Assembly (NCBI GenBank): GCA_963719495.1 | Contig: CAVRCI010000013.1 | Location: 512,001 to 576,000 of the forward strand | Direction of reading: 5' to 3' | DNA length: 64,000 nucleotides | Source: an uncultured Verrucomicrobiae bacterium | GTDB taxonomy: Bacteria; Verrucomicrobiota; Verrucomicrobiia; Chthoniobacterales; JAATET01 | Shown: positions 1-64,000 of the stretch, one piece after another | Layout: the number at the start of each line of letters is the position of its first letter | Position numbering within the stretch: the first letter of the stretch is position 1 | Program-made: the position numbers and the translations under genes | Notes under the pieces: generated by a model | What the model saw: the letters and a program-made list of their open reading frames with translations, nothing else | Told to the model about the DNA's origin: nothing | The model's database searches: none

Positions 1-2448
1 ATCCGCACCCACGAGGACGAGCAACTCACCGTCGAATCCGTCACCACCGGCAGTGACGGCATCGCCACCTACACCGTCCGCGCCGACGGCAAAGACCGCG
101 CCGTCCCCGAGGCCGAACTCGCCGACACCATCAGCTTCAGCGCCCCCGAAGACCGCCTCCTCGCCGGCCGCACCGACGACCTCGCCACCTTCGACCTCCG
201 CGTTGCCACCCTCGGCCACCGCGCCCGCATCCGCCAATCCCCGATCCGCGGCTTCACCGGAGCCCGCATCGACCTCATCCCCCACCAGATCCACATCGCC
301 TCCGAGGTCGCCAGCCGCCTCGCCCCCCGCGTCCTCCTCGCCGACGAAGTCGGTCTCGGCAAGACCATCGAAGCCTGCCTCGTCCTCCACCGCCTGCACC
401 TCACCGGCCGCGCCGACCGCGTCCTCATCGTCCTCCCCGACCCGCTCGTCCACCAGTGGTTTGTGGAATTGCTCCGCCGCTTCAACCTGCTCTTCAGCCT
501 CTTCGACGAAGAACGCGTCGCCGCCATCGAGGCCGGCGACCTCGACGCCAACCCGTTCCTCGACAGCCAACTCGTCATCGCCAGCGCCGCCTTTCTCGCA
601 AACAACGTCAAGCGCGGCGACCAGGCCGTCGCCGCCGGTTGGGACCTCCTCATCGTCGACGAAGCCCACCACCTCGAGCTCGGCAGCCCCAGCTACGACC
701 TCGCCGCCCGCCTGGCCGCGGCCATCCCCGCCGTCCTCCTCCTCACCGCCACCCCGCAGCAGCTCGGGCTCGAAGGCCACTTCAGCCGCCTCCGCCTACT
801 CGACCCCGACCGCTACGCCGACTTCGACGCCTTCGTCGAAGAGTCGAATCGCTACACCGAAGTCGCGAAAGAAGCCGAAGTCCTCATAGCGAAAAAAGCC
901 GCGCCCGCCGATTTGGCCGACCTGCTCGACCGCTTCGGCACCGGCCGCGTGATGTTCCGCAACACCCGCGCCGCCCTCACGGGTTTCCCCCAGCGCCGCG
1001 CCCACCTCGTCGCCATCGACCAGCCCCGCATCCTCTGGCTCGTCGCCCTCCTGCGCGCACTCGACCCCGCGAAGATCCTCCTCATCTGCCGCACCCGCGA
1101 GCTCGCCGAGCAGACCTACGAAGCGCTTCTCAAAGAAATCAGCGTCACCGCCGCCGTCTTCCACGAAGGCCTCACCCTCCTCCAGCGCGACCGCAACGCC
1201 GCCTTCTTCGCCGAACCCGACGGCGCCCGCATCCTTCTCTGCTCCGAGATCGGCAGCGAAGGCCGCAACTTCCAATTCGCCCACCACCTCGTCCTCTTCG
1301 ACCTCCCGGACGACCCGGAATTGCTCGAACAACGCATCGGCCGCCTCGACCGCATCGGCCAGACCGAGACCATCCACATCCACGTCCCCTACGAGACCCG
1401 CACCACGTCCGAGATCCTCGCCCGCTGGTATCACGAAGGCCTCGGCGCCTTCGAACGCAACCGCCACGGCGCCTCCGAGATCGCCGCCGCGCTCGACCCC
1501 GACCTTCGTGCCCTCCTCGAAGAACCCGACGAGAAGAAACTCACGAAATTCCTTCGGAAGTCCAAAGAACTAGCCGCCTCCGTCACCCAACGCCTCTCCG
1601 AAGGCCACGACCGCCTCCTCGAGCTCACCAGCAGCCAACCCGGTCGCGCCGCCGAGCTCATCGAGCGAATCGACCGCCGCGACACCGACCCCGCCTTCGA
1701 AGAATATCTTCTCGAGCTCTTCGACCATTTCGGTATCCACATCGAAGAACTCGGCCACCGCGGCTACCTCCTCCGCCCCGGTCACCTCCTCGCCGACGCC
1801 TTCCCCGGCCTCCCCGACGAAGGCCTCTCCGTCACCCTCGACCGCCCCCGAGCCTTGAGTCGCGAAGACCTCGGCTTCTTCTCCCAGGACCACCCCATGG
1901 TCCGCGGAGCCATCGACCTCCTCCTCGGTGCCGAAACCGGCAACTCCGCCTTCGGCGTCTGGCGCGCCCCCGCCCCGGAGGCCATCTACCTCGAGGCCCA
2001 CGCCATCGCCGAATGCGTCGCCCCGGCCAGCCTCCACGCCGACCGCTTCCTCCCCCCAAAGCCGATCCGCATCACCGTCGACCACCGCCTCGAAAACCAA
2101 ACCGAAAACGCCGCCCTATCGAAAGCCAAGCTCGAAAAAGGCGACATCCACCGCCTCCTCCACAACGACAAAATCAAGCGACGGCTCCTCCCCGCCATGC
2201 TCGCCGAAACCCAGCGCCTGGCCGAAATCGACCTCAAACTCCTGGTAAAGACGGCCACCACCACCATGGAAGCCCGCCTCCAGTCGGAGATCGACCGCCT
2301 GCGACACCTCGCAACGATCAACAACCAAATCCGCCCCGAAGAAATCCAAGCCATCGAAGACCAAAGGACAAATCTGCGAACCGCCCTGTCCGGCACCCGC
2401 CTCCGCCTGGACGCCCTCCGCCTAACCCACAAAACCCCCGCGGAGTAA
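1..2448 (+). CDS. rapA: RNA polymerase-associated SWI2/SNF2 ATPase RapA (5' truncated by window edge)
   Basis: Frame 1 is open from base 1: LIPHQ, LLADEVGLGKT, DEAHH, LLTATP, SEIGSEGRNFQ, LEQRIGRLDRIGQ. Confidence 0.93.
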   Translation: MRTHEDEQLTVESVTTGSDGIATYTVRADGKDRAVPEAELADTISFSAPEDRLLAGRTDDLATFDLRVATLGHRARIRQSPIRGFTGARIDLIPHQIHIASEVASRLAPRVLLADEVGLGKTIEACLVLHRLHLTGRADRVLIVLPDPLVHQWFVELLRRFNLLFSLFDEERVAAIEAGDLDANPFLDSQLVIASAAFLANNVKRGDQAVAAGWDLLIVDEAHHLELGSPSYDLAARLAAAIPAVLLLTATPQQLGLEGHFSRLRLLDPDRYADFDAFVEESNRYTEVAKEAEVLIAKKAAPADLADLLDRFGTGRVMFRNTRAALTGFPQRRAHLVAIDQPRILWLVALLRALDPAKILLICRTRELAEQTYEALLKEISVTAAVFHEGLTLLQRDRNAAFFAEPDGARILLCSEIGSEGRNFQFAHHLVLFDLPDDPELLEQRIGRLDRIGQTETIHIHVPYETRTTSEILARWYHEGLGAFERNRHGASEIAAALDPDLRALLEEPDEKKLTKFLRKSKELAASVTQRLSEGHDRLLELTSSQPGRAAELIERIDRRDTDPAFEEYLLELFDHFGIHIEELGHRGYLLRPGHLLADAFPGLPDEGLSVTLDRPRALSREDLGFFSQDHPMVRGAIDLLLGAETGNSAFGVWRAPAPEAIYLEAHAIAECVAPASLHADRFLPPKPIRITVDHRLENQTENAALSKAKLEKGDIHRLLHNDKIKRRLLPAMLAETQRLAEIDLKLLVKTATTTMEARLQSEIDRLRHLATINNQIRPEEIQAIEDQRTNLRTALSGTRLRLDALRLTHKTPAE

Positions 2449-2507
2449 CCTTCGAGGAGCGGCGATTTTCAATCGCCGACCCACCCCAACGCGAAGCGCA
2501 AATCAAC

Positions 2508-3383
2508 ATGCTCTGGCAAACCCGCCGCCACCTCCACGACCTCACCCACGAGGCCGCCATCATGGGCATCCTCAACGTCACCCCGGATTCCTTCTCCGAC
2601 GGCGGCAGTTACACCGAACCCGACACCGCCGCCGCCCACGCGCTCCGCATGCAATCCGAAGGCGCCACCCTCATCGACGTCGGAGGCGAAAGCACCCGCC
2701 CCGGCTCCGAGATCGTCCCCACCGCCACCGAGATCGCCCGCGTCGTCCCCGTCATCGAGCGCATCCGTCGCGCCAGCGACATCACCATCTCCATCGACAC
2801 ATCCAAGTCCGAAGTCGCCCGCGCCGCCATCGCCGCCGGAGCCGACGTCATCAACGACGTCACCGGCCTCACTGCCGACCCGGCCATGGCCCCCCTCGCC
2901 GCCGAAACGAAAGTCGGCGTCATCATCATGCACATGCGGGGCACGCCGCGGACCATGCAGATCGCCCCCACCTACGAAGACGTCGTCGTCGAAGTCCGGG
3001 AATTCCTTCGACAGCAACTGGGGGCGGCGATAGCGTCCGGGATCGACGAAATGGCCATCGCATTAGACCCCGGCATCGGCTTCGGAAAGACCCCCGACCA
3101 CAACCGCCGCCTCCTGGCCAACTGCGAAGCCTTCGCCCTCACCCCGACCATTCACCATTCACCATTCACCGATCACGCGCGCAAGCGCCCCGTCTTGATC
3201 GGCGTCAGCCGCAAATCCTTCCTCGGCCACCTCGCCGGATCGAACACCATCGCCGACCGATTCTGGCCCGGAGTCGCCTTAACGAGCCTCTGCCGGGAAA
3301 AGGGAGCGCGAATCTTCCGAGTCCACGACGTAACCGCCCACCGAGACGCCGCGAGAATGACCGAAGCCATCCTCCAAGCATGA
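2508..3383 (+). CDS. folP: Dihydropteroate synthase
   Basis: IMGILNVTPDSFSDGG, DVGGESTRPG, SIDTSK, DPGIGFGK, GVSRKS, RVHDV; ATG at 2508 in the frame of ORF 456..3383. Confidence 0.95.
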   Translation: MLWQTRRHLHDLTHEAAIMGILNVTPDSFSDGGSYTEPDTAAAHALRMQSEGATLIDVGGESTRPGSEIVPTATEIARVVPVIERIRRASDITISIDTSKSEVARAAIAAGADVINDVTGLTADPAMAPLAAETKVGVIIMHMRGTPRTMQIAPTYEDVVVEVREFLRQQLGAAIASGIDEMAIALDPGIGFGKTPDHNRRLLANCEAFALTPTIHHSPFTDHARKRPVLIGVSRKSFLGHLAGSNTIADRFWPGVALTSLCREKGARIFRVHDVTAHRDAARMTEAILQA

Positions 3384-3432
3384 ATTCTCACCGCATTGAA
3401 TCTGCGAGAATCTGTTTAATCTGCGGACAAAA

Positions 3433-4227
3433 GTGAATTCCGAAACCCTGCAAACCGCGCTCACCTACGTCCGCGAGAATTGGACCGCCAGCATCGAGAT
3501 CACGATCATCGCGGTCGTTCTCTACTACATCTACAAATACCTCAAAGGCACCCGCGGAGCCCGCATCCTCATTGGATTGGCGGTCATTTTCATCACCCTC
3601 ACGCTCATCTCGCAGGTCTTCGAGCTCGCCGTCATCGGGTGGCTCCTGCGCAGCTTCTCCGTCTTCCTCGCCATCGCCCTCGTCGTCATTTTCCAGCCCG
3701 AACTCCGCCGCGCCCTCACCGAACTCGGCAGCCACCGCTTTTTCAGTAGCTCCTTCGAGAAAAAGGAAACCATCGAAGAACTCACCGACACCGTCTTCGA
3801 ACTCGCCGGCAAAGGCTTCGGCGCCCTCATCGCCGTCGAGCGCGAGATCGACCTCAAAGCCATCGCCACCACCGGCGTCATGGTCGATTGCGAATATTCC
3901 AAAGAATTGACCCTCACGGTCTTCCACCCCAAAACCGTCCTCCACGACGGCGGCATGATCGTCGCCAACGACCGCATCATGGCCGCCGGCTGCATCTTCC
4001 CGCTCACCCAGCGCGAAGACCTGGACCGCAACCTCGGCCTCCGCCACCGCGCCGCCCTCGGCATGAGCGAAGAGTCCGACGCCATCACCCTCATCGTCTC
4101 CGAGGAAACCGGTGCCGTCTCCATCTGCCACAACGGCGTGATCGAGCGAAACCTCAACGTCGAAACGTTCCGAAAGCAACTCAGCCGCCTCCTCCTCGTC
4201 GAGGACAGTGAAAGCGATGTTTCATAA
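3433..4227 (+). CDS. cdaA: Diadenylate cyclase CdaA/DacA
   Basis: Three N-terminal TM segments, VIFQPELRRAL, LHDGG, GLRHRAALG, VSEETG; conserved folP-cdaA-glmM context. Confidence 0.95.
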   Translation: MNSETLQTALTYVRENWTASIEITIIAVVLYYIYKYLKGTRGARILIGLAVIFITLTLISQVFELAVIGWLLRSFSVFLAIALVVIFQPELRRALTELGSHRFFSSSFEKKETIEELTDTVFELAGKGFGALIAVEREIDLKAIATTGVMVDCEYSKELTLTVFHPKTVLHDGGMIVANDRIMAAGCIFPLTQREDLDRNLGLRHRAALGMSEESDAITLIVSEETGAVSICHNGVIERNLNVETFRKQLSRLLLVEDSESDVS

Positions 4228-4360
4228 AGCCCTCCACAATTGGAAAGCCAAAGTCGTCTGCGTCTTCATCGCCACGATCCTCTGGTATCTCATCAACCAG
4301 AACGTCAACCAGCGAGGCTCCGCCCAGGACTGGCCCACCCCCGCCGCCTCGTTCAATTAG
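4217..4360 (+). CDS. 47-aa membrane peptide resembling the N-terminal anchor of CdaR/YbbR
   Basis: MFHKALHNWKAKVVCVFIATILWYLINQNVNQRGSAQDWPTPAASFN*; overlaps the cdaA stop and occupies the cdaR slot; below the ORF-track cutoff. Confidence 0.7.
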   Translation: MFHKALHNWKAKVVCVFIATILWYLINQNVNQRGSAQDWPTPAASFN

Positions 4361-4431
4361 CTCCGTCGCACCAGCGACCTAGCCATTTCGCATTCCCCAT
4401 TTCTAATTTCTAATTTCTAATTTTTGTAGCC

Positions 4432-5805
4432 ATGAAATTATTCGGAACCGACGGCGTCCGCGGCGTCGCCAACGTCCACCCGGTCACCGCCGAAGTCGCC
4501 CTCAAGCTCGGCCGCGCCGCCGCCCACGTCTTCAGTGAAAACGGCGGACCCTACGCCCGCGGAGCCGATCATCGTCCCAAAATCGTCCTCGGCAAGGACA
4601 CCCGGCTCTCCGGCTACATGCTCGAGAACGCCATCGTCGCCGGCATCACGTCCCTCGGCGTCGACGTCCTCGTCATTGGCCCCGTCCCCACCCCCGGCGT
4701 CGCCTACATCACCCGGTCCCTCCGCGCCGACGCCGGCATCGTCCTCTCCGCGTCCCACAACCCCTACGAAGACAACGGCATCAAATTTTTCCGCCACGAC
4801 GGCTACAAACTCGACGACCAGGTCGAGGCCCGCATCGAGCAACTCGTCTTCTCGGGCGAGATCGACGAGATCCGCCCCACCGCCGGAAAAATCGGCCGCG
4901 CCACCCGCATCGACGACGCCCTCGGCCGCTACGTCGAGCAAGCCAAGCAATCCTTCCCCCGCGGCCTCACCCTCGAGTCGCTCCGCATCGTCCTCGATTG
5001 CGCCAACGGCGCCGCCTACAAATCCTCCCCCTGCATCCTGCGCGAACTCGGCGCCAACCTCACCGTCGCCCACAACGCGCCCAACGGCACCAACATCAAC
5101 GCCGACTGCGGCAGCACCTACCCCGAAGAAATCTCCCGCTTGGTTCAAGAGACCAGAGCCGACATCGGCATCAGCCACGACGGCGACGCCGACCGCGTCC
5201 TCCTCGCCGACGAGACCGGCACGGTCGTCGACGGCGACGAAATCCTCGCCATCGCTGCCATCGAAAACCTCAAACGCGGCACCCTCGCCCACAACACCCT
5301 GGTCGCCACGATCATGAGCAACTACGGCCTCGAGGAAGCCCTCGCCCCCCACGGCGGCAAGGTCATCCGCACGAAAGTCGGCGACCGCTACGTCATCGAA
5401 GAAATGATGCGCGGCGGCTACACCGTCGGCGGCGAGCAGAGCGGCCACATGATCTTCCGCGACTTCTCGACGACCGGCGACGGCATCGTCAGCGCCCTCC
5501 AGATCCTCCACATCATGCTGGAAACCGGCCAGCCCCTCAGCAAACTCAAAGCCCAGCTCAAAAAATACCCCCAAGCCCAGCGAAACCTCAAAGTCCGCGA
5601 GAAACCACCCATCGAATCGCTCACCGAAGTCACCAAGCTCATCGCCGAAGCCGAGAAGGCCCTCGACGGCAAAGGCCGCGTCCTCCTCCGCTATTCCGGC
5701 ACCGAGCCCAAAATCCGCCTCCTCATCGAAGGCCGCGACGAGCACCAGATCGCCACCCAGGCCGACCAAATCGCCACCGCGATCCAGAACCAGATCGGCG
5801 CGTAA
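4432..5805 (+). CDS. glmM: Phosphoglucosamine mutase
   Basis: FGTDGVRG, LSASHNP, HDGDADR, GGEQSGH, RYSGTEP. Confidence 0.97.
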   Translation: MKLFGTDGVRGVANVHPVTAEVALKLGRAAAHVFSENGGPYARGADHRPKIVLGKDTRLSGYMLENAIVAGITSLGVDVLVIGPVPTPGVAYITRSLRADAGIVLSASHNPYEDNGIKFFRHDGYKLDDQVEARIEQLVFSGEIDEIRPTAGKIGRATRIDDALGRYVEQAKQSFPRGLTLESLRIVLDCANGAAYKSSPCILRELGANLTVAHNAPNGTNINADCGSTYPEEISRLVQETRADIGISHDGDADRVLLADETGTVVDGDEILAIAAIENLKRGTLAHNTLVATIMSNYGLEEALAPHGGKVIRTKVGDRYVIEEMMRGGYTVGGEQSGHMIFRDFSTTGDGIVSALQILHIMLETGQPLSKLKAQLKKYPQAQRNLKVREKPPIESLTEVTKLIAEAEKALDGKGRVLLRYSGTEPKIRLLIEGRDEHQIATQADQIATAIQNQIGA

Positions 5806-6130
5806 GCGCCGCCATCCAAGGAGGAGGGTAGGGAAGCCGCGCCGCCGGGTTCCGTGACCATCTCCCAGCGCACTCGCCACCCCAACCGACGCTCAAATTA
5901 CCCACATCGTGAGCCTGGAAAGGAAGTTGAGAGTTTGCAGTTGAGAGTCGAATGCCCGCGGATCAGTGACTTGTGAGCTTGGCATCACTCACTGGCAAGG
6001 TGAGCGCGAAATTTGGCTTCAGTCGCGTATTTCCAACTCTCGACTACCGACTCTCAACGATTCACTTTCCTTTTATGACTCCGCGAAACGGAAGGGACGC
6101 GACGCTCCGCGATCAAGCGCCAGCGTGGCC

Positions 6131-7843
6131 TCACCGAAGCCACCGGCGAGCCCAGGCGACCCATTCGACCGCGAGCAAAGCCAACGCAACGGCCACCAGC
6201 CACTTCCACGGTGCCGCCCCGAGCCTCCGCGCGCCGACTTCGAACCCATTCGCGCCCGATTCCCGCAGATCCGACTCCGTCCCGCCCGCCGGATTCACCG
6301 CCAGCCAATCCTCCGCCCCGTCGCGGTAAAAACCCGCTCGCTCGAACGTCTTCCCAGCAACGTCCCCAGCGCTCCCAGCCGATAATTCTCCCGCTCGCAA
6401 CGACTCCGGTTCCCGCACGCCCGCCAGCCAATGCACGGTGTTTGCCATCAGGAGCGGGAACGCGACCTTCAACGGAAGGTCGGACTCCTCGACCCGAAAA
6501 CCGAAAGTCGCCGTGCGGGTTCTGCCCTCGTCCCGCGTGCCGATGAGAACGTCGTCGACCGACCTCGCGACGGACGTCAGACCGACCACCGGCTCCGCTT
6601 CGGTGATGATCGCGCCGTCGAGCGAAAGACCGGCCAGCAAGGGGCTGTCGCCGACCGAATCCGTGATCACCGGATTCGAAATCCCGGTATCTCCGGTGGT
6701 CCACGGACTCCGCCCCACGAAGAGAAAATTCCCCGACTCCGCGGCGGCCTCGCGCGACATTCCTTCGGGCACGAAGTCGTCGAAAACGACCGCGTCGAAC
6801 GACAATTCCATACCGGGTCGCAACGCATCCGGGGTGAGCAATTCGAACGCGATTTCCGGATCCGAACTCAGCGCGTTTTCCAGAAACCAATTGCCCGCGC
6901 TCACCAAAAGCACGCGGGGCATCCCGCCGACCGGCACCGCGGCGCGCCCGACGTCGTCCGCCGCCAGCGCGTCTCCGCCCACCAACCGTCCGGTCAGCCA
7001 ACCGCGCTCGGATTCCAACTCGCGCGAGCCGAAGATTTTCACACTCTCGCGGGACCCACCGCCCGGGATCGTCAGCGGAACGACGTCGAGCGGACGGTCG
7101 TCCAGGCGAATCTCCAGATCGCGCGTCAACGGCTCGTCCGAAAAATTCCGCACCCGCACGAACAACTCCCGGGACTGCCCGCCATCGGGCAGTGGCCGGA
7201 CCGCGAAGTCGGTGATCGCCGCATTGTCCGCCCGCTCGCCCACCGCCACGACCTCGACGCCGGGGATCTCCACCGCCCGATCCGTGACGAAAACGATCCG
7301 CCCCTCGCCGTCGGCCAGGACGTCCCGCGAGAGGTCGAGCGCCGCCTCGATCGACCCACCGGCGTCGGTCACGCCCGCTTCCGCCACGGCTTCGCCCGCT
7401 CGCCGGGCGTCGGCGGTGAGCGGACTCACGCCACCCGACGTCGTGAGCACCGCGACGGGATTCCGCTCGCCGGCGCGGGCGGCGATCTGCTCCGCCGCTC
7501 CGCGCGCCCGCTCGAAGACCGTGCGTCCATCCCCGCCCGCCGCCCGCATCCGCAGCCGCGTATCCAGCACGACGACGGTGGGCTCGGGAACGAGCAGCGA
7601 CGAGAAATCCGGTCGCATGAGCGCGAGCAAAATCAGCAGAAAAATGAGGAGATTCAGCAGCAACGAACGCCAGCCCCGCACGCGCCCCAGCGCCATCCGA
7701 CTCGGCGCGGCGACCGGCACCGCCCGCCACCGCATCACCGACGGCACGACGATCCGCCGTCGCCGCTGCCGCAGCATGTAGAGCCCAACCAACACGGGAA
7801 CCCCCGCGAGGAACCAGGCCGCCCACGGAAAGAGAAACGTCAT
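6131..7843 (-). CDS. BatA/VWA-domain membrane protein
   Basis: N-terminus MTFLFPWAAW..LYMLRQRRRRIVVPS and LILLALMRP (BatA-like), degenerate VWA (VVVLDT..FVTD), C-terminal TM (LLAVEW). Confidence 0.75.
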   Translation of the reverse strand: MTFLFPWAAWFLAGVPVLVGLYMLRQRRRRIVVPSVMRWRAVPVAAPSRMALGRVRGWRSLLLNLLIFLLILLALMRPDFSSLLVPEPTVVVLDTRLRMRAAGGDGRTVFERARGAAEQIAARAGERNPVAVLTTSGGVSPLTADARRAGEAVAEAGVTDAGGSIEAALDLSRDVLADGEGRIVFVTDRAVEIPGVEVVAVGERADNAAITDFAVRPLPDGGQSRELFVRVRNFSDEPLTRDLEIRLDDRPLDVVPLTIPGGGSRESVKIFGSRELESERGWLTGRLVGGDALAADDVGRAAVPVGGMPRVLLVSAGNWFLENALSSDPEIAFELLTPDALRPGMELSFDAVVFDDFVPEGMSREAAAESGNFLFVGRSPWTTGDTGISNPVITDSVGDSPLLAGLSLDGAIITEAEPVVGLTSVARSVDDVLIGTRDEGRTRTATFGFRVEESDLPLKVAFPLLMANTVHWLAGVREPESLRAGELSAGSAGDVAGKTFERAGFYRDGAEDWLAVNPAGGTESDLRESGANGFEVGARRLGAAPWKWLVAVALALLAVEWVAWARRWLR

Positions 7844-8724
7844 CGCCGCAGCGCCCCCGACCGCTCCAACTCGACGATCAACGCCGCTGGCTCCCGCGCG
7901 CACGACGCTTCGTGATAAACGAGCCCCTCGCGCCGACACCACGTCCGCAACTCGTCCGCGAGGGTGTCACCAGCCCACCGTTCCCCGCCCGAGCCGCTCA
8001 CCGCCAGCTCCACCCCCGTCTCCGCGTCGACGACCAGCAGATCGCCCTCGAGCGAACGGCCATCCTCCGCCGGATCGAACACCCGCACGACCGCGACGTC
8101 GAATCCGCGGCTCAGCAGCCGCCGCAACGCGCGCTCGAACCCCGCGGGATCGAGAAAATCGCTGATCACCACCGCCACCGCCCGCCGCCGCGCGCGAGCG
8201 GCGACCGCTCGCAAGGTCGCCTCGAGGTCGGTTGCCCCGGAGTCCGCCTCGACCCGATCCAAAAACCCGACCACGTCGTGAAATTTCGCCCGACCCCGGA
8301 GTGGCCCGATCCGCGACCCCAAGTCGCCCGTGAAGACACCGATCGAAACGTCGTGCTGGCCCGCCAAAGCGACGTAGGCGAAAGCCCCAGCGAGCAGCCG
8401 CGCCTGATCCCACCGAGACCGCGCCTCCCCGCCTTCCACGGCGCACCGCATCGACGCGCTGCCGTCCACGAGCACCTGCACGGAGATCGATTCCTCGTCG
8501 TGGTAGAGCTTCACGAAGAGCCGATCGAGCCGGGCGTAGGCGTTCCAATCCAGCGACCGCGGATCGTCGCCCGGCGCGTAGTTGCGGTGCTCGGCGAATT
8601 CCACGCTGGACCCCGCGCGACGCGACCTCAACTCCGCCCGATGCCGACCCTCGACCGGTCGCCGTGGTGCAAACCGCAGTCGCTCCAGCGCCCGCAGGAA
8701 GGCCGGCGTGAAGAGCCGCTTCAC
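7840..8724 (-). CDS. DUF58 family protein (MoxR-associated VWA)
   Basis: GSSVEFAEHRNYAPGDDPRSLDWNAYAR, LVDGSASM, VVISDF; GTG start overlaps the upstream TGA. Confidence 0.9.
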   Translation of the reverse strand: MKRLFTPAFLRALERLRFAPRRPVEGRHRAELRSRRAGSSVEFAEHRNYAPGDDPRSLDWNAYARLDRLFVKLYHDEESISVQVLVDGSASMRCAVEGGEARSRWDQARLLAGAFAYVALAGQHDVSIGVFTGDLGSRIGPLRGRAKFHDVVGFLDRVEADSGATDLEATLRAVAARARRRAVAVVISDFLDPAGFERALRRLLSRGFDVAVVRVFDPAEDGRSLEGDLLVVDAETGVELAVSGSGGERWAGDTLADELRTWCRREGLVYHEASCAREPAALIVELERSGALRR

Positions 8725-10520
8725 GTCCGCGGCCCCTCCAACTCCACGGCGTTCACGTCGCCCTCCGGTTGGTAGTCGGGCGTGAGCCGGTCGGGTCGCA
8801 CGAAGATCTCGTATTCCCCGAAAACGCCGACCAGCACGTAATTCATCCGCACGTGGTCGCGCACCGGGGCGGCCCAATTGCGGAAGCGTGAGTATTCCGT
8901 TTGGTTGATGTCCTCGTCGCTGATCACGACCACCGCCGGGCGTTTCTCGCTGATGTCGCGGATGGTTTTTTGGATCCACTTCGACTCCGACTCGACCGAC
9001 GCGTTGTCGTTGTAGAGATTCCGCAGGAACGAGCGGCGGTTCGTCATGAAGTTGATCGTCGGCGAATACGGGAACGTCACCACCCAGTCGTCCGGCTGCG
9101 AGTGGATCGACACCGCCTCGTAGATCGCGGCGATCCGTTCGCGCTCCCGGCGCTTCAGAAGAACCCGCACGCCGTTGTCGGCCACGAATTCGTGCGAGCG
9201 CTTCCGCTTCGCCGCGATGGTCCCCGCCGACTCCTTCGGGAGCGCGTGGGCGAAATAGATTCCCTCGCCGAGCACGCACAATCCCACGAACGCCCACCCC
9301 GGCACCCGCCACCACCACGATCCCGAAGCCCAGCGCGCCGCGTGCCAGCTCGCGCAAACCATCGCGATCAGGAACGGACACATGAACTCGCTCAGGTGCG
9401 GCGTGTCCGGGCGGAAGAAAAAATACTGAGGGAAGAGCGTGAGCGCGACGCCGAGTGTGACCAGGCAGGTGAGCGAAGCTACCCGCCGCTCGCGATCCCG
9501 CGCGATGATCGCCCAGACCAGCCCAACGCCCGCCACGACGAAAACGATCCCGCTGATCAGCAGCGGAAGGTAAAGCGAAACCACGAACGCCGCGTCGCCA
9601 AACGACTCCTGCTCGAACAAACCGCCCAGCGTCTCGCGGGGCCGCGTCGTGTCGCCCTTCGGCTCCGCCGCAACGCCTTCGGCGACCCGCCGCCAATCAC
9701 CCGCCGTCGCCCGCACCGGCTCGGTCGCCGAGAGCACCTCTTTCCCGAATTGATACCGCAACCGGCTCAACTCGGTCGGGTATTGCCCAAGAAAATCCGG
9801 CCCAAACCCCCGCCGCTGCGCGTCCAGGTAGACTGGCAGGTGCGTCGCGAAGACCCCTGCGACGAGCAGCGCCCCCGCCGCGCCCGCCCCCACCAGCCGC
9901 CGCCGGAATTTCCCCCGCACCCCCAGCGGATACAGCGCCACCAACCCCACCCCGATCACGCTCAGAAAGATCCCCAGGTCGACCCGAACCAGCAGCGTCA
10001 GACCCAGCGCCAACCCGGCCATCACCCACCACGCCCACCGCCAGCGCTCCGACCGCGGCTCCAGCACGTAGGCCTGGAGGTAAACGTAGCCCATGAGCAC
10101 TGGCAGGAATCCCATGTAATTCCGAAACAGCATCCCGGGCACCAGCACCAGCAGCACGCCGGTCCCGAGCGCCAGCCACCCGACGCCGGTCACCCGCCGC
10201 ACCGTCAGAAACCCCACAACGGCCATCGCCAGACACATCGCGAAAAAATAAATCCGCAGCGCGACGTAGTCCGGTCCGGTCACCTGAAACAGCCACGCGA
10301 TGGGATAAAACCACATCACGTTGTAACCCAGAAACGTGTCCACGATGGGCAGCGCCCCCTCGTTCAACCGCATCGCGATCACCCCCTCGGTGCCGCCCTC
10401 GCCGCCCAGGTTGAGATCGGAGCGGTAATACTGCCCGTAGTAAATGAGTGCGACGACGACCAGCAGCAGCGGACCAAATCGGCGCAACCAACCGTCGACG
10501 CGCGGAGCCAGGGATCGCAT
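8721..10520 (-). CDS. Polytopic membrane protein, possibly a GT-C/ArnT-like glycosyltransferase
   Basis: Many hydrophobic segments plus a soluble C-terminal domain; ATG at 10520 (MRSLAPRV). Confidence 0.55.
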   Translation of the reverse strand: MRSLAPRVDGWLRRFGPLLLVVVALIYYGQYYRSDLNLGGEGGTEGVIAMRLNEGALPIVDTFLGYNVMWFYPIAWLFQVTGPDYVALRIYFFAMCLAMAVVGFLTVRRVTGVGWLALGTGVLLVLVPGMLFRNYMGFLPVLMGYVYLQAYVLEPRSERWRWAWWVMAGLALGLTLLVRVDLGIFLSVIGVGLVALYPLGVRGKFRRRLVGAGAAGALLVAGVFATHLPVYLDAQRRGFGPDFLGQYPTELSRLRYQFGKEVLSATEPVRATAGDWRRVAEGVAAEPKGDTTRPRETLGGLFEQESFGDAAFVVSLYLPLLISGIVFVVAGVGLVWAIIARDRERRVASLTCLVTLGVALTLFPQYFFFRPDTPHLSEFMCPFLIAMVCASWHAARWASGSWWWRVPGWAFVGLCVLGEGIYFAHALPKESAGTIAAKRKRSHEFVADNGVRVLLKRRERERIAAIYEAVSIHSQPDDWVVTFPYSPTINFMTNRRSFLRNLYNDNASVESESKWIQKTIRDISEKRPAVVVISDEDINQTEYSRFRNWAAPVRDHVRMNYVLVGVFGEYEIFVRPDRLTPDYQPEGDVNAVELEGPRT

Positions 10521-10724
10521 TTCCAAATCCCGGCCAGCGAACGCCTTTCGCCGTCGCCATTCAACCGAAAACCGCGCCGCGTGTCCGACCTCCCGTGTCC
10601 GGCCCACCTTCGCTCGACCCTTGATTTCGCGGGAATACGGTGGAACGCTTTCCTCTCCCAACCCGACCACGACGCATCGCTCCGGCGCGTCCGTGCGTAT
10701 CATTCGAACAAAATCGAACAACCT

Positions 10725-11891
10725 ATGAAGACCATCACCATCGCGCAGCAAGTCGCCGCCCGCACCTACCCGCCCTTCAGCCTCTCCGGCCTCATCGAGG
10801 GCACGTTCAAACCCCGGCCCGGCCAGCGAATCTGCATCCTCATCGACCTCGATGACCCGAAGGACGTCGTCGATTTCAAATTCCTCGAAAACCCCGACCT
10901 CTCGATCCAACGCAACGCCCACCAGCACTTCCACCTCGGCCTGCAAAACGGAGTCCTCGACGAGTTGAAACTCACCGGCGGCGAGTTCATCGCCTACCAG
11001 AACGTCGGCGGCAGCAACCTCGACCTGCCCGACTACGCCATCGATTCCACGGGTAAGGAGTATTCCTTCGAGCGCGATATTTATCCGAAGTTCGACATCA
11101 TCCTCTGCATCTCGACCTGGTCGGCGACCGCGCCGCTCACGGCCTCGGCGAAGATTCACGGCTTCCGCGGCGCGACGCTCCACGGTCTCAACCAGATCAT
11201 TCTGACGACCGGACTCGCCGTCGATTACGACGAGGTGAGCGCCAACGGCGAGAAGCTCCGACTCGGCATGACGAAGGCCGACTGGATCGAGATCGACTTC
11301 GCCTTCGCGGGCGAGACCTACTCGCTCTACCTCCAGCTCGACGGCCAGGAGGCGCAGAAGAGCCACGGCCTCTGCCGCGACGAAGTGCCCGACGTGGCAA
11401 ATCTGCCTGCCGGCGAGATCTACTACGTCCCGGTGAGCGCGACCGGCACGTTCCCAATGAAATACGAGGACGGCACGATCGCCATCCAGCACGTCAGCGG
11501 AGGCCGCGTGCGGCGCGCGGAATTCGTGAAGGGCAACGTCGAGACCGTCGACGCCCACAACGCCAAGCTGAAGAGCGATCCCGTCACCGGCGAGATCGGC
11601 GAACTCGGTTTCGGCACCCAGATCCTCCCGGTCTCCGGACGCGACATTCAGGACGAAAAAATCCTCGGCACCATCCACGTCGCCACCGGGCGCAGTGACC
11701 ATCTGGGCGGCCACCTCACGCCGGACAAGTTCGTCGACGCCGGCAACGCCACGCACGACGACATCCTCTTCGCGCCCCACAAGACGCCGGAGATCGACGT
11801 CACGCAGGCCCGGATGCACCGCGACGGCGAGACGAAGATCCTCATCGAGAGCTTCGAGCCGTCCGACTACATCTACAGCCTCATCTCCTAA
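10725..11891 (+). CDS. M29 (AmpT/AmpS-like) metallo-aminopeptidase family protein
   Basis: NLPAGEIYYVP, GELGFGT, DEKILGTIHVATGRS, HDDI. Confidence 0.75.
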   Translation: MKTITIAQQVAARTYPPFSLSGLIEGTFKPRPGQRICILIDLDDPKDVVDFKFLENPDLSIQRNAHQHFHLGLQNGVLDELKLTGGEFIAYQNVGGSNLDLPDYAIDSTGKEYSFERDIYPKFDIILCISTWSATAPLTASAKIHGFRGATLHGLNQIILTTGLAVDYDEVSANGEKLRLGMTKADWIEIDFAFAGETYSLYLQLDGQEAQKSHGLCRDEVPDVANLPAGEIYYVPVSATGTFPMKYEDGTIAIQHVSGGRVRRAEFVKGNVETVDAHNAKLKSDPVTGEIGELGFGTQILPVSGRDIQDEKILGTIHVATGRSDHLGGHLTPDKFVDAGNATHDDILFAPHKTPEIDVTQARMHRDGETKILIESFEPSDYIYSLIS

Positions 11892-11928
11892 CCGATTGGC
11901 CCGCCCCCGTCGCCGGGCCAACCCACCT

Positions 11929-12024
11929 TGTCATCCTGAGCGAAGCGAAGGATCTCTGGCTTCAATCTCTTAGCGGCACGAGTCGCAGGGGAGTCTGCGG
12001 TTCTTCGTTTCGCTCAGAATGAAA
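11929..12024. repeat. REP-like inverted repeat, TGTCAT..GAGCGAAGCGAA family, copy 1
   Basis: TGTCATCCTGAGCGAAGCGAAGGA ... TTCTTCGTTTCGCTCAGAATGAAA. Confidence 0.8.
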
Positions 12025-12058
12025 GGGAAGTGAAAGCCCCGGTCCCGCCCCGTTTCCC

Positions 12059-12805
12059 ATGTCCGTTTACGAATTCCCCAAGCTCGTCGCCGAGTATCTC
12101 CTGTTTCACTACGGGAATGCCGACGACGTGCTGGGCGGGATGCCTGGTCCGCGCGACGCGGTCGGCTTCGCGCAGCGGCTCGTCCGCGAGCTGCTCGATC
12201 CGTCGGCGCTTCCGCCGGACGCTCATGCGCTCGACGTGGGCTGCGCGGTCGGCGGCTCGGCTTTCGAGCTGACCCGATCCTGCGCGAAGGTCCACGGGAT
12301 CGATTTCTCCAACGCGTTCATCGCCGCAGCGAAAACGATGGCGACCGAAGGCCGTCTCGAATTCGAGAAAGTCATCGAGGGCACGATCACGAAAACGGCC
12401 ACGGCGACCCTGCCGCCGGAAGGCGACCCATCCCGCGCCACCTTCGCGATCGGCGACGCCTGCGATCTTCCCGCCGACCTCGGAGCATTCGACGTCGTCC
12501 TCGCGGCGAACCTCATCTGCCGCCTCCCCAATCCGAGTCGGTTCTTCGGCCGGCTCCCATCGCTCGTCCGCCCCGGCGGCCAGCTGCTTCTGACGACGCC
12601 CTTCACGTGGTTGGACGACTACACGCCGCGCGAACTCTGGGTTGGCGCAACGCCGGAAACGGGCCCGAGCTTCGCGGCGCTGGAAACGATCCTCGCCCCA
12701 CACTTCGAACTCCAGCATCGTGCCGACATCCCCTTCCTGATCCGTGAGCACTCCCGAAAATTCCAATACACCGTCGCCCTCGGAACCCGCTGGAAACGGC
12801 GTTGA
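12059..12805 (+). CDS. Class I SAM methyltransferase resembling the OvoA C-terminal mercaptohistidine N-methyltransferase
   Basis: EYLLFHYG, ALDVGCAVGG, GIDFS, GDACDLP, ANLICRL, PFTWL, IREHSRKFQ. Confidence 0.75.
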   Translation: MSVYEFPKLVAEYLLFHYGNADDVLGGMPGPRDAVGFAQRLVRELLDPSALPPDAHALDVGCAVGGSAFELTRSCAKVHGIDFSNAFIAAAKTMATEGRLEFEKVIEGTITKTATATLPPEGDPSRATFAIGDACDLPADLGAFDVVLAANLICRLPNPSRFFGRLPSLVRPGGQLLLTTPFTWLDDYTPRELWVGATPETGPSFAALETILAPHFELQHRADIPFLIREHSRKFQYTVALGTRWKRR

Positions 12806-13376
12806 CTGGGAAGGCCGCTATCAACAAAAGGACACGCCCTGGAACAAAGGCTTCGCCGCCCCACCCCTCGTCGAGTGGCTGGAATCCAACCATCTGAGCG
12901 GCAAGGTTCTCGTCCCCGGCTGCGGCACCGGCTACGACGTCCGCGAAATCGCCCGGTCGGGCGTCGAGATCGTCATCGGCCTCGACCTCGCACCCAGCGC
13001 GATCAATTTCGCCGACAGCCAACCGCGCGTCGGCTCGGAGCGCTACCGACTCGCGAATTTCCTGACCCTCCCGCCCGAACTCGTCGGCGCGTTCGACTGG
13101 ACCTTCGAGCACACCTGCTTCTGCGCGATCGACCCCGGGTTGCGGTCGACCTACGTCCGCTCCACCGCCGCCGCGCTCAAGCCTGGCGGCCACGTTCTCG
13201 CGATCTTCTACCTCGACGTCGGCGAGCGCGACGGCGGCCCGCCCTTCGGAACGACGCGCGAAGAACTCGACGACCTATTCGGACCGCTCTTCAAAACCAT
13301 CAGCGAAACCGTCCCAACCCGAGCCTACGAAGGCCGCGAAGGCTGCGAGCTCATCCGAGTCCTCCGCCTGAAATAG
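12744..13376 (+). CDS. TPMT/thiol-halide methyltransferase family protein (start uncertain)
   Basis: WEGRYQQKDTPW, VLVPGCGTGYD, FEHTCFCAI, GPPFG. Confidence 0.85.
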   Translation: MSTPENSNTPSPSEPAGNGVDWEGRYQQKDTPWNKGFAAPPLVEWLESNHLSGKVLVPGCGTGYDVREIARSGVEIVIGLDLAPSAINFADSQPRVGSERYRLANFLTLPPELVGAFDWTFEHTCFCAIDPGLRSTYVRSTAAALKPGGHVLAIFYLDVGERDGGPPFGTTREELDDLFGPLFKTISETVPTRAYEGREGCELIRVLRLK

Positions 13377-13401
13377 GCCGCTGGCCCTTGATCGACGCAA
13401 G

Positions 13402-13461
13402 GTAGCGCAAGCTTCGAGCTTGCCCGAATGCATTCCTCTGCAAGCTGGAAGCTTGCGCTCC
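13402..13461. repeat. Inverted pair of GTAG-type REP hairpins
   Basis: GTAGCGCAAGCTTCGAGCTTGC ... GCAAGCTGGAAGCTTGCGCTCC. Confidence 0.65.
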
Positions 13462-13475
13462 GTGTCGACCGATCT

Positions 13476-13874
13476 GGGTGTGATCGAGATTGCGTCCGGA
13501 CCGGAAGGAGAACTCCGCGCACGCCGAGACCGTCTGGCCGAGATTACGCCAGGAGGGTTGGCGACGAATCCAAGGAAGATAGCCGCGATCCAAAGCCCGG
13601 CGACGTCGGGTCTCCCGCTTCAACCCAGCTCCTCCATGGTCCCCGCGAAGTCGACCGGTAAAATGTGACGACCGTCACATTTAACAGGTAATGGAGCTTG
13701 ATGAGGCGCTCTGCCGCGGACTCCGGGGGTAGCCGGAGATTTGCTTCGCCGCGTGGGTGGTCGTATCGCCACTCGTTGGTGGACCGTGCTTTCGGCTCGG
13801 CGTGTGCCGGCCCGGTGATCCCTATTTCACTCCCACCTTCCGTCCCGGCCTTGGACGCACTTCCAATCACACCC
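13476..13874. mobile_element. Non-autonomous MITE-like element, short copy (399 bp)
   Basis: TIRs GGGTGTGATCGAGATTGCGTCC / GGACGCACTTCCAATCACACCC (18/22), perfect 9-bp TSD GACCGATCT (13467-13475, 13875-13883); colinear homologue at 63255-63835. Confidence 0.9.
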
Positions 13875-13979
13875 GACCGATCTTCGCACCCGCTTGCCGG
13901 GTTGCCAACTCCGCCACCCGCGTCTATACCGACCTCACTCGAATCCCGCCCCGGCGGGCCAGCGAGCCATCAGCCGCCC

Positions 13980-14753
13980 GTGAAATTCAGCGCATTGACC
14001 TTCAACATGCAGTTCGGCCAAGCCTGGGATCCGGACGAACCGCTCCGGGCTCCCGTTCGCCTCGAAGACACCATCGCGTTCCTCGAAGACAATCCGCACG
14101 ACGTCTATTTCCTGCAGGAAGTCGAGCGCGCCCAACCCGGCGGCGAGCAAACCGAGCCCCCGCCGAACTTCACCCGCATCGCCGGCGCCCTCGACGCCCA
14201 CCACGCCGTTTTCGCCTACCCACCCGTCAATCCCGACGAACTCCCCTTTGGCATCGCGCTCGCGATTCTGTCCCGCACGCCGCTCGTCGATTTTCAACAC
14301 ATCGAGCTCCCCGCGCCTCCCCTCACGTTCGACTTCGAAGGCGGCACCCGGGTGCCGTCCCGCCGCCAACTCATCTCCGCCCGCACCCGCATCGCCGGTT
14401 GCGACGTCGCTCTCATGAACACCCACCTTCAGGCTTTCTTCATGATCGGATCGACCAGCCTCGAGCACCGCGGCCAGCGCGACCGCGTCGACGAAGCCTT
14501 CCGAGCCACCACCGGCCCGACGCTCTGCGGTGGCGATTTCAACTGCGCCCCCCACGAACACCTCGTCGAACAATACCGCGCCGCCGGCTACGAGACCGCG
14601 CAGGATTCCGAAATCACGTGGCGCCACCAGCCGTTCGTCACCGACCACCTGTTCTTCAACTCCGGCCTCCGCGCGACGCGCTCGGAAGTCATTCCCACCG
14701 TCTGCTCCGACCACCACGCCGTCTCCGCCGACTTCCGTTTCGTCCGCGACTGA
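13980..14753 (+). CDS. Endonuclease/exonuclease/phosphatase (EEP) family protein
   Basis: ALTFNMQ, FLQEVE, NTHL, GGDFN, DHLF, SDHHAV; GTG start at 13980 (the ORF-track start at 13698 lies inside the MITE). Confidence 0.88.
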   Translation: MKFSALTFNMQFGQAWDPDEPLRAPVRLEDTIAFLEDNPHDVYFLQEVERAQPGGEQTEPPPNFTRIAGALDAHHAVFAYPPVNPDELPFGIALAILSRTPLVDFQHIELPAPPLTFDFEGGTRVPSRRQLISARTRIAGCDVALMNTHLQAFFMIGSTSLEHRGQRDRVDEAFRATTGPTLCGGDFNCAPHEHLVEQYRAAGYETAQDSEITWRHQPFVTDHLFFNSGLRATRSEVIPTVCSDHHAVSADFRFVRD

Positions 14754-14762
14754 TCCTTTCCG

Positions 14763-15524
14763 ATGCGACTCGTCTCCTGGAACGTCAATGGCCTCCGCGC
14801 CGTCCTGAAAAAAAATTTCCTCGGCTTCCTCGCGAACGCCGAAGCCGACGTCATCTGCCTCCAGGAGATCAAGGCCCGGCCCGAGCAGGTCGCCGAAGTC
14901 GTCTGGCCCGCGGGCTATTCGATCCACTGGAATCCCGCCGACAAGCCCGGCTACTCCGGCACCGCCACGCTCACCCGCATCCCGCCGATTGCGGTGACCG
15001 CCGGCATCGACCTACCCGAACACGACACCGAAGGCCGCGTCCTCACCCTCGAATTCGACGACCATTTCCTGGTCAACGTCTACACGCCGAATTCCAAACG
15101 CGGCCTCCTGCGCCTCGACTACCGCACCAACGCCTGGGAACCCGCGTTCCGCGCCTACTTGCAAAAGCTCGACGCAAAAAAGCCCGTTGTCGTTTGCGGC
15201 GATCTCAACGTCGCCCACCGCGAGATCGACATCGCCAACCCGAAGAGCAACGTCAAAAACGCCGGCTTCACCCCCGAGGAGCGCGCCTGCCTCGACGACC
15301 TCCTCGCCGCCGGATTCGTCGACACCTTCCGCGCACTCCACCCCACCGCCACGCGGAAATACACCTGGTGGAGCTACCTGAACCAGGCCCGCGCCCGGAA
15401 CATCGGCTGGCGCATCGACTACTTCCTCGTCTCCGAGCGCATGCGCCCCCAGCTCACCGCCGCGACGATCCACCCCGAAGTCGAGGGCAGCGACCATTGC
15501 CCCGTCGGGATCGAATTGCGGTAG
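14763..15524 (+). CDS. xth: Exodeoxyribonuclease III
   Basis: SWNVNGLRA, CLQEIK, GYSGTA, NVYTPN, GDLNVAH, YTWWSY, GWRIDYF, GSDHCP. Confidence 0.96.
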   Translation: MRLVSWNVNGLRAVLKKNFLGFLANAEADVICLQEIKARPEQVAEVVWPAGYSIHWNPADKPGYSGTATLTRIPPIAVTAGIDLPEHDTEGRVLTLEFDDHFLVNVYTPNSKRGLLRLDYRTNAWEPAFRAYLQKLDAKKPVVVCGDLNVAHREIDIANPKSNVKNAGFTPEERACLDDLLAAGFVDTFRALHPTATRKYTWWSYLNQARARNIGWRIDYFLVSERMRPQLTAATIHPEVEGSDHCPVGIELR

Positions 15525-15859
15525 CACAAGCCTTCAGCCCGCGGGCACTTCCCCCGGGCCCGACCGACCGCCATCGATCCCGAAGGGATCGCCCCCAAAC
15601 GAGGGATGAGGCACGGGTCGGGATTGAATCGCCCCCCTTCCCGAACCGGGAAGCAGGCGTTTGGCCAGCGTTGATGGTCGCTTCTCGGCACTTCCCGCTT
15701 TTGGTATCCATCCGCGTTTGACCGGTGAAACTTCGTGTCGGTGAAACTTCTTAGCTTTCCGCTCGCAACCAACTTTGCAGGGTCGTGATCCCCGTTTCGC
15801 CTCACCCCAACTTCAAAAAGTGGGAACCCGACGGCGCGGCTCCCCTACCCCGGGCGACG

Positions 15860-16231
15860 CTATTCGCGCATTTCGCGCTTTCGCATCGGCATCGCGTCGA
15901 TGAGCGCGAAGACCGCCGCCGGGTCGACCGCCTCGGACCAACGCTCCTTCACGCCACCGTCCTTGCCGACCAGCAAGATGACGTTCTCGCCCGCCGCGAC
16001 GTCCAGCTCGTCACGCAGCGCCGCGCCCTCGATCGGCAGAACAAGGACGTCGCGTTCGGCGCACTCGGCCGCGACGGCGTCCCAAGTCTTTTGAAATTTC
16101 TCCCGAAACTCCGCAGAGTCGCTTTGCCACAACACGAGCCGGTTCTTCCAGCGGTAATCCGAGAGGGAATCGGCGCGGACGGACATCGGCGGGACTAGTA
16201 AAAGCAGGAGCACAGCGATCGCGCGGATCAT
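15860..16231 (-). CDS. DUF4174 family secreted protein
   Basis: Signal peptide, YRWKNRLVL, LVGKDGGVK, IDAMPMRKREM. Confidence 0.85.
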   Translation of the reverse strand: MIRAIAVLLLLLVPPMSVRADSLSDYRWKNRLVLWQSDSAEFREKFQKTWDAVAAECAERDVLVLPIEGAALRDELDVAAGENVILLVGKDGGVKERWSEAVDPAAVFALIDAMPMRKREMRE

Positions 16232-16584
16232 CGCTCGAGCGGGTTGGGAAATTCTTCGGTGTAATCCCGCGTGAACATCCAGCCGCCCGGTTTTTTGTCC
16301 GCGCCGTAGCTGGTGATCGTGACCGTGAGCGTGTCCGGCGTGTAGATGTAGGGCTCGCCGATGTGATCGACCAGGTCCTCGGGCGGGACGTCGAGCTCGT
16401 CGAGTGTCGCCGGGAGGCGGTCGTTCCTGTCGGCGTAGGCGATGATCGCGGCCTTGAGGTCACCCATCCGCGCCCGGTTGGTGTCGACGGGATGTTCCTT
16501 CCCGGCCGCGAAAAAGTAGTAGATCGCGATCATGGCCAGAGCCATGCCGCCAAGGACGAGAAAGAAAGAGCGCTCGGGTTTCAT
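16228..16584 (-). CDS. Small membrane-anchored protein with a GspG/pseudopilin-like C-terminal segment
   Basis: N-terminal TM; LPATLDEL..DHIGEPYIY..ITSYGADKKPGG. Confidence 0.6.
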   Translation of the reverse strand: MKPERSFFLVLGGMALAMIAIYYFFAAGKEHPVDTNRARMGDLKAAIIAYADRNDRLPATLDELDVPPEDLVDHIGEPYIYTPDTLTVTITSYGADKKPGGWMFTRDYTEEFPNPLER

Positions 16585-16597
16585 CGGAGTCGGATAA

Positions 16598-16850
16598 GGG
16601 TCGGAAGGTCCTAAGGTCGGAACGTCGAAAGGTCAATGCAGCCCGGCGGTGCCAGCCGACCCCTTCTGGCATTCGGAGGGCGAGGCTCCTGCCGAGCCGT
16701 GGCCTTCACGTCCGACGCCGCCTCGCTCAAAATGACAGATCGAGAGGAAAAGCGCGGCTCCGCCCTCGTCAAAACAATCGCCCCAGCGATTCAAACCCGA
16801 CCTTCCGACCTTCCGACCTTCCGACCTTCCGACCTTCCGACCTTCCGACT
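16598..16850. repeat. Inverted octamer arrays: degenerate (AAGGTCGG)n ... (CCGACCTT)x6
   Basis: 16598-16634 GGGTCGGAAGGTCCTAAGGTCGGAACGTCGAAAGGTC; 16797-16850 tandem CCGACCTT. Confidence 0.85.
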
Positions 16851-18310
16851 CACCCTTCACCCTCACCCAACCCCATGCACACGTATTTCATCACCGTGTA
16901 ATCCTCGAGCCCATGCGTCGATCCCTCGCGACCGCTGCCGGATTCCTTGACTCCGCCGAAGGGCGCCATCGGATTCGAGATCGCGCCGGTGTTGAGCCCG
17001 ACCATTCCGTAGTCGAGCGCTTCGCTGAACCGCCACGACCGCGCCAAATCCCGCGTGTAGAAATACGCCGCCAGTCCGACCGACGTGTCGTTCGCGAACG
17101 TCAGCGCTTCCTCGTCGGTCGAGAACCGATACAGCGCCGCGACCGGCCCGAAGATTTCGTCCCGCGCGAAGTCCATGTCGGGCGTCGCATCGGCGAGGAC
17201 CGTTGGTTCGAAGTAGGTGCGGCCGAGCGGGTGCCGACCGCCACCCAGGAGCACCCGCGCTCCCTTCGCCTTCGCGTCGGCGACCAGACTCTCGACCTTC
17301 TCGAGCGCCGCGGCGTCGATGAGCGGGCCCTGCTCGACACCGTCCTTCGTGCCGTCGCCGACCTCGAGCCGCCGCACCGCCGCGACCAGTTTCTCGGCGA
17401 ACGCGTCGTGAATCGAATCGTGGAGCAGGAAACGATTCACGCAAACGCAGGTCTGTCCCGTGTTCCGATACTTCGCGGCGATCGCGCCCTCGACGGCGGC
17501 GTCGAGGTCGGCGTCCGGGAAGACGACGAACGGCGCGTTGCCGCCGAGTTCCATCGTCACCTTTTTCACGGTGTCGGCGCACTGGCGAATGAGTAGTTTC
17601 CCGACGCCGGTCGATCCCGTGAACGTCAGCTTGCGGACGACCGGACTGCGGGTGAACGCCTCGCCAATCTCGGCGGCGGGGCCGGTCACGACGCTGAAGA
17701 GTCCCGCCGGCACCCCGGCCCGCTCGCCGAGCAGCGCCAGCGCGAGCGCCGAAAGCGGCGTCTGCGAAGCGGGCTTGGCGACCATCGCGCAGCCCGCCGC
17801 GAGGGCGGGAGCAACCTTGCGGGCGAGCATGGCATTCGGAAAATTCCACGGCGTGATCGCGGCGCACACGCCCACCGGTTGGCGAATCACGACGATTCGC
17901 CGATCGCCCGATGGCGGCGGAATGACCTCGCCGTTCAGACGCCGCGCCTCCTCGGCGAACCACTCGACGTAGGCCGCGCCGTAGCCGATCTCGCCCCGGG
18001 CCTCGGCGAGGGGTTTGCCCTGCTCGGCGGTGAGGATGCGCGCCAGGTCTTCGGTGTTTTCGACGAGCAGATCGAACCAGCGGCGCAGGACCTTTGCCCG
18101 ATCGCTCGCGGGCCGCGCCGCCCACGCGGTCATGGCTCCCGCCGCCGCGGCGATCGCGCGGTCCGCGTCGGCGGCGGTGAGATCCGGGACGGTCGCGATC
18201 TCCTCGCCGGTCGCGGGATTGGTCACCGGGATCCGGCGATCGGAGTCGATCCACTCGCCTCCGACGGGGGCCTTGGAGCTGAGCAGTGAGGGGTCGCGGA
18301 GGTCGAGCAT
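16850..18310 (-). CDS. gabD: NAD(P)-dependent succinate-semialdehyde dehydrogenase
   Basis: ITPWNFP, FTGSTGVGK, MELGGNAP, RNTGQTCVC, EIFGPV, PFGGVKESG. Confidence 0.93.
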   Translation of the reverse strand: MLDLRDPSLLSSKAPVGGEWIDSDRRIPVTNPATGEEIATVPDLTAADADRAIAAAAGAMTAWAARPASDRAKVLRRWFDLLVENTEDLARILTAEQGKPLAEARGEIGYGAAYVEWFAEEARRLNGEVIPPPSGDRRIVVIRQPVGVCAAITPWNFPNAMLARKVAPALAAGCAMVAKPASQTPLSALALALLGERAGVPAGLFSVVTGPAAEIGEAFTRSPVVRKLTFTGSTGVGKLLIRQCADTVKKVTMELGGNAPFVVFPDADLDAAVEGAIAAKYRNTGQTCVCVNRFLLHDSIHDAFAEKLVAAVRRLEVGDGTKDGVEQGPLIDAAALEKVESLVADAKAKGARVLLGGGRHPLGRTYFEPTVLADATPDMDFARDEIFGPVAALYRFSTDEEALTFANDTSVGLAAYFYTRDLARSWRFSEALDYGMVGLNTGAISNPMAPFGGVKESGSGREGSTHGLEDYTVMKYVCMGLGEGEG

Positions 18311-18409
18311 CGTGATTTGACTCAACACCATCCGGCGTCGCTGGGAAAGCTCCGCCCGACGACTTTGCCGTGGATCGCCGACCGTCTCCGCGCTAGCGTT
18401 CGCCGGACC

Positions 18410-19153
18410 ATGCACCGATTTTTTCTCGCGCCCGACGATCTGCTTCAGGACACGCCCACGCTCACCGGCGACGAGGCCCACCATTGCCTCAACGTCCTCC
18501 GTCATTCGGTCGGCGACAGGATCGTCGTCTTCGACGGTCGCGGCCACGAAGCGACCGCGACCATCGAGTCCGCCGACAAAGGCGGTGCCGCTCTCCGCGT
18601 CGTCCACCGCGGCAAGTCGACGCCGCTCCGCTGCCGCATTACGCTCGGCCAGGCCGTCCCGAAAGGGAAAAACATGGATCTCATCATTCAGAAGGCGGTC
18701 GAGCTCGGAGCCGCGGAGATCGTCCCGCTTCTCTCCGAGCGCACTGTCGTCCAGCTCGACGAATCCGACCTCCCGGCCAAGCGGGCCAAATGGCAATCGG
18801 TCGCCCTCGAGGCGTGCAAACAGTGCGGCCAGAATTGGCTGCCGGAAGTCGGCGTGCCCGTGTCGACCCGCACCTACTTCGAGAAGGCGAAGCCCGCCGG
18901 ACTCATCCTCATCGCCTCGCTGCAAGCCGACGCGGTGCCGATCAAAGCGTTGCTGAAGGACTACGAGGAGCAAAACGGCTCCGCCCCGACGGACCTCACG
19001 ATCTACGTTGGACCGGAGGGCGACTTCACCCCGGCGGAACTCGGCCTGGCGAAGAGCAACGGCGCCCGCCCCGTCACTTTGGGGCCGATCATCCTACGGA
19101 CCGAGACCGCGGCGATCTATTGCCTGAGCGTGCTGGGCCACGAGTTGTTCTGA
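18410..19153 (+). CDS. rsmE: 16S rRNA m3U1498 methyltransferase
   Basis: EAHHCLNVLR, QKAVELG, EACKQCG, VGPEGDF, ILRTETA. Confidence 0.95.
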   Translation: MHRFFLAPDDLLQDTPTLTGDEAHHCLNVLRHSVGDRIVVFDGRGHEATATIESADKGGAALRVVHRGKSTPLRCRITLGQAVPKGKNMDLIIQKAVELGAAEIVPLLSERTVVQLDESDLPAKRAKWQSVALEACKQCGQNWLPEVGVPVSTRTYFEKAKPAGLILIASLQADAVPIKALLKDYEEQNGSAPTDLTIYVGPEGDFTPAELGLAKSNGARPVTLGPIILRTETAAIYCLSVLGHELF

Positions 19154-19214
19154 CGAGCCGTCGCTGCTGCGGCAGCGATCAGCCCCGCCCCGCGGAGCCC
19201 ATCGTCCAACCCGT

Positions 19215-19310
19215 TGTCATGTTGAGCGAAGCGAAACATCTCTGGCTTCTCAGGCAGACAGCGTCCTGAAGAGTGTAAGCCAGAGATATTTCGCTTCGCT
19301 CAATATGACA
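19215..19310. repeat. REP-like inverted repeat, TGTCAT..GAGCGAAGCGAA family, copy 2
   Basis: TGTCATGTTGAGCGAAGCGAAACATCTCTGGCTT ... AAGCCAGAGATATTTCGCTTCGCTCAATATGACA. Confidence 0.85.
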
Positions 19311-19350
19311 GGGTTTGGAACGACGGCTTGCCTGGCGGCACCTCGCCCCC

Positions 19351-19749
19351 CTACCACCACAGCGGCGCGAACTCTTCCCAATCCCACGCGTCCCCGACGC
19401 CCCACGCGTTTACGACCGCCGCCTCGTTCGCAGCCGCGGCGACGCCTTCACCGTCCGCCTGCAGCGTCCAGTATTTTTCGTAATCCCGTGGCGATCCCAC
19501 GAGGAACGTCGACGTTCCCGGATCCGCGTAGACGTAACCGAGCCGCTCACCCGCCCGCACCGGCACCAACCGATTCGCCGGTAGCGACCGCATCATCGCG
19601 ACCCGGGTCGGAGTCGTCGCCGTTCGCGTCTGGAAACCCGCCGCCTCCAGAGTTTCGACGGTCGTCATCGCGCGCTTGCGCCCGAACATCGAGCACCCCG
19701 TTGTTCCCACCAAAACCGCCACCAAAATCAACCAAGCAGACATCCTCAT
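19351..19749 (-). CDS. Putative lipoprotein
   Basis: Signal peptide with lipobox-like TTGC; LEAAGF, YVYADP. Confidence 0.65.
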   Translation of the reverse strand: MRMSAWLILVAVLVGTTGCSMFGRKRAMTTVETLEAAGFQTRTATTPTRVAMMRSLPANRLVPVRAGERLGYVYADPGTSTFLVGSPRDYEKYWTLQADGEGVAAAANEAAVVNAWGVGDAWDWEEFAPLWW

Positions 19750-19866
19750 CGTGCCGCCAACCGTGCGCCAGACCCCGCCCCCGACGCAAGCGTCCAGCGT
19801 ATCGCCCGCCCTCGGCGGAAACCATTCCTGCAAGTCAGGCTCGACAGCCATGCTAACGTCCAACCC

Positions 19867-21360
19867 ATGAATTTTTCGTTTTCTTACCTTCAATTGGCTG
19901 CGGTAGGTGCAGCCGGTTCGCTTCTGATTGACGCGATGCCGACGGCCTTCGCTCAGGTTCCCACTTTTGCGTCCGCGGATCTCGTCCTCGGCCAGCCGGA
20001 TTTTGTGACCAAGACTCGGGTCTTTCCGAGGAATGCCTCGTCGTTCGAAGGCCCAAACTGCGTGATCGTCGATCCCGTCTCCGGCAAGGTGTTCGTCTCG
20101 GATGGCGCAACGGATCGAATTCTGCGCTTCGCCTCCGCGGATAGTCTTGCGAACAACGCGGAAGCCGAAGCGGTGTTTGGCAACGTCGATTTTGCGGGGA
20201 CGCAAGCGACGGCTCCGGAGGAGAGATTGTCGGAACCCGATGGCTTGGCGCTCGACTCGGCAGGGCGACTCTGGGTGGCGGACCGTTTCAACAACCGGGT
20301 CATCATGTTCGAGAACGCGGTCAACCAAACCTTCACACCGGGCACCGCGTTCTCCGCCGACCTGGTTCTCGGACAGCCGAATTTCAGCGGAACGGGTGAT
20401 GCCATCACCGCCGCCGGAATGGATGATCCGCGCGCCGTCTGGGCGGATGCGTTCGGCAACCTGTTCGTAGTCGACAAAGACAACCACCGGGTTCTGCTTT
20501 TCGCCGACGCAGCTTCGAAGAATGACGGTGCCGACGCCGACGCGGTCTACGGACAGACTAATTTGACTTCTAAATCGACCGGAAGGACCGCAACGGAATT
20601 CAACGAACCCTATGCCGTCATGCGCGACACCGCTGGCACGCTTTGGGTCGCTGACTACAATAACGGTCGCGTCATAGGTTTTGAAACAACCGCCGGGCCT
20701 TTCCCCGACCTCACCGCGACGCGGGTATTCGGTCAAAGCAACCTCACCGGCGGCCTGAATGGCTTCGGGAACACGGCATTCGACCGTCCGAGCGGCGTGC
20801 ACGTCGACCGATTCGGCAGTCTCTGGGTCGGTGTCGGCAACGAGAACCGGGTCCTGCGATTCGACTCCGTCGCGACCAAGCCAAACGGCAGCCCGGCTGA
20901 TGCGGTGATCGGGCAGGCGGATTTTTCCTCGTCCGATCCCGGTCTCGCGGCCAACCGGATCGATACGGAACGCTTCCTCGCGCAGATTTCCGTGGCCGCC
21001 GACGGCGACCTCTGGGTGGCCGACTCGAATAACAACCGCGTTCTCCGCTTCAGCTATCAGTCGGCCGTTCCCCGCGACCTAGTCCGACCACGGCTCCGGA
21101 TTCGGGGTCGCAAGACCATCGAGACGCTGCGCAACCGCGTCGTCATTCGCGGCACCGCGATCGACGCGTCCGGTATCGCCGACCTCGACGTGCGAGCCCG
21201 CGGCGCAAAGGTCGCGAAAGCCAAAGTGCGCACCGACGACCGCTTCAAAGTCGTCCTGCGCGTCAGGAAGGATTCCGGTCGCGTGATCGTCAAGCTGCGC
21301 GCCGAGGATCCGTCCGGCAACAAATCCAAACGCGCCAAATTCCGCATCCTCCGGCGCTGA
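19867..21360 (+). CDS. Secreted NHL-repeat beta-propeller protein with a basic C-terminal domain
   Basis: Repeated ADLVLGQPDF / LWVADxxNNRVL units; Lys/Arg-rich ~90-aa tail. Confidence 0.85.
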   Translation: MNFSFSYLQLAAVGAAGSLLIDAMPTAFAQVPTFASADLVLGQPDFVTKTRVFPRNASSFEGPNCVIVDPVSGKVFVSDGATDRILRFASADSLANNAEAEAVFGNVDFAGTQATAPEERLSEPDGLALDSAGRLWVADRFNNRVIMFENAVNQTFTPGTAFSADLVLGQPNFSGTGDAITAAGMDDPRAVWADAFGNLFVVDKDNHRVLLFADAASKNDGADADAVYGQTNLTSKSTGRTATEFNEPYAVMRDTAGTLWVADYNNGRVIGFETTAGPFPDLTATRVFGQSNLTGGLNGFGNTAFDRPSGVHVDRFGSLWVGVGNENRVLRFDSVATKPNGSPADAVIGQADFSSSDPGLAANRIDTERFLAQISVAADGDLWVADSNNNRVLRFSYQSAVPRDLVRPRLRIRGRKTIETLRNRVVIRGTAIDASGIADLDVRARGAKVAKAKVRTDDRFKVVLRVRKDSGRVIVKLRAEDPSGNKSKRAKFRILRR

Positions 21361-21372
21361 CGCCGCGCCGCG

Positions 21373-22842
21373 TCAATACCGCCGCCACAGCGCCGGCATG
21401 AAGAGCACCAGCAGCGCGAATAATTCCAGCCGCCCCAGAATCATCAGGATGGACAGGAAGACGTGCGTCGCCGGCAGCATCTCGGAGAAATTCTGCATCG
21501 GCCCAACGGCACCGAGACCCGGGCCGATGTTGAAGAGCGTCGCCACCACCGAGCCGAAACTACTCAGCAGATCGAGCCGCGGTTCGATCACCGTCATCGC
21601 CAAAGTCGAGATCCCGACGATGAAACACGTGAGCGCCACGAAGAAGACGGCGCTGGATTTGAGCGACTCGTCGAGCAATTGGCCGTTAAGCCGCAGCGGG
21701 ACGACTTGATTGGGCCGAAACGCGTTCACGAGCTGCTGCTTGGTCGTCTTGATGAAGACGAGGACGCGGCTCACCTTGATCCCGCCCGACGTCGATCCCG
21801 AGCAGCCGCCGACGAACATCAGCATCACCAGGATCGCCTTCGAAAGCGTCGGCCACGCGTCGAAATCCGCCGAAACGAACCCGGTCGTCGTCATGATCGA
21901 AATGACCTGAAACGAACCGTCGCGAAACGCCGCCCCCCAATCCGCGCCGCGCCGCATCACGAGATCGCCCGCGATCACGGCCGTCGTCACCAGCACGATC
22001 ATCGCGTAGCCCCGCAGTTCCTCGTCGACGCGGAGACGCTGAAAATTTCCCCGCAGCACCCACGCCATCAGCACAAAACTCATGCCGCCCAGGAACATGA
22101 AGATCGACAGCCACACTTCGATCCAAACGCTGCCGTAGAAGGCGACGCTCGCGTTCTTCGGACTGAATCCACCCGTCGAAATCGCCGCGAACCCGTGCAA
22201 CAGCGCGTCGTAAAACGTCATTCCCAGCACCATCAATCCGGCCACGCAGATGATCGTGAGCACGGTGTAAATCTGCCAGAGCCGCGTCGCGGTGTCGCGG
22301 ATCCGCGAGTGAAAACCATACCCGATCTGCGCGCTCGATTCGTTTCGGAAGAGCGATTTGCTGCCGACCCCGAGCGTGGAAAGCAGCGCGACAAAAAGAA
22401 CGAGAATCCCCATCCCGCCCAGCCACTGCGTCGTTGCGCGCCACAGCAGGATCGAGCGCGGGTAGAGCTCGAGGTCGGAGATCACGGACGATCCGGTCGT
22501 CGTGAAGCCGGACGCCGATTCGAAAAACGCCGCCGCGAAGTCGAGCCGTGGCGTGCAGAGCAGATAAGGAAGCGCTCCGACCACGGCGGAGATCAGCCAG
22601 CCCAATCCGACGATTGCCATTCCCTCTTTCCGCAACACTTCGTCCCCCGCGCCGCGCCCGGCCAACATCAAGCCGAGACCGAGCGCCGCCGCGATGGCGA
22701 AGGATTTCAACAACGCCCAATCGTGCACGACGTCGTCGCGCCCACGCTCCGCACTCACCGCGTAGAGCTCGCAGATCAGCATCGCCCCGGCGACCAGCAG
22801 CACCAGCAGGCCGAGAACCTTGAAGAGAACGCGGTAATTCAT
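21373..22842 (-). CDS. trkH: Trk potassium uptake membrane subunit
   Basis: FESASGFTTTG, QWLGGMG, STGGFS, GSTSGGIK, NIGPG, GRLE. Confidence 0.95.
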   Translation of the reverse strand: MNYRVLFKVLGLLVLLVAGAMLICELYAVSAERGRDDVVHDWALLKSFAIAAALGLGLMLAGRGAGDEVLRKEGMAIVGLGWLISAVVGALPYLLCTPRLDFAAAFFESASGFTTTGSSVISDLELYPRSILLWRATTQWLGGMGILVLFVALLSTLGVGSKSLFRNESSAQIGYGFHSRIRDTATRLWQIYTVLTIICVAGLMVLGMTFYDALLHGFAAISTGGFSPKNASVAFYGSVWIEVWLSIFMFLGGMSFVLMAWVLRGNFQRLRVDEELRGYAMIVLVTTAVIAGDLVMRRGADWGAAFRDGSFQVISIMTTTGFVSADFDAWPTLSKAILVMLMFVGGCSGSTSGGIKVSRVLVFIKTTKQQLVNAFRPNQVVPLRLNGQLLDESLKSSAVFFVALTCFIVGISTLAMTVIEPRLDLLSSFGSVVATLFNIGPGLGAVGPMQNFSEMLPATHVFLSILMILGRLELFALLVLFMPALWRRY

Positions 22843-22856
22843 CCGGGGTCGCCGCG

Positions 22857-24203
22857 CTAAGCGATCAGTTTCGAGAAAGCCTTGCGCGCGTCGCCGGCGA
22901 TCATCGCCACGACCACGTCGCCGGCCGCCAGCACGTCCTCCGCCGCGGGCACGGTCGCCTGCGCGCCGTGCGTGACCGAGACCAAGCCACTGCCCTTCGG
23001 CCACTCGATTTCCGCCACCGCGTGGCCGTCGAGATTTCCGCCCTCCCGGATCACGAATTCGATCACGTCGATCCCGCCGGACAACCGCACCAGCGTGCTG
23101 AACCGCTCGTCGGTGCAGAATCGCATCAGATCCCGCGCGGTCGCCACGCGCGGGCTGACCGCGCCCAGGATGCCGAGTTTCGCCCCGGCCCGCGTGACCG
23201 CGTCGGCGTAATCGGCGCGGTGAATGAGCGTGAGGCAATGTTTCACGCCGAGGTCCTTCGCCTGCAGGCAGGTCATCACGTTGTCCTCGTCCTCGAGCGT
23301 CGCGCCGACGAAGAAATCCGCTTCGCCAACCTGCTCTTCCTTGAGCAATTGGAACGACGTCGCGTCGGCGTTGATGAGCGTCGTTCGCTGGAGGACCTTG
23401 GCGAGGTATTCGCAGCGCTTCGCGTCGCGCTCGACGATCCGCGTGCGGAAGCGCCCGCCCTCGAGCATCTGCGCGAGCGCAAAGCCATACTCGCCGCCGC
23501 CGAAGATCACGACCCGCGTCTCTTCCCGCCCCTTGCCGCCGCGAAAGCGCGGCACGACGTCCTGCAACGTCCGCGGATTTCCAAACAAAGTGACCACGTC
23601 GCCGTCGGTGAGAATCTCGTCACCATCCGGGATGATCGCCCGATCACCGCGCTGGATCGACCCGACGCGCACCCGGGGCGGCAGGCCCAGATCGCGCAGC
23701 CTTTTACCCACCGCATCGCTGTTCGGTTGGATCGGCGTCTGCTGCAGCTCGATGCGCCCGCGCGCCACTTCCTCGACGATCAGGCAGTCGGGATTGCGGA
23801 TGTGCTTGGCGAGTTCGACGGCCGCGAGGCGTTCGGAACTGAAGAGGTAATCGACTTGGAAGTGCGCCCGATAATCGAGGAGCCACTGGTCGCGCTGAAC
23901 GTCGGAATGCACTCGCGCGATGGTTTTCTTCGCCCCGAGCGACTTGGCCAACGAGGCGGCGACGACGTTCGTGTTGTCGTCGCTGGACAATCCCAAAAAC
24001 ACGTCGCACTCCGCGACCCGGGCTTCCTCGAGCAGCGACACGGACGAGCCGTTGCCCCGCACGACGCGGGCGTCGAGTTTGTCGTTCATGTCGGCGGCGA
24101 CGCGTTCGTCATCCTCGATCACGGTCACGTTGTGCGCCTGGCCGATGAGCGTCTGCGCCATGTGGAAGCCGATCTCGCCGGCTCCGAGGATGATGATGTT
24201 CAT
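22857..24203 (-). CDS. trkA: Trk potassium uptake NAD-binding subunit
   Basis: IIILGAGEIG and second RCK domain VIFGGGEYG. Confidence 0.95.
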   Translation of the reverse strand: MNIIILGAGEIGFHMAQTLIGQAHNVTVIEDDERVAADMNDKLDARVVRGNGSSVSLLEEARVAECDVFLGLSSDDNTNVVAASLAKSLGAKKTIARVHSDVQRDQWLLDYRAHFQVDYLFSSERLAAVELAKHIRNPDCLIVEEVARGRIELQQTPIQPNSDAVGKRLRDLGLPPRVRVGSIQRGDRAIIPDGDEILTDGDVVTLFGNPRTLQDVVPRFRGGKGREETRVVIFGGGEYGFALAQMLEGGRFRTRIVERDAKRCEYLAKVLQRTTLINADATSFQLLKEEQVGEADFFVGATLEDEDNVMTCLQAKDLGVKHCLTLIHRADYADAVTRAGAKLGILGAVSPRVATARDLMRFCTDERFSTLVRLSGGIDVIEFVIREGGNLDGHAVAEIEWPKGSGLVSVTHGAQATVPAAEDVLAAGDVVVAMIAGDARKAFSKLIA

Positions 24204-25252
24204 GCGGTTTTGGCGTGCTGCGAAATGAGATTCAGACTCACGAGACCGACGATCTGGCCGGCGTCGTTCACCACGGGCAGGACGGAATTCTGACTCCGCT
24301 GCATGATCGCGAACGCGTCGCCGAACAAAGCCGATTGCGGCACCGTCGGCACGATTTCAGCCAACTGCGCGAGCGTCGAAGCGCCCGCCGGACCCGATGC
24401 GAGCAGGTCCTTCCGCCGCACCATCCCGGTCACGCGCAACCGGTCGTCGGTGATCGGGAAGATCGGCTGCGAATCCCGCGCCGCCGCCTCGGTCGCCTCC
24501 GCGACCGTGAGCGAATCGGGAAACGACTGGAACCTCGTGATCATCGCGTCGCCGACCCGCATTCCCGTCGCGGCGGCCCGCATTTTGGAATAATTCAACT
24601 CCTGCTGCGCGCCCGAGAAAACAAAAATGCCGATGAACACCAGGAACGGGTTCCCGAAAAACCCCGCCACCACGAAAAGCACCGCCATCACCTGACCGAC
24701 CCGCGCCGCCACCCGCGTCGCCGTAGGGTGCGAAAATTTCATCCCGAGCAGCGCCCGCAGGATGCGCCCTCCGTCCATCGGAAACGCCGGGATCAAATTG
24801 AACAGGATCAGCATCACGTTCACCTGGAGCAGCTGCACCGCCATCCCGTCCCCGCGGTCGAATTCCGTGAAATCCTTCCCGCCCATCGGCAGCCCCAGCA
24901 CGATCCACAGGCCAAGCGCGATCACGACGTTCACCGCCGGTCCCGCGATCGCGACGATCAATTCCTGGCGCGGATTCTCCGGCATCCGCTCGAGCCGCGC
25001 CACCCCACCGATCGGCAGCAGCGTGATGTCCGGCGTCCGAATCCCGAAAGCCCGCGCCGCGAACGCGTGGCCGAACTCGTGCAGCAGCACGCAGAGAAAA
25101 AGCAGCAGCACGAAAGCCAGCCCGCTCAGCGCCGCCGACGTCCCACCGCTCTGGTAATACGTCCACGCGACGAAGGCCAACAAAGCCAGGAACGTCACGT
25201 GCACCTTCAGTTCAATGCCGGCGACCCGCGCCATGGGATACGACCACTTCAC
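24200..25252 (-). CDS. Site-2 (M50) protease with CBS domains
   Basis: HEFGH, AGPAVN, FNLIPAFPMDGGRIL; C-terminal CBS pair. Confidence 0.93.
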   Translation of the reverse strand: MKWSYPMARVAGIELKVHVTFLALLAFVAWTYYQSGGTSAALSGLAFVLLLFLCVLLHEFGHAFAARAFGIRTPDITLLPIGGVARLERMPENPRQELIVAIAGPAVNVVIALGLWIVLGLPMGGKDFTEFDRGDGMAVQLLQVNVMLILFNLIPAFPMDGGRILRALLGMKFSHPTATRVAARVGQVMAVLFVVAGFFGNPFLVFIGIFVFSGAQQELNYSKMRAAATGMRVGDAMITRFQSFPDSLTVAEATEAAARDSQPIFPITDDRLRVTGMVRRKDLLASGPAGASTLAQLAEIVPTVPQSALFGDAFAIMQRSQNSVLPVVNDAGQIVGLVSLNLISQHAKTA

Positions 25253-25303
25253 GCGCTCTCTCTACCCCTTTCGCCCCACCATGCAAACCCCATCCGGCTT
25301 CAC

Positions 25304-25405
25304 CTCTTTCTCTTAATCCTAATCTTCGTCCTACTCAGTCCTGCCCACACCCACGCGCCCTGCGAAAATACGGAGTAGGACGAGGATTATGATTATGAGA
25401 AAGAG
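25304..25405. repeat. 33-bp inverted repeat built from degenerate hexamers
   Basis: CTCTTTCTCTTAATCCTAATCTTCGTCCTACTC ... GAGTAGGACGAGGATTATGATTATGAGAAAGAG. Confidence 0.8.
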
Positions 25406-25464
25406 CCGGAGGCGATGCGACATCCGCATTGTCCCAAGTCCCCCGACCCGCGAAACTCCCGCCC

Positions 25465-26199
25465 ATGAACGACCCCACCCGCTGGCGCGGCCTCACCGCC
25501 GAAGCCCAGGCGAAACTCACGGCGCGCGACTACGCCAGCGCCGACCTTCCCACCCGCCTCGCGACCGCCGGGCTCGAAGGCGGACAAGTCCTCGCCGCCG
25601 AGCCGCTCCTCCGCGAAGCCGCCGCGTGGATCCCCGGCGTCGAGCTCTTTCACCGTCCGATCCACCCGCAACGCCACCGCGGCGGCTTCGGAGAATTCGC
25701 GCGCGAAGGCGAAGGCCCGCTCGGCCGCATCGGACTCTGGCCGCGCCAATGGGCCACCGCCCGGATGTTCGTCGGCACCGCCAAGGGCTTCCACATTCAC
25801 CCGCCATTCATTCCGGAAAACGCCGAACCCGCCACGTATCTGGCGGCACTTTTTGCCGACGAGGACGCCACCCGCCGTCCCTACGACCGCGAGCAATGGG
25901 ACGTCATGTTCATCGTGCAGGGCCGCGCCGAGATGTTTCTCATCGACGAGCGCGCCGGCTTCGACCGCCGCCGCATGCGTTTCATGATCGACGGCGACGA
26001 CGTCCGCGGACCCAACACGCTCGGCGTCGTCATCCCCCCGGGTGTCGCCCACGCCCTCCGCGGCGAAGGCGGCACCGACGTCATCATGGTCTACGGCACC
26101 AGCACCGTCTTCGACCCGAGCAACGAAGGTCGAATCGCCGCCGGCATCGAAGCCGATGCACTCCCCGAAGAGTGGGCAACCACCTTCACCGAAGGGTAA
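25465..26199 (+). CDS. Cupin protein, dTDP-4-dehydrorhamnose 3,5-epimerase (RmlC)-like
   Basis: RGGFGEFAR, AKGFHIH, QWD, VVIPPGVAHAL; convergent with rmlA. Confidence 0.65.
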   Translation: MNDPTRWRGLTAEAQAKLTARDYASADLPTRLATAGLEGGQVLAAEPLLREAAAWIPGVELFHRPIHPQRHRGGFGEFAREGEGPLGRIGLWPRQWATARMFVGTAKGFHIHPPFIPENAEPATYLAALFADEDATRRPYDREQWDVMFIVQGRAEMFLIDERAGFDRRRMRFMIDGDDVRGPNTLGVVIPPGVAHALRGEGGTDVIMVYGTSTVFDPSNEGRIAAGIEADALPEEWATTFTEG

Positions 26200-26276
26200 A
26201 ACAGGCATCCCGCCTGTCGCTCCGGGCATCCCGCCCGGAGCCTCGTTCCAAAACGGCGAAGCCGCACTTTCCCCCG

Positions 26277-27161
26277 CTAGAGCACCGACCCCGTCGGCAC
26301 CGCCCCGACGTTCTCGAGATACCGCCGGTAGTCATTCCGCGGCAATCGGGCCGCCACCGCGTCCAGTCCCGCGCGGTCGATGAACCCCATTTCGAAGGCC
26401 ACCTCCTCGATGCAGGCCACCATCACGCCCTGCCGATGCCGCAGCGTCGCCATGTAATTCGCCGCCTCCAGCAAGCTCTCGTGCGTCCCGGTATCCAACC
26501 ACGCCAACCCGCGCCCCACGACCTCGACCCACAAATCCCCCCGATCCAGATACGTCGTGTTCACGTCCGTGATCTCGACCTCGCCCCGCGCCGACGGAGC
26601 GAGCCCCCGCGCGATCTCCACGACGTCACCGCCGTAGCAATACAACCCCGGCACCGCGTAATGGCTACGCGGCGCGGTCGGTTTCTCCTCGATGCTGATC
26701 GCCCGCCCCTCGGCGTCGAATTCGATCACCCCGTAGCGCTCCGGATCCCGCACCGGACAGGCGAAAATGCACCCGCCCGATTCGCGCTCCAACGCCCGCC
26801 GGAAAAAATCCAGATTGCCGTGGAAAATGTTGTCGCCCAGCACGAGCGCCACCCCGTCCCCGGCGAGAAATTTTTCCCCGATCAGAAACGCCTGCGCGAT
26901 TCCCTTCGGTTCCGGCTGCACCGCGTATTCCAGCTTCAGCCCGAGCTGCGACCCGTCGCCGAGCAGCGCCTCGATCATCGGTAAATCCTTCGGCGTCGAG
27001 ATGATCAGAATTTCCCGAATCCCGCCCAGCATCAGCGTGCTCAGCGGGTAGTAGATCATCGGCTTGTCGTAAACCGGCAGCAGCTGCTTGCAGACGATGC
27101 GCGTGAGCGGATCGAGCCGACTCCCCGCCCCACCCGCCAAAAGAATACCTTTACGACTCAT
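26277..27161 (-). CDS. rfbA: Glucose-1-phosphate thymidylyltransferase
   Basis: [43 protein letters not shown]. Confidence 0.96.
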
Positions 27162-27250
27162 CGCGTCAGCAAATGGAAAACCCCTCCCCGGGTCAAGCCA
27201 CCCACTCGTAGGGGTCGACGTGAGGACACCCCGCCATTAAACCGAATCCC

Positions 27251-28012
27251 ATGCTTCCCTGGATCGCCACCCTCCTCGCCCTCGCCACCCCGCCCTTCGC
27301 CCACGCCGATTGGACGCTCGCCTCCCGCGAAGTCGTCGCCGATCTCCCCGGCGGCGCGCATCTCGTCGAGCGCGAAGCCCGGAGCGACGGCCGCAAAGTC
27401 TTCGTCCAAGGCGTCCTCTTCAGCTCGAAAAACTACGCCTTCCGCGTCGTCGACAATCCCACGAAAAACGAAGGCAAACTCGCCACCACGATGGCCGCCG
27501 GCGATTTCGTCGCCGGAGTCAACGGCGGCTACTTCCACGCCGATTGGCGGCCCGTCGGCCTCGCCATCGCCGACGGCGAGACCACCAACCGTTTCGAGCG
27601 AGCCAAGCTCCTCGCCGGCATCTTCGTCGTCACCGGCGGCAAACCCCGCCTCATCCGCTCCGCCGCCTACGAGACATCGAAGAAAGACACCGAAGCCCTC
27701 CAATGCGGCCCCTACCTCGTCGAGAATGGCGACGCCACCGTCGGCCTCGACGAAAAACGCCGAGCCCGCCGCACCGTCGTCGCCACGGACGGCGGCAAAA
27801 ATTGGGCCCTCCTCATCCTCTCCCCCGTCACCCTCGCCGAGACCGCCAACCTCCTGGCCAGCGAAGAGATTTTCCCGGACCTGAAGGTAAAAGAAGCCCT
27901 CAACCTGGACGGAGGCTCCTCCACCGCCCTCTGGGCCGCCACCCCCGGCAAGCCCACCAGCCTCCCCGAAATCGGCAGCGTGCGAAATTACCTCGGCATT
28001 ATGGAAAAATAG
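27251..28012 (+). CDS. Phosphodiester glycosidase (NAGPA/DUF2233) family exported protein
   Basis: Signal peptide, VNGGYF, QCGPYLV, ARRT, ALNLDGGSS. Confidence 0.85.
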   Translation: MLPWIATLLALATPPFAHADWTLASREVVADLPGGAHLVEREARSDGRKVFVQGVLFSSKNYAFRVVDNPTKNEGKLATTMAAGDFVAGVNGGYFHADWRPVGLAIADGETTNRFERAKLLAGIFVVTGGKPRLIRSAAYETSKKDTEALQCGPYLVENGDATVGLDEKRRARRTVVATDGGKNWALLILSPVTLAETANLLASEEIFPDLKVKEALNLDGGSSTALWAATPGKPTSLPEIGSVRNYLGIMEK

Positions 28013-28064
28013 TTTTTGAGGTTGGCGTCGACCCCAAATGCGAAGCATTTCCGTTCCCCCCACC

Positions 28065-28204
28065 TGTCATTCTGAGCGAAGCGAAGAGCCATCGACAGCC
28101 TCTCATTTTGAAACCCGTCACTGAGAGGCAATCTCTGGCTTACACTGAATTCGCGCGCCGTGAGGGTGAGAAACCAGAGATGTTTCGCTTTGCTCAACAT
28201 GACA
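28065..28204. repeat. REP-like inverted repeat, TGTCAT..GAGCGAAGCGAA family, copy 3
   Basis: TGTCATTCTGAGCGAAGCGAAGAG ... GATGTTTCGCTTTGCTCAACATGACA. Confidence 0.8.
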
Positions 28205-28366
28205 GGTTTTGGAAAGGCTTCGCCCAATCACCCCCCCTCCGTTCCTCCAAGTCTCTGCGCGAGGACCCGCATCAGCATTTCTCCGCGCCCCTGCGCCTCT
28301 GCGTGAGAAAAAGCATTCCCGCATTTTCGCTCGCCCCCCGCCAGCCCCCCATCCAAAATCCACCCC

Positions 28367-28723
28367 ATGCAGATTCACATCAGCCCCCGTCACCTCACGC
28401 TCACCGCGTCCATCCACGGACACGTCGCAGCTAAAATCGAACACCTTGAAGGCATTTCCGACGACATCATCGCCGCGCACGTCGTCCTCCTTTACGACGA
28501 GAACAAGAAGAACAAAAAGTTCCTCGTCAAAGCCCACCTCGCCGTCCCCGGCCCCGACATCCACGCCGAAGACTCCCAATCCGACCTCCACATCGCCATC
28601 GACAAAACCGCCGACAAACTCGCGCGCCAGCTCCGCAAGCGCAAAACCAAGCTCAACAGCGCCCGCAAACACCGCGCCCAGATGGACGCCGAGGGCAAGA
28701 AGCGCGGTTACAAGCGAGCCTGA
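28367..28723 (+). CDS. hpf: Ribosome hibernation factor HPF/RaiA
   Basis: MQIHISPRHLTLT, DLHIAID..DKLARQLRKRKTK. Confidence 0.9.
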   Translation: MQIHISPRHLTLTASIHGHVAAKIEHLEGISDDIIAAHVVLLYDENKKNKKFLVKAHLAVPGPDIHAEDSQSDLHIAIDKTADKLARQLRKRKTKLNSARKHRAQMDAEGKKRGYKRA

Positions 28724-28746
28724 TCCTCACCGGACGCACACGGGAA

Positions 28747-29619
28747 ATGGAGGGGGATTACAAGGTCAAGCTCGACGTGTTCGAGGGGCCGCTCGACCTG
28801 TTGCTCTACCTCATCAAGCGCGATGAGGTCGACATCTACGACATCTCGATCGAGCGCATCACGAAGCAATACCTCGAATACATCGAGGCCTTCCAGATGC
28901 TCGACATCGAGCTCGCCGGCGAGTTCATCGTCATGGCCGCCAACCTGCTCTACATCAAGAGCCGCACGCTCCTCCCCGTCGACCAGCAGATGGCCGAAGA
29001 GGACGCCGAAGAGGACGATCCCCGCTGGGAACTCATCCGCCAGCTCATCGAATACAAAAAGTTCAAGGAAGCCGCGAACCGCCTCCGCGACTTCGAGACC
29101 AAGCAGGAAAACCTCTACCCCCGCATCGCCGTCGAGCCCGACCTCCCGCCCGCGGAGGAAAACATCTTCGTCGAAGACGTCGGCATCTTCGACCTCATCC
29201 GCGCCTTCCAGAACATCCTCAAGCGCCGCGCCGCCAAGACCGAGGACCTCCGCGAAATCTTCGCCGAAAACTTCAGCGTCTCCGACAAGATCGAGCACCT
29301 CGTGAATCTCACACGCGCCGGAGTGTCGCTCCGGTTCGAGGAAATCTTCCCCGAAGCCGCCAGCCGCACCGAGATCGTCGTCACCTTCCTCGCCATGCTC
29401 GAGCTCATCCGCATGAAGCAGCTCCGCGTCCGCCAGGACGGCCAATTCGGCGAAATCTGGGTCGACCCCGCCCACCCCCCGGAGGGCACCACCCCACCGG
29501 AGGGCAGCCGGAGCGAAGCGGAGACAGTCGGGAAACTCTCCGACAACGCTCCCGCCGCGCCGTTACTTTCACCCGAAACGTCGACCTCCACGGAAACCGC
29601 CGACACCACCACTCAATGA
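28747..29619 (+). CDS. scpA: Segregation and condensation protein A
   Basis: FEGPLDLLLYLI, EFIVMAA, KSRTLLP, TFLAMLEL. Confidence 0.95.
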   Translation: MEGDYKVKLDVFEGPLDLLLYLIKRDEVDIYDISIERITKQYLEYIEAFQMLDIELAGEFIVMAANLLYIKSRTLLPVDQQMAEEDAEEDDPRWELIRQLIEYKKFKEAANRLRDFETKQENLYPRIAVEPDLPPAEENIFVEDVGIFDLIRAFQNILKRRAAKTEDLREIFAENFSVSDKIEHLVNLTRAGVSLRFEEIFPEAASRTEIVVTFLAMLELIRMKQLRVRQDGQFGEIWVDPAHPPEGTTPPEGSRSEAETVGKLSDNAPAAPLLSPETSTSTETADTTTQ

Positions 29620-30497
29620 GCCCTCCCGACCTCAAGCTCATCGTCGAATCCCTCGTCTTCGCGTCGGAAAAACCCATTTCCGCCCGCGAGATCGGTGCCG
29701 TCCTCCGCGGTGCCGCCGCCGCTTCTCCGGAGGACGAAACCCTCGCCGAAATCGCCAAGTCGAAGGAAAACGACATCATCAACGCCGTCGACCAGCTCAG
29801 CGCCGACTACCTCGAAGTCGAGCGCGCCTTCGAGATCCGCGAGACCGCGTCCGGTTGGCAACTCGTCTCCTCCGCCCGCTTCGCCCCCTGGCTCCGCCAG
29901 CTCTTCCCCGAGAGCAAGCCCGCCCGCCTCAGCGCCCCCGCCCTCGAAACGCTGGCAATCATCGCCTACCGCCAACCCGTCACCCGCGCCGACATCGAAG
30001 CCGTCCGCGGAGTCGCCGTCGACGGCGTCATGACCACCATCCTCGACCGCGGCCTCGTCCGCATCGCCGGTCGCAGCGAACTCCCCGGCCGCCCCCTCCT
30101 CTACGAGACCACCACCTTCTTCATGGAGCACTTCGGCCTCCGCAACCTCGACGACCTCCCCAACGCCGCCGAGCTCCGCCAGGCCGCCATCGCCGCCGCC
30201 ACCGAACCCGAACCAACCAAAACCCTCGAAGGCGAAGCCCCCACCGACCCATCGGACCCACCCTCCACCGAGCTGGTCCACCCCCCGGAAGCCGAGGCGT
30301 CAGCCGACCCAACCCCCAACTCGGAGGGTGAGGCTCCAGCCGAGCCGTCACCATCACCCGAACCGGCGGATCTTCAGGAAAACGCGATCCCGCCCGAAGA
30401 CTCGTCCGATCAACCAACCCCGCCCGCCGCCCCCCCAACCGAATCACCAGAACCCCCGCCCGAGCCAAGCGAAGCCCCGCCCGCCCCACCCCAATGA
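29616..30497 (+). CDS. scpB: Segregation and condensation protein B with Pro/Glu-rich tail
   Basis: ALETLAIIAYRQPVTRADIEAVRGV, GRPLLYETT, FGL..LDDLP. Confidence 0.95.
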   Translation: MSPPDLKLIVESLVFASEKPISAREIGAVLRGAAAASPEDETLAEIAKSKENDIINAVDQLSADYLEVERAFEIRETASGWQLVSSARFAPWLRQLFPESKPARLSAPALETLAIIAYRQPVTRADIEAVRGVAVDGVMTTILDRGLVRIAGRSELPGRPLLYETTTFFMEHFGLRNLDDLPNAAELRQAAIAAATEPEPTKTLEGEAPTDPSDPPSTELVHPPEAEASADPTPNSEGEAPAEPSPSPEPADLQENAIPPEDSSDQPTPPAAPPTESPEPPPEPSEAPPAPPQ

Positions 30498-31333
30498 GCG
30501 ACCTCACCGACATCCGCGACCAGATCGACGCCATCGACACCGAGCTCCTCCGGCTCCTCAACGAACGCGCCACCCTCGCCCTCGCCGTCGGCGAGATCAA
30601 AAACCGCGAAGGCCTGCCAATTTACGCCCCCGAGCGTGAAGTCACCCTCCTCCGCAATCTCGTCGAACGCAGCGTCGGCCCCCTCCCCCCCATCGCCATC
30701 CGCGCCATCTACCGCGAGATTATGTCCGCCTCCCTCGCGCTCGAGAAGGACGTCGTCATCGCCTGCGCCGGGATTGAAGGTGGCCCCACCCACCTCGCCG
30801 CCCGCGCAAAATTCGGCTCGAGCGTCGACTACGGATTCTTCGCCGACGTCGTGGACGCCTTCCTCGCCACCGCCCGCGGCGAAGCCGATTGCGTCGTCGC
30901 CGCCATCGAGGAATCCAACCACGGCGCCGTCAAACCCACCCTCGACGCCCTCACGCAAACCGAGCTCACCATCTGCGGCGAAATCCGCTCCACCCCCGAC
31001 GGCTCCGAGGATCACACGGAGAACGCCTCCCGCTACCTCGTCCTCGCCCGCACGGCCACCGCCATCACCGGCAACGACCGCACCACCCTCCTCCTTCGGG
31101 TCGAGGACCGCCCCGGCGCCCTCGTCGACGCCCTCGAACCCTTCCGCGACGCCTCCCTCAACCTCGCCCACTTCGCCAGCCGCCCCGCCTCCCGGGGCAG
31201 CAACGACGTCTTCTTCTTCGTCGAAGTCGACGGCCACGCCAGAGAAGAAGGCTTCGACGAAGTCCTCCGCGAACTCAGCCGCCAGTGCCGCGCGGTCAAG
31301 ATCCTGGGAAGCTACCCCAGACAATCGCTCTAG
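30494..31333 (+). CDS. pheA: Chorismate mutase fused to an internally shortened prephenate dehydratase-ACT module
   Basis: IRDQIDAID..LLNERA, YAPERE, AIEESNHGAV, ACT domain DRPGAL..SRP..FFVEV..ILGSYP; only 279 aa. Confidence 0.8.
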   Translation: MSDLTDIRDQIDAIDTELLRLLNERATLALAVGEIKNREGLPIYAPEREVTLLRNLVERSVGPLPPIAIRAIYREIMSASLALEKDVVIACAGIEGGPTHLAARAKFGSSVDYGFFADVVDAFLATARGEADCVVAAIEESNHGAVKPTLDALTQTELTICGEIRSTPDGSEDHTENASRYLVLARTATAITGNDRTTLLLRVEDRPGALVDALEPFRDASLNLAHFASRPASRGSNDVFFFVEVDGHAREEGFDEVLRELSRQCRAVKILGSYPRQSL

Positions 31334-31511
31334 CAAAAAAGGGAGCGCCAGCTCCCCGGGGAGCGCGGGCTTCCAGCCCGCAGTGCCGAGCTTCCAGCTC
31401 GGCACCTCGTAACCAAACGCGAAGCGTCACCCCCCCGCGAATCCACCCCGCCAGAAAACCCCCTTGCCGCCCCCCCGCCCCATTTGCCACGCTACAGCCC
31501 GAATGGAGGGA

Positions 31512-32942
31512 ATGTTCAGCAACTACGACGTCGGAGGCTTCTGCGACGAAATGTTCGATTCGGCCGGCAACGTCCGCCCGCACTACGAAAAACTCCTCGC
31601 CCGCTTCCAGGACATGAAGCCCGGCGAGTTCGACCGCAAGCGCGACCTCGCCGAGCATTCCTACCTCAGCCAGGGCATCACCTTCACCGTCTACAGCGGC
31701 GACGAAGGCACCGAGCGCATTTTCCCATTCGACCTCATCCCCCGCATTCTCGCCGCCAAGGAATGGGCGCACATCGAGGCCGGCATCGCCCAGCGTCTCC
31801 GCGCGCTCAACCTGTTCCTCGCCGACATCTACCACGGTCAGCGCATCCTGAAAGAAGGCATCATTCCCGAGGACATGATCCGGAGCGCGAAGCACTTCCG
31901 CCCCGAATTCATGGGCTTCGACGTCCCGAAGGACATCTACATTCACGTCTGCGGCACCGATCTCATCCGCGGAGCCGACGGCCAATACATGGTCCTCGAA
32001 GACAACGGCCGCTGCCCCTCCGGCGTTTCCTACGTCCTGGAAAACCGCCAGGCAATGAAGCGCGTTTTCCCACGCCTCTTCAATCAATGCGGCGTCCGCC
32101 CCGTTGACCGCTATCCGCAGGAACTCCTCTCCGTCCTCCGGCACGTGGCCCCCGGCGAAAACCCCGACCCGACCTGCGTCGTCCTCTCCCCCGGCATTTT
32201 CAATTCCGCCTACTTCGAGCATTCCTTCCTCGCCCGCGAAATGGGTATCGAGATCGTCACCGGCGCCGACCTCGTCGTGCAAAATTCCCGCGTCTACATG
32301 AAGACGACCAAGGGACTCAAGCAGGTCGACTCCATTTACCGCCGCATCGACGACGACTTCCTCGACCCCGAAGTCTTCCGAAAAGATTCCTGCCTCGGTG
32401 TCCCAGGTCTCGTCGAAGCCTACCGCTCCGGCAACGTCAGCCTCGCCAACACGATCGGCACCGGCGTCGCCGACGACAAGGCCGTCTACTACTACGTGCC
32501 GAAGATGATCGAATTCTACCTCAGCGAAGAGCCGATCCTCCCCAACGTCGAAACCTACCTCTCCGCCGAGGATGACGATCGCAAGTTCATCCTGGAAAAC
32601 ATGGAGAATCTCGTCATCAAAGCCGCCAACGAATCCGGCGGCTACGGCATGCTCATCGGCCCGCACGCCACGAAGGAAGAGGTCGCCAAATTCCGCGACC
32701 TCGTCCGCAACGACCCCCGAGGCTACATCGGCCAACCCGTCATCCAGCTCTCCCGCTCCCCCTCCCACTGCGACGGCGCCATCGAAGGCCGCCACGTCGA
32801 CTTCCGACCCTACGCGCTCTACGGCGAGGACATCAAAATCATCCCCGGCGGCCTCACCCGAGTCGCCATGAAAAAAGGCAGCCTCGTCGTGAACTCCTCC
32901 CAAGGCGGCGGCAGCAAGGACACCTGGGTTCTCGACCAATGA
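31512..32942 (+). CDS. Circularly permuted type 2 ATP-grasp protein
   Basis: [68 protein letters not shown] precedes ATG 31512. Confidence 0.93.
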
Positions 32943-33035
32943 TTGGATTTCAGACGGCGGAATGCGGATGGCGGATCGCAAGAAACGCGGCGATTCCCCC
33001 TCGAAATCCGAAATCCGAAATCCGAAATTCCTACC

Positions 33036-34040
33036 ATGTTAAGCCGCGTCGCCGAATCCTGCTACTGGCTCAGCCGCTACATCGAGCGCGCCGAGAACAA
33101 CGCCCGTCTCCTCACGGTCAACATGGAGCTCATGCTCGACCTCGAGGCCTCGGACACCACCTCCGTCCAGCGTCACTGGGAGCCCATCCTCGCGACCCTC
33201 GAGGACAAGGAACTCTTCACCAAGCTCTCCGGCCAGATCACCGCCGACGACGTGATGGACTTCGTCACGTTCGAGAAGAAGAACCCGAACTCCATCATCT
33301 CCTGCATCAGCTCCGCCCGGGAAAATGCCCGCACCGTCCGCGAGCAGATCTCCTCCGAAATGTGGGAGCAGGTCAACAAACTCTACCTCTACCTCCGAAG
33401 CGACGAGGCCCGCGCCGATTTCGAAAACACCCCCCACGATTTCTTCAACAGCATCACGGAAGGTTCCCACCTCTTCCAAGGCATCACCGACGCCACGATG
33501 ACCCACGGTCAGGGCTGGGATTTCCTCCAGGTTGGCAAATTCCTCGAGCGCGCCGACAGCACGTCCCGCGTCCTCGACGTCAAATACCACATCCTCCTCC
33601 CCATGGGCGAACGCGTCGGCGGCAACGTCGACCTCACCCAGTGGATGGCCGTCCTCCGCTCCTGCAGCGCCTTCGAAGCCTACCTCAAAATTCACGTCGG
33701 CAACGTCTCCGCCGCCAAAGTGGCGGAATTTCTCACGCTCAATCCCGCCTTCCCCCGCTCGATCCGCTACTGCATCGGCCACCTCGACCGAGCCATCCAC
33801 CGCATCGGCGGCAGCGGCATCTTTGGGTTCCTCAACGAAGCCGAGCGCCTCTCCGGCATCCTCGCGGCCAGCATGAACTTCAGCACCATCGAGATGGTCT
33901 TCAACGGCGGCCTCCACGAATACCTCGACGGCATTCAGAAGAACCTGGTCGAGATCTCCGACGCCCTCAGTAACGTCTACTGCGAATGGCTCGACGAGCC
34001 CGCCGAAAACACCCAAACCCAGTCCCAAAGCCAGACGTAG
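33036..34040 (+). CDS. Alpha-E domain protein (DUF403)
   Basis: MLSRVAESCYWLSRYIERAEN, ARENARTVREQIS, LERAD, FPRS. Confidence 0.93.
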   Translation: MLSRVAESCYWLSRYIERAENNARLLTVNMELMLDLEASDTTSVQRHWEPILATLEDKELFTKLSGQITADDVMDFVTFEKKNPNSIISCISSARENARTVREQISSEMWEQVNKLYLYLRSDEARADFENTPHDFFNSITEGSHLFQGITDATMTHGQGWDFLQVGKFLERADSTSRVLDVKYHILLPMGERVGGNVDLTQWMAVLRSCSAFEAYLKIHVGNVSAAKVAEFLTLNPAFPRSIRYCIGHLDRAIHRIGGSGIFGFLNEAERLSGILAASMNFSTIEMVFNGGLHEYLDGIQKNLVEISDALSNVYCEWLDEPAENTQTQSQSQT

Positions 34041-34124
34041 CGGGAGCGCACGCGTCCCCGCGTGCGGGATTCGGCGTCCCGCCGAATCCGCCCCAGAGAC
34101 CCGGCGAAGCCGCACTTCCCCCCC

Positions 34125-34775
34125 ATGCGCCTCTCCCGCACGCCTGCCGCGATCCTGCTCACCGCGTTTTTCGCCACCGCCACCACCCGGGCCCAACCCT
34201 GGGAGACCATCCCCAACTGCCGCCTCGTCGAGAGCAACTATAACGACGGCGACAGCTTCCACGTCCGCGCCGCCGGGAAAGAGCGCATCTTCCGCCTCTA
34301 CTTCGTCGACACCGCCGAGACGTCCAACGACTTCAAGCGCCGCACCAGCGACCAGGCCAAAGACTTCGACGTCCGAAAAAAACGCCTCCTCGAACTCGGC
34401 AGGGAAGCCACCGCCTTCAGCGCCGCCAAGCTCACCGGCAATTTCACCGTCCGAACCAAGTGGGAGGACGCCGAGGGCCAAAGCCAACTCCCCCGTCACT
34501 TCGCCGTCATCGAAACCCCCGAGGGCGACCTCGCCGAGCTCCTCGTCGCCGCCGGCCTCGCCCGCATCCACGGCCACCACATCGCGCACCCCCGCGGCAT
34601 CTCCGCCGACAGCTACCAGCACGTCCTGGAAAATCTCGAAGCCAAAGCCAAAGCCGCCAACCTCGGAGCCTGGACCGAATCCGCCACCCCGACAGCCCCC
34701 ACCCGCGCCAAGGCCAAAGAACCAGCCCGCGAAAGTCCACCGACCACAACCCTGAAGGACATCCCCGCTTTCTAA
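34125..34775 (+). CDS. Thermonuclease (SNase-like) exported protein
   Basis: Signal peptide, NDGDSF, RLYFVDTAE, LVAAGLAR, AKAANLGAW. Confidence 0.8.
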   Translation: MRLSRTPAAILLTAFFATATTRAQPWETIPNCRLVESNYNDGDSFHVRAAGKERIFRLYFVDTAETSNDFKRRTSDQAKDFDVRKKRLLELGREATAFSAAKLTGNFTVRTKWEDAEGQSQLPRHFAVIETPEGDLAELLVAAGLARIHGHHIAHPRGISADSYQHVLENLEAKAKAANLGAWTESATPTAPTRAKAKEPARESPPTTTLKDIPAF

Positions 34776-35387
34776 GACCCAACGCGGTAAATAATCAGAC
34801 TCACGCGACACCGCGGAGGCGCGAGGAATACGATGGCCGCGAGACCTCTTCGCGGCTTCGCGGCTTCGCGTGAGAATCCAGATATTTTGTGGAATTGGTA
34901 TAAGAGGCCGCCTCAAGGAGCGGCGATTTGCAATCGCCGAACCAACCCAAGCGCGAAGCGCCATCCTCGAGGTGTCGAAGGTCGGAAGGTGAGAAAGTCG
35001 GATCAGGACCGCTCGTGCGATTGATCGAACCGAGCCCAGCTCAAGGAGCGGCGGGTTGCCTCCGTCGGTCTCCGATTCGCTCCGGCTCCAGCCGCCGACC
35101 CGGCAATGCGCCACCGAGCCGATTGCATATTGTGACTCGCTCGCTCCCGCTCGTCTCGCCCTTCGGGCTGCCTCGCAGAGCCGGTGCAGTCTGCTCCGAG
35201 CCTCCCGCAACCCACGTCCACGTCGCCGCACCCTCACCGGATCGATCTCAACCATCCTCTCGTCCTTGCCCGCTACGAGAACTACCCAACAAGCGAACCT
35301 GAACCCATCTGGCATTCCCGGTAGCGGACCGCGATCCAGACCGAACACGCAAAGAAATTGCGACGGCATGAGATCTAGCGTCACCAA

Positions 35388-36227
35388 TCAGGCCACTCGC
35401 GCGAACTCCAGCACCTCAGCTTCGGCCCGAAACGGGAGAACCTTGGTCTCCATCCGCACCAGTTCACGTTCGATTTCGCGGGCCGCATCGATTCGCGTTT
35501 TGGAAGTGCCTTCGGGCGACCGAACCGCGAACAAAAATTGCTCCGGCAAGCAATCGATCTCACGAAGACGCCGAACCCGGTTGATCCAATGATCACCGTG
35601 CTCGTAGATCTTGGTCGAGGTTTCTTTGTTGAGATCCAGCGGTTTGATTGCCTTGACCGCGACGTTGCCCCGCCGATGCACGAACGGAACGTTCACGGAA
35701 TACTTCTCGTTGCCGATCGCCTCGCTGCGGAAAAACATCGCCGCACCCGTGCGAAAGAACGCTTTTCGAAGATGATTCGTCATGCGCGTCTCCTGATATT
35801 CCCGCTCCCGCGCGAATTGCCGGTCCACGTAGAAAGCAAAAAGTTCCTCGAGCTTCGCCCGCGGATCCACGGCCATCACCGTCCGGACCGCACCGAATCG
35901 AAACAACGACTCCCGCGCCCGGACCACTTCCCGGAAGACCGCCGGACCCTCCGCCGGCACCTCGCCGATCCGCAGTTGCAGAGGATGTCCCGAATCAGCC
36001 ATCGCCTTCGCGTCGTCGAGATCGACTCGGAAAAGCTGCGCCGCGTTGCGATAGAGCTCCCGGTCCAACTCGGGAAAAAAATCCGTCACCCGGCTCCACT
36101 TCCGCCCCAATCGAAAATCGAAAAACCCGGTTTCCGCGCAATGAAGCACCACCCCCACGTTTACGAACTCCTCCGTCTCCACGTAGGGAAGGAAGCGGGC
36201 CACGGCGTAATTGCAGGCAAGTTTCAT
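35388..36227 (-). CDS. DUF3037 domain protein
   Basis: YAVARFLPYVETEEFVNVGVVL; ATGA overlap with the upstream kinase. Confidence 0.85.
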   Translation of the reverse strand: MKLACNYAVARFLPYVETEEFVNVGVVLHCAETGFFDFRLGRKWSRVTDFFPELDRELYRNAAQLFRVDLDDAKAMADSGHPLQLRIGEVPAEGPAVFREVVRARESLFRFGAVRTVMAVDPRAKLEELFAFYVDRQFAREREYQETRMTNHLRKAFFRTGAAMFFRSEAIGNEKYSVNVPFVHRRGNVAVKAIKPLDLNKETSTKIYEHGDHWINRVRRLREIDCLPEQFLFAVRSPEGTSKTRIDAAREIERELVRMETKVLPFRAEAEVLEFARVA

Positions 36228-36964
36228 AGCTCGAGGTCCCAGAATCCGGGTGACCGAAAACGATCCAACGTCCGCCGCAACCCGTCGATGTCAAAATACT
36301 CGTCGTCCCGGGACTCGCCGTCCGTCCACGCTTCCGGAATCTCCGCGACGATCGCGGCGAACTCCCCCATCGCGACCGTCAACCGATCCGTCTCCCGCCG
36401 ACGGAAAGTGGAGTCCGAAAACTCGAACAACCGCTCGCGAAACGCGTGGGAATCCTGAAACCGCCTGCCATCAAACTCATCGTCGAAAGCGAGATTGTGG
36501 TCGAAGACCACGAGTTCACTACCAGCCATGTCCCATGCCAGATTCGGATTTCCACCGCGATCCGTCAGCGTTCGATCCTCGTTTCGAATCCACCAATCGA
36601 ACAGTAGCACCCTTGCCTGCAACTCCGGAGTGACCCGCACCGCCGTCGACGGCCCCAACTCCTGCGCAAATTCGACCCGCATCGACCCAAACGCCGGACC
36701 CGGCCCCAACTCCCAAATTCCTTCCAGATCGCTCCCGTTGACCAGCGAGGCGGACACTTCCACGATCGAAAACGCGGGAATTGGCAGACCGAGAATCGTC
36801 CCAAGCCGCGCCCCCACGTATTCCGCGACCAGATCCCGGCCCCCAGCCCCCCGGCCCTTCACGAAGTAGATTTCCCCATCGCTACCCCGGCAAAGAAACG
36901 GGCGGAGCACCCCTTGATCCGAGCGCCGAAAGACTTCCTCGATGACCACCCGGGATGACGTCAT
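36224..36964 (-). CDS. HipA-like (HipA_2-type) kinase
   Basis: YFVKG, AEYVGARLG..LGLPIP, FDWWIRNEDRT, NPNL, FDHNLAF. Confidence 0.87.
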   Translation of the reverse strand: MTSSRVVIEEVFRRSDQGVLRPFLCRGSDGEIYFVKGRGAGGRDLVAEYVGARLGTILGLPIPAFSIVEVSASLVNGSDLEGIWELGPGPAFGSMRVEFAQELGPSTAVRVTPELQARVLLFDWWIRNEDRTLTDRGGNPNLAWDMAGSELVVFDHNLAFDDEFDGRRFQDSHAFRERLFEFSDSTFRRRETDRLTVAMGEFAAIVAEIPEAWTDGESRDDEYFDIDGLRRTLDRFRSPGFWDLEL

Positions 36965-38574
36965 GGTCGGGTGGCACCTCCAACCTCGGTTACGGTGTCC
37001 AACAGACTCGATAGCAATCCGCCGCCCCGGGGACTCGCGAGATAACGAAGCACAAAATCCGAATAGTCGCGCAGTCCGAGAATCCGGCCCGCAGCCGACG
37101 GCAAGCCCTTGTTTGGATAAACGCGTAACGCTTCCGTGTAGTCACCTTCATCGACAATTTTTCGAATCGTCCGATCCCAACGTGCGACGGATTCGACGAC
37201 ATCGATTCGAGCGAGGTGATCCGCGAGCGACTGCTTCAACGCGCCCGGGTTGCGATGTTTCCACGGCCATTCGCGGAGCACCCGATCGAGATCGCGGCCA
37301 GCCAGTTCCGTCGCGAGGCGCTCGATGTCTTCGCTCAGTTTTTCGAAAACGACCCGTTTGACGCTTTCGACGTCTTCTTCGGGTTCTCGCTCGAGATGTT
37401 GGCTGACAAGTCGGACGATCGATTCGCTGATCAGTAAATTTTCGATTTCCGAGGCTGAAAGCACTTTGACGCCGATCTTTGCTAATCCTTCGACTTCGGC
37501 CTCACTTCGACCGTCCAAATCGATCAACCCAGTCGCTTCGATGTGCAGCCGACCACCCGACCGCAGATCCGAGCAGGTCGCCGTGGCGTGGATGACCGCG
37601 GTGCAGCCACCCATGGGAACAACGTGTTTCGCAGGGAACAGCAATCGATAAAGACGTTCGTCCGTCCCGCCCGCCTGCCCTTCCACGAAAAGAACGGGCT
37701 TTCGACTCCCCAAGACCTCCAAGAGCAGCGCTTCGGGTAACGCGGTCTCATCGGGCACGAAGTCCCACTCCCACCCGTTCCCGCCGGAGAACTCCCTGAG
37801 CCAAATTCTGCTTCCTCCCGCCCGCGAGGCGGCAAAATCCAGGTCGTGGGTCAGGTAAACGAAAAGGCAATCACGCCGTTCCAGTTCGACCGCGTCCCAC
37901 AGGCGCGCTTGGATCGCCCGGTGAAGGTGTAATTCCGGCTCGTCGAGAATGATCGTCGCCCCCGTGGGCGCGCAGAGGCACTGACCAATCAGGTAAAAAA
38001 TGACGCGCTCCCCGTCGCTCATTTCACTCGCGTTGTAAGCCGCTCCGCGCTCTCTCTGCCGAGCTTCGACCTTGTTTCCCCCGATCACCAGCTCCCGATT
38101 CGGCAGGATCTCAGCCCAGATCCGCTGAATGATATCGAGCTTGCGAACCGGTGGTGGCTCGTAGCTGCCAGAAAGTTTCATCCTCTGGAAATATTCCTCG
38201 CTGGCTTGGGCCCCCTCGGAGAACAAAAGCGTCACCAAATTTTCGTAGTCGTTCAGAATTTTGTCGTGGCGGGCCGGGTCCCAGCGGACAAAAAATTTTG
38301 AATCGACCGCGGAATCTTTGTGACCAAACAGCAGCGCCTTCGTAGCGCTATCAATTCCGGTCACCGCAAAATCATCCGGGAACTGCAACAGCCGTTGAGC
38401 CGCAACCCGATGGGTCTTCACCGGATTTTGCTGCTCGAGCCATTCGGCGAGGCGCGATTTCCCTGCTCCATTCGCTCCCACCACGACCACCGGTCCCGCC
38501 GTCGTGAAGGTATTCCCCGGCGACGGATGAGCCGCGCAGGAAGGAAACTCGATCTGAAACTCGCTGACCCTCAA
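36961..38574 (-). CDS. ABC-type ATPase fused to a TOPRIM/DUF4435-like domain (OLD/fused-PARIS-like); start uncertain
   Basis: Walker A GANGAGKS, signature MSDGER, Walker B ILDEPE, H-loop LTHD; then FVEG..D, VVPMGGC, IDLD, EIENLL. Confidence 0.8.
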   Translation of the reverse strand: MRVSEFQIEFPSCAAHPSPGNTFTTAGPVVVVGANGAGKSRLAEWLEQQNPVKTHRVAAQRLLQFPDDFAVTGIDSATKALLFGHKDSAVDSKFFVRWDPARHDKILNDYENLVTLLFSEGAQASEEYFQRMKLSGSYEPPPVRKLDIIQRIWAEILPNRELVIGGNKVEARQRERGAAYNASEMSDGERVIFYLIGQCLCAPTGATIILDEPELHLHRAIQARLWDAVELERRDCLFVYLTHDLDFAASRAGGSRIWLREFSGGNGWEWDFVPDETALPEALLLEVLGSRKPVLFVEGQAGGTDERLYRLLFPAKHVVPMGGCTAVIHATATCSDLRSGGRLHIEATGLIDLDGRSEAEVEGLAKIGVKVLSASEIENLLISESIVRLVSQHLEREPEEDVESVKRVVFEKLSEDIERLATELAGRDLDRVLREWPWKHRNPGALKQSLADHLARIDVVESVARWDRTIRKIVDEGDYTEALRVYPNKGLPSAAGRILGLRDYSDFVLRYLASPRGGGLLSSLLDTVTEVGGATRP

Positions 38575-38664
38575 AACCAGAACATTAGCGAACAGGTGTA
38601 ATCCGAGGAAAATCAATCCGCAACGCGCAAGGGCAACCGCATTCCGGCTCGATTGGGGCCGCAC

Positions 38665-39996
38665 CTACCCCCTCACAAACCCCCAAACCCGCCACCCCAT
38701 CCAGACCGCCGCGATCGCCAGACCCACCGTCAGCCCCAACCAAATTCCCACCGCCCCCATCCCCAGGCCAAACGCCAACGCCGCCCCCAGCGGCAGCGCC
38801 ACCACCCAATAAGCCGCCAGCGCGATCCAGGCCGGAATCCGCACGTCGTTCATCCCCCGCAGACACCCCGCCGCGGTGATCTGAATTCCGTCGCTCACCT
38901 GAAAAATCCCCGCCAGCACGAGTAGATTTGCCGCGATTCCGATCACCGCCGAATCCTGAATGAACCACCCCGCAATCACGCTCCCCGCCAGCAGAAACGT
39001 CACCGCGCTCAGGACCATCACGCCCGCGCCCATCACCAATCCGCCCGTCACGATCGGCTTCAATCGCGCCCGCTCGTCCGCGCCCCACGCCTCGCCGACC
39101 CGCACCGTGAGAGCCATCGAGATCCCCAGCGGCACCATGAACGTCGTCGCCGCGCAAGTGATCGCCACCTGGTGAGCCGCCAACGCCTCCGCCGAGATCC
39201 ACCCGATCATCACCGTCGCCGCCACGAACGCCCCCACCTCCGCCAGCAACTGCACACTCGTCGGCAACCCCACCCGCAACAGACTCCGCATCACCACCCA
39301 GTCTGGCCACCGCAACCACCGCCGCGGCACCCATTCGCCGAAATTCCCCCACCGCGCCGTCCATCCCAACAGCGCCACCACGTCGACCGCCCGCGCAATG
39401 AGCGTCGCCCAGCCCGCCCCCTCCAGCCCCATCGCGGGCGCACCCAGGTTCCCGTAAATCAGAACCCAGTTGAGAAAAACGTTCAGCCCCACTCCCCCGA
39501 GCAGAATCCAGAACGCCCCCCACGGCCGGTTCATCGCGTCCGCAAAATTCTTGAAAACCATGCACGCCAACCCCGGCGCCAGCGACGCCATCACGATGAG
39601 ATAATACCCCCGTGCCGCCTCCGCCACCGCCGCGTCCTGACCCAACATCCCGAGAAACGGCTGCGTGACGAAGCCACCCACCAGCGCCAACCCGCCAAAC
39701 AAAAACGACAGATACAGCCCGTTCCGCACCGCCCCGCGCGCCCCCGCCACGTCCCCGGACCCCCGGGCCTGCGACACCCGGATCGAGACCGACACCAGCA
39801 CCCCGATCCCAGCGATGAGCGGGATGTGAACCAGCGTCATCGCCAACGTCGCCGCGGCCAGCGGCACCACCCCAAGCTGCCCGATCATCACCGTATCGAC
39901 GACGCCCATCAGCATCTGGCTCACCTGCCCGGCCACCAGCGGCACCGCCAACACCACCGTCCCCCGCGCCTCGCGCAAAATCGAATCTAAAGCCAT
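38665..39996 (-). CDS. MATE family efflux transporter
   Basis: LAVP..QMLMGVVDTVMIG, GLEGAGWAT, LAAHQVA, FQVSDGIQ, LRGMND. Confidence 0.93.
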   Translation of the reverse strand: MALDSILREARGTVVLAVPLVAGQVSQMLMGVVDTVMIGQLGVVPLAAATLAMTLVHIPLIAGIGVLVSVSIRVSQARGSGDVAGARGAVRNGLYLSFLFGGLALVGGFVTQPFLGMLGQDAAVAEAARGYYLIVMASLAPGLACMVFKNFADAMNRPWGAFWILLGGVGLNVFLNWVLIYGNLGAPAMGLEGAGWATLIARAVDVVALLGWTARWGNFGEWVPRRWLRWPDWVVMRSLLRVGLPTSVQLLAEVGAFVAATVMIGWISAEALAAHQVAITCAATTFMVPLGISMALTVRVGEAWGADERARLKPIVTGGLVMGAGVMVLSAVTFLLAGSVIAGWFIQDSAVIGIAANLLVLAGIFQVSDGIQITAAGCLRGMNDVRIPAWIALAAYWVVALPLGAALAFGLGMGAVGIWLGLTVGLAIAAVWMGWRVWGFVRG

Positions 39997-40074
39997 GACC
40001 GCGCCATCACGATCCCACTGAATCACCAAGCCGCTTCGATTGACAGACGGCGCGCACGTTTCTAAACCGATTCC

Positions 40075-40965
40075 ATGATTCTGGTGTGCGGCGCGACGGG
40101 AATGTTCGGCGGACGGGTCCTCGACCACCTCCTCGCCGACGGCCAGCCCGCCCGCGCCCTCACCCACTCACCAGCCAAAGCCGACGACCTGCGCCGCCGC
40201 GGAGCCGAAGCCGCCGTCGGCGATCTGGATGCGCCGACGACCCTCCCTGCCGCCCTCGACGGCATCGACCGCGTCTTCCTCGTGTCGCCCATGGACGATC
40301 GGATCGAGGCCCGCGAGACCGCCCTCGTCGACGCCGCCCGACGCTCCGGCGTCCAGCACGTCGTCAAGATCTTCGGTGCCGTCCGGCATCGCGGCGACCC
40401 ACTCATCACCCAACACGAACGCGTCATCGACCACCTCTCAGCCTCCGGCGTCCCCTGGACCCTCGTCTCTCCCAACACCGTCATGGAATCCAACCTCCGG
40501 CCCGCCGCCGAGACGATCCGCACGATGGACACGATCTTCGGTGCGGCCGGCGATGGCCGAATCGGGATGGTCGCCCTCGACGACTGCGCCCGCGCCGCCG
40601 CCACCGTCCTCACCACCGACCCCGCCGCGCACGCGGAGCAGAACTACGAAATCACCGGCCCGGAAGCCGTCACCTTCGCCGAGATCGCCGCCCACTTCAC
40701 CCGGATCCTCGGCCGCCCCATCACGTATCAGGATATGCCCGTCGACGACTTCGGCGAGATGCTCGTCACCGAAGCCGGCTTCGATCCCGCCACCCTCGAG
40801 ACCGACGTCCTCTGCCACTTCCGCGCCTTCCACCGCGGCGACGCCGACCTCGTCACCGACACCTTCACCCGCCTAACCGGCCACCCCGCCACCACCCTCG
40901 ACACCTTCATCAACGCGAACCGCACCAGCTTCCAGCCGCCCGGCACCGCACCGCCCACCCCGTAG
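40075..40965 (+). CDS. NmrA-like/atypical SDR NAD(P)-binding oxidoreductase
   Basis: ILVCGATGMFG, YEITGPEAVT. Confidence 0.88.
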   Translation: MILVCGATGMFGGRVLDHLLADGQPARALTHSPAKADDLRRRGAEAAVGDLDAPTTLPAALDGIDRVFLVSPMDDRIEARETALVDAARRSGVQHVVKIFGAVRHRGDPLITQHERVIDHLSASGVPWTLVSPNTVMESNLRPAAETIRTMDTIFGAAGDGRIGMVALDDCARAAATVLTTDPAAHAEQNYEITGPEAVTFAEIAAHFTRILGRPITYQDMPVDDFGEMLVTEAGFDPATLETDVLCHFRAFHRGDADLVTDTFTRLTGHPATTLDTFINANRTSFQPPGTAPPTP

Positions 40966-40983
40966 AAGCGGAGGTCACGACGC
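40951..40983 (+). repeat. 33-bp direct repeat, left copy (GTAG-type REP-like)
   Basis: CCGCCCACCCCGTAGAAGCGGAGGTCACGACGC; 31/33 identical to 50297-50329. Confidence 0.85.
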
Positions 40984-41563
40984 TCACGCTCATTAATCGC
41001 TACGCCCGCACCGCCGGCACCGACCTCGGCCTGTCCATTGCATCCAAGCGGTTGCCCTCCCGATTCGAGCGGACTGCCGCAAACATGACCGGCAGGACCT
41101 CGCCGCCCAAACGGCTTTGTCTTCCCAAATTGAGCCATCGCCCGGCGGCGATCCGTGGTGAAGTCGCAATTCGATTCGAAATCGCCCAAAACCGATCGCC
41201 ACCGCTCGTCTAGTCTCACCGTTTCACGCCTCCCAATCCCCGCTTCATTCCGGACAACATCGGCGCGTCCCATTCTAAACCTCCTCCTCAAGATTACCGG
41301 TTAGTCCAAGCGCCCACGGCCCGAATCCGAACTCTACGACCTCGTCCTCGAGCCGCAGGAACGCCAAACGTTATTAACAAGGTCGGCTCTGAGGTCATCT
41401 GAATCGTTTTGAAACAGCGCAGACAATTGGGTGACGGCGACCGGCGACACCGCCGCGAAATACGGAGCTCGATAGATCCCAATGACTCACCAGCCTACCG
41501 CGTGGTGTGGAAGAACTTCCCGCCTACGTCCGAATCCTCACCCCGCGGCATTCGACGCCAGTT

Positions 41564-42445
41564 TCACGCTGGCGGCATCGGAGTTGCCAGATCCTGCCGC
41601 TTGAGTTCGTCCAGTGTCCGCCCGTCCTCCGCCTTCCACTCCAGCCAGCCGTTAGCCGCGCGCCCCATCAATGCGATTGCCGCCATGCTCGGCGAGCGGA
41701 ACAGGTGATCCTTCTCGAAGACAACGGAATCCCCGTCGATTCGCATCACGCCGGACGTGAACAGCGCCTTGCGAATACGCTCGCCGGAGGAACCCGCCAT
41801 CGATGGCACGTTCGTTTTTCGACCCAAGGAAACTTTCAGCACGACGAATCCTTCCCGCGTGTAGAGCCCGCGCCCATTGGTGCCCGAGCCCCGACAGTGG
41901 AACGTCTCGCTTTCCTCCGGTCGTAAGGTCGGGGCGGCCACCGCTTCAAAAACCGGATACCCGAGGGTGGCGAGTAGCGCCTCCCCCGTTTCGAAGATCT
42001 CGAGGCAATCCGCTTCGAGCGGTGCGGGGGTGTGCGGTTTGCTGCCCGCGTTGCCGTTCTCATCGGCGAACCGCCCCGCTCGCCGCGTCGCTTGGAGACA
42101 ATGCCACTCCAGGAACAGCGCGTGGGTCTGCGTCAAGCTGTTCGTGCGAGAGATCAAGACCAACGCCTTCTGCCAGAAATCCTTCTCCCGGTTGTGGCTC
42201 ACAAGCCGGGATCTCAGATCACCCGTCTGCCCGAGATAAACCCTCTGCTCTTCCCCGTCCCTCCCTTCTCCGAAGAGAAAATAAACCGCGACTTGCCCGC
42301 TCTCCGGCATTTTGAGAAACGCCGGAAGCAGACTCCGCGGCACCTCGATCACCTGAACAATCCGCGTCGTGATCTCCGCGACACGAATCCCCTGCGGATC
42401 CCCGCCGGGTAAAAAAATTTGGATGGTTTTCGGTCGCACGCTCAT
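41564..42445 (-). CDS. GIY-YIG nuclease + DUF4357 protein
   Basis: KTIQIFL, VYFLFG, VYLGQT, RLVSH; C-terminal FRSPSMAAIALMGRAANGWLEWK. Confidence 0.85.
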   Translation of the reverse strand: MSVRPKTIQIFLPGGDPQGIRVAEITTRIVQVIEVPRSLLPAFLKMPESGQVAVYFLFGEGRDGEEQRVYLGQTGDLRSRLVSHNREKDFWQKALVLISRTNSLTQTHALFLEWHCLQATRRAGRFADENGNAGSKPHTPAPLEADCLEIFETGEALLATLGYPVFEAVAAPTLRPEESETFHCRGSGTNGRGLYTREGFVVLKVSLGRKTNVPSMAGSSGERIRKALFTSGVMRIDGDSVVFEKDHLFRSPSMAAIALMGRAANGWLEWKAEDGRTLDELKRQDLATPMPPA

Positions 42446-42482
42446 CGATTTGCCCGCTTGATAACCTGCTTGTCGCGGATTT

Positions 42483-43736
42483 TCAGGCGCGGAATTGCAT
42501 TTGCTCGGCGGTCGGATCGTATTCGTAATGCTGGATTTGGTCCGAAGCGATGAGGGCCAGAGCGTGCTGGATGACAGGCCACGGCACCGAAAACCATTCG
42601 GTTGCCTTTTTGATCTGCCCGTCCGCATCGATGACGTCGATGTCGAGCCGCGCCTTCGCAAACACCGCATGGATGACCTGTTCCAACCCGAAGACCGGCA
42701 GATTGGCCGTCTTCGCGGTGGCCACGACCTCCACCGGAGCGCAGAGGTAGGTGACGAACTTCTCCGCACCCGCGATCCGTTGCGCCACGGGCGTCGTGGT
42801 GAACCCGATCTTGTGCAGATTCGAAATCGCCTCGACTTGCGGCGCGGTCGACTTGGATCGCAGCACGTAAATCCAGCCCGAGACCTGATCTTCCACCGTG
42901 ATGTCGGGATCGGGGAACAAATCGAAACTCGTTTCAGTGATCATCAGCCCACCCTTGTAGAGTTCCGTCGACAGTGACCGCAGCAGCATGTCGGACTCGC
43001 GCTCGTTGACGAAGATGAGCCGCAGCCGGGTATTCGTTTTGCCCTTGTGTTTGTAGGGCGTGCCCGTCGCGGCCACGTAGCAAAGAAGGCCACCGAGAAC
43101 GTAAAATTTCCCCGGCTCGATGTGCTGCTCGTTTTTAAAAGGAACCGCCTTTCGGACGCCGGACTTCAGATCGGCCAGGCACCGGTCGAAGAGCGGGCGA
43201 AACGCATCGAAGTCGGCGCAGGTTTTGCGCTGCGCGACATGGTCGGGCATCTCCTGATCTTTCTTCGGCTTTTTGGCGAAGCGGCCGCCGAAGAGCGCTT
43301 TCTCCTTCGGCTCGGCTCCCATGATTCGGGCGAAGGCTCGACTCCCCGCAATCCCCTTGAGGGCGTCTGGGACGACGGGTTGCGGCGCGGTGGGCGGAAA
43401 TTTCTTTTCAAGGGAAGCTTCCGTCGGTCGCAGCTCGTAGCCCGTCGCCTCGCAATACCTCGCGATGATCCCGCTCACATCGTGCGGCGCGAGGAACGTC
43501 CGTTTTTCTTCATCCTCGACGATGCCCCGCAGTCGCGACGCGAGCTTGCGTTCCGCAATCGAGCGATCCCGCTCCGGCAGTCGGTCGTTCAGTTCGACGA
43601 AATCCTGGATCTCCCGGAATCCCGCCAGAAACACCGACTTTTCCGGTGTCGGTTCCTTCGCTGGATCGGGTTCGTCGAGCTGGTGCTTCGCGAGAAACAC
43701 GCCCACCTTCGCCAAAATGTCCGGGTGCAGTGGCAT
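42483..43736 (-). CDS. YeeC-like T5orf172/GIY-YIG-superfamily nuclease
   Basis: ERKLASRL, RLRLIFVNERESDML, GWIYVLRS, KIGFT, EWF. Confidence 0.8.
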   Translation of the reverse strand: MPLHPDILAKVGVFLAKHQLDEPDPAKEPTPEKSVFLAGFREIQDFVELNDRLPERDRSIAERKLASRLRGIVEDEEKRTFLAPHDVSGIIARYCEATGYELRPTEASLEKKFPPTAPQPVVPDALKGIAGSRAFARIMGAEPKEKALFGGRFAKKPKKDQEMPDHVAQRKTCADFDAFRPLFDRCLADLKSGVRKAVPFKNEQHIEPGKFYVLGGLLCYVAATGTPYKHKGKTNTRLRLIFVNERESDMLLRSLSTELYKGGLMITETSFDLFPDPDITVEDQVSGWIYVLRSKSTAPQVEAISNLHKIGFTTTPVAQRIAGAEKFVTYLCAPVEVVATAKTANLPVFGLEQVIHAVFAKARLDIDVIDADGQIKKATEWFSVPWPVIQHALALIASDQIQHYEYDPTAEQMQFRA

Positions 43737-43739
43737 GGC

Positions 43740-45677
43740 TCAGGCGAGTTCCAGGTCCTCCGTCGCGTTCGCCTCGAGGTAAAGCTGCCGCGCCTTCTGC
43801 ACCATCAACCCGAGCCGCAATTCGAACTGATCCTTCGATTTGTAGCTCGGCAGGCAACCGTGATGGGCTTCGAACGCTTCCACCAAGTGCCAGTTGGCGT
43901 TAATCTCTTCCGCGGTGATCCTTGCTTTCTGCGTCGCCAGCACCCCTTGCACGGATTCCAGCACGTCTTTGTCGAGAGACTTCGACAGCACTTCGTAGGC
44001 GTGCTGGAAGGGGTTGATCTTGTAGATCATATCGATGTGAAGGTCGTCGAGATCGACGAACTTGTTGGCGAAATTGATGAACTTCTTATCGCCTTCCTGC
44101 ACCTGCTTGCCGTGGGAAAACAACGTGTCCGCCAGCACGTGGTCGGTGACTTCGCCGACCTCCTGCTGCGTGAGGTCGGGGAAGGTTTCCATCACAATTT
44201 TCGGGATGAGCTGCTTGTTCACCAACGCCGCTTCGGTCTGGTTGATGATCGCTTTTTGGAGGTCCGGCGACCCGAGGATGGCCGCCTTCAATTGCCCGAG
44301 CTTGGTATCGACGATCTTCTGCACCTTCTCGGTGGACGGCGTCTCGAGTCCCTTGATCGCGATGGTGTTGCCCTGCTTCCCCGGCTCGTTCGGATCGACC
44401 TTTGGCTTGAATTTGAAGATCGGCGCCATCACCTGCTCCATGAGCAACGAGCACGTGATCGCCTTGAGCATGTCGTTCACCGCCTCGGCGACCTCGTCGC
44501 TCTCGGCGTTCGGCTCGGCCACCAGATTCGTGAACTGCGCGTGACTTTTGTTCGGCGAATCCCGCGTGCATCGCCCGATGATCTGAACCACCTCCGTGAG
44601 CGATCCCCGGTAGCCAATCGTCAACGAATGCTCGCAGTATTTCCAATCGAAACCCTCCTTCGCCATCCCCAGAGCAATGATGATGTCCATCTCGTCCTCG
44701 CCGGTGATTTCGGCGAGATGGCGCTTCACCCGCGCCCGCTTCTCGTCGTCGTCGGTCACCAAGTCGGCCACCCGCACATCTTTCCCAGCCGCGGTCGTGA
44801 GTGTGATCACGCCCGTCTTCTCGTCGGTGCGGGCATTGGTCCCGATGACGTCCATGATGTCGCCCAGCATGGTGTATTTGTCCGCGTAAGCCTCGCGCGC
44901 GTTCACGCTTGGGATGTGGACAATCGTTTTGCGTTCGACGTCGAGCACCCCAGCCAGCGCGCTGATGTATTTACCCTGGTAAAAATGGTAGCCGATCCCG
45001 AGCGACTTCAGGTGTTCGTAGCCATTGAGCTGCTCGTAGTAGTCGTAAATGACGTCGTGAAATTTCCCTTCGTTCTCAGCGGAGAGGATCGCCACGTTGT
45101 CGCCGCGGAAATACGACCCCGTCATCGCGACCACGTGCGCGTTCGTCGTGGTCATGATGCGGTCCAGGCAATCGCCGAGCACGTTCTCGCCCTCCGTCGA
45201 GACGTGGTGGAACTCATCGATCCCGATCAACGTGTTCGCGAACGCTTCGACGCCGAGCTTGGCGACAGCCAGGCGAAACGTCGCGTGCGGGCAAACGAGC
45301 ACCCGGGCAAATGGGTCCTTCAGAAATTCCGTGAACGTCGCGACCTTGGCCTGATTTCCCTCCGACAGACAGAGATCCACGTCGAGCGTCCAATCCGCCC
45401 AGAATCCGTCGTTCGACAGCGCCACGTCCCGAAAGGAAGCGCCGATCGATTGCTCCGGCACGGCAATCACCACCTTCTTGATTCCCTGGTTTGCCAGCTT
45501 GTCGAGCGCCAGGAACATCATCGCCCGGCTCTTGCCACTGGCCGGCGGAGCCTTGAGCAAAATGTATTGGTGGGTCCGGGCCTCGTAGGCGCGGGCCTGC
45601 ATCTCGCGCATCCCCAAGACGTCGGTTTTCGCGCTGACTCCCGTCTGCTCGTATTCGATCTCGATGAGGTTCGGCAT
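43740..45677 (-). CDS. YeeB-like SF2 helicase
   Basis: GMREMQARAY, KAPPASGKS, DEFHH, MTGSYFRGD, MAKEGFDW, QIIGRCTRD. Confidence 0.88.
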   Translation of the reverse strand: MPNLIEIEYEQTGVSAKTDVLGMREMQARAYEARTHQYILLKAPPASGKSRAMMFLALDKLANQGIKKVVIAVPEQSIGASFRDVALSNDGFWADWTLDVDLCLSEGNQAKVATFTEFLKDPFARVLVCPHATFRLAVAKLGVEAFANTLIGIDEFHHVSTEGENVLGDCLDRIMTTTNAHVVAMTGSYFRGDNVAILSAENEGKFHDVIYDYYEQLNGYEHLKSLGIGYHFYQGKYISALAGVLDVERKTIVHIPSVNAREAYADKYTMLGDIMDVIGTNARTDEKTGVITLTTAAGKDVRVADLVTDDDEKRARVKRHLAEITGEDEMDIIIALGMAKEGFDWKYCEHSLTIGYRGSLTEVVQIIGRCTRDSPNKSHAQFTNLVAEPNAESDEVAEAVNDMLKAITCSLLMEQVMAPIFKFKPKVDPNEPGKQGNTIAIKGLETPSTEKVQKIVDTKLGQLKAAILGSPDLQKAIINQTEAALVNKQLIPKIVMETFPDLTQQEVGEVTDHVLADTLFSHGKQVQEGDKKFINFANKFVDLDDLHIDMIYKINPFQHAYEVLSKSLDKDVLESVQGVLATQKARITAEEINANWHLVEAFEAHHGCLPSYKSKDQFELRLGLMVQKARQLYLEANATEDLELA

Positions 45678-45686
45678 GCGTCTTCG

Positions 45687-47549
45687 TCAGGCTCCGGAGT
45701 TACCCCTGGGTGTGCGGTAAGCCTGGTCGGGATGTTTCTCCATGTCGCGGTGAGTGTATTCGAGTTCCTTCGCCCGCACCATCGGCGACAGGTGCTCGCG
45801 CTTGAGCGACACCACGTTGCGGTCGTTCAGCAATCTGGCGAGCTGATTGGCACTCAGTTCCCGCCACGCGCACAATTCCAGAATGACCGAGCGGATCCGA
45901 TGCCCCGGCCGCCCGCCGAGTCGATCGATTCGCCGCTGGATGGCCGCGGGCAGAGTGGTCGCCAAAGTATCATGCCCGCGGGCGGAAGTATCATGCCCAG
46001 TGGCTAAAGTATCATGCTTTTCGCCTAAAGTAGCATGCTCACTCCCGCCTCTCCCGCCCACGTCTTCGGGGAAGTCGGCTCCCGCGACGTAGTAGGTGGC
46101 CGTTCCCTTACCCTTCTGAGTCAGCAACTTCAGGTCCCGCAATTTCCGCAAATCGTTGCTCGCCGTCAGCACGTCGCAGTCGGTCAGTTGCCGCAGAGTC
46201 GGATTGTCGATGGCCCCCTGCTCCCGCAGAAAAATCAAAGCCACCCGCTGGCTGTCCGACAACGCGGCGTCGATCTGACCCAGCCACTCGATGTCGGCTT
46301 CCGACAAGAAGTGGTGCAAGAGGAGGCGGGTGATGAAGTGATTGTCCGAACGACTCGATTCGAAGGTCGGCAGGCTGAACCCATTCTCCTGCATCAATCG
46401 CCGCATCGTCCGAATGCCGCTTCCCTTGGTTTCCGCCGTGTTCGTCTCGTGGAAAATCGCCGCCAGGTTCGGATTGCGCGGCTCCGAACCCGTCTGCCCC
46501 AGCGCGTCCTCGTTCTTGATGGAAAATCCCGCGTTCTTGATTTCGATCCGGTTGCTGTAGCGAATCACCTGCGTCGGCTGGTGCTCCCGATACGACCGGT
46601 GCATGAGCGCATTCACGATGGCTTCGCGGATGACCCGCGCCGGCAACGTCGGCGTATCCGCCTGATTCCGCCCCTCCTTGAGGTCGAATCCCTTCGGTAG
46701 ATCGTCCATCACCGCCGCCGAGATTCGATCCACGAGCTGGAGCAACGGCCCCCGCATGTCCACGGTCGTCACAAACCTCCGATCGGGATCTTCGACCCAC
46801 TCTTTCCCGGCCACCCGGATGTAATCGACCCGCACGACCGGCAGCTCCCGCCGCAGCGCCAGTCGCGAGCCGAAGATCAGCAAGCCCGTGAGCGTCGGGT
46901 GCCACTCACCACTCTGTTCCCGGATGGCGTTCAGCGAAGCCAGCAGATCGTGGTCGTTGAAACTCAGCTCCTCCGCCTGCGGATTCGCGCGTCGGCGCAG
47001 CTCGCGATAGTGCTCGATCGCGTCCGGGTCGAAATCCCCGGCCGTCGAATGCCGCAGCACCATCAAGTCCGGACTCTCCTCCTGCCGCGAGCCGAAGAAC
47101 ACCACCATGTCGTCCTCCGTGCAGCGTTGATCGGACGATCCGATGCGCCGCCAAGCTCCGAGCGGCAGATGCTGCTTTCGAAAATACACCGGCTTCTCCG
47201 ACGGTGCCCGCTCCTCGATCTCGACGATGAGAACCACCTTTTCCCGATAGACCTCCGGCACGATGCGCGGTCGAATCGGCACGTTGAAGATCGAGCCGCA
47301 GCCGGTCGCGATGTCGCTCTGTAGCTTGTCGGGGTCCGCCACTCCCACCACCTCATACCCCCCAAACCAATCTCCCTCCGCCGTCCCGACCCCGAGCAGA
47401 ATGCGCCCCCCACCCTGACCCGGCTCGTTCGCAAATGCGCAGACCGTCTCGAAGAAGGAATTGCCGAGCTGGCCCGACGAACACGCCTTGGCCTCCAGCG
47501 TCGGGTGCTCGTCCAGAAGATTGAGATCCTTGAGGAGGTCCTCGATCAT
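45687..47549 (-). CDS. AlbA_2(Schlafen-like)-HATPase-HTH protein
   Basis: LEAKA, ETVCAFANEPG..ILLGV, REAIVNALMHRSY, RNPNLA, GSGIRTM, C-terminal wHTH GKGTATYY. Confidence 0.85.
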   Translation of the reverse strand: MIEDLLKDLNLLDEHPTLEAKACSSGQLGNSFFETVCAFANEPGQGGGRILLGVGTAEGDWFGGYEVVGVADPDKLQSDIATGCGSIFNVPIRPRIVPEVYREKVVLIVEIEERAPSEKPVYFRKQHLPLGAWRRIGSSDQRCTEDDMVVFFGSRQEESPDLMVLRHSTAGDFDPDAIEHYRELRRRANPQAEELSFNDHDLLASLNAIREQSGEWHPTLTGLLIFGSRLALRRELPVVRVDYIRVAGKEWVEDPDRRFVTTVDMRGPLLQLVDRISAAVMDDLPKGFDLKEGRNQADTPTLPARVIREAIVNALMHRSYREHQPTQVIRYSNRIEIKNAGFSIKNEDALGQTGSEPRNPNLAAIFHETNTAETKGSGIRTMRRLMQENGFSLPTFESSRSDNHFITRLLLHHFLSEADIEWLGQIDAALSDSQRVALIFLREQGAIDNPTLRQLTDCDVLTASNDLRKLRDLKLLTQKGKGTATYYVAGADFPEDVGGRGGSEHATLGEKHDTLATGHDTSARGHDTLATTLPAAIQRRIDRLGGRPGHRIRSVILELCAWRELSANQLARLLNDRNVVSLKREHLSPMVRAKELEYTHRDMEKHPDQAYRTPRGNSGA

Positions 47550-50253
47550 CCCACCGCTTCCCCTTCCGATGCCGTCATCTCATGGTAGAGCGCGATCAAA
47601 TGCTCGAGCCGCTCCGCGACGCCCGAGAACGGTCGCTCGCGGTAACACCGGTCCACGATCCCGTCGAGCACCCGGTGCGCATCGAGCAGATCGGCCGGCA
47701 TCTGCCCAGGGTCATACATGTCGGCATACGTCATCTCCGAGTAACGCTCGCGAATGTCGATGATGTCGAAAACCGCCGCCTCCAGCTCCTCCTTCGTCCC
47801 GTCCGAAATCGGGGGGATCGGGAAGTTGTTGTAAACGAAGGAGGAATAGCGCGGATCGGTCTTTAATCGTCCCGCAACCAACTTTGTCCACTCCATGTGC
47901 ATCTTGGATGAGAGCACGCCGAAAATCCACGGCTTCGCGTCGTAAACGGCTTGGGCCGCGTTCGAAATAACGGTGTTTCCGTCAAGGAATCCCAACGGGA
48001 TGTATTCTCGCGTTTCCGAAGTATGTCCGGGAAAAATGATCGACTCCGTATCCCGATGCGAAATGAAATAAAACCGATGCGGCGTTTCTGCTAACTCACG
48101 CGTGCTTGGCTCCGTGCTGCGTTCGCGCATTGAACGAACCGAGTTCAATCGGTCGGCAATTTCGGGGACTCGAGCGGCGTTTTTGACCTCGTGATCCTCA
48201 ATCCACAGACACCACCGCTCTTTCTTGTCCAGAAACTCGTCAGCGCCCATGTAAGCCTTCACCCATTTCGAGGCAGCTGGGGCTTCCTCGAACAAGCGAT
48301 TCCTCCCGTCCCGATCCAATATCAGGTTTCCCCCATCGGAGGGCTTATTACCAAGCCGCACGGGCGGAAGCCCGGACAGTTGATCCGAGCGACGGTAGAT
48401 CCAAATGTCGTCGAGGGGACGACCGTAACCATTGATTTTGTCAGCTCGAGTCACACCCGAATCGCGATAAATCGACCGCTTTTCGGTCGAACGGTTTCTG
48501 ACTCCGACGATCTGGCAGGTCACACCTGCATTGCCCGCTGCCGAATTTCTCCACTTGAACGATTCCCAAATGAATTCGATTTCAACTTTGGCTTCCTCGA
48601 AAAGCGGACGCCAAAGAAGTGCGACGTGTTCGCCCTGGAAAACCGAATTCGTCGTGACGAACGAATACTTGGTTGGATATCCGCCAATGTAGGAACCCGC
48701 CTTGAGAAACCAGCAGGATATGTAATCCATTTTTTTGTAGGCATCGAGGCCGCGCTCTTTCGCGAGATCTTTCAGGTCCAGTTTTTGCTGGGCGTCCTGC
48801 ATGTTCGATCCCAAATACGGCGGATTCCCCATCACGTAAATCTCCAGCGACCGCTCCACCCCATCGCGATCGGCAGCCGTGCGGGGACACACTTCGTTCC
48901 AATCACACCGCGTCGCGTTTTCCCGAACGATCCGACCACCTTCGCGCAGCGGCAAAGCCTCGGGGCTGCTGCGGAACCGCTCTTTGAAGACCAGGTTCAT
49001 CTGATGCTCCTTGATCCAGAGTGCCAGCATGGCGAGTTCCCGCGCGAAATCGTCGATCTCGATGCCGTGGAACTGATCGAGGTGAATGCGCGGCATCGGG
49101 AGTTCCTGGCGCGGGTCCAATGCTCCCAGCTCGGCGTAAATTTCCATCTCGAGCTTCCGGAGTTTCTCGTAGGCCAGGATGAGAAAATTTCCCGAACCGC
49201 AAGCGGGATCGAAGACCTTGATGGCCGCCAGCCGGGCGTGCAGCGCGTTGAGTTTCGCCCTCTTACCCCGGGCCTTCCCAAGATCCTCGTGGAGGTCGTC
49301 CAGAAAGAGGGGCGAGATCACCTTCATGATGTTCTCCCGCGAGGTGTAATGCATCCCCAGCTCGTGGCGTTTCTCGGGGTCGATGATCCGCTTGGAACAT
49401 CGATCCGAAGATGTCCGGATTGATCGATTTCCAGTCCATCTGGCCATTCTCGATCAGCAACTTCCGGCTTTTCGCCGTGAAGACCGGCACCGGGTGCTCG
49501 TTCTCGAACAGGCCGCCGTTGACGTAGTCGAACTTCTTGAACGCAGCGGAAAAGCCCGCTTTTTCTTTGGTCGCGAACCGCCGGAAAAGCGTCGCGAGGT
49601 AAGCGGAAAGATCGGCACCATCGTCTCCGGTCTGCGAGGCCAGCGATTCGGTGAAGAGGTGTCTGGTGAAAATTCCGGTATCCTCGGCGTAGAAACAGAA
49701 GAGCAGACGGGCGAGCAGAACGTTGAGATCGTGGGCGTCAAAACCGACGTTGTCCTTCCGGATCGCGTCGAAAAGGACGGCCATTTTCCGCGTCGCCTTG
49801 ACGTCGACCTCCAGGGCATGACTCGTGACGGTGATCTTCTTCCGCCCGGCGAAAGGCAGGAAGAAATAGGCGTACGGATGGCAGCTCGTCCCGGACGATC
49901 ACCAGATCTTCGCCGGAATCCAGATCATGAGCCGCAATCTCCCCCGCCGAGGCGACGAGGATGAACATTGGGCGATTGATGCGACTGCGGATCAGCGCCG
50001 AAGACTTGGCCTCGGCGAGCGCCGCGCGCACATCGCGGTCCACCCATTGGAAGAAGATGCGTTTCTTCCAGAGGATCTCGCGGTCGGGATCGGACGCGGC
50101 ATTGGCGGAACCGGCCTTCACGCGGTCGAAAATCGACTTCGGCAGCTTCGAGTCCGTGCCCTGATAACACTGCAGGAAGGCGAAACCCCAGGAAGCTCCC
50201 GTCAGTTTCGCCGGAAGTGCCGTCAAACGATTGGCAATTTCCTCGGTCGTCAT
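47546..50253 (-). pseudogene. YeeA/MmeI-like adenine DNA methyltransferase-specificity gene split by two frameshifts
   Basis: Three consecutive frames: MTTEEIANRL.. | YAYFFLPFAG..RLLFCFYAEDTGIF..YVNGGLF..INPDIFGSMFQA | IIDPEKRHELGMHYTS..FDPACGSGNF..GNPPY; shifts near 49880 and 49390. Confidence 0.85.
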
Positions 50254-51293
50254 CAAACTCCCAAGAAAATCAAATTCACGAGCCAGACGCAATGCGCCGC
50301 CCACCCCGTAAAAGTGGAGGTCACGACGCCCCCGCCCGCACCGCCGTCGCTAGCACCGTCTGGAAGTGTGGCGCCTCTTTCTCCCGCGCCACGACTCTGG
50401 AAGTGCGGCGCTTCCTTTTCCCGGGCCACGATCGACATCTCGATCTGCTCGAAGCCCGCGCTCCGCAGCATCCCGTGCAATTCCACCTCCGAAAAGCCCA
50501 ACCATTGGTGCGCGTAGAGCTCCCGGGCCTGTTCGTAGGCGTGGCTCGCCAGGTCGAGGATCACGACCTGCCCGCCCGGCTCGAGGATGCGATGCGCCTC
50601 CGCGACCGCCACCGCTGGACGCGCCGCGTGGTGCAAAGCCTGACTGAACAGCGCCACTCCAACCTCGCCGTCGCCGACCGGCGGCTGCTCGATGTCGCCG
50701 AGGCGGTATTCCAAGTTTTCGAACCCATTCTCCCGCGCCACCGCCGACCCGAACTCCACCATTCGGCTCGAATTGTCGACCGCAATCACCCGCCGGACGC
50801 GCCGCGCCAGCAACTGCGACAACGTCCCCTCACCCGCCCCCAGATCCGCGATCACGATGTCCCGTGGCAGCAGCCGCAACAATCCGTGCGCCAACGCCTG
50901 CCACGACCGACCCGGCACGTAAGTCCGACCAAATTTCCCCGCCAGCCGGTCGAAATACTCCGCCGCCCGGTCCTTCCGCTTCCGCAGCGCCAGCCCCAAC
51001 GCCTCACGGTCTCGCGACGCCTCCGGGATCTCCCGGCACCCATCTTCCAGCAAACCGGCGAGCGGCGACGTCTCCTCCAGACCCGACGAATAAAACACGT
51101 TCTTCCCAACCCTCCGGTCCACCACCAACCCTTCCCGCTTCAACTGCGCCAGACTCGCCGAGATCCGGCTCTGCGCCATCCCGAGGATTTCCTGCACTTC
51201 GGCGACGGAGAGTTCCTCCTCGGTCAGCAGCCGCAGCAACCGCATCCGGGTCGGATCCGACAGCGCGCGCAGGGATTTAAGAATTGACGGCAT
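50253..51293 (-). CDS. ArsR-HTH + SAM-binding methyltransferase-fold regulator (SahR-like); C-terminus altered by a duplication
   Basis: ALSDPTRMRLL..ELSVAE..QSRISASL, YFDRLAG, ADLGAGEG, ALHHAA, WLGF; divergent from metK-ahcY. Confidence 0.85.
   Translation of the reverse strand: MPSILKSLRALSDPTRMRLLRLLTEEELSVAEVQEILGMAQSRISASLAQLKREGLVVDRRVGKNVFYSSGLEETSPLAGLLEDGCREIPEASRDREALGLALRKRKDRAAEYFDRLAGKFGRTYVPGRSWQALAHGLLRLLPRDIVIADLGAGEGTLSQLLARRVRRVIAVDNSSRMVEFGSAVARENGFENLEYRLGDIEQPPVGDGEVGVALFSQALHHAARPAVAVAEAHRILEPGGQVVILDLASHAYEQARELYAHQWLGFSEVELHGMLRSAGFEQIEMSIVAREKEAPHFQSRGAGERGATLPDGASDGGAGGGVVTSTFTGWAAHCVWLVNLIFLGV
50297..50329 (+). repeat. 33-bp direct repeat, right copy
   Basis: CCGCCCACCCCGTAAAAGTGGAGGTCACGACGC. 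Confidence 0.85.
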
Positions 51294-51341
51294 TTGACGC
51301 ATGAATATATCTCCATACCTTCATACATCAATTAAAAGACC

Positions 51342-52514
51342 ATGCCCCGTTCCTACATCTTTTCCTCCGAATCCGTCGGCGAAGGCCATCCTGACAAGGT
51401 AGCCGACACGATTTCCGACGCCATCCTCGACGCCTGTTTGGCGCAGGACAAAAACTCCCGCGTCGCCTGCGAGACGTTCGTCAAATCCAACGTCGTCATC
51501 GTCGGCGGCGAGATCACCACGACCGCCAAGCTCGACTATGAATCCATCATCCGCGATTCCATTCGTGAGATCGGCTACGTCAACAACGACGACGTCTTCC
51601 ACGCCGACACGGTCTTCATTACGAATCTCCTCACCGCCCAATCGCCCGACATCGGCCAGGGTGTCGACGCCAAGAAGGCCGCAGGCAAGAAGCACGCCGA
51701 GCAGGGAGCCGGCGACCAAGGCCTCATGTTCGGCTACGCCTGCGACGAGACGCCGGAGCTGATGCCCGCGCCGATCATGTTCGCCCACCGCCTCGGCCGC
51801 GAGCTCACCCGCGTCCGGAAGTCGGGCAAGGTCAAATGGCTCCGCCCCGACGCAAAGAGCCAGGTTTCCGTCGTTTACGAGGACGGCAAACCGGTCCGCA
51901 TCGCGAACGTCGTCATTTCGACCCAGCACGCCGAGGGCGCCAAGCACGCCGACATCGAGAAATTCTGCATCGAGAAGATCATCAAAAAGGTCCTCCCGAA
52001 GAAGATGATCACCGCCGACACCGAGTTCCTCATCAACCCGACGGGCCGCTTCGTCATCGGCGGACCCCAGGGCGACACCGGCCTCACCGGCCGCAAGATC
52101 ATCGTCGACACCTACGGCGGCATGGGCCGCCACGGCGGCGGTGCCTTCTCCGGCAAGGACCCGTCGAAGGTCGACCGCAGCGCCGCCTACATGGGCCGCT
52201 ACGTCGCGAAAAACGTCGTCGCCGCCGGCCTCGCCGCGAAGTGCGAAGTCCAATTCGCCTACGCCATCGGCCACCCCCAGCCCGTCTCCGTCAGCATCGA
52301 CACCTTCGGCACGAACACCGTATCCGAGGAAGCGATCGAAAAGGCCGTGACCACAGTCTTCAGCTTCAAGCCAGCCGACATCGTCAAATCACTGAACCTG
52401 CTGCGCCCGATCTACTCGAAAAGCACGAACTACGGGCACTTCGGGAAGGAAGACCTCGATCTCCCATGGGAAGCCACCGACAAAGTCGCCGCCCTCGAGA
52501 AAGCCGCTAAGTAA
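51342..52514 (+). CDS. metK: S-adenosylmethionine synthetase
   Basis: [40 protein letters not shown]. Confidence 0.98.
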
Positions 52515-52531
52515 TGGGCGGGCGGGCGAAG

Positions 52532-52965
52532 AGTTTTAAGTTCGTAAGAATTAAGAATTAAGTGGGTGAGCTATCAATCGTTCGAAGATCTCGAGGTGTG
52601 GCAGCGAAGCTGTCGCCTTGCGGTCGACGTGATTCAAGCGATCGATGGCTGCCGGATTTTTGGTCTTCGCGATCAAATCCAGCGGTCCGCAATCTCGATT
52701 CCCAGCAATATCGCCGAAGGAGCCGAGCGAGGCGGCACGAAGGAATTCAGTCAATTTCTTAAAATCGCCAAAGGCTCCTCCGGGGAACTTAGAACCCAGC
52801 TCTTCATCGCAACAAAATTGAAAGTCATCGAATCCGAATCAGCCAAATCCTTCGTAAACGAAAGCCGAGAGATCTCAGCCATGATTCAGGGCCTAAGAAG
52901 GGCCATCACAAAACCAAAAACTTAATTCTTAATTCTTAACTCTTAATTCTTAAAAACTTAAAACT
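52532..52965. repeat. Inverted heptamer arrays (TTAAGAA)n ... (TTCTTAA)n enclosing the four-helix-bundle gene
   Basis: Left 52532-52563 AGTTTTAAGTTCGTAAGAATTAAGAATTAAGT; right 52920-52965 ACTTAATTCTTAATTCTTAACTCTTAATTCTTAAAAACTTAAAACT. Confidence 0.9.
52566..52925 (+). CDS. Four helix bundle protein (23S rRNA IVS protein/Avd-like family)
   Basis: SFEDLEVWQRS, LRDQIQRSAISIPSNIAEG, FLKIAKGSSGELRTQL. Confidence 0.93.
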   Translation: MSYQSFEDLEVWQRSCRLAVDVIQAIDGCRIFGLRDQIQRSAISIPSNIAEGAERGGTKEFSQFLKIAKGSSGELRTQLFIATKLKVIESESAKSFVNESREISAMIQGLRRAITKPKT

Positions 52966-52969
52966 ACTT

Positions 52970-54403
<1,434 letters not shown>

Positions 54404-54425
54404 GCGACCGGTCAGCTACGAATCG

Positions 54426-54460
54426 AAAAGGCCCGCGGAGCAATCCGCGGGTCTTTTTTT
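54426..54460 (+). terminator. Intrinsic terminator after ahcY (possibly bidirectional)
   Basis: AAAAGGCCCGCGGA-GCAA-TCCGCGGGTC followed by TTTTTTT. Confidence 0.85.
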
Positions 54461-54501
54461 GGGTCGCTCGGGGTATCCTTCGCCCTTCGTAGCCGCGGAG
54501 G

Positions 54502-56169
54502 TCACGACGCTCCTCCTCCGCCAGCCCGGCACTCCTCCAAGGCCAGCCCAAGCAGCGTCGTGCGGCTCGACGGTGTCTGTGCGGCCTTGCGGATGCTGGC
54601 AAGATCGCCGACGACGTGGACGTGCGACTTCGCCCGCGTGATCGCCGTGTAGAGCAATTCGCGGGTCGCCATGGGGCTCTCGTCGCGGGGAAGAACGACG
54701 ACCACCTCGTCGTATTCGCTCCCCTGCGAGCGGTGAATCGTGATCGCCCACGCCGGGCCGTAATCCGGCAACCGACCCAAGGCAAAATCGCGCAGCCGCG
54801 CCCCGCTCGCCGGAAAATACGCCCGGCGCCGGCCGTCGTCCTCCCGGTGAATGATCCCCACCGTTCCGTTTCGCAGCCCCGTCTCGGGATCGTTCCGATT
54901 GATGATGACCGGATGGTTGCGCGCGAATTCATCGGACGCAAAATGCGCCTCGATCGCCGCGCTGACCGCCTTCGAGCCAACGAAATACTCGCGCTGCGCC
55001 GTCAGGATGCAGACTCCACCGACCGCCGCCAAAGCCTCCGCGGGAGAGGCGGCGCGAGCGACCCGGTCCAACGCGGCGAGCACGGTCGTCGGCAATTCGT
55101 CGCGCGCCAGAATCCCGCCCGACGACGGGCTCCAGGACACCCCCGCCGCGTCCGGATTGCCGTCGGCACCTTCCAACAACGCCGCGCACGCCTCCGGATC
55201 GGACTCCTCCAGCGCCCGCGCCAGAGCGAGGATGCCCGGCTTGTCCTCGAATCGCCGGGCCTTTGTCAGATGAACGTGGCAGCGCCCGAGCGCCGCACCG
55301 GGCCGCCGCGCGCTCCGCGCCACCTCGGCCAGAACGTTCCCCTGCCCCACGCTCTCCAGCTGATTCGGATCGCCCAGCAGGAGGAGCCGCGACGAGGCGG
55401 GCACCGCCCGGAGGACGGCTTGCCACAGGAGCAGATCGATCATCGAGCACTCGTCCAGAATGAGGACCGAGCACCGCAGCGGATTGGCCCGCCCGAAGTG
55501 CGTTGCCTCCCGCCCGGGGTGGTAACCGAGCAGCGAATGGATCGTGGAACTCGACTCCGCCACCCGGACGAGTGCGGCGCGATGCGCTTGAAAAGCGGTT
55601 GGCAGGTCGTCCAGCGAATCGGTCACCGCCTTTCTCATCCGTTCCGCCGCCTTCCCGGTCGGCGCGGCGAGTCGCACCCGGTCGGGCGGAATCCCACCGG
55701 CCAGGAACATCGCGAGGATGCGGGCCAGCGTGTAGGTTTTGCCGGTGCCCGGTCCGCCCGTGATCAACGCCAGTTGGTTTTCGCAGCTCGTCCGGGCCGC
55801 CAGCCGCTGGGGGTCGTCGGCGGCCGCGCCGGGGAACAAGGACGCAAGCCCGGTCTCGACGTCATTGATCGCCGGGACTTCCCGCCCCGCCATCGCGAGC
55901 AAATCCCCGGCAATCTCGCGCTCGGCCAGAAAGAGCCGCCGCGACTGCAGGAAGGTCTTCCCGTCCCGCGGCACCAACACCATCGGAGTCACCAATCCCT
56001 CACTCGGCCGGGAAGCCGCGCGGCCCCATTCCTGCACCTCGTCGGCGATTTCGCACGCCGTGCTCCCGTGCGTTTCGGCTTCGAGCAGCGCCGCCACGGC
56101 CCCGGCGGCCGCGGCGGGCAATCCCCACGCGGCCTCGAGCCATTCGATGTCGGGGCGGGCCGACTTCAT
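54502..56169 (-). CDS. recD: Exodeoxyribonuclease V alpha subunit
   Basis: ITGGPGTGKT, AAPTGKAA, ILDECSMID, LGDPNQL, TIHRSQGSEY, LYTAITRAK. Confidence 0.93.
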   Translation of the reverse strand: MKSARPDIEWLEAAWGLPAAAAGAVAALLEAETHGSTACEIADEVQEWGRAASRPSEGLVTPMVLVPRDGKTFLQSRRLFLAEREIAGDLLAMAGREVPAINDVETGLASLFPGAAADDPQRLAARTSCENQLALITGGPGTGKTYTLARILAMFLAGGIPPDRVRLAAPTGKAAERMRKAVTDSLDDLPTAFQAHRAALVRVAESSSTIHSLLGYHPGREATHFGRANPLRCSVLILDECSMIDLLLWQAVLRAVPASSRLLLLGDPNQLESVGQGNVLAEVARSARRPGAALGRCHVHLTKARRFEDKPGILALARALEESDPEACAALLEGADGNPDAAGVSWSPSSGGILARDELPTTVLAALDRVARAASPAEALAAVGGVCILTAQREYFVGSKAVSAAIEAHFASDEFARNHPVIINRNDPETGLRNGTVGIIHREDDGRRRAYFPASGARLRDFALGRLPDYGPAWAITIHRSQGSEYDEVVVVLPRDESPMATRELLYTAITRAKSHVHVVGDLASIRKAAQTPSSRTTLLGLALEECRAGGGGAS

Positions 56170-59100
56170 GGCGCGGCGGCGGTTGCGGATTTTTCGAAAA
56201 GCCCATCCAACTCGTCGAGCAAGGCCTCGGAAGGGTGGACGTGCAGGATTCCTTCGCTGGAACCGGCGTCGATCGCCCGGAGAAAGACCAACCACGCTCC
56301 CGCGACCGTCGCCCGGCCCGCGAGGTATCGCCGCAGCGCGATGAGGTAAAGGTGCGTCTGGAGGAGGTAATGGCTCCGCATGGCGCAGGCCCGCAGCTGG
56401 TCCGGACCGTAACTCGCGAGCGTCGGCCCGAGACGGTTGGTCTTCCAATCCACGACGCCCCAGGCGTCGCCGCTCCGCGCCAGTCGATCGAGAAACCCGT
56501 GCAGGTAGCCGTGCAATTCCTCGACCGGTAGCGCCGCGAGGATTCCTGCGTATTCCTTCTCGCCGTGCCGGGCGAAAATCTCCGCCAGCGCCGCCGAACT
56601 CAGCGATCCCTTGAGCGGAAGCTGGAAGTGCCACTCGGAGGCTTCCGGTCGCGGACACGCCTCGGCGACGGAAAGATCCAATCCGGGCAAGACCGCCCGC
56701 CCGAGATCGATCAACATGCCCTCGACCGACTGGGCGAGGGTCAGCTTCGCGTCCGGCCAGCGCGCGGGTAGTGGGTATTTCTTCAAATGCGGGCCGACGG
56801 CGTCCCTGGGCAATTCGCCGAAGTCCCACCGCTCGATCCAATCGTGAATGGCGGTCCCCACCATCGTGCCGCCCGGTGCGTCGAAGAACGAATTGGCCGG
56901 CCTTTCATCCCCGGCCACCGCCGGAGGCTCGGTGAGAATCGACGGAGCCCCGCCGTGCGGATGCTGCTCTCGCGTCAGCCCCGAGAATGACGTGAGCTGC
57001 CACGCCGACGGAATCGATGGGAAATCGAGCGCGCGCAGTTCCAACTCGCCCGCCGCCTTCGGCGCATCCCACGGCACGGAATCGACGGCGGGCGGAGCCA
57101 CACCGGCGATGACGTCCCGGCCACCACCGTCCCGAATGATCGCCGCCAGACCCGCCGCGTGCCGGGTCCCCCGGCCCCCGGTCGCCGCTTCCACCCGCCA
57201 ATCAGCCAGGTCGGGTTGCGCTTCGCTTCGCAGCAGCCAGTCGAGCGCGCTGGGACCAGGCCGGCTGCGGGTGCCGGCCAACTCGCCGCCGTAGATCCAG
57301 GCCTTCACCTGCGCCCGGGTGAGCGCGACGTAGGCGAGACGCAGCCGGTCTTCCAACGCGTCCCGTTCGATCGCCGCGGCGATGGCGTCGTCCGTCGGCT
57401 GGGCGAGATCGACGAGCAGGGGCGGTTCGCTCGCCCGCGCCAGCTTCTTCACTCCACCGCCACCGGAGGGAGCGCTCCAAAGGAACGGGCAGAAGACGAG
57501 CGGATACTCGAGGCCCTTCGCCGCGTGCATGGTCACGATCTGCACCGCCGCGGCGTCGCTCTCGAGTTGCTGCTGACGCTCGTCCGCCGGTCGCCCCGCG
57601 CCGGCCCGGCCAATCTCCCGGGTCAACCAACGCACCAGATGCGCGGGACGCGGCCCCAGCTCCAGACCGGCGGCCTGGAGCAGATCGGTCAATTGCCGCA
57701 GATTCGTGATGCGCCGCTCCCCGCGTTCCAGCCGCGCGAGGCGGAGGGTGATCCCCCGCTCCGCGTCCATTCCCGCCAGCGCCGCCGAGATCCCGGCCCG
57801 GTGCCAGGTCGACTGCCAGGCCAGAAATCTCTCGAGCCACTCGTCCTCACCCGAAGCGTCCTCGCGAAGATCCGCGATCTCTCCGTGGTGCAATCCGAGG
57901 AGCCGCGTGCCCATCGCGGCCAGGCGGAGACCTTCGCGCCGGGGCTCGTGCAGGGCGCGGAGCAGGGTGAGGAGCTCCGCCGCTTCGTCCGAGGCCATGA
58001 TGTCGTCCGCCCCCGCCCGGATCGCCGGGACCCGGCGCCCGCGCAGCTCGTCCCGCATCGCCGCCGCTTCCCTGTGCGAATTCGTCAGCACGGCGAAATC
58101 ACCCGGCGCGACGTCGCGCGTTTCCACCCCCCCGTCCCCGAGCGTCCGCTCGAGCCGCGCGGGACCATTGAGAAGCCGCACGATCTCCGTGGCCACCGCG
58201 CCGCCGATGCGGGCGAGCCGGCGCCCGGCAGTGGAATACTCGTCCCCGGCGTCGTCCGGCGCGATCCAGGCCTCGATCCGTGGTCCGTCCGGCTCGCCGT
58301 CGGCCGCCACGAGTCGCCAATCCCCCGACAATCCCGACGAAGCTTCCGGAAAATCCAACCCAGCTTTGAGAAACGACCCGGGGCGTCGGAAAAATGCGTT
58401 CGTCGCGCGCACGAATTCCTCCGGCGCGCGGAACGTCTTCGTGAGGGCGAACACGTTCTCCCCGGCGCCGTCGCGCGCGCCAAGGTAGGTATTCACGTCC
58501 GCGCCACGGAAGGCGTAGATGGCCTGCTTCGGATCCCCGATCAGAATGAGACGATGATCCGGCAGCGCCGCCTCGCCGTCGGATCCGACGAAGATCCGCC
58601 GAAAAATGTCGAACTGCCGCGCGTCCGTGTCCTGCGATTCGTCGATCAACCCGACCTTGTAGCGGTCCCGCAACCGCGCCGCCAACGTCGGACCGAGTGG
58701 CCCGCGCAGCGCCTCGCTCAAGCTGTCGATGATGCCATCGTAACCGATCTCCCGGTTCGCGCGCAGCGTGCCCGCGACCGTCTCCCGGATCGCCGGCAGG
58801 TAATCATGGCGAAAATCCCAACGAATCCGGTCCAGCAAACCCAGCGCATCCGCCGCGATCCGGACGGCCTGGCAGGCCTTGGCGCGCGCCTTGAGCGGCT
58901 TCTGTTTGGTCCCGTTGAACCAACCTTCGGCCTCCGCGACTCGCTGGACCGCCGCCAGGAAGCCGGGATCGCCGAACTTCCCCGCCCCACGAAGCACGTC
59001 GAGCGTGGCCCGCCGGACCGCCTCGGACGGTGTTTTCACCGTCGGCGCGGTCAGCTCCCCGACGATGGATTCGAATTCCGCGCAGACGGCTTCGGTGAAC

Positions 59101-59750
59101 ATCGCGGGCAGATCCTCGACCTCGGCAAGACTCGCGGAAAACTCCCGGGGCGCGGGCACGAACTCGGCGTCGGCCAACGGGAACGCGGCGCGGACGAACC
59201 AAAGCTCATCGCCGACCGACCAACCCCGCGCCGTCGCGATGGCCGAGAGCGAGGCGCTTCCGGCGACGCGCGTTTCCCACAGATCCGCGAGCGCCCGCTC
59301 CGCGATCGCGTCCACGTCGGGCGTCAGTTCCGGGACGACCGGGAGGCCGCACAGTGTTCCCTCGGTCTGCAGCACGCGCTGACAGAATGAATGGATCGTC
59401 GACACGCCGAGCCGGTCCAGATCGAGCAGCGCCCGCCCGATCACGCCGGGGATCCGCCCGCCGAATTCCCGCCGCAACCGGTGGAGTCCGGCGTCCGACG
59501 TCGCCTCGTCGGCAATCGGCGGGGCGGCGAGTTTCTCCAGCACGCGGCGCACCCGCTCGGCGAGTTCGCCCGCCGCGTCGTTCGTGAAGGTGACGAGCAA
59601 GATTTCGCCAAGATTCCGCGCCGTCCCGTCGAGCAGAAAGCGCGGGACGAGGTGGCTGATCGAATACGTCTTTCCCGTGCCCGCGCTCGCCTCGATCACC
59701 GAGAGACCCGGCGGCATCGTCGTCGTGACAAAATCGAATTCCGCCCTCAC
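56166..59750 (-). CDS. recB: Exodeoxyribonuclease V beta subunit
   Basis: EASAGTGKT, VTFTNDAA, IDESQDT, GDPKQAIYAFRGAD, TMHAAKGLEY, YVALTRA, nuclease GFLD..VDWKT. Confidence 0.93.
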   Translation of the reverse strand: MRAEFDFVTTTMPPGLSVIEASAGTGKTYSISHLVPRFLLDGTARNLGEILLVTFTNDAAGELAERVRRVLEKLAAPPIADEATSDAGLHRLRREFGGRIPGVIGRALLDLDRLGVSTIHSFCQRVLQTEGTLCGLPVVPELTPDVDAIAERALADLWETRVAGSASLSAIATARGWSVGDELWFVRAAFPLADAEFVPAPREFSASLAEVEDLPAMFTEAVCAEFESIVGELTAPTVKTPSEAVRRATLDVLRGAGKFGDPGFLAAVQRVAEAEGWFNGTKQKPLKARAKACQAVRIAADALGLLDRIRWDFRHDYLPAIRETVAGTLRANREIGYDGIIDSLSEALRGPLGPTLAARLRDRYKVGLIDESQDTDARQFDIFRRIFVGSDGEAALPDHRLILIGDPKQAIYAFRGADVNTYLGARDGAGENVFALTKTFRAPEEFVRATNAFFRRPGSFLKAGLDFPEASSGLSGDWRLVAADGEPDGPRIEAWIAPDDAGDEYSTAGRRLARIGGAVATEIVRLLNGPARLERTLGDGGVETRDVAPGDFAVLTNSHREAAAMRDELRGRRVPAIRAGADDIMASDEAAELLTLLRALHEPRREGLRLAAMGTRLLGLHHGEIADLREDASGEDEWLERFLAWQSTWHRAGISAALAGMDAERGITLRLARLERGERRITNLRQLTDLLQAAGLELGPRPAHLVRWLTREIGRAGAGRPADERQQQLESDAAAVQIVTMHAAKGLEYPLVFCPFLWSAPSGGGGVKKLARASEPPLLVDLAQPTDDAIAAAIERDALEDRLRLAYVALTRAQVKAWIYGGELAGTRSRPGPSALDWLLRSEAQPDLADWRVEAATGGRGTRHAAGLAAIIRDGGGRDVIAGVAPPAVDSVPWDAPKAAGELELRALDFPSIPSAWQLTSFSGLTREQHPHGGAPSILTEPPAVAGDERPANSFFDAPGGTMVGTAIHDWIERWDFGELPRDAVGPHLKKYPLPARWPDAKLTLAQSVEGMLIDLGRAVLPGLDLSVAEACPRPEASEWHFQLPLKGSLSSAALAEIFARHGEKEYAGILAALPVEELHGYLHGFLDRLARSGDAWGVVDWKTNRLGPTLASYGPDQLRACAMRSHYLLQTHLYLIALRRYLAGRATVAGAWLVFLRAIDAGSSEGILHVHPSEALLDELDGLFEKSATAAAP

Positions 59751-62700
59751 GAGTATCCCCCCCACCCGCGCAGCGGCACCGCGACCGCGTTGCCCCACCG
59801 TTCCCATTCCACCCGGTCCTCGAAGGCGTCCCGGTCCCGCCAAGCCAGCTCGGCGAAGGCTTCGTGACTTTCCCCGCTCGCGTAGGCGCTGTCGGCTTTC
59901 CAGGCGGATTCCGCGGCGTCCACCGCCTCGCGCACGTCTTTTTTCGCCAGCACCTTCGCGTACTGGTCGGACGCCTGGGGTGCGTATTCCAACGGGCGGC
60001 TCTGCCCCGCCCGATACCCGTCCACCAAGTCTCGCAGCGCTCCCAAGGCCTCGTCGCGCGGGATCGCGCCGAGGATTTTCGGCGTCTCCAGCCCCGCTTC
60101 GTCGATCGCGGCGAGCGGCAATTCCCGCCCGCCAGCGGCGGCCACCACCGCGCCGATCCACGGCTCCAAGAAGTGCCGCGCCGCCTTGAACTCGCCGATC
60201 CGATATGCAAAAAAATTCCCGCCGTCGGCCGTCAGGCGGATTTGTCCGGACACCCGCACGCCGTCGTCCAACGTCACTTCGATCCCCTCGGTCGCGCCCG
60301 TCAATTCCCGCACCCGCTCGCCGAGCGGCTCGCCGACCTCCCGATTCACGGCCCACGCCAACGAGCCAAGATCACCCGGCGGCAGTCCACGGTCCGCCCG
60401 CAGCGCCGCCTCGGTCAACGCCAGCCCGCCCCCTCCCGGCGAGGTCATCCGATCGACGACCGCCCGCTTCACGCTCCAACTCCGCAACCCGTCCAGACTG
60501 AGCGGAGCCCGGTCCAGATCGACGTCGTCCGCCTCCGGAGCCGCCGCGGCGATCCCCTGCGCCCGCACGAACGCGCGCGCCGGATTTTTCCAAAAATCCA
60601 CCAACTGCCGCACCGTCACCTCACCGCCGTCGGCGCGCCCGTCCGCCCGCCGCACCGCGTCGTAGAACGGCACCCCCACGTCGCGGTGATCCGCCTCCAA
60701 CCTCGTCGCCACCTCGGCAGACGACCGGTCGAACGACTGCGGCAACTCCGAATCCTCGCGAAAATACCCGTCGGCGAAGGGCGCGAGCCGGTGCGACACC
60801 ACCAGCGAATCCCCATCCCGCCCCATCACGGCCGCCACGCGCAGCAACTCGTCCACGCAGGCCGAGAACGGCTCGGTCCTACCCGAGCGGACGTTCCGAG
60901 TCGGTGCCGTGATGATCAGCCGATCCTTCGGCGTCAGCAAAGCGTCGAGAAAAAGCTGGCGATCATCCACGCGCGGATTCCGATCCCAGGCCCGCGGCGA
61001 AGCCTGGAGAAGGTCCCAGGCCGGCGTCCGGTTCTGGCCCGGAAACGCGCCGTCCCGCAGCCCCACCATCGCCAGCACGCGGCACGGGATGTTCCGCAAT
61101 TGCTTAAACCGCCCGACCGCGATCCGTCCCGAGATTTGCGTCCGCCGCCCCGCCTCGGCGCTCTCGCCCTCGAGCCAATCGCCGATCGTTCCCGCGTCGA
61201 CGCGTTCCACCGCCGCCACCTGCCGGAGGAAGACGAGCAGGGGCTGTAGCGCGAGCAGCGCCTCATTCTCACCGCCCAGGAGCTGAAGGGCCGCCCGCTC
61301 CAGCCGGTCCGCCCAGTCACCGGGTGCCGCCGCGCCCTCCCACTCAGCGAGAGTGTCGGCCAGATCGGACCACCAACCCAGGAACGCCTCGCGAAGCCGC
61401 GAGTCGCCCCCGAGTTGATCCGAGATCGGCAAAACGAACTCGCCGCCGGGATAAGTCACCTCGTCCTCGCGGCCAAACCACCGGCCCGCGATCAAGCGAT
61501 GCCGCGCGAACGTCCAGCTCCCCGGCTCGGCGCCGCCCAGCCCGCGCGTCACCCCGCTGTCCCGCACCCACCGCCGCAGACTCTCCAGCGCCCGATCATC
61601 GTCCGCCGCGCCCAGGGCCGTTTGGACGGCGCGCAGTTGGAAAAACTCCAACACCGCGCTCGCCTCGAACCGCCGCTCCCGCGCCATTTCCAGGAATGCG
61701 AGCAAACCCTCGGTCACCGGATCGCGGCCGGTCCGCGAGAGCTCGGACATCCGAATCGGCAGCGGACTCCCGCCACTCTCGAGCACCGCCACCACCAGCG
61801 GCGCGTAGGTCTCCAGATCAGTCACCACGATCTGCACCTCCTCCGGCCGCAGATCCGGAAAATCGCGAAAGGCCCGCGCCAATTCGTCCCGCAGCGCCTC
61901 CAGCTCCCGCCTGGGCCCGAAGCACGAATGCACCCGCACGCTCAGGTCGTCCGCATCCGGCGGCAATTCGGACGGCTCACGCAGACCGCGAATATCCTCC
62001 CGCAGGGTCGTCAGCAACCCGCACTCCGCGTCCGCCGACCGGTCCCCCGACTCCGGCCAATGCGTGTATTGCTCGTCCAGCCGACCCAGCAGCAGAAACG
62101 ATCCCACCGCGTGCCGTCCCATCGATTCGAGCAACGGATGGGCCACCGGGAAATTCAATTCCTCCGGATCGGACTCCGGCGAAGGCAGCTCGCGCCGCCG
62201 CCACAGGTCGCCCAGAAACTCCAGCGAAGGCAGCACCACGTGCAGCTCGACCGCGCACCCCGCCCCGGCCAGCAACTCCAGCACCTCGACCATGAGCGGA
62301 TCCACGCTCCCCGTCCCGACCACCAGCAATCGCGGATACTTCGCTTTCAGCTCCGCTCGAAAATCCGCGTTCGCCGCCCGCCGCGCGAGCTCCACCGCCG
62401 GGTGCGCCGGCACCCCATCCTCGCCGCAGAGCCGATCCCAAAGCTCGCGCTGCCAGGTCTCCGCCGCCCGCTCCGCCTCCGAGGCTCCCGGCGGCAGCGC
62501 CGAATCCCCGGCGTCCCACCGGCGAAAAATCTCCGGCCGAAAGTGCCCGTATTGGTCGAACCGGTCCGCCAGCATTCCCGCCAGCGCGAAGGCATCCCGC
62601 GGAGCCGGATCGACCACCCCCAGCACCCCCGCAAACCGCCGGACGTGCGGGAAAATCCGCCAGGTCAGCGAGCGCGCCGTCCATTCCTCGCGACCGCCGC

Positions 62701-62923
62701 CGATCGCCCGACGAATGAATGCCTCCGGCATCAGAAACTCGATTCCCATGCAGACCCCCCGCCGATCCGAGATCCGCAATTGCAGTTGATCCCCGAAGGG
62801 GAGCGAAGGCACCACCATCGGCTCCGGCACCAGGGAAGGAGCCCGCCCCGCCCCCCGCGCCACCACCGCATCGGTCAACGAAGCGAACTCCAAGTGGGGA
62901 ACGATGGTCACAGGATGCGGCAT
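59747..62923 (-). CDS. recC: Exodeoxyribonuclease V gamma subunit
   Basis: FDQYGHFRPE, HPLLESMG, VHSCFGPRRELEAL, DDRQLFLDALL, FWKNPARAF; adjacent to recB-recD. Confidence 0.9.
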   Translation of the reverse strand: MPHPVTIVPHLEFASLTDAVVARGAGRAPSLVPEPMVVPSLPFGDQLQLRISDRRGVCMGIEFLMPEAFIRRAIGGGREEWTARSLTWRIFPHVRRFAGVLGVVDPAPRDAFALAGMLADRFDQYGHFRPEIFRRWDAGDSALPPGASEAERAAETWQRELWDRLCGEDGVPAHPAVELARRAANADFRAELKAKYPRLLVVGTGSVDPLMVEVLELLAGAGCAVELHVVLPSLEFLGDLWRRRELPSPESDPEELNFPVAHPLLESMGRHAVGSFLLLGRLDEQYTHWPESGDRSADAECGLLTTLREDIRGLREPSELPPDADDLSVRVHSCFGPRRELEALRDELARAFRDFPDLRPEEVQIVVTDLETYAPLVVAVLESGGSPLPIRMSELSRTGRDPVTEGLLAFLEMARERRFEASAVLEFFQLRAVQTALGAADDDRALESLRRWVRDSGVTRGLGGAEPGSWTFARHRLIAGRWFGREDEVTYPGGEFVLPISDQLGGDSRLREAFLGWWSDLADTLAEWEGAAAPGDWADRLERAALQLLGGENEALLALQPLLVFLRQVAAVERVDAGTIGDWLEGESAEAGRRTQISGRIAVGRFKQLRNIPCRVLAMVGLRDGAFPGQNRTPAWDLLQASPRAWDRNPRVDDRQLFLDALLTPKDRLIITAPTRNVRSGRTEPFSACVDELLRVAAVMGRDGDSLVVSHRLAPFADGYFREDSELPQSFDRSSAEVATRLEADHRDVGVPFYDAVRRADGRADGGEVTVRQLVDFWKNPARAFVRAQGIAAAAPEADDVDLDRAPLSLDGLRSWSVKRAVVDRMTSPGGGGLALTEAALRADRGLPPGDLGSLAWAVNREVGEPLGERVRELTGATEGIEVTLDDGVRVSGQIRLTADGGNFFAYRIGEFKAARHFLEPWIGAVVAAAGGRELPLAAIDEAGLETPKILGAIPRDEALGALRDLVDGYRAGQSRPLEYAPQASDQYAKVLAKKDVREAVDAAESAWKADSAYASGESHEAFAELAWRDRDAFEDRVEWERWGNAVAVPLRGWGGYS

Positions 62924-62972
62924 ATAATCGAACAATGGAACGGCGAGACTAGATCACTTCAAGAGACGACGG

Positions 62973-63058
62973 AGCCGCAAAAAGGCGCATAACGCGCAAA
63001 AAATTCGGATACCCGACTTTGAGTTCCTCTTCTGCGCCTTTTGCGCCTCTTTGCGGCT
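62973..63058. repeat. Inverted repeat of degenerate short units upstream of recC
   Basis: AGCCGCAAAAAGGCGCATAACGCGCAAAA ... TTCTGCGCCTTTTGCGCCTCTTTGCGGCT. Confidence 0.7.
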
Positions 63059-63169
63059 GGCAATCATGGCTTACGAATTGCCCGTCGCGACGCCCGACGT
63101 TTCCCTTGCGGTCGGCGACCGGTGACGCATATTCTCCCGGCCCCCGCACCGTCCACCGACGGACAACCC

Positions 63170-63241
63170 GCGCACTTAGCTCAGCGGTAGAGCGCTTGCT
63201 TCACACGCAAGATGTCACAGGTTCGATCCCTGTAGTGCGCA
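63170..63241 (+). tRNA. tRNA-Val (anticodon CAC), CCA not encoded
   Basis: Acceptor GCGCACT/AGTGCGC, D-arm GCTC-AGCGGTA-GAGC, anticodon arm CTTGC-TTCACAC-GCAAG, T-loop GTTCGATC. Confidence 0.95.
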
Positions 63242-63254
63242 TTCCCCCTCCGGC

Positions 63255-63835
63255 GGGTGTGATCGAAAGCGCGTCCTGATCGGAAGAAGAATCTCGTGAA
63301 CGCCACGAATGTCTGACCGAGGGGACGCCAGGAGGCCGGCGACGAGTCCGTGGGAGATCGCCACGGCCCAAGGCCTCGCAGCATCGGGTCCCCCGCCTCA
63401 TCCAGACGCCCCCCCCAATTCCGCCAGAGTCGACCGATAAAACGTAACGGCCGTTACGTTTTATCGGGAGCGGATTCATTCGTTCATTCGTTCGTTCGTT
63501 TGTTCGCTCGCCACTCCCCGTCCGGGGACCCCCGGATCCGCGGCCTTCCGGCGGGCAAGCTCCGGCTCGCCAGCAGTAAAGCCCGGGCCCTTCCGAGGAC
63601 CTCGCCATCAATCCATTACCTGTAAAATGTGACGGTTGTCACATTTTACAGGTAATGGATTGGTTGGGGCGCTCTGCCGCCAACTCCGAGGGTGCCCGGA
63701 GATTCGCTTCTCCACGCGGGTGGTATCATGGCCACCCAAGGGCGGCTTTACTCGCGGCTCGACGCGTGCTGGCTCGTTGATCCCAATCTTACTGGCACCT
63801 TTGGCTCAGCCTTGGACGCACTTTCAATCACACCC
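63255..63835. mobile_element. Non-autonomous MITE-like element, long copy (581 bp) with two internal palindromes
   Basis: TIRs GGGTGTGATCGAAAGCGCGTCC / GGACGCACTTTCAATCACACCC (20/22); flanks CCCTCCGGC / CCCTCCGGG (8/9 TSD); homologous to 13476-13874. Confidence 0.9.
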
Positions 63836-63913
63836 CCCTCCGGGGAGCCCCGTAAAACCCGTTCGCCGCAAGATCATTTTCGTGCCACGTTACGAAATCG
63901 TCACATTCCAGCC

Positions 63914-64000
63914 ATGACCACACTTTCCGCCGCTCCCACGCTTCACGTCTCCGAACCCCTCGTCACGCCGCTCGCCCGGCGCGTTCCCGCCTTCCGGATC
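63914..64000 (+). CDS. Start of an ORF running off the window edge
   Basis: ATG at 63914, open to the end (MTTLSAAPTLHVSEPLVTPLARRVPAFRI); no recognisable motif. Confidence 0.3.
   Translation, partial: MTTLSAAPTLHVSEPLVTPLARRVPAFRI

Follow-up and report, generated by a model that had tools for sequence, protein, structure and literature searches.

A non-coding transposable element with ISKra4-type ends, inserted upstream of sigma-70-like promoters and carrying likely passenger palindromes

The window analysed here (64,000 nucleotides; G000:C13:512001-576000, where G000 is the genome and C13 the contig) contains two copies, A and B, of a genuine MITE, as is evident from its copy number, its ends, its target duplications and the empty sites in relatives. 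We are confident that it is best described as a non-coding element with ISKra4-type ends and 9-bp duplications, inserted at a constant spacing in front of sigma-70-like promoters; that a transposase of the ISKra4 family (Mutator-like DDE), which now appears to be lost, likely mobilised it in trans; and that it carries, likely as passengers, 34-bp palindromes of a separate family of repeats that is paired with PaaX-like genes. Because no intact cognate transposase was found in G000, the mover is inferred from other genomes.

The coordinates, the 22-bp terminal inverted repeats and the 9-bp target duplications that an earlier note had given for the two copies are borne out (Table 1), the repeats containing four mismatches in A and two in B. 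The sequence blocks that it saw in both copies are likewise present, with 73% identity over shared columns; its end-to-end alignment is not, since B has an insertion of 185 alignment columns (∼182 extra bases) relative to A, in which another palindrome of 34 bp and a microsatellite of TTCG units lie. Copy A has a TPMT-family gene on its left and an endonuclease/exonuclease/phosphatase gene (start ∼13980) on its right. As the note had also reported, no transposase is visible in the window: none of the 61 + 4 ORFs scanned, the 61 having been picked by codon bias out of ∼200 listed, matched a transposase Pfam family.

Table 1. Positions of the features discussed; unless a contig is named, numbering is that of the window.
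Feature	Position	Strand	Remark
TPMT-family methyltransferase gene	12744..13376	+	host gene upstream of A, outside the element
Copy A, left 9-bp target duplication	13467..13475	+	perfect
Copy A, MITE	13476..13874	+	399 bp; older one-palindrome subfamily, groups with the G001 copy
Copy A, left terminal inverted repeat	13476..13497	+	22 bp
Copy A, single central palindrome	13655..13688	none	34 bp
Copy A, right terminal inverted repeat	13853..13874	-	ISKra4-type
Copy A, right 9-bp target duplication	13875..13883	+
Predicted sigma-70-like promoter at copy A	13902..13930	+	TTGCCA-17 nt-TATACC
tRNA-Val(CAC) gene	63170..63241	+	host gene, ends 13 nt before copy B
Copy B, left 9-bp target duplication	63246..63254	+
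Copy B, MITE	63255..63835	+	581 bp; main two-palindrome subfamily
Copy B, left terminal inverted repeat	63255..63276	+
Copy B, palindrome 1	63434..63467	none	34 bp, perfect
Copy B, TTCG/TTCA microsatellite	63476..63511	+	length varies among copies
Copy B, palindrome 2	63609..63662	none	with extended complementary arms
Copy B, right terminal inverted repeat	63814..63835	-	22/22 identical to the L146 end
Copy B, right 9-bp target duplication	63836..63844	+	one mismatch to the left one
Resident insertion sequences	C1:378136, C2:43446, C3:186378, C10:24892, C13:493211, C14:180775
Sister-family loci	L086-L155, L013, L016

Two copies, both real, proved to be an understatement of the family. BLAST together with a scan for the ends located 18 bounded copies on 7 contigs of G000, 17 of them with both ends and one of 351 bp whose right end is shortened and whose duplication is perfect, besides at least three fragments, including ones on contigs C7 and C15. 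The family spans 400-670 bp, which is large for a MITE. The 9-bp duplication is perfect in 7 of the 18 copies, has 1-2 mismatches in 6 and at least 4 in the remaining 5, two of which fit a duplication of 8 or 10 bp instead; at most two mismatches were thus seen in 13/18 copies, compared with 0/306 cross pairs. Among 17 aligned copies, 12 (B among them) are 90-96% identical, and 5, including A, are 70-81% identical to the remaining copies; no pair is identical or exceeds 96%, and for this reason the family looks dormant. The absence of a shared reading frame, another of the earlier claims, extends to all 17 copies, which have no ATG-started frame in common and differ in their longest ATG frames. 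Searches of these copies with ISKra4 proteins (tblastn) gave chance-level similarity only, among the matches listed, and an origin of the element as a decayed transposase gene was rejected on that ground. One further locus, G000:C9:129916-130428, has two ISKra4-type ends in the same orientation with a palindrome doublet between them, possibly old elements nested at one promoter.

The orthologous sites in relatives are empty. The site of A lacks the element in three of five genus relatives (G001, G003 and G004), and that of B in the same three (at least 3/5), the tRNA-Val flank in G002 also being without it. The single copy of the 9-mer that the earlier note proposed to look for at such sites is not recognisable, the relatives being too diverged. 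Together, the copies, their duplications, the lack of a shared frame and the empty orthologous sites identify the element as a MITE and support the note's proposal that it was mobilised in trans by a DDE transposase. The wider search that the note called for added, to the copies in G000, a single long match among 40 relatives, a partial copy in G001 that is 81% identical to A over 298 nt. It forms one clade with A (support 100/99) in a tree built on 16 right arms, from which the two shortened copies were left out. A and the G001 copy each have one palindrome, and B-type copies have two, ∼150 nt apart; the tree is not rooted as to whether the single palindrome or the pair came first. The end pattern was found in 0/250 other genomes of the phylum. 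The genome collection gave six matches to it, of which three are not elements, plasmids gave one match of 37 nt and phages none; four sequencing runs yielded short contig pieces only, some with junctions already in G000. Long fold-back arms of the kind seen in eukaryotic MULE TIRs were considered and set aside, since one of six copies beat its shuffles (2 of 300) and the others did not. A search of the literature, mostly by title and ISfinder aside, found no description of this element or of a promoter-targeting ISKra4 MITE.

The earlier note held that the family could not be assigned; its IS256/ISLre2 (Mutator-like) candidates were near the mark, but an assignment is possible, as the ends are of the ISKra4 type. 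Within G000, a lone right end (C12:44468-44489) follows a short frame, and this relic (C12:44243-44489) joins a MITE-like end to a piece of ORF1 that is 44% identical to ORF1 of locus L031 (E 4e-18); the fragment alone matches no NCBIfam family. Relatives of the relic frame occur in 5 of 300 genomes of the class, at loci that are two-frame insertion sequences with ends resembling those of the MITE, and L031 is a complete one (1,435 bp, 9-bp duplication). The ORF2 proteins of L031, L033 and L034 are best matched by the ISKra4 model NF033572, at 185, 202 and 216 bits with the cut-off at 205 bits, compared with 64, 70 and 40 bits for ISLre2. At L146 and L105, an end directly follows the C-terminus of an ISKra4 transposase; these C-termini are 68% identical to L031 ORF2 (E 4.5e-5 and 1.2e-11), L146 retaining only the last ∼28 codons. 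Identity of the right end to that of the MITE, out of 22 positions, is 22 for L146, 21 for L105, 20 for the G000 relic, 17 for L031, L032 and L035, and 16 for L034. Genome G007 has two more such ends (15 and 17 of 22), and G004 has a broken gene that is 54% identical. A metagenome scan with the end pattern, the source of L146 and L105, gave 70 loci with 50 distinct junctions, which come from few assemblies and do not represent independent organisms.

Transposase genes beside such termini, which the earlier note had suggested looking for, exist elsewhere, with no intact one found in G000: in this assembly (98.6% complete, 16 contigs), the L031 protein as query retrieved only six resident ISKra4-family insertion sequences, at 24% identity. 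Since the ends of the latter match the MITE at 9 of 22 positions and their protein is ∼24% identical to the L031 lineage, the cognate element appears to have been lost from the G000 assembly. This absence makes present activity less likely and leaves the family assignment as it is. In the mechanism that we favour, a transposase of the L031/L146 lineage would bind the 22-bp ends and move the element, perhaps by way of a circular intermediate, as has been proposed for the superfamily (PMC3942029).

The resident insertion sequences themselves merit consideration as movers. The six copies, each 1,750 bp long and differing at only 1-11 positions, are young, with open 452-aa frames above the NF033572 cut-off plus a short upstream frame; they produce 9-bp duplications and share the terminal GGGTG of the MITE, four of the six have a TTG 26-29 nt into the right flank, and one of them sits 29 nt from a MITE end (C13:493182/493211). 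If they moved the MITE by relaxed end recognition, the MITE could still be mobile. The 9/22 match of their ends, on which they were rejected as the partner, and the divergence of their protein from the cognate lineage weigh against this, as does the spread of MITE copies at 70-96% identity with no identical pair, from which it follows that the MITE did not spread in the recent burst of these sequences. We judge this explanation improbable. Near-identical copies of the resident sequences in G005 suggest a recent transfer within the genus. The stacked MITE and insertion sequence lie in a promoter hot spot (C13:492605-494960), and the gene behind them, judging from its N-terminus, presumably encodes ribosomal protein L34.

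Another DDE family that makes 9-bp duplications (IS256, ISLre2, IS4 or IS5/IS903, all listed in the earlier note) might also be proposed as the mover, given that promoter targeting and duplications of 8-9 bp are shared by ISLre2 elements, according to the relevant passages of PMC3942029. Every transposase found beside such ends is ISKra4-like, though, and neither PF00872 nor PF06782 (IS256, UPF0236) had a match in G000, the latter being a weak blank because its control gave no signal either. Moreover, promoters on either side form the pattern that those passages ascribe to ISKra4. We give such a mover, tested directly for IS256 and ISLre2, almost no credence.

With ISKra4 as the preferred family, the closest known systems are the ISKra4 members of group p-MULT 4 (ISTvi1, ISHhy1 and ISCasp2), which, in the parts of the published description that concern them (Guerillot et al., 2014, PMC3942029), have GGGTG ends with near-symmetric inverted repeats of 18-39 bp, a conserved terminal base and 8-9-bp duplications, and lie in front of housekeeping promoters, to either side, at a constant spacing. 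The MITE differs in being non-coding, and MITEs do not figure in those passages. A search of Table S1 of that paper gave no exact match to the ends, ISLesp4 alone sharing the first 10 nt; by eye, the two-frame transposases of the L031 type resemble its ISTvi1 row and are unlike the ISMich2 rows compared (12/36). Bacterial MITEs such as Correia/NEMIS, RUP, Chunjie, BrickBuilt and MITEAba12 (PMC10969869, in the portions available) are likewise non-autonomous and intergenic, with TIRs, target duplications and internal deletions, and BrickBuilt, by its title, has an internal microsatellite, as here; the G000 element differs in its size, on the large side, and in its promoter targeting. The available portion of that paper mentions none of IS256, ISKra4, ISLre2 and Mutator, and that of PMC11602168 none of ISKra4, IS256 and ISLre2.

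Placement relative to promoters was scored with a sigma-70 matrix hand-set from E. coli frequencies. The score is highest with the -35 box beginning 27-29 nt away from the element, at one end or the other, with a mean of 4.6 against a null of -1.1 ± 0.94 (n = 18; 0/100,000 permutations, and 0/20,000 when the choice of the best window is allowed for). An outside test on sister MITEs from metagenomes kept this window unchanged, and their 26 two-ended insertions scored 3.7 against -1.4 ± 0.71 (0/50,000), and all 50 single metagenome junctions also peak at 27-29 nt. At copy A, the -35 box of the predicted promoter starts 28 nt from the element; both hexamers and their spacing are kept at the empty sites of G001, G003 and G004, the rest of the gap is not, and by inference this promoter would drive the endonuclease/exonuclease/phosphatase gene. 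Copy B scores 0.0 at 27-29 nt, and about a third of copies have a weak promoter or none; a strict scanner called no promoter at A or B. A plain count of TTG, pooled over both sides, gave 9/18 at 27-29 nt with a window near 21-23 reaching 5, and is not distinctive.

Promoter targeting by ISKra4 is itself already known: the pertinent passages of PMC3942029 state that one p-MULT 4 lineage, the ISKra4 group, inserts in front of housekeeping promoters, which may lie to either side, and give a peak 16 bp from the IR for p-MULT 3. Our spacing is 18 nt beyond the duplication, and the counting conventions behind it and the published 16-bp peak are not reconciled. A preference of ISLre2 and ISKra4 for positions 50-250 bp from genes, stated in the available part of PMC9208149, fits the placement of the MITE. 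In the favoured mechanism, the element would insert in either orientation, with ∼18 nt and the 9-bp duplication separating it from a downstream -35 box, and would leave the promoter intact. The 18 sites here and the 26 elsewhere are natural insertions on which promoter-directed ISKra4 transposition, a specificity so far predicted from IS flanks, can be tested; they show that the ends alone suffice for it and that non-coding derivatives inherit it. As the insertions fix the spacing to within 1 nt, they also mark likely promoters in poorly studied bacteria.

The ends are not confined to one interior. At least five unrelated interiors of 203-475 bp were found between the same ends, with paired hairpin repeats on inspection and none with the G000 palindrome. 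Two of these hairpin repeats were tested, and of 201 genomes 19 have the first and 8 the second in multiple copies, up to 140; at 60 fetched loci, only two weak end-like matches lie nearby. Since the interiors are unrelated and the repeats are multi-copy away from the ends, the ends are constant and the cargo is whichever local repeat was available. A link of these repeats to RAYTs found no backing at the 60 loci, none of which matched an HMM made from nine own-genome Y1 domains; in L259, one repeat match of 17-20 nt adjoins a Y1 domain. In G000, several Y1 transposase genes (L018, L019, L021, L022 and L023) are bounded by GGGGTC/GACCCC inverted repeats, with tandem partial copies.

The cargo of the G000 element is a perfect 34-bp palindrome. 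G000 has 55 copies, 35 of them inside MITEs and 20 outside, one of the latter in a MITE fragment; a palindrome pattern counted 52 in G000, 5 in G005, 1 in G001, none in 14 other genomes of the family and none in 300 other genomes of the class, and viral contigs have none. Free palindromes are intergenic, as singlets and doublets, and were absent at three of three orthologous sites checked. Around 19 such sites there is no target duplication, enclosing inverted repeat or other MITE, and free palindromes were accordingly rejected as parts of other MITEs or duplicating elements (0/19). They have locus-specific complementary arms (6.1/12 matches vs 4.1, p ∼1e-5), and the bases beyond the core vary among the 19 copies, with no GTAG or CGTC tag. 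The integrase at C1:371.7 kb might point to lox-like or integron sites, an interpretation that is disfavoured because most free copies adjoin unrelated genes. The palindrome of copy A has a left flank like that of palindrome 1 of B and a core and right arm like those of palindrome 2, so that copy A likely lost the segment between the two; long palindromic REP singlets are described as formed by loss of a doublet's middle in the relevant section of PMC3337134. A palindrome doublet may have entered an early copy and been amplified with it, the segment between the palindromes later being lost in copy A; such amplification would account for 35 of 55 palindromes now lying inside MITEs. Hitch-hiking in an unrelated transposon can thus supply about two-thirds of the copies of a small repeat family, a point to bear in mind where the abundance of a repeat is taken as evidence of function.

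We also weighed a reading of the element as a structured non-coding RNA, or as a domesticated regulatory cassette whose palindromes would serve as operators for a CRP/FNR-type factor before promoters. The copies do lie upstream of promoters, folding z-scores against shuffles are -2.5 (A) and -7.1 (B), and motifs within palindrome 2 (TGTGA-N6-TCACA) and palindrome 1 (GTA-N8-TAC) match the CRP and NtcA boxes. Rfam, in contrast, matched only the tRNA. Of the small hairpins that the earlier note regarded as kept in both copies, CTCCG/CGGAG has two-sided changes at 0/5 pairs and GGGTGG/CCACYC at 1/8 across 13 copies; what is conserved is the central palindrome, absent from that note, and the covariation check that it proposed gave a signal there, at 6/16 pairs. 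The covariation term is -0.83 and +0.26 kcal/mol for the two arms. Two-sided changes thus fall almost wholly in the palindrome, where template switching on DNA gives the same signal, and the pattern agrees with repair of the palindrome as DNA and does not point to a conserved RNA. The relatives that lack the element at orthologous sites retain the promoter. For an operator, moreover, the palindrome greatly exceeds a factor box in length and is placed deep in the element, at ∼200 nt, and it occurs in only 3/17 genomes of the family and 0/300 others of the class. An RNA or a cassette is therefore very improbable.

The element is largely selfish DNA of an ordinary sort; its likely passengers, the palindromes paired with PaaX-like genes, are unusual and might surprise a specialist. 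The palindrome 1 type brackets a PaaX-like gene (PF20803, Cas2-like fold domain) at G000:C1:367102-367881, and a second such gene (C4:68536-69303) has its own palindrome, with 26 copies genome-wide; the bracketing palindromes are 34-36 bp long. Homologues occur in 30/251 genomes. With flanking taken as a palindrome of at least 28 bp within 220 nt, near-full matches kept and three short ones dropped, PaaX-like genes are flanked in 25/27 loci across the class, 14 on both sides, compared with 0/48 control windows, and each gene has its own palindrome sequence. The cargo palindromes thus likely belong to a separate family of repeats, one that goes with the PaaX-like gene and is putatively bound by its product, and would travel in the MITE as passengers. 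No description of such a pairing was found in the literature searched. At C1:364284-367949, a palindrome-bounded segment comprises an SNF2 helicase gene and the PaaX-like gene and is 95% identical to G005:C17 (L062 8152-11824), the neighbouring clpB being 91% identical; in G000, genes for an AEP-TOTE primase, an AAA ATPase and an integrase follow it.

REP/REPIN sequences with their RAYT partners (the relevant parts of PMC3337134 and PMC3733652) offer a parallel, being extragenic, multi-copy and lineage-restricted, present as singlets and doublets without target duplications, and flanking a partner gene. The cargo differs in that its palindromes are perfect, 34 bp long and without a GTAG or CGTC tag, and in that they flank a PaaX-like gene in place of a Y1 transposase gene; the palindrome was not found beside Y1 genes in 10 of the 12 Y1 loci retrieved from G000 itself or in 30 from five other genomes. 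One may go further and suppose that two selfish systems are coupled: a PaaX-like protein would move or bind an undescribed class of perfect palindromes, as a counterpart of RAYT/REP without a tyrosine transposase, ISKra4 MITEs would routinely be built around such doublets because the cargo aids movement, and the MITE would plant PaaX-like sites ∼200-400 nt upstream of housekeeping promoters. We consider this extended scheme unlikely; were it true, the PaaX-like sites could be wired into a regulon.

The window contains several other features. Just before the gene that follows copy B, an inverted motif, GTTACG-N4-CGTCAC (63888-63905), is conserved in G001, G003 and G004 and less well in G002, and is likely a transcription-factor site, here putative. 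An ARAGORN tRNA call with an undefined anticodon (18536-18613) lies inside an RsmE-type methyltransferase frame, with no Rfam call, and is probably spurious. A defence-like island of separate frames (35388-50304) includes genes for a HipA-like kinase with DUF3037, an AbiEii-type AAA protein, DUF4357, T5orf172 and a Schlafen-AlbA protein, as well as an MmeI-type restriction-modification gene. Between metK and ahcY lies a gene for a four-helix '23S rRNA intervening sequence protein' (52566-52925).
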